The notes under the pieces: generated by a model
Seen by the model: only the letters and a program-made list of their open reading frames with translations
Told to the model about the DNA's origin: nothing
Database searches by the model: none
In this document: positions 1-32,000 of the stretch, piece after piece
How positions within the stretch are numbered: position 1 is the first letter of the stretch
How the letters are laid out: every line of letters starts with the position of its first letter
Assembly: GCF_003428155.1 (NCBI RefSeq)
Contig: NZ_QLIR01000001.1
Location: 1 to 32,000, forward strand
Origin: Fastidiosibacter lacustris
Lineage (GTDB): Bacteria > Pseudomonadota > Gammaproteobacteria > Francisellales > Francisellaceae
Direction of reading: 5' to 3'
Length of the DNA stretch: 32,000 bases
Made by a program: the position numbers and the translations under genes

Positions 1-67
1 GCTTTTTTACACCTGTTAAACGACGAAACTCATCTGCTGCTAACTTGTTTATCGTTTCCCATCTCAT
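1..67 (-). CDS. IS5-family transposase, first 22 codons only (gene runs off the left edge)
   Basis: The minus-strand ATG at 67 reads MRWETINKLAADEFRRLTGVKK. The pattern L..(D/E)EF(R/K)RLTGV(K/R) is the N-terminal HTH I recall from IS5-family (IS1031-group, ISWpi1-like) transposases. The piece is too short for a firm call. Confidence 0.4.
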   Translation of the reverse strand, partial: MRWETINKLAADEFRRLTGVKK

Positions 68-313
68 TGATCATATCCACCTTTAATTTTTAAATAGCTA
101 TTTTGCTAGATTAAATACGGTTTGGAAGGAACTCTAATTTTCTTCAAGAAAAAACTGGTATTCAAATAGTCAGTAAGGTACAAGCCACCTCAGGTTTGAT
201 GGTTCATATTTTTGGGCGAATAGCTGCTGCATTTAGGTTGTTATATGAAAAATTCAATCTCACTGCTTAAAGGGGAACCCTTGATTCGCATTTTACACAT
301 TACATTAAGTGCA

Positions 314-1198
314 TTAAGATAGTGAGGCTTCTTCTGTGTATAGTTTGTGGTGAGTTGCCTGAAAAAGAAAATCAGTGCAAAGCTCATTTTTCAGCCAGAC
401 TTGTCCACCTATATCAAGCAAATGCATAACTTTATTTTCTATTTCCTGATAATAATTAATAATTTGTCTTTTTTCTTCTTCGGTCAAAAGTTCTGTAGCA
501 ATAAGCTTTTTACAATATGGCATAAGGGTTAGCGTTTCAAAACAATAAAATGGTTCAGATGTAAAATTCTGTTCCTTTTTTTCATGCTTTACCTCAGCGA
601 CTAAGCAAAGATTCTCGATACGAATCCCATATTCACCCTCTATGTATAGTCCAGGCTCATTGCTGACAATCATTCCTGGTTGTAAAGGAACACCTGAGGG
701 GGCTTTTGAAATTTTTTGCGGTCCTTCATGTACGCATAATGAACTACCAACTCCATGACCTGTACCATGTTGGTAGTCTAATCCTTCTTCCCATAAATAC
801 ATTCTGGCAAAGGCATCTAAGTGCTCTCCACAGGTTCCTTTTGGAAATTTAGCACGACCAAGTGCGAGATGACCTTTTAATACCAAAGTATAATGTTGCT
901 TTTGCCTTGCCGTTGGTTTCCCTAAGTGAATTGTGCGCGTAACATCAGTTGTGCTTTCTAAATATTGAGTTCCAGAGTCAAATAAGTAAAGGCTGGAATC
1001 CGCAATTGTTTTATTGGTTTCCGGGGTAGGATCATAATGAATAACAGCACCATTGCTGCCAAAAGCACTTTTTGTTTCAAAGCTAAGATCAAGTGCATTT
1101 GGCATTTGCAAACGCAAGTTTTTTAATTTATCCGCGGCTTCTATTTCTGTTATCCCCTGCCGCCAATTTTCTGTAAGCCAATGCATAAAATTAATCAA
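314..1198 (-). pseudogene. Xaa-Pro aminopeptidase (M24B, aminopeptidase P family), C-terminal catalytic half only; 5'-truncated
   Basis: The 294-aa ORF carries M24 hallmarks: HGTGHGVGSSLCVHEGP, SNEPGLY, IRIEN, and the C-terminal FCFETLTLMPY...LLTEEEK tail typical of the roughly 600-aa three-domain enzymes. The roughly 300 N-terminal residues have no coding space upstream, because 1199-1760 holds unrelated fragments. Confidence 0.6.
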
Positions 1199-1475
1199 AG
1201 CAACAGATACTTAAAATTATCGATATAAACGTCGCTACGCTCAAAATAAAACCCGTGGCAAGAATTGATAGTTCAAACTTCTGATAAAAAATAACTGCCA
1301 TAAATGGCCACAACATAAAATAAACTGTCCATATTATGACACCACCAAATAAGACTATATGAATTACGCTAGGCATTTTCCTTAAAATAAAAAACATGTA
1401 ATCCTCTCTTTCCAGTCAAAATTTGAAGTTTAAATTTATCAACCTGATTATTGCTATTTTGCAAACTCTAAAAAT

Positions 1476-1751
1476 TCAGTAAGAGGTATAATTTGTGATC
1501 AAGCCTGAAGTTAGTTTACATGCGGTTTTGCGTTTAAAATCCATGTTAAAAAAATCAGTTAATCCTTCATAGGCTCTCTGTATGATTTTTTTGTCAATGC
1601 CATGCCCAGTAATCACAAAAAAACCTATCTCTTTGCATGCTTTATCAATTTCTATAACGGCATTATTAATTGCTTGCTGTGAGCCTAACCGTACTTCTGA
1701 CAATTCAATAACAGGAATTTTATTCATCTTCAAGTCATCCTTTGTTTGCAA
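1476..1751 (-). pseudogene. 2OG-Fe(II) oxygenase (isopenicillin-N-synthase-like), N-terminal fragment of about 90 aa
   Basis: IPVIELSEV....AINNAVIEIDKACKEIGFFVITGHGIDKKII matches the DIOX_N-type N-terminal region. The catalytic H-x-D...H jelly-roll is absent and the ORF stops after 91 codons. Confidence 0.5.
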
Positions 1752-1989
1752 TTCATAAAACTTTGATGCGGAAGACTTATCATTTCCCCCTCGACCTCAA
1801 TCACATTCTAAACGTCACTGAAAGCTGATTGCAATACTTTTCTTACAAAATTTTACATATTTTGTATCTAATCTATGGAGTAATTAAAACTCAAGCAATT
1901 TTTGCAATTTTTCTTTATGGTAATAGTCGGTGTCTTGAATATAATGCTAACCTCCACAAGATTATAATATATAACCCCAAGGAAATTAC

Positions 1990-2377
1990 ATGAAACGCAC
2001 ATTATTAAAATCTAAAATTCATATGGCAACGGTGACTGAAGCTAACTTACGTTATTATGGTGCTCAATTAGTATCGATAGAGAGTTGTGCAAACAGGCTA
2101 ACCTAATTCCATTTGAACGCGTAGAGATTTATAACTGTAACAATGGTGCACGTTTTGCGACCTATGTTATTCTTGGTGACAAAGGGGAAATTTGTCTAAA
2201 TGGTGCAGCAGCACGTCATGTTGCCAAGGGGGATACAGTTATCATTGCCTCATATGCCCCGAATACGAAGAACAAGAATTAATACATCATAATCCTTATC
2301 TGGTCTTTGTTAATAAGCAAAATGCGTTAATTGAGATTAAGAGATATTTAGACTCATCGATTAATCATCCTTTCTGA
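1990..2377 (+). pseudogene. panD: aspartate 1-decarboxylase (panD) disrupted by two frameshifts
   Basis: Three frames together read [24 protein letters not shown] / [65 protein letters not shown] / [22 protein letters not shown]. The frame changes at 2062-2063 (an extra gc) and again in the C4 run at 2257-2260. Confidence 0.8.
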
Positions 2378-2528
2378 CATTAAACGTCAACTATAATCAG
2401 ACCCAGTGCTTGATTTAAAGCTTGATTTTGTTTTTCACTTTTTCATCTTTTGTTCCTAGATTATAAGTTTTAGCCAGCATGACCTATGAACGAATTTACA
2501 CAGTTATTTTATCCCTTCCCCAGGGTTG

Positions 2529-2804
2529 TCACTTATTTAACAATGCTTCAAGTTGCTGAATTTTTTCTCTTAATTGTAAGATAATTGAAATACCCGAGGC
2601 ATTTACACCTAGGTCATAAGCAAGACGCATAGCAGACTTTGCTCGCACAATATCCGATGCTGCAATGTAATAAATATCTTGCTTATGCTCAGCATAAATC
2701 ACTTCATGCTCAATCCACTCCACAATAATCGCTTGTGGAACACATAGCAATTTTGACAGTTCAACAACAGTAATATATTGGCTTTCTGATATGATTTCAC
2801 TCAT
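2529..2804 (-). CDS. cbpM: chaperone modulator CbpM (MerR-like)
   Basis: A 91-aa ORF lies 4 nt downstream of cbpA on the same strand. It is MerR-HTH-like (ITVVELSKLLCVPQAIIVEWIEHEVI) and keeps the conserved cbpA-cbpM operon layout. Confidence 0.75.
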   Translation of the reverse strand: MSEIISESQYITVVELSKLLCVPQAIIVEWIEHEVIYAEHKQDIYYIAASDIVRAKSAMRLAYDLGVNASGISIILQLREKIQQLEALLNK

Positions 2805-2808
2805 TACG

Positions 2809-3741
2809 TTATACTCCTAGCAGATCTTTACGTGGGTTAAATGCCATCTCCTTCTTCATTTTTTCATAGAAAGCTTTTTGAGTTTCAGAAACAGCTGGTG
2901 GCAAAATTACTTCCAACACTACATAATAATCACCATTTATTAATCCCTTCCCTTTTAATCGCATCTTTTTACCACTTTGAGTATGTGCTGGGACTGTCAA
3001 TTTCATTTTGCCATGTGGCGTTGAAATGGTAATATCCGCACCCAAAGCAGCTTCCCACGGTGCAATTGGAATATGACTGTAAATATCGTTACCAACAACC
3101 TTATATTGCTGATCTGAACGCACAATAATCTCTATGTATAAATCACCGTTATGTCCTTTACCAATCCCTGCTTCTCCTTGACCTTTTAAGCGAATTTGCT
3201 GATGGTTTCCCACATATTTAGGAATTTTAACTTTAAGTTTTTTACTTTTTTGAACGACGCTTCCACGCTCATCTAAAGCCTGGTAAACAAAATGAAGTTC
3301 ACGTTCAACACCGACTAACGCATCTTGGATAGAAATCTCAACCTTAGTGTGTAGATCTTGCCCATCGATATCAAATCCTGTATTTTGATGGCGATGTGAG
3401 CGTTGCTGGCGGAAAAATTCACCAAATATATCTTCATAACTGCCAAAACCTTCCGAACCATGAGAGTAATGGCGATAAGCACCATCATGTGCATATTGAT
3501 TATCAAATTCACCTTTTTCTGCATGCTGCCAATTGCCATCATATTCATCATATAGCTTACGTTTTTTGCTGTCCTTTAACACTTCGTATGCATCTTGAAC
3601 TTCTTTAAACTTTTCTTCAGCATTGGTTTCAGTACTAACGTCTGGGTGATACTTTTTAGCCAACCTTCGATAGGCTTTTTTGATTTCAGCATCACTGGCA
3701 TTTTTATCAATACCTAAGATACTATAATAATTTTTTTCCAT
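2809..3741 (-). CDS. cbpA: curved-DNA-binding protein CbpA (DnaJ-like co-chaperone)
   Basis: It has an N-terminal J domain ([30 protein letters not shown]) and DnaJ C-terminal domains but no Cys-rich zinc finger. At 310 aa it has typical CbpA length. Confidence 0.85.
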
Positions 3742-3823
3742 TTATTGTCCTTAATTCTAAATAGCAAGTCTCACACTTTTGACTGTGATAATGACGAATA
3801 ACTCCACCTTGATCTTAAGTAAT

Positions 3824-4291
3824 CTAATTTAGTCCTCTAAGGTACTCTAATACTTCCTCAACATGTCCTAGGACTGAAACCTTACGCCATTCTTTTATTA
3901 ATTTGACTTCGGGATTGATAATAAAAGTACTACGTTCAATGCCCATATATTTTTTGCCAAACATGCTTTTTTCTTTAAGCACCTCAAAGGCATTACATAA
4001 TATCATGTCTGTATCTGCTATTAATTCAAATGGCATATGATGCTTTGCCTTGAATTTTTCATGTGAGTTCAAAGTATCTTTTGAAACACCAAATATCACA
4101 GCATTGGCTTTAGCAAAATCTTCGCTGTGATTCTTAAATCCAACGCTTTCGATTGTGCAACCTGGGGTGCTGTCTTTAGGGTAAAAGTATAGTATGACAT
4201 ACTTGCCTTTGTAGTCATTTAACTTAAATGTTTTACCAGATGTTGTTGCTACTTGAGGTAACGTTACTTTATTGCCAACTTGAAAAGTCAT
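3824..4291 (-). CDS. bcp: thioredoxin-dependent peroxiredoxin Bcp
   Basis: A 155-aa ORF with the peroxidatic motif YFYPKDSTPGCT and an AhpC/TSA fold pattern. Confidence 0.85.
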   Translation of the reverse strand: MTFQVGNKVTLPQVATTSGKTFKLNDYKGKYVILYFYPKDSTPGCTIESVGFKNHSEDFAKANAVIFGVSKDTLNSHEKFKAKHHMPFELIADTDMILCNAFEVLKEKSMFGKKYMGIERSTFIINPEVKLIKEWRKVSVLGHVEEVLEYLRGLN

Positions 4292-4372
4292 TGTCTATAC
4301 TCCTTAACTTCGATTATTATATACTTCTTATTAAATATGCTTACTTTAACAAAACCTAATAAGAGATAAAGC

Positions 4373-4909
4373 ATGTCACAACAAAAAACCAATCACTTAA
4401 ATCCGATTAAATCAGCTAAAGAGAACCTTGTAATCGACAAAACCTTTGTTTTTTCAAACTTAGATACACTTCATGATTGCGTCATAAAGGGTGAATATAG
4501 CTTTCACTTTAGTGGCAACTTTAGCTGTCAGCATGAAAAAACGTTGTTAGATGGGAAAGTCACAGGTAACGTTGAGCTTATCTGTCAGCGCACACTTGAG
4601 CCATTTACCTTCAATATAGAAAGTGACATTAAACTTGGTTTTGTTACTGATGATCGCTTCTTTAAAAACTTTCCTGATGACTACGAACCCTATATCTATA
4701 AAGATAACCAAATTGATTTAACTCATCTGATCGAAGAGGAAGTTCTGTTGTGTATTCCAATGATTCCAAAAAAAGAACGAAATGATTGTCAAGTTGAACA
4801 AAATACGCCATACTGTGGCGTTCTTGAAACTGGTGATACTGAAAAGCAGGACAAACACAACCCGTTTGCTGCTTTAAAAGAGCTAAAGTTTAATAAAAAA
4901 TTAAAGTAG
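4373..4909 (+). CDS. yceD: YceD/DUF177 large-subunit ribosome-associated protein
   Basis: A 178-aa acidic ORF lies immediately upstream of rpmF. This is the conserved yceD-rpmF-plsX-fabH arrangement. Confidence 0.8.
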   Translation: MSQQKTNHLNPIKSAKENLVIDKTFVFSNLDTLHDCVIKGEYSFHFSGNFSCQHEKTLLDGKVTGNVELICQRTLEPFTFNIESDIKLGFVTDDRFFKNFPDDYEPYIYKDNQIDLTHLIEEEVLLCIPMIPKKERNDCQVEQNTPYCGVLETGDTEKQDKHNPFAALKELKFNKKLK

Positions 4910-4934
4910 AAAGTAGTGTAATAGGAGAATAATA

Positions 4935-5120
4935 ATGGCTGTACAGCAAACCAGAAAAAGTCGCTCAAAAAGAGATATGCGTCGCTCTCATGATGCATTA
5001 ACTGCTGCTGCGCTTTCAACTGATAAAACTTCGGGTGAAGTTCACTTGCGTCATCACGTAAGTGCAAACGGTTACTATAAAGGAAAGAAAGTAGTTGCCG
5101 TTGCATCTGATGATGAATAG
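4935..5120 (+). CDS. rpmF: 50S ribosomal protein L32
   Basis: [22 protein letters not shown] is the canonical L32 N-terminus. An RBS (aggagaa) lies upstream. Confidence 0.95.
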
Positions 5121-5157
5121 AATGAGTGCACGATAAGGCAATTATTCTAAATATACT

Positions 5158-6210
5158 GTGAGCACCGCAATTTCATATAAAATTTCTGTTGATGCTATGG
5201 GTGGTGACCATGGCTTAAAAACCACCATACCTGCGTGCATATCTGCATTGAACAAATATTCCAATCTGCATATTTCTATAGTTGGGATCTCTGACCAAAT
5301 TGAGCAAGCACTAAGTGCATCTAAAAACCGCTATGATGCTAGTCGCTTAACGGTTGTTCATGCTAGTGAAATCGTTGAAATGGATGAATCCCCTGCTTTA
5401 GTATTACGTAATAAAAAGGATTCTTCGATGCGAGTAGCCATTAACCTTGTCAAAAATCATGATGTCGATGCTTGTGTCAGTGCTGGTAATACAGGGGCAT
5501 TAATGGCAACTTCTAAATTTGTATTAAAAACACTAAACGACATTGATCGCCCCGCCATCGTTTATGCTATTCCATCCTTAGATCGAAAAACTAAGAAAAT
5601 GGATCCAGCATACATGCTTGATTTGGGGGCAAATGTGAATTGTTCCTCTGAACAACTGTTTCAATTTGGCATTATGGGCTCGGTACTTGCTGCCAATTTA
5701 AAAGGCAAAGAACGACCTCGCGTTGCTTTGCTAAATATTGGTGAAGAAGAAATGAAAGGTTTAGATAGCATTAAGCAAGCTGCTAAAATGCTCCAAAATT
5801 GTGATCACATTAATTATATCGGTTATGTTGAAGGCAACGATATTTTTTCAGCAAAGGCAGATGTTATTGTATGTGATGGTTTTGCTGGTAATATCGCCTT
5901 AAAAACTATGGAGGGCACTGCTAGAATCATAGCCGACATGCTAAAAGACAGCTTCACTAGCAGTATATTTTCTAAGCTTGCGATGCTTATTAGTGCATCG
6001 GTGCTTAAAAGCCTAAAAAGCAAACTTGATACAAATCAATATAACGGTGCATCTTTATTAGGGTTACGTGGGATTGTGATCAAAAGTCACGGGGGTGCTT
6101 CTGCAGAAGCCTTTGAAACTGCAATCTATGAAGCGATTAAAGAAATCAAATTTAATATTCCACAAAAAACACAGTCGCACATTGAGCGAATAATGCAATC
6201 AGAAGGTTAA
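5158..6210 (+). CDS. plsX: phosphate acyltransferase PlsX
   Basis: It carries ISVDAMGGDHG and GNTGALM motifs and is 350 aa long. The GTG start is taken from the ORF track, and the exact start is uncertain. Confidence 0.9.
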   Translation: MSTAISYKISVDAMGGDHGLKTTIPACISALNKYSNLHISIVGISDQIEQALSASKNRYDASRLTVVHASEIVEMDESPALVLRNKKDSSMRVAINLVKNHDVDACVSAGNTGALMATSKFVLKTLNDIDRPAIVYAIPSLDRKTKKMDPAYMLDLGANVNCSSEQLFQFGIMGSVLAANLKGKERPRVALLNIGEEEMKGLDSIKQAAKMLQNCDHINYIGYVEGNDIFSAKADVIVCDGFAGNIALKTMEGTARIIADMLKDSFTSSIFSKLAMLISASVLKSLKSKLDTNQYNGASLLGLRGIVIKSHGGASAEAFETAIYEAIKEIKFNIPQKTQSHIERIMQSEG

Positions 6211-6215
6211 AGGAT

Positions 6216-7181
6216 ATGTTTGCAAAAATCATTGGCACAGGCAGTTATCTACCACAAATGATCTTGCGCAACGGTGAGATTGCCAAAATGGTCGATACAT
6301 CAGATGAGTGGATTAGACAACGTGTTGGTATTAAAGAACGTCATATTGCTGATGAAACAGAAACCACATCCTTTATGGCAATTGAAGCTGCACGGCATGC
6401 ATTGACAAGTGCTCACTTAACAGCAAACGACATTGATCTCATTATCGTTGCAACAGGTACAGCCGACTACATTATGCCTTCAACTGCCAGTATTGTTCAA
6501 ATGAAACTTCATACCCCTAACTGTCCTGCTTTTGATATTTCTGCTGCCTGTAGTGGTTTTGTTTATGCGGTAGATATCGCCAAACAATATATTGAAAATG
6601 GAAGCAGCAAAAATGCACTTGTGATTGCATCAGAGCGTATGTCACGCACTTTAAACTGGCAGGATCGCTCTACATGTGTGTTGTTTGGTGATGGTGCAGG
6701 CGCAATTGTGCTTACACAAAGCAAAACACCTGGAATTATTGCATCGGTGCTTCATACCGATGGTCAAGGCAAAGATATTTTAAACATTCCTGGTCTTCTT
6801 CCTAAAAATGCTTTTGATGGCGTAAAACTTGAACAAAAACTCTATATGGAAGGTAACAAGGTTTTTAAAAAAGCGGTATCTGCATTAAGCGAACTGGTAA
6901 ATGAGCTGCTACATGAGGCCAAATTAAGTTCCCATGAAATCGACTGGTTGGTACCGCACCAAGCAAACTATCGTATCCTTGAAGCAACAGCAAAAAAACT
7001 TAACATGCCTATGTCTCAAGTCGTGCTTACCCTGCAAAACCATGGCAATACATCCGCAGCCTCCATTCCGTTAGCGCTTGATTATGCAATACGTAATAAC
7101 ACGATTAAACCAGGGCAAACCATTCTCACGGAAGCTTTTGGAGCAGGTTTAGTATGGGGAGGTTTTATAGCAAAATTATAA
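6216..7181 (+). CDS. fabH: 3-oxoacyl-ACP synthase III (FabH)
   Basis: Catalytic Cys (DISAACSGFVYA), His (VPHQANYRI) and Asn (HGNTSAASIP) contexts are present. Length is 321 aa. Confidence 0.95.
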   Translation: MFAKIIGTGSYLPQMILRNGEIAKMVDTSDEWIRQRVGIKERHIADETETTSFMAIEAARHALTSAHLTANDIDLIIVATGTADYIMPSTASIVQMKLHTPNCPAFDISAACSGFVYAVDIAKQYIENGSSKNALVIASERMSRTLNWQDRSTCVLFGDGAGAIVLTQSKTPGIIASVLHTDGQGKDILNIPGLLPKNAFDGVKLEQKLYMEGNKVFKKAVSALSELVNELLHEAKLSSHEIDWLVPHQANYRILEATAKKLNMPMSQVVLTLQNHGNTSAASIPLALDYAIRNNTIKPGQTILTEAFGAGLVWGGFIAKL

Positions 7182-7431
7182 ATCTTCCCTCAACGACTTT
7201 CTTTACAAGAAGACATTGAAAAAGATCTTGCTATGGTTTAGCTTTTAGAACGTTTCAGCGTAATTATCGCAATGTTTTTAGCAGTAGGATTGTTGGCTTG
7301 CTTAAGTGATGAATTATCAAAACATCTTTCTGTTAACACATATCATTCCTCCACCGAAATTTTTATCTACACGTACTACACTTCAGGGTCATAAAAGTAA
7401 TTACTTTGTGTGCTACTTAATCAAAACCTAC

Positions 7432-7460
7432 TTGCCTTTGTATCTTATCAGCTTTACAAT
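7432..7460 (+). promoter_or_regulatory. putative sigma70 promoter of ssrA
   Basis: TTGCCT (7432-7437), a 17-nt spacer, then TACAAT (7455-7460), ending 12 nt upstream of the mature tmRNA 5' end. Confidence 0.45.
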
Positions 7461-7472
7461 GACAGTGTCACT

Positions 7473-7882
7473 GGGGGCGAATATGGCTTCGACGGGAATG
7501 TCAAGGTCTTACGGTGCATGCCGAGGGTGTATCTGCCTCGTAAAACACGTTATATCGTCAGAATAACTGGCAACAATAAAAAAGCTCGCGTTGTGGCTAA
7601 CGACAGCATTTTCGCTGTTCGTAAAGCTGCTTAATCTAGTTTAAAACCCTAGATACGCACGAACCGATAGTATTTGCTTGTGGATCTATCTTACGTTCGT
7701 TCATATTGACATAAGCTAGCTAAAGTGTCCGTCTGAACACTGATGTTAAATTCTAAGACTCGCTGGTTTCATACCCTGATTTATCGGGTAGACTCAAGTT
7801 AAACATAATAGATAAATCTAAGCATGTAGATCTGAAGATTGCGAGTTTACGGACGCGGGTTCAACTCCCGCCGCCTCCACCA
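7473..7882 (+). ncRNA. ssrA: tmRNA (SsrA), one-piece, 410 nt
   Basis: The 5' GGGGGCG (7473-7479) pairs with CGCCTCC (7872-7878), including the G3:U alanine identity pair, and is followed by ACCA (7879-7882). The T-arm is GGACGCGGGTTCAACTCCCGCC. The internal tag frame 7569-7634 encodes GNNKKARVVANDSIFAVRKAA plus a stop. Confidence 0.95.
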
Positions 7883-7892
7883 TTTTGAAAAA

Positions 7893-7943
7893 GAAAACCC
7901 GTCAATCCAGAGACATTCTCTGAGTAGGCGGGTTTTCTTTTTT
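7893..7943 (+). terminator. Rho-independent terminator of ssrA
   Basis: A 9-bp outer stem, GAAAACCCG (7893-7901) with CGGGTTTTC (7929-7937), encloses an inner CAGAGA-cat-TCTCTG hairpin. A T6 run follows at 7938-7943. Confidence 0.6.
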
Positions 7944-8270
7944 CCCTTGTTTCTAAATGGTTTGCGCCCGTTTCACATCTTTCCAAATCACCTCTCCGCA
8001 CCATCTATTCTCCCCATCTTCCAGCCTTTCTTTCTCTGTTTGACCACTGATTCTCTGTTTTCTTCGGACCAAGTCTGAAATACGTCACTTACAACGGTAG
8101 CATATACAATACCATCGATCTGTTTCGTTGCCTCGGACCAACTACTGCGCTAAGCCTCATAATTCGCCTTAATCGACTTTGCCATGCCCATACTTACGCA
8201 AAAAGAGTTGCCAGTGGTCAGTGGTTACGCCCGTGAGCATGCTTTTGCGGCCTTATCCGGACGAAAGCGT

Positions 8271-8299
8271 TTGACAATCGGCCCCTGCCTAAATATATT
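8271..8299 (+). promoter_or_regulatory. near-consensus sigma70 promoter upstream of the island operon
   Basis: TTGACA (8271-8276), a 17-nt spacer, then TATATT (8294-8299), about 95 nt upstream of the HTH gene start at 8394. Confidence 0.45.
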
Positions 8300-8393
8300 A
8301 AAGGGCATTTTAACTTGGGGAAGCTCCGCCCAGCATCCCCATTATCACCTCTGGCGTGGCAAGAAAACCAATCGCCCTTGAGGAGTCGGAGAT

Positions 8394-8609
8394 ATGACCG
8401 AGATAGAAGACCGCTGGTTATCAGTAGACGAGATAGGCAAGTACCTCGGTGTCAGCAGTGACACCGTTTACCGCTGGATCGACAAGCATGCGATGCCCGC
8501 CCATCGCATGGGTCGTCTTTGGAAGTTCAAAAAGGATCAGGTCGATGCCTGGGTCGAGGCTGGTGGCGCCAGTTCCACGCAAGACAAGTTGGAAGATAAA
8601 AACAATTAA
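8394..8609 (+). CDS. excisionase-family / MerR-superfamily helix-turn-helix DNA-binding protein
   Basis: The 71-aa ORF reads WLSVDEIGKYLGVSSDTVYRWIDKHAMPAHRMGRLWKFKKDQVDAW, the classic HTH_17/excisionase-type motif often found in front of hsdM. RBS: GGAGTCGGAG. Confidence 0.7.
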   Translation: MTEIEDRWLSVDEIGKYLGVSSDTVYRWIDKHAMPAHRMGRLWKFKKDQVDAWVEAGGASSTQDKLEDKNN

Positions 8610-8663
8610 CCAACCTGCCTGGGCCAAGCGTAGCACGGCAGGCAGGCTCGGTGAGGATTTATA

Positions 8664-10240
8664 ATGGCGAAGAAAGCGATTAATAACAAAAAACAAAAGA
8701 GCTTTGAGGAAACCCTTTGGGATTCCGCGAACAAGCTGCGCGGCAGTGTTGAACCTTCAGAATATAAGCATGTGGTGCTGAGTTTGATTTTTCTCAAGTT
8801 CGCATCGGATAAATTTGAAGAACGCATGCAGGAATTGATTGATGAAGGTCAAGGCGACTATGTGGGTATGGTGGAATTCTATACCATGAAAAACGTCTTC
8901 TATCTGCCGAAGAGACCCGCTGGAGCTTTATCAAGCAACACGCAAAACAAGATGATGTTGCCCTGAAAATTGATAGCGCCCTGTTCTCAATTGAGAAAGT
9001 TAACAAGTCCTTAAAAGGAGCATTACCAGATAACTATTTCTCTCGCCTAAATCTAGATGTTAGCAAACTGGCTGCTCTCATTGACACAATCAACAATATC
9101 AATACGCTTGCTGACAAGTCGCAGGATATTGTCGGACGGGTTTATGAGTATTTCCTGAGTAAATTTGCTCTCGCCGAAGGCAAAGGCAAGGGAGAGTTCT
9201 ATACCCCCAAAAGCATAGTAAATTTGATTGCAGAAATGATTGAGCCCTACAAAGGCAAGATTTATGACCCCTGCTGCGGTTCGGGCGGTATGTTCGTCCA
9301 GTCCATGAAATTTATAGAAAACCACCAAGGAAACAAAAAAGACATCTCCATTTACGGACAGGAATATACTGGAGCCACCTATAAGCTGGCCAAGATGAAT
9401 CTGGCTATCCGTGGCATTGCCGCCAACCTTGGTGAAGTTGCCGCAAGCACCTTTTCACGTGACCAGCACAAAGACTTAAAAGCTGATTACATCATGGCCA
9501 ATCCGCCGTTCAACCAGAAGGATTGGCGTGCATCCGATGAGCTGACCGATGATTCACGCTGGTCAGGCTATGACGTTCCGCCAACTAGCAACGCCAACTA
9601 CGGCTGGATTCTGCACATGGCGTCCAAGTTATCAGAAAACGGCGTGGCCGGATTCATTCTGGCAAACGGCGCTCTCTCCGGCGACAACACAGAGAAAGAA
9701 ATCCGCAAGAAGATGATTAAGAATCACCTTGTGGAAGCGGTGATCATCCTGCCACGAAACATGTTCTACACCACTGATATCAGTGTGACGCTCTGGATCT
9801 TGAACAAAAATAAAAAGACCAGAACTGTTGAGCATGGCGACATTTCCCGCCACTACCGCGACCGTGAAGATGAGATTTTGTTTATGGATCTGCGTGAGAT
9901 TGGCGAGCCGTTTGAAAAGAAATTTATACAGTTTTCAGATGAGCATATACAGAAAATTTCCAGCACCTATCACACATGGCAGCAAACTCTCGCTGAGACG
10001 GAATACAAAAATATTCCTGAATACTGCTATTCAGCGAGTCTCGATGAGATCAGAACCAAGGACTATTCCCTCGTGCCAAGTAAATATATCGAGTTTGTAA
10101 ATCGGGACGAGAATATCGATTTCGATGAAAAAATGGCTGGCCTGCAGACGGAATTTACAGATTTATTGAAAGCAGAAGAAGCGTCAAAAAATGAACTGCT
10201 GAATGTATTCAGGGAGCTGGGATATGAGATCAAGCTATAA
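8664..10240 (+). pseudogene. hsdM: Type I R-M methyltransferase subunit HsdM, interrupted by a 1-nt frameshift near 8910
   Basis: The N-terminal part has the HsdM_N signature (LWDSANKLRGSVEPSEYKHVVLSLIFLKF). After FYLP the homology continues in the -1 frame: ETRWSFIKQH...GRVYEYFLSKFALAEGKGKGEFYTPKSIV. Motif I is DPCCGSGGMF and motif IV is NPPF. There are no stops in the second frame between 8912 and 10240. Confidence 0.85.
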
Positions 10241-11327
10241 AAGAATGGGTGACTACATTCGCAAAGTAGACAACCGAAACAAAGATGTTCTCGTTACCGA
10301 TCCTGTTTTTGAGATAGTCGATCACAATAAGGTACATCCCGAATATTTAATGATGTGGATGCGAAGGAGTGAGTTTGACCGATATGTGTTTTTTCGGTGT
10401 GACAGTGCCATTCGAGGAGGCTTCGGCTGGGAAGAACTATGTGATGTTGCACTCCCCGTGCCGACCATCGAAAAACAGCGGGAGATTGTGCGGGAGTACT
10501 ACACCATTGTTGACCGGATTAAGTTAAACGAACAACTCAACCAGAAGCTGGAAGAAACGGCACAGGCTATCTACAAGCAGTGGTTCGTCGATTTTGAATT
10601 TCCCATGTCTAAAGAGCATGCCGCCAAAATCGGCAAGCCGGAACTGGAAGGCAAACCCTACAAATCCAGCGGCGGCAAAATGGTTTGGAATGATGAATTG
10701 GATCAGGAGATTCCGGAGGGGTGGGAAAATGGAACAGTTGAATCATTTTCTGAATTAATCGACGGTGATAGGGGGAAAAGCTACCCCAGTCAGGGTGATT
10801 TTTTTGAAGAAGGACACTGTCTGTTTCTAAATACTGGCAATGTTACAAAAAGTGGGTTTGATTTTTCTTCTACTAGTTTCATAACTGCAGAGAAGAATAA
10901 TGCCCTAAGAAAAGGAAAGCTAAAGCGATATGACTCAGTTCTCACAACGTGTGGAACAGTTGGCAACTGTGCCTACTTCAGCGATGAAGTTGAGTATGAT
11001 CATTTAAGAATCAATTCAGGAATGATTATTATTCGTTCTCTTGATGTGGCTAAATATAAAGTATTCAACTATCAGCTACTAAAGAGCCCAATGATGAAAA
11101 ATGCGATATCCAGCTTTCTGTCGGGTTCGGCACAGCCACAACTCCCCATCAAAGACATTAGAAGAATCAACATTTTGAAGCCTGTGGATGCTTATATTGA
11201 AAAATCAATGGAGTTGATTGAGCCTCTTCAGAAAAATATTGATGGCAACAATAAGAATATTAGAAAATCAAAAGAGTTGTTATCGCTTCTTCTTTCCAAA
11301 ATGACAAAAGCGGAGGCAATTGCATGA
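10224..11327 (+). CDS. hsdS: Type I R-M specificity subunit HsdS (first TRD apparently shortened)
   Basis: The central conserved helix is LPVPTIEKQREIVREYYTIVDRIKLNEQLNQKLEETAQAIYKQWFVDFEFP, followed by a full-size second TRD and a C-terminal conserved helix. I chose the start at 10224 (RBS GGGAG 7 nt upstream), which overlaps the hsdM 3' end. Starts at 10203 and 10245 are also possible. Confidence 0.75.
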   Translation: MRSSYKRMGDYIRKVDNRNKDVLVTDPVFEIVDHNKVHPEYLMMWMRRSEFDRYVFFRCDSAIRGGFGWEELCDVALPVPTIEKQREIVREYYTIVDRIKLNEQLNQKLEETAQAIYKQWFVDFEFPMSKEHAAKIGKPELEGKPYKSSGGKMVWNDELDQEIPEGWENGTVESFSELIDGDRGKSYPSQGDFFEEGHCLFLNTGNVTKSGFDFSSTSFITAEKNNALRKGKLKRYDSVLTTCGTVGNCAYFSDEVEYDHLRINSGMIIIRSLDVAKYKVFNYQLLKSPMMKNAISSFLSGSAQPQLPIKDIRRINILKPVDAYIEKSMELIEPLQKNIDGNNKNIRKSKELLSLLLSKMTKAEAIA

Positions 11328-11464
11328 CGATTGCCGCCGGAACCATCAATTACCAATTAGGGACCGCACCGGTCACCGGATGCGGCTTCTCTTATTCTGC
11401 CGATGAGTTTGATACTGCATTGTCAGGTTCTGTCGCAGATTATGGATGGGAGGTTGGATTATGA
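11324..11464 (+). CDS. 46-codon ORF bridging hsdS and the RloC-like gene (hypothetical)
   Basis: The ORF encodes MTIAAGTINYQLGTAPVTGCGFSYSADEFDTALSGSVADYGWEVGL. Its ATG overlaps the hsdS stop (ATGA, 11324-11327) and its TGA overlaps the next gene's ATG (ATGA, 11461-11464). It is below the ORF-track size cut-off, and I recognise no homology. Confidence 0.35.
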   Translation: MTIAAGTINYQLGTAPVTGCGFSYSADEFDTALSGSVADYGWEVGL

Positions 11465-14016
11465 GCCAGCAATCGAAAACACACGCGAAAGATTACTTGG
11501 TTGATTTTTCACAAGATCAGTGTGACTGGTTAAAGTTGCTTATTTTCGAAGCAGTAAACACCAATGGTAAAATATCTGACGGAAAATTGGACGAGATTTA
11601 TTCCAACCTTAAAAGCGGGACAGCAGTTCAACAGCCGAGCCTCAACACACGTTCTGCATCGAACACTCAGATCATTTCAATAAAGAAGTTGGAACACATT
11701 AGTGGCGTTAATGCGCTGGCAGCCAACCAAACCATAAAATTCAGTGAACATGTAACCGTTCTTTACGGGCTAAATGGTGCAGGAAAAAGTAGCTATTTCA
11801 AGGTACTTAATGAGATTGTTGGAGGGAATGAACAAAAGGAGCTTCTGTCTAATATCCACGCAGATCAAAATCAATCAATTCAAGTAAAGCTGACCTACAA
11901 TAATGGCAGTAGCAAGGACTTGAATTTTGATAACACCCAAAGAGGTTTTGATGATCTGTTAAGGTGCAAGGTCTTTGATTCTTCTTATCTGGCGGGTCTG
12001 CTTTCGCAGCGCACTCAAGACGAAACTGTTTTAGAACCGTTGGGATTACATATTTTTAAATACATTGCTGACAAAATTGATGCGTTTAAGCTTCGGTTGA
12101 GAAACGATGCCGACCGATTAAAAGGAAGTAAACCATCAATCTCTCTTGAAAATGTCTCTGATCAATTAAAGGGTGAATTTGAGGCACATAATCTGTCAGA
12201 AGCATCAATTTCCTCAATGCGCAAGAAGTTTGTATTCACGGAGGAACAAGAAAAACAGCTTAAAGAAAAAACAAGCGAACGAACAACTCTGAGGCAAACC
12301 AATTATGCAGACCGCATTACTCTCTTGGAAATAGAGAATAAGGAAGTTAGACAGATTTATAATTGCCTGAAAAAGAAAAAACAGCTGGAGACGAAAGCTT
12401 TATATCTTCACGAATTACTGAAAAATAAAAGGGATAAGGAAAGTGCTAATAAGCAGGCATTGGAGAAGATCGCTATCCTCAAAGAGCTCCCTTTCTCGGG
12501 ATCTGCGGAGTGGAAAGGTTTTATTTCAGCCGGAGCGAAGCTAAAACAAAAGAGCAACACGGGCGGAGCAAACTGCATTTACTGCAATCAGCCATTACAA
12601 GATGATGCGCTCAGATTAGTTCAGGCATATTCGGAATATTTAGGAGATAAAACCGAGAGCGAATTAAAAAAAGCAACGGATGACTTAACCAAAGCCAAGG
12701 GGGAGGTTAATGCCATAGCGGTTTCGCTAAATGTTTCTGATAATTTCAGCCAGAAATACAAAGAGGCTCTTCTTGAGAACACCGGAACTTCGTTGACCAT
12801 CGCACTAGATGAAGCTCAAAGATCTCTTGAAGGCTTAAAATCTCATTTAATTGATTTGATTGATGGACAGATGCAAGAGCAACCCCGTGTTGAGGTAGCT
12901 CCCCAACTCTGTCTTTGGCTTGTTAGTAAGTATAAAGAAAATGCTCGAACTATTAGAACACTCAAGGCGGATGACACTCAAAAGAACGAAAAGATTAAAA
13001 CCTTGGAGAATGAGCTCAAAGTTCTCATGGAAAACGAATCCGTCTCTACGCAACAAGCAGAAATTGAGAGTTGGCTGAAGATCGATAAGGAAGAGAAGCT
13101 TCTAAGGGAAAAAGAATCCGAGATAAACACCAATTCCGTTACTCGCCTTTCAAATACAGCACATGACGAGCTATTAACCTCTGAATTGAACAAAGCCTTC
13201 AAAAATGAGCTTGATCAGCTCGGTTATAAAAACCTAGAAGTGAATTTAGTCAAAGCCGAAGGGGGCAAGGGCTCCAGTTCGACCAAGCTGATTCTTGAAA
13301 ACAGCGATTCCATTCATAGCATCCTGAGTGAAGGAGAACAAAAGGCAGTTGGCTTGGCTCTATTTATTGCAGAAGCAGTTGTTCAAAAATCGAAAGCACC
13401 GATAATTTTGGATGATCCGGTAAACAGTCTGGATCATAAGATTGCCGCCAATTTCGCAAACAGACTTCTTGCGCTAGATAATCAGCTCATAATCTTCAAT
13501 CACAATAGATTGTTTCAGGATGCCTTTGAAACTGCTAAGGCTGGGCATATATGCAAAACTGTCGACTCCGCCTGCAATAAACAGGGCAAGCATATTCTGG
13601 TTTACACTGTAAGCTCTGAGGGAAAGTCACGAAAAGGGGTTCTAAGCTTCTATCGTACCAACACCTTCAACGATCACATTGGTGAAGCAAAGCAAGAGCT
13701 ACAAAAATCACCCTTTACAGAGCATTCAAAAGTATCCGCCATACTGCGAAAAGCTGTGGAGTGTCTGGTTGATGAAACCGTTTTAAACGGTGTTACGCCA
13801 ACAAAGTATAGTAACAAGAATAGCAGGATTCCTTGGGATAAACTCACAGGCTTGAATTGTTCTTCTGAAAATATTGAGAAGATGAGAAAAGTCCACGATC
13901 GTGTTTCTGGAGGCGATCTACACAACGGCACAGAGTCGGAAAACAATCCTATTGATGTTGAGGAGTTTAACCGATTGGTCTCTGATTTGGAAAACGTCAC
14001 AGGAGGTGACTCATGA
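11461..14016 (+). CDS. AAA_13-type (PrrC/RloC-like) ABC/SMC-fold ATPase with coiled-coil CxxC hook; putative anticodon nuclease
   Basis: - Walker A GLNGAGKSS (11767-11793).
- A long charged, coiled-coil-like insert containing CIYC (12574-12585).
- Signature LSEGEQ (13324-13341) and Walker B IILDDP (13402-13419).
- C-terminal LRKAVE (R 13747, E 13759) followed by His residues at 13894 and 13921, as in the PrrC/RloC R-x3-E...H triad.
- Start placed at 11461 behind RBS GGAGG. Confidence 0.7.
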   Translation: MSQQSKTHAKDYLVDFSQDQCDWLKLLIFEAVNTNGKISDGKLDEIYSNLKSGTAVQQPSLNTRSASNTQIISIKKLEHISGVNALAANQTIKFSEHVTVLYGLNGAGKSSYFKVLNEIVGGNEQKELLSNIHADQNQSIQVKLTYNNGSSKDLNFDNTQRGFDDLLRCKVFDSSYLAGLLSQRTQDETVLEPLGLHIFKYIADKIDAFKLRLRNDADRLKGSKPSISLENVSDQLKGEFEAHNLSEASISSMRKKFVFTEEQEKQLKEKTSERTTLRQTNYADRITLLEIENKEVRQIYNCLKKKKQLETKALYLHELLKNKRDKESANKQALEKIAILKELPFSGSAEWKGFISAGAKLKQKSNTGGANCIYCNQPLQDDALRLVQAYSEYLGDKTESELKKATDDLTKAKGEVNAIAVSLNVSDNFSQKYKEALLENTGTSLTIALDEAQRSLEGLKSHLIDLIDGQMQEQPRVEVAPQLCLWLVSKYKENARTIRTLKADDTQKNEKIKTLENELKVLMENESVSTQQAEIESWLKIDKEEKLLREKESEINTNSVTRLSNTAHDELLTSELNKAFKNELDQLGYKNLEVNLVKAEGGKGSSSTKLILENSDSIHSILSEGEQKAVGLALFIAEAVVQKSKAPIILDDPVNSLDHKIAANFANRLLALDNQLIIFNHNRLFQDAFETAKAGHICKTVDSACNKQGKHILVYTVSSEGKSRKGVLSFYRTNTFNDHIGEAKQELQKSPFTEHSKVSAILRKAVECLVDETVLNGVTPTKYSNKNSRIPWDKLTGLNCSSENIEKMRKVHDRVSGGDLHNGTESENNPIDVEEFNRLVSDLENVTGGDS

Positions 14017-15440
14017 TCCCCTTCCACCCCTACGAAGACGAATGCACTGAATTCAAGCGGGAACTCACCGATACGCTGGAAAAGGAAGTCGTGGCATTTC
14101 TCAATTCCGCCAAGGGCGGGGACATCTATATCGGGGTGGAGGACGATGGCACGGTGGTTGGCGTTGACAATCCGGACAAGTTGCAATTGGCGATTATTGA
14201 TCGGATCAAAAACAATATTTTGCCGACGACCCTTGGCTTTTTTGATGTGGTTACACAGGAGATTGACGGCAAGCCGGTCATTAAGGTGATTGTTACCCGT
14301 GGACTCGAAAAACCGTATTACCTGAAAAAATACGGTATGTCTCCCGCCGGGGCGCACATTCGGGTGGGCACGGGAACGCAGCCGCTGACCACCGAGATGA
14401 TCGACCGCTTATATGCCACCCGCACGCGGGATTCGTTGCGCAATATCCCCTCGCCGCGAAAGAACCTGAGTTTTCATCAGTTCAAAATCTATTACGATGA
14501 GAAGGGTTTTACGGTAAACGATTCATTCCTTGAAAACCTCGACCTCTATGCCCCAAACGGCGAGCTGAATTATGTGGCATACCTTTTGGCGGATCAAAAC
14601 AGCGTCTCCATTAAAGTCGCCAAGTTTGCGGGACCAGACAAACTTGATTTGATTGAAAACGAGGAATATGGCTATTGTTCGCTCATCAAGGCGACTGAGC
14701 GGGTTCTGGATAAGCTGGAAATTGAAAACAGGACTTTTGCCAAAGTAACGGGCGCCGCCAGAAGGCTAGAGAAAAATATGATTGATAAAGCGGCACTGCG
14801 TGAAGCATTTATCAATGCCATCGTTCATAACGACTATACGCGGGAAATGACTCCGGTGGTGGAGATTTACTCAGACCGTCTTGCGATTGTTTCTTATGGT
14901 GGATTGGTGCAGGGATTATCCCAGGAAGACTTTTTTGCCGGGCGATCCATGATACGCAATCGTGAGTTGATGCGGGTTTATCGGGATCTGGATCTGGTGG
15001 AGCAATTAGGTTCGGGCATGGGTAAAATCCTTCGTGCTTACTCAAAGGATGTTTTTCGTCTCAGTGAGAATTTCGTAGAGCTTTGTTTCGAGTACGAAGA
15101 GGGATATCTGGAATCTCTAAAGGATGGAGAAAAGAGGGGTGAAAAAACGCGGGTCGAAACGCGGGTGAAAACGTCGGAAAAGAGTTCGGAAAACGCCGAT
15201 GTTTTTCGGAATGATTTCGGAATTATTTCGGAAAGAGTTCGGAAGGAGCTCGGAAGCAACGTAGCGAAGACCTTTGAGATGATCTATCAACACCCTGACC
15301 ATAGCGCTGAGGAGATTGCGGCGGAACTTGGTAAAACAGCTCGGACGATTGAAAACCACATAGCCAAACTCAAAGAAGATGGCGTGATTGTTAGGAAAGG
15401 TCCCAAATTAGGCGGCCACTGGGAGGTTGTAGATGAGTAA
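14013..15440 (+). CDS. AlbA_2 (Schlafen-like) / HATPase_c_4 / C-terminal winged-HTH protein (annotated in databases as putative DNA-binding or RecG-like ATP-binding protein)
   Basis: The N-terminus is AlbA_2-like ([40 protein letters not shown]). The middle is HATPase_c_4-like ([13 protein letters not shown]...[17 protein letters not shown]...[26 protein letters not shown]). The C-terminus is a wHTH ([41 protein letters not shown]). There are ATGA overlaps with both neighbours. Confidence 0.75.
15147..15259 (+). repeat. degenerate tandem-repeat tract: four 12-nt units followed by five 11-nt units with a TTCGGAA core
   Basis: The 12-nt units are ACGCGGGTCGAA, ACGCGGGTGAAA, ACGTCGGAAAAG and AGTTCGGAAAAC (15147-15194). 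TCGGAA cores then start at 15206, 15217, 15228, 15239 and 15250, exactly 11 nt apart. The tract lies inside the AlbA_2 gene linker. Confidence 0.8.
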
Positions 15441-17061
15441 GTTCACCGAAGCCAAACTGGAAGCAGCCATTATCGAGCTCTTACAGCTTGAAGGCTATGA
15501 ATATGTAAGCGGGGAAACCATAACTCGCCCTGAAAATGAAGTCTTACTCAAAGACGATCTGCGCAGCTATCTTTCAAGGCGTTATGCAACAGACCAGATA
15601 ACCATCGGTGAAATTGACTCGATCGTTCGCAAGCTGGAGGTCTTTTCCGCATCTGATCTTTATGAAAGTAACAAAGCCATCATGAAGATGGTCTCTGATG
15701 GCTTTTTGTTGAAGCGTGAAGACCGCAGCAAAAAAGATCTGTATATCCAGTTGCTGGATTATCGGGATCTTCCCGAACTGCGTGAGCCGAAGCCGACGGA
15801 GGTCGAAACCGTCGTTGCCGAGGAAGTTGCCCCTTATAACGCCACCCAAAACATCTATAAGGTGGTGAATCAGTTTGAAATCCTTGGATACGAAAAACGG
15901 ATACCTGACGGCATTATATACATCAACGGTTTGCCCTTGGTGGTTTTTGAATTCAAAAGCGCCATTCGTGAAGAAGCAACCATCCACGATGCCTATGTTC
16001 AGCTGACAACCCGGTACCGCCGGGATATTCCAGAGCTGTTTAAATACAACGCGATTTGTGTGATTAGCAACGGTGTCAATAATAAGGCCGGTTCTTTCTT
16101 TGCCCCGTATGAGTTTTTCTACGCGTGGCGTAAAACCGATGGCGCAGACCTTGTTGAGAAAGATGGCATTGATTCCCTCTACACCATGGTTAAAGGGATG
16201 TTCAACCTGCATCGGATCAGGGACATTATCCGAAACAGCATCCTGGCTCTGGACAAAGAACTGCAGGTGACCCCACTGCAGTACACCATCCAAAGTGGCC
16301 TCCAGAACGATCAGATCACCGATGGTCAACTCAGAAGCGGTGACGGATTCACGCTGACCAACACATCAGTCGAAACCCACAATGCCTTAATCCATTCCAT
16401 GGTCACCTATGATCTGCTTGGGAAAATTGCCGAAAACACTCAACTGACAAGAAAGACCGTAGCCGAGATATTGCGCGGCGTTCAGACGGCGGTTTTCAAG
16501 CAATTCAAACAGAACCCGGAGCATTTCATCGCCGAAGGCTCACGGCTTATCAATGAGCAGAAGGCCACGATCATCATCAAGCGGCTGAGCTACGACAACA
16601 TTGCCGAGACCCACGATATCGATATTTTCACCGCAGGCCAAAGCAAGCAGGACTTCACCAAGGCGAGCGAGAAGCTGAAGAACCACATCTATGACTACGT
16701 GATTACCGACTCCAAGGTTGAGCGGGAGTTTGTGAAAGAGCTGGATACCAGCACCGAGGTGGTCGTCTATGCAAAGCTCCCCAGAGGCTTCCTGATTCCA
16801 ACTCCCGTCGGCGACTACAACCCGGACTGGGCCATTTCCTTCAAAGAAGGTTCGGTCAAGCACATCTATTTCGTCGCCGAGACCAAGGGCTCCATGTCCA
16901 GCATGGAGCTTCGGGCAATCGAACAAACCAAAATCGAATGCGCCCGCAAGTTCTTCGCGGAGGTCAACCGCAAGATTGATCCCGAACACGTGAAATACGA
17001 CGTGGTAACTAGCTACGGGAAACTGATGGAGATTGTCGGCATGGGAGGGGCAAAAGCATGA
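15433..17061 (+). CDS. in-frame fusion: HsdR N-terminal PD-(D/E)xK nuclease domain + Type III Res-like C-terminal nuclease domain; helicase motor absent
   Basis: Residues 1 to about 270 are HsdR_N-like: [14 protein letters not shown], a D...EFK motif (D 15907, E-F-K 15949-15957), then [10 protein letters not shown]...FFYAWRK. From about 16245 the sequence matches Type III Res C-termini as I recall them: [74 protein letters not shown]. No Walker A, DEAH or helicase motifs are present. Confidence 0.7.
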
Positions 17062-19635
17062 ATGAGTTTTCGGCATCACTGACCAAATGGTTTTCAGAGC
17101 GCCCCCAGTGGCTCCAGATCGCGGCTACTCGGCTACTCCAGCAGTCTGAGCTTACCGACAAAGATGTCTCTGAGCTCGCAACCCTATGCCAGCAGGAAGC
17201 CGAAGGTAAGCTGCCCAAAACGACCTGTTCCTTTCCTGCTACCGCGTTCTCCCCGGGCGCAGCAGGCTCCCTGCGTTTGTGTTCAATCAGTGATGTCGAA
17301 GGAGTAAACGCCCTTGCTCCGAAAAAGCCACTTGAGTTTGGCAAGGGCAATATCACGATTGTTTATGGCAACAACGGGTCAGGCAAATCCGGTTACGTCA
17401 GACTCCTCAAACATGTATGCGGAGCCCGCGAGACGGGTACCCTCCACCGCAATGTCTATAAGCCCGGCGCTGCCGCACAGAAAGCCTGCATTTCGTTTGA
17501 GCAGGACGGCGTACCGAAGACTCATACCTGGTCTGGGCAAGGTATCTGCGATGACCTCAACAGCGTTGATATTTTCGACACCTCGTTTGGCAAGGTGTTT
17601 GTCAGCAGCGAAGACGAGGTGAGCTACGAGCCGCCGGTATTATCCTTTTTCAGCTTGCTCATCCTCGCATGCGAAAAGGTCGCATCGGCCTTGGACACCG
17701 AGGCCAACCGGCACCAGTCAAAAAAACCGAATATCCCGGCTGACAAGAAGGTAACTCCTGAAGGCATCTGGTACGAAGCCATCAGCGCCAAGACCAGCAC
17801 CCAGGACATCGACAAGTATTGCGCATTTGGCAGTGCTGACGAAACCGAGATGCAAACGCTGCAGCAGCGCCTTGCCGAACAGGCACCGGCAGAAAAAGCG
17901 AAGCAGCTGAGAAAGCAGAAGCAGCATATCGACACTCTGATCCAGGATGCCCAAAAGTATCTGCAGCAATTATCGGACGAGAATTACCGGCGGATCATTG
18001 CTGCTAAGAAGAAGTCGATTCTCAAAAAGGCAGCGGCAGATACGGCGGCGGAAAAGGTGTTCTCCGGCAGCGAGCTGGAAGGAATCGGCTCTGATGTCTG
18101 GAAAGAACTTTGGGAAGCGGCCCGGAACTACTCCGTCTCGGCTGTCTACAAAGAAACCGAGTACCCGAATGTTTCTGATGGTTCCCGTTGTGTCCTGTGT
18201 CACCAGCCCTTGACCCAGGAGGCCAAGGAGCGGTTGATCTCCTTCGAAAACTTCGTGAAGGGCGAAATGCAGAAAGCCGCAACGGATGCGGCCAAGGAAT
18301 ACGAGACCGCCAATCAAACTATCGAGGCGCTACCGACATCGGAGACGCTGAAGGCACGTATCGATGCGGCTGGTATTCCACAGGATGAAGTCGCCAGCCA
18401 GGTGACGGATTTCTTTGCCCAATTGCAGGCCAGAAAAGACCTGCTCCCTGGGATCGATTCCGAAGAAGCCATTCCCGACCCTCTGCTCTCACCGAAATGG
18501 ATCGAAGAAGCCAACGCCCAGTCGAAGAGCCTCGGTGAACTCGCGGCAAAATATGACGAAGACGCCAAAAGCGATAATCTTGAGGAGATCAAGAAGAAGC
18601 TAAACAGCCTGCAGACCAGAAAGTGGTTGTCTGAACGCCGCGCCGCCATTGATGAAGAAGTCACCCGATTGAAGCTGCTGAATCAGATTCAGGAAGCCAA
18701 GAAGTCGACCAACACCAAAGCCCTATCCCAGAAGAAAGGGGAGCTGGCAGAAGCCTTGATCACGGATGCGTTCGTGCAAAGGTTCAATGCAGAGCTCAAG
18801 GCCCTGGGCGCGTCTCGGGTGAAAGTCGAGCTCGTGAAGTCAAAAGTCTCGAAAGGCCGCGTCCTTCATAAGCTCCAGCTTCGAGGGGCTTCTCAGAATG
18901 GGCTCGCCGATGTGCTGAGCGAGGGAGAAAATCGGATCGTTTCCATTGCGGCTTTCTTAGCCGACGTCACCGGCAAGAGCAACCAGGCTCCGTTTATCTT
19001 TGACGATCCAATATCCTCGTTGGACCAAAGCTATGAGGAGGCCGTGGTTCAAAGACTGATCGAGTTGTCTCAGGAAAAACAGGTCATAGTCTTTACTCAC
19101 CGCCTGTCCTTGCTGGGAACGGTCCGGCATTTTGCCGAGAAAAAGACCATCAAGCCCGATGTGGTGAGCATTCGCTCTGCGGACTGGGGGGACCGGAGAG
19201 CCCGCGCCCATTCCACTTTCACAGAGCGACATCAAATCCGCCCTGAACACACTCATGAATCAGCGGTATCAGGATGCAAAGAAGGCGAGTGAAAACGGCG
19301 AGTTTGAACATGCCGAAATCTTGCTGAAGTCGATATGTAGCGACTTCAGGACATTGGTGGAGCGCTCTATTGAAAATGATCTGCTGTGCGGAGTGGTTCA
19401 AAGATTCCAACGACCGGTCCATACGTTGAAGCTCAAGGATCTGGCCAAATTGAAGGACGCGGATTGCAATCTCCTTGATTCGCTCATGACCAAATACTCC
19501 GGGTTCGAACACTCACAGCCAGCAGAATCACCAGTGGAGCTGCCGAAGCCAGACGAGCTTCTGGGCGACATGACTTCGCTAAAAAACTGGCGTGAAGAAT
19601 ACGCGAAGCGCCCCGCCTCTGCGGTGGCCGGGTAA
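17058..19635 (+). pseudogene. second AAA_13-type (RloC-like) ATPase, split by a +1 frameshift in a G6 run (19186-19191)
   Basis: - Walker A GNNGSGKSG (17367-17393) and CVLC hook (18189-18200).
- Signature LSEGEN (18915-18932) and Walker B FIFDDP (18993-19010).
- After ADWG the homology continues in the +1 frame: TGEPAPIPLSQSDIKSALNTLMNQRY...FRTLVE (R 19348, E 19360)...YSGFEH (H 19510).
- Removing one G gives a single ORF of about 858 aa. Confidence 0.7.
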
Positions 19636-19639
19636 CAGT

Positions 19640-19957
19640 ATGAAAGTTCTTCATACATCCGACTGGCATATCGGCCGCACCCTTTACGGCAGAAAACGCT
19701 ACGAGGAATTCTCTGCGTTTCTGGATTGGCTGACCCAGACCATTGAAGATGAAACCGCGTGGTTGACCCAGGCACACATGGCAGAACTATTTCAGGTGAA
19801 ACCGCAAAATATTACCATGCACCTGAAAAACATCTATGCTGAGGGGGAATTGGCGGAAGAGTCAACTTGTAAGGAGTTCTTACAAGTTCAACAAGAGGGT
19901 GCAAGACAGGTTGAAAGAAAACGGAAATTTTACACTCTGGATGCCATTATAAAGTAA
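19640..19957 (+). pseudogene. chimeric remnant: SbcD N-terminus (about 35 aa) fused to an internal RhuM-family fragment (about 70 aa)
   Basis: MKVLHTSDWHIGRTLYGRKRYEEFSAFLDWL is the metallophosphoesterase motif-I start of SbcD. TAWLTQAHMAELFQVKPQNITMHLKNIYAEGELAEESTCKEFLQVQQEGARQVERKRKFYTLDAII matches the N-terminal region of RhuM-family proteins. The ORF ends exactly where host-type AT-rich DNA resumes. Confidence 0.65.
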
Positions 19958-20066
19958 AGCGCTGCTGAGTAATTTAAATGGTTAACACTAGGTTCTGTGA
20001 AGTTGAGTTGGCTCAAACGAGCGAGCATCTAGATTAGAAGTCCATTTCATCGAGGCACGTATCTTT

Positions 20067-20984
20067 TTATTGTAATTTCAAATTACTGGCTTTAGCAGCT
20101 TGATACATAACTCCAGTGCCCAGTTTTTGACTTAATTGATCAAATAGATTTAACGGTTGAGTAAAATTAATGACTTTCATATTATTGAATTTATCACGTT
20201 GTAAACTGTCAACAGATGCAAAGTCATCAATTAAACCATATTCTTTCGCTTGAATGCCAGAAAATGGCATGCCAGAAAAAATCTTATCTTCGGCTTTAAG
20301 GTTAAGTCTGTCACCTCGAACTGCCTTCACAGCATTGATAAAGACTTGATGTGTTTGGGTAAGCATTGCTTCCATTTCTTTTACTTGTGCTGCACTTTGC
20401 GGTTCAAAAGGATCCAAAAACCCCTTATCTTTACCGGATGTATAGAGTCTACGTTCTACACCAATTTTCTTTAACAACTCGACAAAACCAAATCCATCAG
20501 CACGCACACCGATTGATCCTGTGATAGTCATTTTATTGGTATAGATATCTTTAGCGGCTGAGGCAATATAGTAACCCCCAGATGCACATACATCAAGGCA
20601 TACGGCATAAAGTGGAATTTTTGAATATTTGTTTTGGAGATAGCGCATATGTTCATAAATATTATCGGATTGAACAGGTGAGCCGCCGGGGCTATTGATT
20701 TCAATAATTACAGCTTTGGTGTTTTTATCTTCAAAAGCCGCATCTAGGCTGTTATTAATACGTGTGGCATTAGCATTGCTATCATCAGCAATAACACCAT
20801 CAACTTTTACCAAGGCGATGTGATCTTCTGTTTTAATGGGAGGGGTGCTAAAAGTTTTAAATAATAGACCGATGATTAAAAGAGCAACAACAAGCCAGCA
20901 GAGTCTAAAGAATATCCGCCAGCGTCGTGTGCGCCTTTGTTCAAGTATATAGGCATTAGCAATTCGTTCTAAATGTTCTGACAT
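20067..20984 (-). CDS. sppA: signal peptide peptidase SppA (36K type)
   Basis: It has an N-terminal TM segment and ClpP/crotonase-like motifs (EINSPGGSPV, CASGGYYIA, GSIGV). I chose the start at 20984 (MSEHLER) behind RBS AAGGAA rather than the ORF-track start at 21029. Confidence 0.85.
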   Translation of the reverse strand: MSEHLERIANAYILEQRRTRRWRIFFRLCWLVVALLIIGLLFKTFSTPPIKTEDHIALVKVDGVIADDSNANATRINNSLDAAFEDKNTKAVIIEINSPGGSPVQSDNIYEHMRYLQNKYSKIPLYAVCLDVCASGGYYIASAAKDIYTNKMTITGSIGVRADGFGFVELLKKIGVERRLYTSGKDKGFLDPFEPQSAAQVKEMEAMLTQTHQVFINAVKAVRGDRLNLKAEDKIFSGMPFSGIQAKEYGLIDDFASVDSLQRDKFNNMKVINFTQPLNLFDQLSQKLGTGVMYQAAKASNLKLQ

Positions 20985-21112
20985 GATGGTTCCTTTTTTA
21001 TAAGTGTAAAACGAAAAATGAACAGTCAAATGGTAGAGGAAATTAAGAAAAAAATCAGCAGGATTTATGGTTAAAAGAGAAAGATAGATGGTTTTAAGCT
21101 TAACCTACTTGT

Positions 21113-22921
21113 TTAAAGTGTCTGATATTTGGGTTTTTCTATGCTATGCGGTTTTTCATGTATAACAGTTTGAATAGCAAGCTCATAAAGCTGTTCTTTA
21201 CTTACTTCGGTTGGTGCTTCAGTCATTAAGCAACTTGCAGTTTGTGTTTTAGGAAAAGCAATAACATCGCGGATATTCGTGGTGTGGGTAATCAACATTG
21301 TTAAACGGTCTAAACCAAAAGCAATACCACCGTGGATAGGTGCGCCATATTGTAAAGCATCAAGTAAAAAGCCGAACTTCTCTTTGGCTTCTTGTTCACT
21401 AATACCAAGTAGGGAAAACACGGTTTGTTGCATTTTCTGATCATGAATACGGATAGAACCACCACCAACTTCATAGCCGTTTATAACCATATCATAAGCA
21501 CGTGATAAAGCTTGTGTTGGATTGCTAATCAGCGTTTCACATGAATCGACTTTGGGTGCAGTAAATGGATGATGTAGTGCATATAAACGGTCATCTGCTT
21601 CTTCAAACATCGGGAAATCAATAACCCAAAGTGGTGCCCATTCTTTAGTATGTAATTGCAAATCCTCACCAATTTTAACGCGTAGAGCACCCATAGAGTC
21701 ATTAACAATATTTGTACGTCCTGCGCCAAAGAAAATGATATCACCATCTTCAGCACCCGTTGTAGCAAGTACTTTATCTAGAGCTTGTTCAGAGAGATTT
21801 TTAACAATAGGAGATTGTAATCCTTCTTTACCTTGTGCTTTATTATTGACTTTGACATATGCTAAACCTTTGGCACCATAAATGCCGACAAATTTTGTAT
21901 AATCATCTAGCATTTTACGCGTAAGCTTGTTATTACCTTGTGCCAGACGCATCGCAATGACGCGAGAGTTATTGTCGTTAGCAGGGGCAGAAAATACTTT
22001 AAACTCTTCATTTTTCATAATTTCTTTAACATCAACAAAATAAAGTGGAATGCGCAGGTCAGGTTTGTCAGAACCATATTTATCCATCGCTTCGGCGTAA
22101 CTCATAATAGGAAATTTCTGTGGTAGATCGACATTGATTGTATGTTTGAAAAGAGAGTGAATCATATTCTCCACGATAGACATTAATTGTGCCTCATTAA
22201 TAAATGAGGCTTCAATATCGACTTGAGTAAATTCAGGTTGGCGATCAGCGCGTAGATCTTCATCACGAAAACATTTAACAATTTGATAGTAGCGATCAAA
22301 ACCAGAAACCATCAATATTTGTTTAAATAACTGTGGTGATTGTGGTAGGGCGTAAAATTTGCCATGATGATTTCTGCTTGGCACTAAATAGTCACGTGCA
22401 CCTTCAGGTGTAGCTTTGGTCAAAAAAGGTGTTTCAATATCTAAAAAACCTTGCTCATCTAAAAATCGGCGAATGAATTGTGAAATGCGTGCACGCTGAA
22501 TCAAGCGTTGTTGAATCTCAGGACGTCGCAAATCAATGTAGCGAAATTTTAAGCGTACATCTTCACCAACGTGTTGATGTTCATCAATTTGAAATGGAAT
22601 GGGTTTGGCATGACTGATAATCTCAAGTTTATGTCCAACAATCTCGATTTTACCACTGGCGAGATTTGGATTTTCTTGACCTTCAGGGCGTGCTTTTACA
22701 ATACCTTTAGCTTTTATCACATATTCATGACGAACGTGATCTGCAAGTGTGAATACATTTTGGTTTTGAGGTTCATAAATCAATTGAACCAAGCCACTTC
22801 TATCGCGAATATCTAAAAAAATCACACCACCATGATCACGGCGGCGATGTACCCAACCACAAATTTCTACTGGTTGGTCAATCAGTTTTTCGTTAATGTC
22901 AGAGCTATAATGGCTACGCAT
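21113..22921 (-). CDS. aspS: aspartate--tRNA ligase
   Basis: The 602-aa ORF begins MRSHY...[22 protein letters not shown] (OB-fold). Class II motifs are [16 protein letters not shown] and [10 protein letters not shown]. Confidence 0.95.
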
Positions 22922-23340
22922 TTTTTATCCTTTAATGATTCAGTTTTAGTAATTGATTGTGCAAACTCAGACGCATGAAAAGCACTTGGAAGTTTGGCAG
23001 TCACATGAACGTTTAAGCATATAGAAATATTAAACAGATGACAATCGTTGAAGATGGTAGTTTTTTCTACAGAATGTTTTTTTATTTTTTAGGTTACAAT
23101 CCGAATTAAAGTGAATATAGAAAGGGTATATAAATTTTATACAACTGCAAACGTCTGTTCTACTAAGTAAAAAACAATGACTAGAATGTAGTTTTGATCT
23201 TTGGTTTGCTAATAAGCATATGTTAAAAACCAGAGAGATTAACAGTTAAGCTTGCTTTTACTTAGATTGCAAAAGAAAATCTAAAAACAATGCATTACAA
23301 TTTTACTCGTTTTATAAAGTGACTAAATCATCGAGGGTGT

Positions 23341-23820
23341 GTGAGAAATAAAAAAAGTCATAAAGTCCTTATTGTAGGAATTGGTTCGCCTTTTGGTGAT
23401 GATCAATTTGGGTGGTTAGTTGCTAAAAACATCCAAGAAAGATTAATTGCCAAGCATAGAGTTGATGTTGAGATTGTAGATCGACCTGGTTTGAATTTAC
23501 TTAGATTTTTAGAGCAGGGTTATCAAAAAATTATTCTTATTGATGCGGTGAATGCGGGTCTGAGAATAGGAGAAATACTTTGTCTGAAAGCGAATGAGAT
23601 ATCTAAATTTATTAAGGGTTCTCTATCATCTCATCATATCGGTGTGGCACCTTCACTTGCTTTGGCAAATGCGTTGAATATGAATATCAGTCATGTCATT
23701 TTTTATGGCGTTCAAGGTGAGCGGTTATTCGTTAAGGATGGTCAGTTATCGCAGATGGTAGAAGATGCTATTTCCCCTATGGTTAGCAAGATCTACTATG
23801 AGCACGTCCTTCATAGCTAA
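23341..23820 (+). CDS. [NiFe]-hydrogenase maturation endopeptidase (HyaD/HybD/HoxM family)
   Basis: It carries VLIVGIGSPFGDDQFGW, ILIDAV and SSHHIGV motifs and is 159 aa long. GTG start behind GAGGG. Confidence 0.8.
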   Translation: MRNKKSHKVLIVGIGSPFGDDQFGWLVAKNIQERLIAKHRVDVEIVDRPGLNLLRFLEQGYQKIILIDAVNAGLRIGEILCLKANEISKFIKGSLSSHHIGVAPSLALANALNMNISHVIFYGVQGERLFVKDGQLSQMVEDAISPMVSKIYYEHVLHS

Positions 23821-23920
23821 AGCGATGTATGATCGTGATAATTAGGAAGCAGTAAGGTAATAGGTATGGTAAATAAGTGTTTCTTAAATGGGATATCCCG
23901 TTGCGACCATGTTTATTTTA

Positions 23921-26026
23921 TTATTTTTTCTCATGTGCTCCAGCCTGAATTGCGGTAATTGCAATAGTATAGATAATGTCATCCACTGTAGCGCCTCGTG
24001 ATAAATCATTAATAGGCTTGTTAAGACCTTGCAAAATAGGACCAATACTTAGCACATTAGCACTTCTTTGTACGGCTTTATAAGTCGTATTTCCTGTGTT
24101 AAGGTCAGGAAAAATCAGTACCGTGGCATATCCTGCAACTGGACTTTGTGGCGCTTTTTTGCAAGCAACAGACAATGTTGTTGCAGCGTCATATTGTAAA
24201 GGTCCATCAATGACTAAGTCTGGTCGTTTTTGTTTAACGATTTCTGTTGCTTGACGCACTTTGTCAACGTCAACGCCATACCCTGATTGACCGGTGCTGT
24301 AGCTGATCATCGCGATCTTAGGATCAATTCCAAACGCATCAGCTGATTCTGCGCTTTGAATAGCAATCTCGGCTAATTCTTGTGCATTAGGATCAGGATT
24401 AACTGCACAGTCTCCATAAACTAATACTTGATCTTCTAGACACATGAAAAAAACTGAAGAAACAATTGAGCATTCAGGTTTTGTTTTAATAATTTTTAAT
24501 GCAGGAGAGATGGTATGTGCTGTGGTATTTAGTGCTCCAGCTACTAAACCATCTGCATCACCAATGGCAAGCATCATTGTGCCAAGGGTGACAGTGTCTT
24601 CTAAACTCCCGCGCGCCAAAACATCTGTCATGCCTTTATGCTTACGCTTCTCAATTAGAGGTGCTACATATTTTTCTTTAATGCTATCTGGATCAATTGT
24701 TTTGAGTGTATCAGAGAAGCTTAAACCATGCTTTTGTGCAATTTCTAAAATTTTCTCGCGTTTGCCAAGTAGAATACATTCAGCAACTTTACGTTTAGTG
24801 CAAAAAATGGCGGCTTCAATTGTACGTGGTTCGTATCCTTCTGGCAGCACAATACGTTTTTGCTTTTCAGTCGCACGCTTAATAAGATAGTGACGAAATG
24901 CAGGAGGTGACATTTTTTTATTGACAGTTCCTTTTTGTAGTCGTTGTTCAATTTTTCTAATATCAATATGTTCAGCGATTAAAGCTTTAAGCAACACTAA
25001 GCGCTCAGTGTCATCTTTTGGAATGCTGCTATAGTCAATATCGGCAAGTTTTAAAATAGTGCTAATGCTTTTACTTTCAGTCGCAAAAATCGGGAGTTGA
25101 GTTTGCTGAGCAGTATGTAAACAAAAGTCAATCACATTTTTATTGACCAGTGAAAATGCAGTAAGGATGAGTCCAGAAATTTGAATTTCTTTTTGCGCCG
25201 CAAGTGTTGTTGCCAAAATAATATCACTACGGTCAGAAGCAGTAATAATCAGCACTCCTGGTTTAAGCTCATCTACAACATGATCGATAGTACGTGAGCA
25301 CATAGTAACGACTTGAACTCGCCGATTGTGATCAAAGTTTTCGTGTACAGCTGAAAGCCCAAGCCAATTGGCAATATCAATAACACGTGGAAAAGCAAGT
25401 TTATCTTGCCAATAGGTCACACCAAGCAGGGTCAAATTATGGTTTTTAAAAATAGGCATTTCCTTAATATTTGCTGTTGTGATCATGTTAGTCATAACAG
25501 AAGGTAAAGATTCATCTAATAAGCTAAAACGGTTATTACCATATTTATCAATAGGGGCATTGAGTTTGGTGATAATGGCGCCAACAAGCGATTGGCTAGG
25601 AATTTGCTGTTTATAGTGTTCAAGTTGTGCTTCAAGCTCTAAGAGGTTTTTATTGCCTTGTCTTGCGATTAATACGACATCTGCATTAAAAGCATGAATC
25701 AGAGTGGAATTAAAAAGAGAAGTAAATGTGTTGAGCCATTTAAAATCATTATGATTGTGTTCTTTGATAAATATGCCGTCAATTAGTATAATATCAGTTC
25801 CTTCGCTTTTTTGATCATAAATATTCAATAGGTGCTCAAAAAATGCCTTTACACGATTTTGGCGAAAGTATTGTTCAATATCGACAGAAGATAAGTTAGA
25901 GTCAAATAAAGGGTTAAACAGTTTAACCGTATAACCTTGTTCTTCAAGTGCATGTTTTAAACCCTGTTTCAGTGAAAAGAGTCCAACACTTTGACCGGTT
26001 GGCAGTAAAACAATCGGGAGTGGCAT
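23921..26026 (-). CDS. pta: phosphate acetyltransferase (long form with N-terminal regulatory domains)
   Basis: The 701-aa ORF begins with a Pta-type N-terminus (LLPTGQSVGLFSLKQGL). The C-terminal PTA_PTB domain shows GDADGLVAG, CAVNPDP and SRGATV. Confidence 0.9.
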   Translation of the reverse strand: MPLPIVLLPTGQSVGLFSLKQGLKHALEEQGYTVKLFNPLFDSNLSSVDIEQYFRQNRVKAFFEHLLNIYDQKSEGTDIILIDGIFIKEHNHNDFKWLNTFTSLFNSTLIHAFNADVVLIARQGNKNLLELEAQLEHYKQQIPSQSLVGAIITKLNAPIDKYGNNRFSLLDESLPSVMTNMITTANIKEMPIFKNHNLTLLGVTYWQDKLAFPRVIDIANWLGLSAVHENFDHNRRVQVVTMCSRTIDHVVDELKPGVLIITASDRSDIILATTLAAQKEIQISGLILTAFSLVNKNVIDFCLHTAQQTQLPIFATESKSISTILKLADIDYSSIPKDDTERLVLLKALIAEHIDIRKIEQRLQKGTVNKKMSPPAFRHYLIKRATEKQKRIVLPEGYEPRTIEAAIFCTKRKVAECILLGKREKILEIAQKHGLSFSDTLKTIDPDSIKEKYVAPLIEKRKHKGMTDVLARGSLEDTVTLGTMMLAIGDADGLVAGALNTTAHTISPALKIIKTKPECSIVSSVFFMCLEDQVLVYGDCAVNPDPNAQELAEIAIQSAESADAFGIDPKIAMISYSTGQSGYGVDVDKVRQATEIVKQKRPDLVIDGPLQYDAATTLSVACKKAPQSPVAGYATVLIFPDLNTGNTTYKAVQRSANVLSIGPILQGLNKPINDLSRGATVDDIIYTIAITAIQAGAHEKK

Positions 26027-26048
26027 GTTTATTCCTTCCTAAAGTGAC

Positions 26049-27224
26049 TTAAATTAAGTGCTGACATGCTTGTGCAATCATCAGTTCTTCATTGGTTGGA
26101 AGTACCATGATGCGCTTACTATTGTGTGCTTGAATTTCAGTATATGTTTTTGGTGCCTGATTACATTTATCATTGATTTTAAAATCAAGGTTATTAAGGT
26201 TATTTATGATTTTTTGGCGAACTAAAGCACTATTTTCACCAATTCCAGCGGTAAAAATAAGACCATCAAAACGATCAAAATACATCATATAACTTGCAAT
26301 GAAGCTTGCAGCACGGTGACAAAAAATTGCTAATGCAGTTTCGGCTTTTTTATTTCCTTGAGTAATCATTTTACTAATGTCGCGCATATCACTTTTGCCG
26401 CAAAGTGCCAACAGACCACCTTGTCTATTCAATAGAGTGGTGATTTCATCGATGCTTATTTTTAGTTGTTTGTGTAGATATTGAAATATTCCAGGATCTA
26501 TGCCGCCTGAGCGTGTGCCCATAACAAGACCATCTAGTGGCGTAAATCCCATGCTGGTGTCAATGCTTTTACCTTCTTTGATAGCAGTAATACTGCAACC
26601 GTTACCTAGGTGTGCACTGATAAAATTGCCTCTTTCGATATCTAAATATTGTGCAGCATCTTTAGCAACATAGTGGTGACTAATGCCATGAAAACCATAT
26701 TTTCTTACGTGTTGATCATAATAAAATGTATCTTGAATTGCATAGCGATGAATATGTTCAGGAATACTGTGGTGAAACGCGGTATCAAACATTGCGACTT
26801 GTGGAATATGAGGGAAGTGCGTTAAGCAAAATTCGATACCAGCTAAATTTGCAGGGTTATGTAAAGGTGCTAAAGGAATGAGTTGTTTGATTTTAGTAAT
26901 TACGCTTTGATCAACAATAACAGCTTCATTGAAAAGATGACCACCGTGCACAACCCTATGTCCAATGCCTGTAATGCAGTCAAAAAAATCATAGCTTTTC
27001 AATGTTTCTACAATCAAACCAAATGCAAGTCTATAGTTCATATTAGATTGGGTGAACGTTTGTTTATCTTGTGCTGCATTTGCGAAAGAAAAGCAAGCAT
27101 CACTTTGTCCAATTTTATCTGCAATTCCAAAAAAAATAGCCATAGTTTGATGATGATTAAACAAAGCAAATTTAATTGATGAGCTACCGCAATTAAATAT
27201 TAAAAAGTATCGTTTATCTGACAT
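26049..27224 (-). CDS. ackA: acetate kinase
   Basis: LIFNCGSSSIKFALF, GHRVVHGG, FDTAFH, GFHGISH and FTAGIGEN motifs are present. I prefer the ATG at 27224 to the TTG at 27257. Confidence 0.9.
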   Translation of the reverse strand: MSDKRYFLIFNCGSSSIKFALFNHHQTMAIFFGIADKIGQSDACFSFANAAQDKQTFTQSNMNYRLAFGLIVETLKSYDFFDCITGIGHRVVHGGHLFNEAVIVDQSVITKIKQLIPLAPLHNPANLAGIEFCLTHFPHIPQVAMFDTAFHHSIPEHIHRYAIQDTFYYDQHVRKYGFHGISHHYVAKDAAQYLDIERGNFISAHLGNGCSITAIKEGKSIDTSMGFTPLDGLVMGTRSGGIDPGIFQYLHKQLKISIDEITTLLNRQGGLLALCGKSDMRDISKMITQGNKKAETALAIFCHRAASFIASYMMYFDRFDGLIFTAGIGENSALVRQKIINNLNNLDFKINDKCNQAPKTYTEIQAHNSKRIMVLPTNEELMIAQACQHLI

Positions 27225-27406
27225 GAGAAAAAAAGCTACACTCAAGTGAGCTTTCAATATAACCTGATAATGACGCTAATGAAAAGCTCTAATCAACAAA
27301 AACTTGCGTTGTATCATAAAAAGGTTAAATATAAGTAGTGCACGCTTTAGTGAAAAATGTGATTTGTGTTACTCTGCAAATAAATAAAGTGATTGACAAT
27401 TAGTAT

Positions 27407-27760
27407 ATGCACGAGTTTTCTCTTTGTCAGAGTGTCATTAAAATCGTATCTGATCAGCTTATAAAAAAGAAGTATAAAAGCACCAATAAGATCAATAAAG
27501 TAATACTGAGTATAGGCGAGATTGCAGGAGTTGATATTGAATCAATCCGATTTTGGTTTCCAGTTGTGGCAAAAGACACCCCTTTAGAAAAAGCACAGCT
27601 GGAGGTCAAGCTCAAAGAAGGTAAGGCTTTGTGTTTAAGATGCAATTATGTGTATCGATTATTTAAGTTATATCAGGCTTGCCCAAATTGTGAATCATAT
27701 GAGAAGCATATCTTAAGTGGTCAAGAAATGTTGGTTAAAAATATTGAAATGAGCAATTGA
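27407..27760 (+). CDS. hypA: hydrogenase nickel-insertion protein HypA
   Basis: It has the MHEFSLCQ N-terminus and two CxxC pairs (CLRC, CPNC). Length is 117 aa. Confidence 0.85.
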   Translation: MHEFSLCQSVIKIVSDQLIKKKYKSTNKINKVILSIGEIAGVDIESIRFWFPVVAKDTPLEKAQLEVKLKEGKALCLRCNYVYRLFKLYQACPNCESYEKHILSGQEMLVKNIEMSN

Positions 27761-27793
27761 ACGTTTTTTTATTTTCACATCTAAGGAGCAAAA

Positions 27794-28528
27794 ATGTGTA
27801 CAACTTGTGGATGTCAAGGTAATACCTATCATGAGCATGATCACCACCATTATGAGCATCGAATTGATAGTATTGAAATTGAAAAGGCGATTTTAGAAGT
27901 CAATGATTATCATGCAAAGCATAATCGTGAATATTTAGACAAACGAAATGCTGTAGCATTAAATTTTGTATCCAGTCCAGGTTCTGGTAAGACTTCACTA
28001 CTTGAAAAGACAGTTTCTGCACTTCAACAAAAGTATTTAGTTGCTGTTGTAGAAGGCGATCAACATACAGAAATCGATGCAGATAGAATACGTAAAGTAG
28101 GTGGTCAGGCTTATCAAATCAATACGGGTAAAACATGTCATTTGGATGCCCACATGGTTGGTCATGCATTTGAACATTTAGCAATAGCAGAGAATAGCTT
28201 TGTTTTTATTGAAAACGTTGGCAATTTGATTTGTCCTGCTATGTTTGATTTAGGAGAGCATCATCGGATTGCTGTGATTTCAACAACTGAAGGAGATGAT
28301 AAACCTCTTAAGTATCCAGATATGTTTTATTATGCTGATACCGTTGTGATCAATAAAACAGATTTATTACCTTATGTTGATTTCGATACTAAGCGCTGTA
28401 TAGATAATATACGTAAGATTCGTACTGAGGCAAGGGTGTTTGAGTTATCTGTAAAAACAGGTCAAGGGTTAAATATATGGGTTAGCTGGCTAAAAAGTTT
28501 GATTAAAGAAAGAATAAACACGGTATGA
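27794..28528 (+). CDS. hypB: hydrogenase nickel-incorporation GTPase HypB
   Basis: It has an N-terminal MCTTCGC high-affinity Ni site, a His-rich stretch, a P-loop (SSPGSGKTS), and ENVGNL and NKTD motifs. Confidence 0.9.
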   Translation: MCTTCGCQGNTYHEHDHHHYEHRIDSIEIEKAILEVNDYHAKHNREYLDKRNAVALNFVSSPGSGKTSLLEKTVSALQQKYLVAVVEGDQHTEIDADRIRKVGGQAYQINTGKTCHLDAHMVGHAFEHLAIAENSFVFIENVGNLICPAMFDLGEHHRIAVISTTEGDDKPLKYPDMFYYADTVVINKTDLLPYVDFDTKRCIDNIRKIRTEARVFELSVKTGQGLNIWVSWLKSLIKERINTV

Positions 28529-28532
28529 AATT

Positions 28533-30821
28533 ATGAAAGGCTGTGTGAAGGTTGTAGCAAACGGCGTTGTGCAAGGTGTGGGTTTTAGACCTTTTATTTA
28601 TCGTTTGGCTCGTGATTTTAAGTTAAATGGTAGTGTGCAGAACACACCAAGAGGTGTTGAAATTATACTAGACACCACACTCAAACATGCTCAGTTGTTT
28701 ATTGACGCAATCAAAACACATCTGCCAACTTTAGCAAGATTGGAAATGATCAGTATGAGTATTGTTGATTCTGCAAAAAAATATTCTACTTTTGAAATTT
28801 TAAAGAGTGAGCAAGGTGAAAGTGCAACACAAATTCCTATTGACACTGCCATTTGTACCTTATGTTTACAAGAACTCTTTTCACCAAATAGTGGTTATTA
28901 CCTTTACCCTTACGTTAGCTGTACTCACTGTGGTCCACGTTATAGTGTGATTGATGCCTTGCCATACGATCGTGATAAAACAACGTTTAATGATTTTCCG
29001 TTATGTTCTTCTTGCTTGGCAGTGTATCAAGATCCATTAAATAGGCGCTATCATGCTCAAACGACGGTTTGTGAAAAATGTGGGCCACAACTGTCACATC
29101 ACTTTCATGAGATGAGCGATATTTTACATCAAGGTAGAATCTTAGCTTTGAAAAGCCATAATGGTTTTAGACTGATTCTAAATGCCCAGGATGAACAAGC
29201 CATAAGCTTGTTGCGTAAACGGAAGTTTCGACCACAGAAGCCGTTTGCCTTAATGTCTTTGAACATGGAAAGCATAAAGCAATATGTTATGGTAGGTGAC
29301 AAAGAATCGACATTATTGCATTTGCCACAGCGCCCAATTGTATTATTGAGCAAAAAGGAAAATTGTAAGCTACCAAGTAGCTTAGCTCCTGGTTTAAATG
29401 AACTCGGTTTTATGCTGCCGGCAACAGGGTTAGATTATTTGCTTTTTTATTATCTGTTAGGAAAACCTCAAGGACAGCAGTGGTTACAACAAGCTCATGA
29501 TCTTGCTCTTATCGTAACAAGTGCAAATTTATCTGGTGGCAGTATTATTGCGAACAATATGGCAGCAAAAGAAAAATTACACTTTATTGCAGATTTAATC
29601 GTTGATGATAATCGTAAAATTGCTATGCAAAGTGATGATAGTGTAATGCGAGTTGTGGCAAATAAATCGATGATGATTCGTCGATCTAGAGGGTTTACAC
29701 CTACAACTTTAGCACTAAAAGAGAAGCTTCCAAGCGTATTTGCAGCTGGAGCGTTATTAAAAAATACTTTTTGCTTTATTGATAAGAGTGAAGCATATTT
29801 GTCTCAGTATATCGGCGATATGGATAATCAGGATAGCATCGAGTATTTTCAAAAAGCGTTTCACCATTATCAAAAGCTATTTGGTATGAAGTTCTCAGCA
29901 GTAGGGTGTGATTTACATCCGGATTTTTATACAACCAGTTTTGTTGAGCGTCTTGATTTGCCTTTGTATAAAATTCAACACCATAAAGCTCATGCTGCAT
30001 CAGTGATTGCTGAACATAACATCAAAGGAGAGGCATTAGCACTTATTTTAGATGGCTTTGGTATGGGAGAAGATGGGGTTGCAAGAGGTGGTGAGTTATA
30101 TCACTGTAATATAGCTGAACTTAGCTTTAAGCAAATAGGTGAGCTTAGTCCTATGATTTATCTAGGTGGGGATAGAGTACAAAAAGAGCCCTGGCGTATG
30201 GCCTTATCGTTATGTGTTGAACTTGCCCTTAGTGTACCAAACTATTTGTTAGAGCATCGAAATTCAAAAATATTCTTAGATTTGTTACAACAAAATAGCT
30301 CAAGTTTACCTGTTACAACTAGTATGGGACGCTTATTTGACGGCATTTCAAGTTTACTAGATATCTGTCATTACAATAGTTTTGAAGGTGAGGCTGCTAT
30401 GAAGTTAGAGGCATTAGCAATTACTCCTGTCGTTGACGAAGCATTGTTCAAATTAAATCCAAACAACCAATTGGATATTTCTTGGTTGATTAAAGCATTA
30501 TTAAGTAGTTCAAACCAAACGCAGGCAAGTAATTTGTTTCATGGCACGTTGGCATATGCGTTAAGCGTTTGGATGGATAAAAATGCACAAGTCAAAGACA
30601 TAAAACAAGTCATTTTAAGTGGTGGATGTTTTCAGAATAAAGTGTTATTGACGCTATTATTAGCGCATTTAAAAGAGAGGGGTTTAACTGTTTATATTCC
30701 TGAGTCTGTCCCTGTAAACGATGGTGGTGTGAGCTTAGGGCAAGCCTGGTTTGCTGCTAAAAAATACCAGAAGGAGAAACAAAATGTGTTTAGCAATTCC
30801 TGCACAAGTGATTGCACTTAA
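28533..30821 (+). CDS. hypF: carbamoyltransferase HypF
   Basis: It has an acylphosphatase-like N-terminus (VQGVGFRPFIYRLA), two zinc-finger repeats (CxxC...CxxCGPRYS and CxxC...CxxCGP), and YrdC-like and Kae1-like regions. Length is 762 aa. Confidence 0.9.
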   Translation: MKGCVKVVANGVVQGVGFRPFIYRLARDFKLNGSVQNTPRGVEIILDTTLKHAQLFIDAIKTHLPTLARLEMISMSIVDSAKKYSTFEILKSEQGESATQIPIDTAICTLCLQELFSPNSGYYLYPYVSCTHCGPRYSVIDALPYDRDKTTFNDFPLCSSCLAVYQDPLNRRYHAQTTVCEKCGPQLSHHFHEMSDILHQGRILALKSHNGFRLILNAQDEQAISLLRKRKFRPQKPFALMSLNMESIKQYVMVGDKESTLLHLPQRPIVLLSKKENCKLPSSLAPGLNELGFMLPATGLDYLLFYYLLGKPQGQQWLQQAHDLALIVTSANLSGGSIIANNMAAKEKLHFIADLIVDDNRKIAMQSDDSVMRVVANKSMMIRRSRGFTPTTLALKEKLPSVFAAGALLKNTFCFIDKSEAYLSQYIGDMDNQDSIEYFQKAFHHYQKLFGMKFSAVGCDLHPDFYTTSFVERLDLPLYKIQHHKAHAASVIAEHNIKGEALALILDGFGMGEDGVARGGELYHCNIAELSFKQIGELSPMIYLGGDRVQKEPWRMALSLCVELALSVPNYLLEHRNSKIFLDLLQQNSSSLPVTTSMGRLFDGISSLLDICHYNSFEGEAAMKLEALAITPVVDEALFKLNPNNQLDISWLIKALLSSSNQTQASNLFHGTLAYALSVWMDKNAQVKDIKQVILSGGCFQNKVLLTLLLAHLKERGLTVYIPESVPVNDGGVSLGQAWFAAKKYQKEKQNVFSNSCTSDCT

Positions 30822-31005
30822 AAAAGATCAACAGGCGCTTGTTAATGTTGGTGGAGTGCATAAAGAGATTTCTTTGGTGTTGCTGGCAGAAAATATTAAG
30901 GTGGGTGAATACGTGCTTGTTCATGTGGGCTTTGCATTGAGTAAGCTTAATGAAGAAAAAGCCAAACAGACTTTAGCTGACTTTGCTCAGATGTTAAAAC
31001 AATGA
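30784..31005 (+). CDS. hypC: hydrogenase assembly chaperone HypC
   Basis: It has the MCLAIPAQV N-terminus with the essential Cys2 and an RBS (AAGGAG) 7 nt upstream. It overlaps the hypF 3' end. Confidence 0.85.
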   Translation: MCLAIPAQVIALKKDQQALVNVGGVHKEISLVLLAENIKVGEYVLVHVGFALSKLNEEKAKQTLADFAQMLKQ

Positions 31006-31014
31006 GGATCAGTC

Positions 31015-32000
31015 ATGAATTATATTGAGGTTTTTCGCGATCCTAGGGTAGCAAACAAGCTGATTGAAAAAATCCAAAAAGTAGCATTACCAGATAGAGA
31101 ATATCATTTAATGGAGTTTTGTGGTGGACATACACATGCAATCCATCGTTATGGGATTGCTGGGCTTTTGCCAAGTAATGTACATATGATTCATGGACCT
31201 GGATGTCCTGTTTGCGTTTTACCTGTTTCACGTGTTGATCAGGCAATTTTTTTAGCCAGACAAGAGAATGTCATCTTTTGTAGTTATGCAGATATGTTAC
31301 GGGTACCAGGTACAAACCAAGATAGTCTGATAAAAGCAAAAGCACGTGGTGCAGATGTTCGTATGGTTTACTCTATTGAAGATGCAGTAAAACTTGCTAT
31401 TTCTCAGTCAAATAAAAAAGTCATTTTTTTTGCAATAGGTTTTGAGACAACAACACCGCCTACTGCTGTTGCAATTGATACAGCAAATAAATCTGATATA
31501 GGCAACTTTTATATATTTTGTAATCATGTATTAACACCAGTTGCAATGGAAGCGATTTTATCAGATGAAGTTAAAATCAATGGTTTTGTTGGTCCTTCAC
31601 ATGTGAGTATTGTTATTGGTAGTAATGCTTATCATTCTGTAGCAACGAAATATCACAAGCCTATAGTGATTGCAGGATTTGAACCTTTAGATGTATTGCA
31701 ATCGATCTTAATGTTGATAGAAATGATCAATAACAATGAAATTGGTGTAAAAAATCAATATATTCGCGCAGTAAGTGCAACGGGTAATGAATTTGCTCAA
31801 AGGCTTATTCATACTTATTTGGAATTATGCCCAACGTTTGAGTGGAGAGGATTAGGTTTTATCCCTAAAAGTGCTTTAAAAATTAAACAAGAATATGCAC
31901 GTTTTGATGCGGAAGTGGAATTTGCTATTCCTCAGGGTGTTGTAGGTATTGAGCACAAAGCATGTGCTTGTTCTGATATTTTAAGGGGTATAAAAAAGCC
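31015..32000 (+). CDS. hypD: hydrogenase maturation protein HypD (3' end beyond the window)
   Basis: My own translation from the ATG at 31015 reads MNYIEVFRDPRVANKL...MEFCGGHTHAI...HGPGCPVCVLP...FFAIGFETTTP. The frame stays open to the window end, so it is absent from the ORF track. Confidence 0.9.
   Translation, partial: MNYIEVFRDPRVANKLIEKIQKVALPDREYHLMEFCGGHTHAIHRYGIAGLLPSNVHMIHGPGCPVCVLPVSRVDQAIFLARQENVIFCSYADMLRVPGTNQDSLIKAKARGADVRMVYSIEDAVKLAISQSNKKVIFFAIGFETTTPPTAVAIDTANKSDIGNFYIFCNHVLTPVAMEAILSDEVKINGFVGPSHVSIVIGSNAYHSVATKYHKPIVIAGFEPLDVLQSILMLIEMINNNEIGVKNQYIRAVSATGNEFAQRLIHTYLELCPTFEWRGLGFIPKSALKIKQEYARFDAEVEFAIPQGVVGIEHKACACSDILRGIKK

Follow-up and report, generated by a model that had tools for sequence, protein, structure and literature searches.

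Tight gene packing in bacterial defence loci can reflect a single machinery or a history of recombination, and a string of genes in Fastidiosibacter lacustris (RefSeq contig NZ_QLIR01000001.1) raises the question of which of the two applies. Within a window of 32,000 nucleotides, the first of this contig, a preliminary description had noted two RloC-like ATPases, a Schlafen-like gene and a 'motor-less double nuclease' at 11324–19635, and had proposed either a composite tRNA-targeting system that has outlived its restriction-modification (R-M) host or debris from two loci fused by deletion. We re-found the coordinates, domains and motifs of that description, its stop-start overlaps and its G-run frameshift, as well as the GC contrast between the two ATPases (~0.39–0.42 in ATPase1 vs 0.54 in ATPase2), and compared the region with related loci, numbered with the prefix L in the following. 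In our view, the region is probably a decayed R-M defence island that has acquired part of a second defence locus by recombination. Within it, ATPase1 and the Schlafen gene are the only genes that look intact; judged by their sequences, both belong to known classes of R-M-embedded passengers with a predicted tRNA-cutting activity.

The island, whose features all lie on the forward strand, is situated 3' of the tmRNA gene ssrA (7473–7882; found with ARAGORN and as Rfam RF00023 at 176 bits), where GC climbs immediately from ~0.39 to 0.46. We regard ssrA as its left edge and likely integration site; no integrase ORF was found at the ssrA-bounded island. Its composition is mosaic, and its flanks consist of colinear housekeeping genes. 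The ORFs at 10203–11327, 11324–11464, 11461–14016, 14013–15440, 15433–17061, 17058–19292 and 19255–19635 include five starts that overlap the preceding stop, with ATGA at 11324, 11461, 14013 and 17058 and ATGAGTAA at 15433. Of these five starts, all but that at 11324 are preceded by a GGAGG-like motif.

The left part (8394–16235) is a type I R-M operon with intact counterparts in L169/L170 and L006. It begins with an AlpA-like HTH_17 gene (8394–8609; PF12728, E 6.5e-16), which is 83% identical in amino acid sequence to the first gene of L169 and 89% identical in nucleotide sequence to positions 881–1050 of L001. The following hsdM (8664–10240) is a pseudogene with a 1-nt deletion at ~8908: PF12161 matches at 8664–8966 and PF02384 at 9224–10240, the missing segment continues in a different frame and, in our reconstruction, CCGAAGAG is found where the frame of the downstream HsdM needs CCGGAAGAG. 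The start of hsdS (10203–11327) overlaps the 3' end of hsdM by 38 nt; its product has a single recognizable target-recognition domain (PF01420, on residues 171–344 only) and aligns to the PADLOC profile Specificity_I from model position 88 onwards. The third subunit gene, hsdR, ends at about residue 268, and no ResIII or helicase (SF2 motor) match was found on this remnant with Pfam and PADLOC profiles. All three R-M genes are hence damaged, and the premise of a dead R-M host was correct. Between hsdS and ATPase1 lies an ORF of 46 codons (11324–11464), which probably derives from the 5' end of a decayed PDC-M23A-type gene (PADLOC, positions 1–39 of 265, E 9e-5). It shares 37 of its 46 residues with an equally long ORF at the same place in L169, where it overlaps its neighbours likewise; it is kept in L169/L170 and not present in L006 or L167.

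ATPase1 (11461–14016), an apparently intact RloC-like ABC ATPase of 851 residues with a predicted HEPN-like C-terminal domain, is 100% identical to the NCBI entry 'AAA family ATPase' of F. lacustris and matches the PADLOC PDC-S06 profile PDLC04892 over its full length (E 3e-284, positions 2–839 of 843). The architecture that it had been proposed to share with ATPase2 (17058–19635; 858 residues after repair of a frameshift) is indeed common to both, and all motifs could be located in each protein: Walker A (GLNGAGKS at 103 in ATPase1, GNNGSGKS at 104 in ATPase2), a CxxC motif midway between Walker A and signature (CIYC at 372, CVLC at 378), the signature (LSEGEQ at 622, LSEGEN at 620), Walker B/D-loop (IILDDPVNSLD at 648, FIFDDPISSLD at 646) and a C-terminal motif (LRKAVE at 762, FRTLVE at 763). 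The ABC ATPase parts are also matched by Pfam AAA_23/SMC_N, and the CxxC, a predicted zinc hook, is central to a coiled-coil insert in both. An AF2 model of ATPase1 (pLDDT 79) has long helices on either side of it (197–364 and 381–586) and retrieves SMC/Rad50 heads in Foldseek (E 2e-8), while hhalign aligns it to the CAFC of canonical RloC (probability 96.9%). This profile alignment ends at the D-loop, with the C-terminal domain outside. In that domain, ATPase2 has a triad, R764-E768-x49-H818, that fits the RloC pattern Arg-x3-Glu-x36-52-His, and ATPase1 has R763-E767-x53-H821, with a Glu-His spacing one residue above the published 36–52; the R, E, S and H of the C-terminal motif are invariant across both ATPase families. 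The top structural matches of a model of the domain (pLDDT 67) are HEPN proteins, if weak ones (E >= 0.15), and by analogy with RloC a C-terminal RNase activity of ATPase1 appears plausible. Both proteins are thus RloC-like in their Rad50-like ABC head, their coiled coil with CxxC and their putative Arg-x3-Glu...His triad. A match to PF13166 was found for ATPase2 (E 8e-18, 64.9 bits vs a gathering cut-off of 36) and not for ATPase1 (none at E<=0.01); many ATPase1 homologues at 40–58% identity carry a precomputed PF13166 match.

The Schlafen gene (14013–15440), which also appears intact, encodes a Slfn nuclease domain (PF04326, E 1.3e-19), a HATPase_c_4 region (PF13749, E 9.1e-14) and a winged helix-turn-helix (wHTH; HTH_11, E 1.2e-6). 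We took the motif and class definitions from PMC13056530, and the intact E8-x4-E13-x-K15 ('EDECTEFK' at residue 8) fits the catalytic motif given there, which goes beyond the earlier, correct designation as Schlafen-like. With a Slfn/AlbA_2 domain carrying Ex4(E/D)xK, a HisKinase-like region and an HTH, the protein belongs to the HisKinase-HTH class and is a putative RNase.

To what extent these genes belong together can be judged from gene order. In L169/L170, it is HTH-hsdM-hsdS-46-aa ORF-ATPase1 type-passenger-hsdR-RloC-sbcD, in L006 hsdS-ATPase-Schlafen-hsdR, and in L130 res-ATPase2-sbcD. Parts of the order in the window thus recur in these loci, beyond the ordinary hsdS-passenger-hsdR layout, and the refutation proposed in the preliminary description does not apply in its strict form. 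The common segments represent slots in a modular defence island rather than one machine. Still, ATPase1 and the Schlafen gene might constitute an obligate pair, acting as two tRNases or as a sensor with its effector, within a dead R-M operon and surrounded by debris. They are adjacent in four of six close contexts, which could point to some functional coupling, with stop and start overlapping by 4–8 nt in the window, L006/L007, L008 and L009/L016. The pair also persists without R-M genes, in L008, which retains 36 nt of hsdR and whose Schlafen gene is 66% identical to that of the window, and in L009, where it adjoins an integrase; in L111, a Schlafen gene follows an ATPase2-type gene as well. 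The adjacency is not obligatory, however. Behind close relatives of ATPase1, the slot is occupied by a Schlafen gene of type A or type B or by a YhcG nuclease (L169–L171), or is empty (L167/L168), and the two Schlafen subtypes are just 24% identical and distributed incongruently with the ATPase tree. Furthermore, most members of the ATPase1 family at <=47% identity stand alone or are the only passenger between hsdS and hsdR, and Schlafen-HisKinase-HTH genes by themselves are widely linked to BREX and allied loci (PMC12839542). We therefore consider an obligate pair possible but rather unlikely.

The right part (16228 to ~19705) is a single colinear donor block as in L130, with the 3' end of a type III res gene, the second RloC-like gene and the 5' end of sbcD. 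The colinearity between L130 and the window extends over the res/ATPase2 boundary and is found once more in sbcD, and at 17045–19744 the window shares 95% identity with the ATPase2-sbcD locus L011. In the window, ATPase2 is a PDC-S06 pseudogene: the PADLOC profile PDLC04893 matches its main ORF (E 2.8e-271) and a downstream C-terminal frame (E 1.2e-50). The suspected cause, one G too many in a run of six (19186–19191), is borne out, as the closest relative, L011, has G5 at this site and removal of one G restores a protein of 858 residues that aligns end to end with homologues of 853–858 residues, at 85–95% identity to full-length homologues in many phyla. One might take the G-run for a phase-variation switch and ATPase2 for a functional ON/OFF gene, given that the frameshift falls within a homopolymeric tract and that the remaining gene is 92–96% identical to intact homologues. 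Yet the tract comprises only six G, relatives have G5 or an in-frame G6 with no tract expansion seen, and the usual sbcD-sbcC neighbours are deleted, which makes such a switch very improbable. These neighbours follow the ATPase2-type gene in 37 of 53 relatives, and an SbcD of 409 and an SbcC of 1091 residues are encoded in relatives; in the window, this pair is lost except for 36 codons of sbcD (19640–19750; NCBIfam sbcd, E 7.4e-12).

It is this fragment that holds the right boundary of the donor block. Positions 19640–19707 share 94–96% identity with the L011/L130 type and 79% with L169, whereas for 19708–19754 the values are 60% and 91%, respectively. This pattern, based on just 115 nt, suggests a homologous crossover inside sbcD at ~19700–19712. 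Codon 36 of sbcD is then joined in frame to an internal fragment of rhuM (19748–19957; codons ~45–109, by blastp against residues 45–109 of the RhuM of L006; PADLOC PDC-S05, E 7e-30), which is itself truncated.

The left boundary lies within the ORF at 15433–17061, in which hsdR codons 1 to ~268 are fused in frame to the last ~275 codons of res. In blastn, 15430–16242 matches hsdR of L005 (83%) and L169 (87%), and 16228–17052 matches type III res of L001–L004 at 91%. The domain content follows the same division, with PF04313 on residues 4–225 (E 3.8e-34) and PF19778 on residues 417–526 (E 1.2e-34), and with PADLOC matches to REase_I positions 4–251 of 1029 and to REase_III positions 721–985 of 989. 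The ORF was hence aptly described, as it contains two PD-(D/E)xK modules, both with intact motifs, and no motor. Of the type III Res, which measures 874–919 residues in intact relatives, nothing beyond these last model positions is left, and the window lacks a mod gene. A three-way alignment of the window with hsdR (L005) and res (L001) places the joint at 16228–16242, where both blastn alignments overlap in a microhomology of ~9 nt, ATT(C/A)(T/C)CGAAAC. No protein covering both halves was seen among the best 120 of 3,454 matches in a search of 5.8 billion proteins, in which the one match to more than ~55% of the query was a type III Res fragment of 59% identity and 67% coverage. Likewise, none spanned both halves among the best 150 of 5,235 matches when 1.84 billion representatives were searched exhaustively; here, each top-scoring stretch lay inside query residues 1–279 or 239–538. 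By these alignments, the 'double nuclease' is an in-frame scar of the join between hsdR and res.

These observations bear directly on the headline of the preliminary description, a composite system, in the reading that all five genes work jointly in defence and target both tRNA and DNA. One could cite for it the unbroken coupling over all boundaries, the two intact nuclease motifs, the in-frame joints of hsdR::res and sbcD::rhuM, and the fact that L169 likewise has two RloC-like genes flanking hsdR. But in the parental-type operons L006, L169 and L011 the equivalent boundaries overlap or leave 1–3 nt between genes, so that the tight packing is not peculiar to this string and its translational coupling goes back to the parental operons. 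Moreover, the parts come from at least two loci of differing GC, the chimeric architecture is absent from the listed best matches of both searches, the Schlafen slot is variable, and ATPase2 is frameshifted and has lost the sbcD-sbcC pair found behind its relatives. The mosaic already largely refutes the composite reading, which we consider highly improbable; it supports the second suggestion, that of debris from two fused loci, with joints now mapped in hsdR|res and in sbcD. An origin of the mosaic in faulty assembly or sequencing is hardly credible either, for although the comparison covered one assembly of the locus and single-base errors in G-runs are common in sequencing, the joints lie at microhomologies of 9–15 nt, much shorter than assembler k-mers, ORFs are preserved across all three separate joints, and the flanks are colinear.

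For the decayed, recombined island that we favour, the following history can be envisaged. The backbone would have been a type I R-M operon like those of L169/L170 and L006, adjoining the tmRNA gene, in the order AlpA-like regulator, hsdM, hsdS, RloC-like slot, Schlafen slot, hsdR, a further RloC-like gene, sbcD-sbcC and rhuM. Foreign DNA with the end of res, ATPase2 and the start of sbcD would then have replaced a resident segment, entering at its right end by homologous recombination within sbcD of the resident type and at its left end by an illegitimate join at the ~9-nt res/hsdR microhomology, which would have disrupted hsdR and left the in-frame 'double nuclease' ORF as a scar. Later lesions would be the 1-nt deletion in hsdM, the loss of one recognition domain of hsdS, the additional G in ATPase2 and the deletion that joined sbcD codon 36 to the rhuM fragment. 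Homology-facilitated illegitimate recombination is known from naturally transformable bacteria; it likewise brings in foreign DNA with one homologous anchor (here the sbcD 5' end) and one microhomology joint (here hsdR|res), though in our case the event is deduced from comparison with relatives alone. Both fusions, hsdR::res and sbcD::rhuM, keep the reading frame, for which the odds by chance are one in nine; this might be a sign that read-through or function has been selected.

ATPase1 and the Schlafen protein probably still work, each as a self-contained sensor-effector that would halt translation in an infected cell. In ATPase1, the Rad50-like head, coiled coil and zinc hook would gate the HEPN-like RNase, as has been shown experimentally for RloC, whose definition and mechanism are described in PMC2610378 and PMC3458546. 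RloC of Geobacillus kaustophilus (Davidov & Kaufmann 2008, PMC2610378) shares with the window ATPases the ABC motifs, the Rad50-like insert with central CxxC, the C-terminal Arg-x3-Glu-x(n)-His triad, a size range (658–897 residues) that includes both, the occasional embedding in type I/III R-M loci and, for ATPase2, a PF13166 match above the cut-off. By contrast, the window ATPases fall into a separate sequence cluster (PADLOC PDC-S06), ATPase1 fails PF13166, their C-terminal domain is not aligned to canonical RloC by profile, their anticodon nuclease function is a prediction, and the motif around His reads RVSGGxxH or TKYSGFEH instead of ...SH. PrrC of the EcoprrI type Ic R-M locus, a backup of R-M, is similarly an ABC ATPase with a C-terminal RNase encoded between hsdS and hsdR; unlike the window ATPases with their coiled-coil insert, it has ~400 residues and neither coiled coil nor zinc hook. 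PrrC is also silenced by its R-M partner, whereas in the window the R-M system is dead and the ATPase1 gene persists, which fits RloC-like self-regulation better. We rejected PrrC as an identity for either protein: its PADLOC model matches 43 residues of the ATPase2 core at E 0.0033 and nothing in ATPase1.

The Schlafen protein would cut tRNA via its Ex4ExK site, controlled by its ATPase-like and wHTH parts. Prokaryotic Schlafens act in defence (PMC13056530, PMC12839542); the HisKinase-HTH class resembles our protein in its Slfn/AlbA_2 domain with Ex4(E/D)xK, its HATPase_c_4 region and wHTH, and its place as a 'backup effector' in a defence island, and this architecture is not among the protective classes in the published test panel (PMC13056530; PMC12839542). 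ABC-HEPN genes, for their part, occur in R-M operons together with RhuM/Fic (PMC3710099). The PDC classes are candidate embedded genes (10.1101/2024.01.29.577857), and PDC-S06, from this 'guilt by embedding' preprint (Payne et al. 2024), agrees with both window ATPases in its full-length matches (E 3e-284 and 2.8e-271) and its typical context within type I R-M loci. It is defined as a single-gene candidate, whereas of the two copies in the window ATPase1 has a Schlafen gene as its partner and ATPase2 derives from an sbcD-sbcC cassette. As a side observation, RloC-like genes recurrently sit immediately 5' of a dedicated sbcD-sbcC pair.

The gene string lies in a defence island that begins directly after the tmRNA gene (ssrA, 7473–7882), opens with an AlpA-like HTH_17 gene (8394–8609) and ends before sppA (20067–21029, minus strand); yceD, plsX and fabH flank it on the left and sppA, aspS, pta and ackA on the right. 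The tmRNA gene is a classic integration site for islands. No integrase remains in this one, and a search for att-like direct repeats bounding it gave only short repeats at chance level; the ~500 nt that separate ssrA from the HTH_17 gene (7883–8393) hold short, unassigned ORFs only. From hsdS (10203–11327) onward, ORF calling on the plus strand yields a 46-aa ORF (11324–11464), the RloC-like ATPase1 (851 aa, 11461–14016), the Schlafen gene ORF3 (475 aa, 14013–15440), the HsdR-N::Res-C gene ORF4 (542 aa, 15433–17061) and the RloC-like ATPase2, split into a main (17058–19292) and a C-terminal ORF (19255–19635). ATPase1 DNA has a GC content of 0.39–0.42, compared with 0.54 for ATPase2 DNA. The sequence features listed in the preliminary description are all present in the window, including the stop-start overlaps, which read ATGA at 11324, 11461, 14013 and 17058 and ATGAGTAA at 15433; a GGAGG-like motif precedes four of the five overlap starts, the exception being 11324. 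As promoter and terminator scans of the window gave no excess over shuffled expectation, we infer the operon structure from gene packing alone.

These features had been put forward as a candidate five-gene composite defence system (11324–19635). This proposal does not hold, since ORF4 appears to be a scar and ATPase2 is frameshifted. What stands is the alternative offered alongside it, debris of two fused loci: judged from its hsdR/res joint and a switch within sbcD, the string is best described as a decayed, recombination-scarred defence island, in which two genes, ATPase1 and the Schlafen gene, look functional. For the window, the value of this analysis is mainly corrective, with a seeming five-gene system resolving into a recombination scar and pseudogenes; the more interesting by-products are a base-level reconstruction of the recombination and a recurrent RloC-like-sbcDC cassette.

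The restriction-modification (R-M) host of the island is dead: hsdM is broken by a 1-nt deletion near 8908, with the missing segment continuing in another frame, hsdS has just one target-recognition domain recognisable with Pfam and PADLOC, and hsdR ends at about codon 268. The small ORF behind hsdS may be either the leftover stump of a gene or a short ORF for coupling. We dropped the idea that it is unique debris in favour of a shared remnant or micro-ORF, as it is conserved in the comparison loci L169 and L170, with 37 of 46 residues identical and the same ATGA overlaps on both sides (3178–3318 in L169). Its comparison with PADLOC PDC-M23A (265 aa) gives a weak match to the first 39 residues.

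ORF4 had been described as a motor-less double nuclease, and Pfam and PADLOC bear out the domain calls for both this gene and ORF3. It combines an HSDR_N domain (aa 4–225) with an RE_endonuc domain (aa 417–526) in Pfam, corresponding in PADLOC to positions 4–251 of a 1029-position type I REase model and 721–985 of a 989-position type III REase model; neither resource detects a motor domain, and both PD-(D/E)xK motifs are intact. At the DNA level, 15430–16242 matches hsdR genes (83% in L005, 87% in L169) and 16228–17052 the 3' ends of type III res genes (91% in L001–L004). The two alignments share 15 nt of the window, and a three-way alignment places the switch at a common microhomology, ATT(C/A)(T/C)CGAAAC. 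The halves are up to 90% identical to HsdR and up to 96% identical to Res proteins of 874–919 aa, respectively. Of the 120 matches listed by a word-indexed search of 5.8 billion proteins, just one covers more than about 55% of ORF4, a type III Res fragment with 59% identity over 67% of the query. An exhaustive HMMER search of 1.84 billion representatives yielded 5,235 matches; in each of the best 150, the top-scoring stretch lies inside query residues 1–279, aligned to the N-terminus of the match, or 239–538, aligned to its C-terminus. The fused architecture occurs in none of the listed matches of either search, and ORF4 has no methylase partner. On these comparisons, the ‘double nuclease’ is most plausibly a recombination scar and should not be taken for a new protein family. 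With the longer stretch 15400–19960 as query, megablast against complete E. coli genomes gave no match, and blastn returned only type III res matches (~73%). A plasmid collection returned one irrelevant 292-nt match.

Among intact loci, L169 and L170 are closest to the left half; they have the order HTH_17, hsdM, hsdS, 46-aa ORF, ATPase1-type gene, YhcG nuclease, hsdR, RloC and sbcD. Their HTH_17 and ATPase1-type proteins are 83% and 69% identical to those of the window, their hsdR is intact, with 92% identity over the N-terminal 267 aa, and their 823-aa RloC is canonical and passes PF13166. On the right, 17045–19744 is 95% identical to L011 and L012, in which sbcD (409 aa) and sbcC (1091 aa) come after an ATPase2 homologue. 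We dropped a reading in which res and ATPase2 are two separate foreign pieces, as L130 presents one colinear block: it matches 16393–19052, a stretch that spans the res/ATPase2 boundary, and then also sbcD, which implies that the order res-ATPase2-sbcD is native to a donor locus. By percent identity, the window sbcD appears to change parent internally, with 19640–19707 matching the L011/L130 type at 94–96% and L169 at 79%, and 19708–19754 matching L169 at 91% and L011/L130 at 60%.

In the simplest history, an L169-like resident locus would have taken up res'-ATPase2-'sbcD DNA, with one joint formed by a homologous crossover within sbcD and the other by a microhomology join between hsdR and res, a pair that we take to be the pattern of homology-facilitated illegitimate recombination. 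A later event would have joined sbcD codon 36 in frame to rhuM codons ~45–109, truncating rhuM. In L006, an operon of this kind, rhuM comes after hsdR-ygjP, which suggests that this is normally its position in such operons. Both the hsdR/res (16228–16242) and the sbcD/rhuM joint (19748–19757) keep the reading frame, an outcome expected by chance in about 1 in 9 cases; selection for coupled downstream translation may have contributed. The locus would also offer a base-resolved example of defence-island remodelling, a cassette replacement via one homologous and one microhomology joint, in which embedded abortive-infection-type genes persist after the surrounding restriction system dies.

An NCBI protein of Fastidiosibacter lacustris matches ATPase1 at 100% identity. 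As previously described, both ATPases share a P-loop and the CxxC, LSEGE(Q/N), DDP and R-x3-E motifs, and ATPase2 is frameshifted, at a G6 run (19186–19191) that is G5 in the nearest relative; removal of one G restores an 858-aa protein that matches homologues of 853–858 aa end to end (85–95% identity). Both match PADLOC PDC-S06 (E 3e-284 for ATPase1, 2.8e-271 for ATPase2), a single-gene candidate class, and according to PADLOC neither is PrrC; ATPase2 scores 64.9 bits with PF13166 (cut-off 36), a model that ATPase1 does not pass. RloC is defined by ABC motifs, a Rad50-like coiled-coil/CxxC insert, an Arg-x3-Glu-x36-52-His triad and a length of 658–897 aa (Davidov & Kaufmann, PMC2610378). Both proteins resemble it in their ABC motifs and central CxxC; the triad reads R764-E768-x49-H818 in ATPase2, inside this range, and R763-E767-x53-H821 in ATPase1, with x39 in the canonical RloC of L169. 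The R, E and His and a Ser are invariant across both families. An AF2 model of ATPase1 (pLDDT 79) has two long helical arms flanking CxxC, with SMC, Rad50 and LmuB as best PDB matches (E 2e-8 to 4e-7); for a separate model of the C-terminal domain (pLDDT 67), HEPN proteins come top, weakly, at E values of at least 0.15. A PDB sequence search returned generic SMC/Rad50/ABC heads only and no solved PrrC/RloC relative. Because a profile comparison with canonical RloC aligns the stretch from the CxxC to the D-loop (probability 96.9%) and leaves the C-terminal domain unaligned, we label both proteins RloC-like rather than RloC proper, membership of which these features support in part. The PDC candidates embedded in such loci are experimentally untested according to the preprint introducing them in PADLOC (10.1101/2024.01.29.577857).

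ORF3 comprises Slfn/AlbA_2 (E 1.3e-19), HATPase_c_4 (E 9.1e-14) and HTH domains, the same architecture as the Slfn-HisKinase-HTH class, which accounts for 19.2% of prokaryotic Schlafens, and its EDECTEFK at residue 8 corresponds to the catalytic Ex4(E/D)xK motif of these proteins (Perez Taboada et al., PMC13056530). A BREX survey found this architecture to be a widespread backup effector beside BREX and related loci (PMC12839542). ATPase1 and ORF3 each belong to a class, already described, of abortive-infection effectors predicted to target tRNA; their presumed action here is extrapolated from experiments with other RloC and Schlafen proteins.

Whether these two genes form a system can be gauged from their neighbourhoods. 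In 80 genome loci, ATPase1 relatives of up to 47% identity are mostly solitary or have the space between hsdS and hsdR to themselves. Within the close subclade (at least 53% identity), the next gene differs: it is a Schlafen of type A in the window and L008, a Schlafen of type B in L006/L007 and L009/L016, and a YhcG nuclease in L169–L171, with the slot empty in L167/L168. The two Schlafen types share 24% identity, and where each occurs does not agree with the ATPase tree. An ATPase2-type gene precedes Schlafen type B in L111, which points to cassette swapping in the same slot; its hsdM and Schlafen are 92–93% identical to those of L006, with the ATPase2-type replacing the ATPase1-type gene. 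In the metagenome locus L008, the ATPase1-Schlafen pair stands amid housekeeping genes. We dropped L008 as a clean R-M-free pair, as the 36 nt past its Schlafen stop match the hsdR 5' end at 89% (13951–14016 region); it would instead be a second, R-M-derived case of such a pair outliving its operon. PrrC/RloC-type ABC-HEPN genes in R-M operons with RhuM- and Fic-like genes have been noted before (Anantharaman et al., PMC3710099). Overall, the slots look modular, with passengers that occupy them independently. The RloC-like and Schlafen genes could still be coupled to some degree; their adjacency is repeated, not obligatory, and offers a testable lead beyond the window.

Among the close relatives of ATPase2, sbcD lies 8–24 nt downstream (mostly 8 nt), followed by sbcC, in 37 of 53 evaluable metagenome loci. 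The upstream neighbour varies, being BrxL in 29 of 57 loci or else a UvrD/PD-(D/E)xK gene, type III res or hsdS. In E. coli, the gene stands alone as an hsdS-hsdR passenger, and the window copy lacks both an intact reading frame and sbcD-sbcC neighbours. It is a tentative and rather unlikely proposition that an RloC-like anticodon-nuclease-type ATPase and a dedicated SbcD-SbcC (Mre11-Rad50-like) form a mobile three-gene defence cassette docking behind BREX or type I/III R-M loci, with a broken copy in the window, and that ATPase1 and the Schlafen protein are a coupled double tRNase that outlived its R-M host. If true, the cassette would link DNA-end processing to a tRNA-cutting effector; a limited literature check found no paper tying RloC-type genes to an sbcDC operon, and PADLOC v2 has no model for the cassette SbcD. 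A second testable lead beyond the window is this layout itself: an RloC-like gene directly upstream of a dedicated sbcD-sbcC recurs in the window (17058–19750) and in L011, L096–L161, L015, L103, L130 and L169/L170; in L169, a different, canonical RloC precedes an sbcD that is 89% identical over the first 36 aa. The tails 3' of sbcC are only partly shared among loci. In L153, a BREX-ATPase2-sbcDC locus, the gene 2 nt after sbcC (14100–15260) encodes a 386-aa protein predicted to contain a pPIWI-associating nuclease domain (PF18165, E 7e-20).

Outside the island, cumulative GC skew in the window has its minimum at ~4000–4500, where gene orientation switches from minus (bcp) to plus (yceD/plsX/fabH), which probably reflects no more than a divergent gene pair.

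Follow-up and report, generated by a model that had tools for sequence, protein, structure and literature searches.

The window, the whole stretch of DNA that was analysed, comprises 32,000 nucleotides of Fastidiosibacter lacustris (contig NZ_QLIR01000001.1, positions 1 to 32,000), a bacterium with 99.4% ANI to its sister strain 'Ca. Nebulobacter yamunensis'. Between about 7883 and 20000 lies a high-GC island (GC 0.42–0.54, against 0.365 for the host), bordered on its left by a tmRNA gene and containing, among other defence genes, an open reading frame (ORF) in which parts of a Type I hsdR and a Type III res are fused in frame. The features of the island are as follows.

7473 to 7882, forward strand: tmRNA gene, left edge of the high-GC island
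8664 to 10240, forward strand: hsdM, frameshifted and inactive through the loss of 1 nt at 8908
10203 to 11327, forward strand: hsdS, lacking 63 codons of TRD1 (in-frame deletion at 10301/10302) relative to the sister strain
11446 to 14016, forward strand: S06a, the first PDC-S06 ATPase gene, full length
14013 to 15440, forward strand: gene with Schlafen AlbA_2, HATPase_c_4 and HTH domains, upstream of the chimera and overlapping its start by 8 nt
15433 to 17061, forward strand: chimeric ORF of 542 codons (WP_116962963.1), with ATG at 15433 and TGA at 17059–17061
15433 to 16236, forward strand: hsdR-derived part of the chimera, codons 1–268, a complete N-terminal PD-(D/E)xK nuclease domain
16230 to 16236, forward strand: recombination joint, a 7-nt microhomology (CCGAAAC) common to the resident-type hsdR and the L006-type res
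16237 to 17061, forward strand: Type III res-derived part of the chimera, codons 269–542, approximately the last 274 residues of a Res protein of about 1025 aa
17058 to 19635, forward strand: S06b, the downstream PDC-S06 (AAA_13) ATPase gene, whose start overlaps the chimera's stop
19640 to 19957, forward strand: sbcD'::rhuM' stub, with 99.7% identity to its counterpart in the sister strain

Neither an integrase in the window nor, at the right edge of the island, an att-like direct repeat copying at least 14 nt of the tmRNA 3' end was detected. Insertions next to tmRNA genes are present in other genomes, as in the loci L006 (Type III) and L014 (Type I). In addition to the lesions in hsdM and hsdS, one surplus G in the G6 run at 19186–19191 interrupts the S06b frame, and TRD2 of hsdS differs from that of the sister strain. 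S06a and S06b belong to one family (PDC-S06/AAA_13) and are 24% identical; S06b is 96% identical to relatives of 858 aa. The Pfam scan detected no mod gene among the window ORFs of at least 100 aa. Outside the island, a deletion of about 2 kb is located at approximately 1203–1215, and other microhomology deletions are present in the F. lacustris genome.

An earlier note on this DNA had described the ORF at 15433–17061, with its 542 codons, as encoding an HsdR nuclease domain fused to the tail of a Type III Res subunit, with the nuclease motif of that tail but no motor, and the extent, the fusion and the nature of the tail have all been confirmed. In the Pfam scan, HSDR_N covers residues 4–225 (profile positions 2–195 of 198, E = 3.8e-34) and RE_endonuc (PF19778) covers residues 417–526, nucleotides 16681–17010 (profile positions 2–106 of 108, E = 1.2e-34), and none of ResIII, SNF2 and Helicase_C matched the chimera at E ≤ 0.01. 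Compared with Type I HsdR (EcoR124I, PDB 2W00; TIGR00348; PADLOC REase_I PDLC03040), residues 1–268 contain the complete nuclease domain, including its D..ExK and QxxxY motifs, and residues 3–274 match positions 4–251 of the 1029-position PADLOC profile. The triad D159/E173/K175 is intact and aligns to EcoR124I HsdR, with the QxxxY motif at residues 190–195. This N-terminal part stops near the boundary between the endonuclease and helicase-1 domains and, unlike HsdR, the chimera has no SF2 motor, no helical/C-terminal assembly domain, and no working HsdM or HsdS. Residues 264–542, in turn, represent the last ~270 profile positions of Type III Res (EcoP15I Res, PDB 4ZCF; PRK15483; PADLOC REase_III PDLC03647), residues 264–534 matching positions 721–985 of the 989-position PADLOC profile. 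The second triad, D465/E483/K485, is likewise intact and aligns to EcoP15I Res, whose residues 843–951 correspond to the RE_endonuc region, whereas the first ~750 residues of a Type III Res, which hold the helicase/ATPase, are missing and no mod accompanies the chimera in the window. As expected from the fact that each half is a fragment, the NCBIfam scores stay below the cut-offs, with 103.7 bits for the hsdR model TIGR00348 (cut-off 284.55) and 68.5 bits for the Type III Res model PRK15483 (cut-off 564).

The start codon of the chimera is preceded by GGAGG, a good Shine–Dalgarno sequence. Overlaps with both neighbouring genes are confirmed: 8 nt are shared with the end of the upstream gene, and the chimera's TGA and the ATG of S06b interlock in ATGA (17058–17061). 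Given this ribosome-binding site and the operon setting, the product may well be translated. An AlphaFold2 model of the chimera, built on a 41-sequence alignment that includes both parent families, was too poor for use (mean pLDDT 44, pTM 0.29).

The joint was mapped by a three-way comparison of the window, the sister-strain hsdR, and the res genes of the loci L006 and L001. The window follows the sister-strain hsdR base for base through ...ATTATCCGAAAC at the junction, and from CCGAAACAGCATCCTGG on it is identical to the L006 res. The shared CCGAAAC encodes part of I-I-R-N in one context and L-I-R-N in the other. An in-frame switch had been suggested at about 16240–16260; the reading frame is indeed continuous, and the position is corrected to 16230–16236. 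Left of the joint (15568–16236), the window has 96.9% DNA identity to the intact hsdR of the sister strain, and right of it 91–93% identity to the 3' ends of full-length Type III res genes from unrelated bacteria.

Both parents can be recognized in other loci. At the same locus, 'Ca. Nebulobacter yamunensis' has an intact hsdR of 1076 aa (L090, 13202–16432), which matches the REase_I profile over its full length and includes the T1R_D3-like and T1RH-like_C domains that are both absent from the chimera. At this site in the sister strain, the intact hsdR precedes an AAA_13 gene other than S06b and then the sbcD' stub that is also present in the window; a Type III locus is absent. This arrangement is syntenic over about 6.4 kb with that of an unrelated island, L014. 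The parts of hsdS and hsdR common to both strains are about 96.5–96.9% identical, compared with 99.5–99.7% in the flanks. On the other side, the res parent in L006 encodes a genuine Type III Res and adjoins a gene for a full-length Mod, and Mod (N6_N4_Mtase) adjoins the intact res relative in both L006 and L001. In L007, res is followed by an S06b-type gene through an ATGA overlap, as in the window. The adjacency of an AlbA gene and hsdR is also found in L030.

The same two-domain architecture was looked for in proteins, GTDB genomes, plasmids and phages, and none was encountered among the best listed matches, each homologue of the chimera covering one half only (best identity 96% for the C half and 90% for the N half). 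Specifically, both halves were combined in none of the 150 best listed of 5235 HMMER matches among 1.84 billion representatives, in 0 of the top 80 loci from GTDB representative genomes, among which the F. lacustris genome itself did not figure, in 0 of 744 plasmid records and in 0 of 14 phage records; two degenerate junction patterns gave no matches in JGI metagenomes. The C half is 93–96% identical to the C-termini of Res proteins of about 1025 aa that adjoin Mod, the N half shares 90% identity with HsdR proteins from metagenomes, and a protein look-up places the exact 542-aa protein on one contig only.

Taken together, the chimera is very probably a one-off recombination scar, the remnant of a gene in a defence island that lies beside the tmRNA gene and is itself decaying. 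No restriction activity is expected of it, because neither ATP-dependent motor is present, the HsdR assembly domain is gone and all partners are missing or broken. In the most likely history, a resident hsdR resembling the 1076-codon gene of the sister strain would have been broken after codon 268 and joined in frame, at CCGAAAC, to a foreign Type III res near its codon 750, and the res fragment would have brought along the PDC-S06 ATPase gene that follows it in translational coupling. The foreign res-S06b-sbcD fragment would thereby have replaced the 3' end of the resident hsdR together with its AAA_13 neighbour. The right-hand crossover of this imported patch would fall at approximately 19640–19650, in the conserved 5' end of sbcD, and the left end would have been joined illegitimately. 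The 'res-S06b piece looks imported because the sister strain has no Type III locus here and is syntenic with L014, and the chimera has stayed open because the two reading frames happened to match at the joint, as they would in one case out of three, and because little time has passed since. The change between the two strains may have run either way, and the fusion may have formed in the donor lineage instead of that of F. lacustris. The sbcD stub is too short for its type to be assigned reliably, 19651–19711 being nearer to the S06b-cassette type and 19712–19754 nearer to the L014 type, and it is given no weight for the direction of the event. Of modest value is a base-resolved case of defence-island remodelling, by patchwork replacement between strains of 99.4% ANI, and a 7-nt joint that fuses two unrelated restriction nuclease domains in frame, which is raw material for new architectures; the enzymological weight is small, as the chimera is most likely an inert remnant.

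Substitutions specific to the window lineage amount to 1 non-synonymous and 22 synonymous in the N half, and to 7 and 21, respectively, in the C half, a pattern similar to that of the sister lineages. Such mostly synonymous change gives no sign of relaxed selection, and it fits a recent event and retention under selection equally well.

Chimeric joints can arise by illegitimate or homology-facilitated illegitimate recombination (HFIR) during the uptake of foreign DNA. The event proposed for the island would have proceeded in a comparable manner, as a 7-nt microhomology marks one joint and a stretch conserved between donor and recipient (the sbcD 5' end) the other, with a foreign GC-rich patch in place of resident genes. 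It differs from HFIR, a term used in PMC6382021 and PMC8504540, in that the anchor is short (~60–115 nt) with the crossover at its edge, and in that the event is reconstructed from sequence.

The earlier note had favoured a simpler origin, one deletion joining a Type I locus to a neighbouring Type III-like locus. Illegitimate joining, now placed at CCGAAAC, is supported, while a single deletion between neighbouring loci is not the history that fits best, given the sister strain without a Type III locus. A single cis deletion between adjoining Type I and Type III loci of the island, whose product would still be a non-functional remnant, is nevertheless the alternative that survives best, although it is unlikely. 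A microhomology joint is the expected trace of a deletion by replication slippage or end joining, further microhomology deletions are known in this genome, and tandem islands are conceivable since elements of this kind insert beside tmRNA genes (L006 and L014). However, a sister strain of 99.4% ANI carries hsdR-AAA_13-sbcD' without Type III genes and in synteny over ~6.4 kb with L014, so that the deletion requires a larger common ancestor and, in the sister strain, a second deletion that arose separately and at exactly the right place. Moreover, the right joint of 'res-S06b is located exactly at the sbcD start, the homology shared by the cassette types, as an imported patch predicts.

The in-frame state might have been favoured, and not a matter of luck alone, if the chimera acted as a leader ORF that passes translational coupling, through ATGA, to the S06b defence gene; the res/S06b ATGA overlap is kept in both L007 and the window, and the event resembles a swap between PDC-S06 variants. 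We regard this as distinctly improbable, since S06b itself is frameshifted and internal initiation could serve the coupling too.

The suggestion in the earlier note that the protein might act as a stand-alone or recruited nuclease finds no support, as the architecture was seen in one genome only among the matches listed, the partners (hsdM, hsdS and mod) are missing or broken, and the neighbours carry lesions. A functional motor-less dual nuclease, acting alone or recruited by the PDC-S06 ATPases or the AlbA_2 protein, would be consistent with two complete PD-(D/E)xK domains with intact catalytic residues, with an open frame that is preceded by a ribosome-binding site and coupled in translation to the genes on either side, and with a window branch free of excess non-synonymous change. 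Yet the couplings come from the parent operons, the in-frame joint is a 1-in-3 chance event, S06b is frameshifted, and the architecture was seen in this genome only among the best listed matches of the collections searched. Cleavage by the nucleases of EcoR124I and EcoP15I depends on delivery by their motor and methyltransferase complexes, and precisely these parts, needed by both parent nucleases, are absent, making a working dual nuclease very unlikely. It is likewise highly improbable that the protein is made and works as a double nuclease without a motor, brought to DNA or controlled by the PrrC/RloC-like PDC-S06 ATPases on either side or by the protein with AlbA_2 and HTH domains; were this so, it would be a newly minted defence effector, just born from the recombination of two restriction systems.

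The flanking ATPases deserve a more precise name. The earlier note had reported a second RloC-like gene after the fusion and had linked its presence to the origin of the fusion; S06b is indeed of the same family as S06a and would have arrived with the res fragment (compare L007), while RloC-like is too loose a description. As an exact label it was rejected, the two proteins being members of PDC-S06/AAA_13 with a PrrC similarity that is weak and resides in a relative, from L014. S06a and S06b (PADLOC PDC-S06, Pfam AAA_13) resemble PrrC/RloC ATPases in their location in restriction-modification operons and in the CxxC motif that both have in the coiled-coil region. Unlike PrrC and RloC, the two proteins fall short of the PADLOC models for these families and yielded no identifiable anticodon-nuclease domain, and S06b is elsewhere followed by SbcD/SbcC-like genes.

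The two neighbouring frameshifts, one of which is in the G6 run, could be sequencing errors, and the picture of decay would then be weakened. That the junction itself is an assembly artefact is scarcely credible, for although the genome of strain SYSU HZH-2 is a draft of 62 contigs in which these two nearby 1-nt frameshifts might be errors, a 7-nt overlap is far below any assembler k-mer or overlap length, a 3.4-kb foreign piece flanked by sister-like DNA (96.9% on the left and 99.7% on the right) would require two misjoins, and the joint is in frame, in a 256-kb contig with a reported coverage of 100x.

The interpretation of the chimera as a remnant bears on its annotation. With Pseudofinder, 129 pseudogene ORFs were counted in the F. 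lacustris genome (PMC9837558), and hsdR_1 is listed among the pseudogenes, with an intact orthologue in Nebulobacter (PMC9837558, Tables S2c and S2e); judged by its position in the ORF order, we take hsdR_1 to be the chimeric ORF. In RefSeq, the product is named 'type I restriction endonuclease', a label that calls for caution, as it is attached to a gene unable to encode one.

The open frame that the earlier note described as an HsdR nuclease domain running into a Type III Res tail, with no helicase, is borne out in that description by Pfam, PADLOC, and NCBIfam.

15433-17061, plus strand, chimeric ORF of 542 codons, open

Pfam recognizes a complete HSDR_N domain (residues 4-225, profile positions 2-195 of 198, E 3.8e-34) and a complete RE_endonuc domain (PF19778; residues 417-526, profile positions 2-106 of 108, E 1.2e-34), and finds neither ResIII, SNF2, DEAD, or Helicase_C nor any further domain. 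In PADLOC, residues 3-274 correspond to positions 4-251 of the 1029-position Type I REase profile and residues 264-534 to positions 721-985 of the 989-position Type III REase profile, and the NCBIfam models for hsdR and Type III Res each match the chimera with scores far under their cut-offs. With respect to solved structures, the nuclease core of EcoR124I HsdR aligns with residues 136-238 and the endonuclease domain of EcoP15I Res with residues 411-518, and both sets of catalytic residues are present, D159/E173/K175 and D465/E483/K485. Structure prediction of the chimera itself was of too poor a quality for use.

By blastn against relatives, hsdR-like DNA occupies 15433-16236 and res-like DNA 16228-17052. 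The window matches the hsdR of the sister strain, 'Ca. Nebulobacter yamunensis' (Nebulobacter), base by base without mismatch as far as GGGACATTATCCGAAAC, and from CCGAAACAGCATCCTGGCTCTGGAC on it matches, again without mismatch, the type of res found at L006, a locus of another genome. Because the heptamer CCGAAAC is common to both, sequence comparison places the crossover within it, at 16230-16236; the switch point proposed earlier was right to within about 10-25 nt. At the protein level, ...RIRDIIRN/FIYFPD of HsdR and ...ELIRN/CIRVLD of Res give ...RIRDIIRN/SILALD, and, judging from the EcoR124I alignment, the break in HsdR would fall roughly where the endonuclease domain gives way to the first helicase domain. 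The res parent, as read from its genes, is a genuine Type III enzyme; at L006, a Mod of 702 aa, which matches the MTase_III profile over its full length, is followed downstream by a Res of 1025 aa, which does the same for the REase_III profile, and at L001 the res stands within an HTH_17-SNF2-DUF4391-methylase-res array.

The ANI between Nebulobacter and F. lacustris is 99.38% (PMC9837558). Identity is 99.47% over window 1203-10301 (left flank, tmRNA, HTH gene, hsdM, and the start of hsdS) and 99.74% in the right flank from 19640 onward. Between these flanks, Nebulobacter carries hsdS and an ABC-3C-type module, along with an hsdR intact at 1076 aa, an AAA_13 gene disrupted by a frameshift, and the 105-codon sbcD' stub also seen in the window, an arrangement syntenic with the unrelated tmRNA-linked island L014 at 89-92% identity. 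Window 15568-16242 is 96.9% identical to Nebulobacter hsdR, the match stopping at the joint, and no counterpart was found in Nebulobacter for 11397-15567 (the PDC-S06 ATPase gene S06a, the AlbA_2 gene, and the first 135 nt of hsdR) or for 16237-19639 ('res and a second ATPase gene, S06b).

The 'res-S06b piece measures 3.4 kb and has a GC content of 0.52-0.54; its left limit is the CCGAAAC joint, and its right limit would be a crossover at about 19640-19650, at the start of sbcD, where a conserved stretch is common to S06b-type and AAA_13-type cassettes. Since the sister-strain arrangement is that of L014, we favour a history in which an imported fragment would have replaced the resident hsdR 3' end and AAA_13, one end being homologous and the other illegitimate. 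Alternatively, a related donor island may have supplied all of 10302-19639 with the joint already in it. The hsdS and hsdR parts common to the strains are only about 96.5-96.9% identical, compared with 99.5-99.7% in the flanks. The single cis deletion put forward in the earlier note, in which a Type I locus is joined to a Type III locus beside it, is plausible in kind, but it requires extra events and is probably wrong in detail. Import, donor island, and cis deletion give the same answer on what the ORF is.

The same two-domain architecture, which the earlier note proposed to seek in other proteins, was not found in any collection searched. The best 120 matches in a search of 5.8 billion clusters each span about half of the query, with a best identity among them of 96% for the C half and 90% for the N half; among 1.84 billion representatives scanned exhaustively with HMMER there were 5235 matches, the best 150 of which each cover residues ~1-275 or ~263-537, none covering both halves. 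Likewise, none of the best 80 loci in GTDB species representatives spans both halves, the plasmid (n = 744) and phage (n = 14) records each match one half with none reaching a coverage of at least 80%, and two degenerate DNA patterns across the joint had no match in the JGI metagenome collection. The exact protein is recorded once, as WP_116962963.1 of Fastidiosibacter lacustris, on a 256,557-bp contig. The Pseudofinder pseudogenes of F. lacustris include ORFs 16, 17 (M protein), 19, hsdR_1, 24, and 25, and an intact orthologue of hsdR_1 is listed for Nebulobacter (PMC9837558 supplementary tables). Given the ORF order and contig identity, hsdR_1 is very likely the chimera, and the gene has apparently been flagged as a pseudogene already, without description as a chimera.

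As established for EcoR124I and EcoP15I, both parent nucleases need an ATP-driven motor and a methyltransferase/specificity complex to bring them to DNA, and do not cut otherwise. In the chimera both motors are gone, and it has no HsdR assembly domains, no Mod, and no working HsdM or HsdS; its translational coupling on either side is a legacy of the parent operons, and an in-frame joint has a prior probability of one in three. For these reasons, the chimera is most probably an inert remnant, possibly still translated. Branch-specific changes on the window branch number 1 non-synonymous to 22 synonymous in the N half and 7 to 21 in the C half, sister branches being alike; such counts, without relaxation, would fit a very recent event and are also compatible with constraint. 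A functional motor-less nuclease is highly improbable, and the suggestion that the product acts alone or is recruited finds no support. On this reading, the chimera adds one more example to a known class, restriction-gene remnants of chimeric structure within defence islands that are decaying and recombining.

about 7883-20000, island, GC 0.42-0.54 versus 0.365 in the host, adjoining the tmRNA gene
8394-8609, 71-aa HTH_17/excisionase-like gene, first gene of the island
19640-19957, sbcD'/rhuM' stub of 105 codons, SbcD-like phosphoesterase start (MKVLHTSDWHIGRTLYGRKR...) with a RhuM/PDC-S05 fragment after ~codon 38
314-1198, minus strand, M24 peptidase remnant

Neither an integrase nor an att repeat for the island was detectable in the window, and no mod gene is present in the island around the chimera. 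Two strains of 99.4% ANI have hsdM disrupted by different single-base frameshifts: F. lacustris has a 1-nt deletion (a missing G) at 8908, and in Nebulobacter (L086) a C-run at window-equivalent 9203 holds one C too many. This points either to independent losses or to errors in one or both draft sequences. hsdS has lost 63 codons of TRD1 in frame at 10301/10302 relative to Nebulobacter and L014, exactly where its identity to the sister strain falls from 99.5% to about 96.5%, and its TRD2 (10722-11287) is unrelated to that of the sister strain. In S06b, an additional G within a G6 run (19186-19191) splits the gene and may reflect a sequencing error; none of the other lesions is of this homopolymer type. 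The sbcD'/rhuM' stub, a second chimeric one, is 99.7% identical to that of Nebulobacter, whose sbcD is listed as a pseudogene (PMC9837558). About 14 kb upstream of the chimera, at 1203-1215, about 1.98 kb present in Nebulobacter (L086 3005-4986) is missing, MFS gene fragments included; this deletion, whose joint shows only short imperfect microhomology, leaves a 294-aa remnant of an M24/creatinase-type peptidase that has 618 aa in Nebulobacter. The tmRNA gene (7473-7882) differs between the strains by one base in its 5'-end G-run (window 7481), which may be a homopolymer sequencing error and bears on trust in other homopolymer frameshifts.

Three unrelated genomes, those of Fastidiosibacter, a Lentisphaeria MAG, and a spirochaete symbiont, have a restriction island immediately beside a tmRNA gene, and the tmRNA 3' end and island edge are 87%-identical DNA in the window and L006.

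window 7851-8058, tmRNA/island edge
L006 2678-3209, tmRNA/island edge
L014 332-703, tmRNA/island edge

In many phyla, both Type I islands (L014) and Type III-like ones (L001, L018) begin with near-identical copies of the HTH_17 gene (931 in the 90% cluster).

The earlier note saw that a fusion origin would account for the second ATPase gene, and this holds: at L007, res and a close homologue of S06b overlap stop to start, as in the window, which explains a second gene of the same family after the chimera. S06a and S06b are both PDC-S06/AAA_13 and 24% identical to each other. At 96% identity, S06b (17058-19635) matches a protein of 858 aa, and the 505 members of that protein's 90%-identity cluster are distributed over Desulfobulbus, Bordetella, Parazoarcus, Halothiobacillus, and many metagenomes; the gene has thus spread very widely and recently. 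In other genomes, the 858-aa S06b heads an S06b (AAA_13)-SbcD-like-SbcC-like-two small ORFs cassette.

L092 6001-13113, S06b cassette directly downstream of BREX genes (PglZ, BrxL)
L094 1287-8399, S06b cassette directly downstream of BREX genes (PglZ, BrxL)

S06b-family ATPases also follow Type III res (L007) and Type I hsdR (L014, Nebulobacter). A ~1.6-kb insertion interrupts the S06b homologue at L007 (11731-13325), and one of ~1.27 kb lies in res near its 3' end at L013 (10779-12052).
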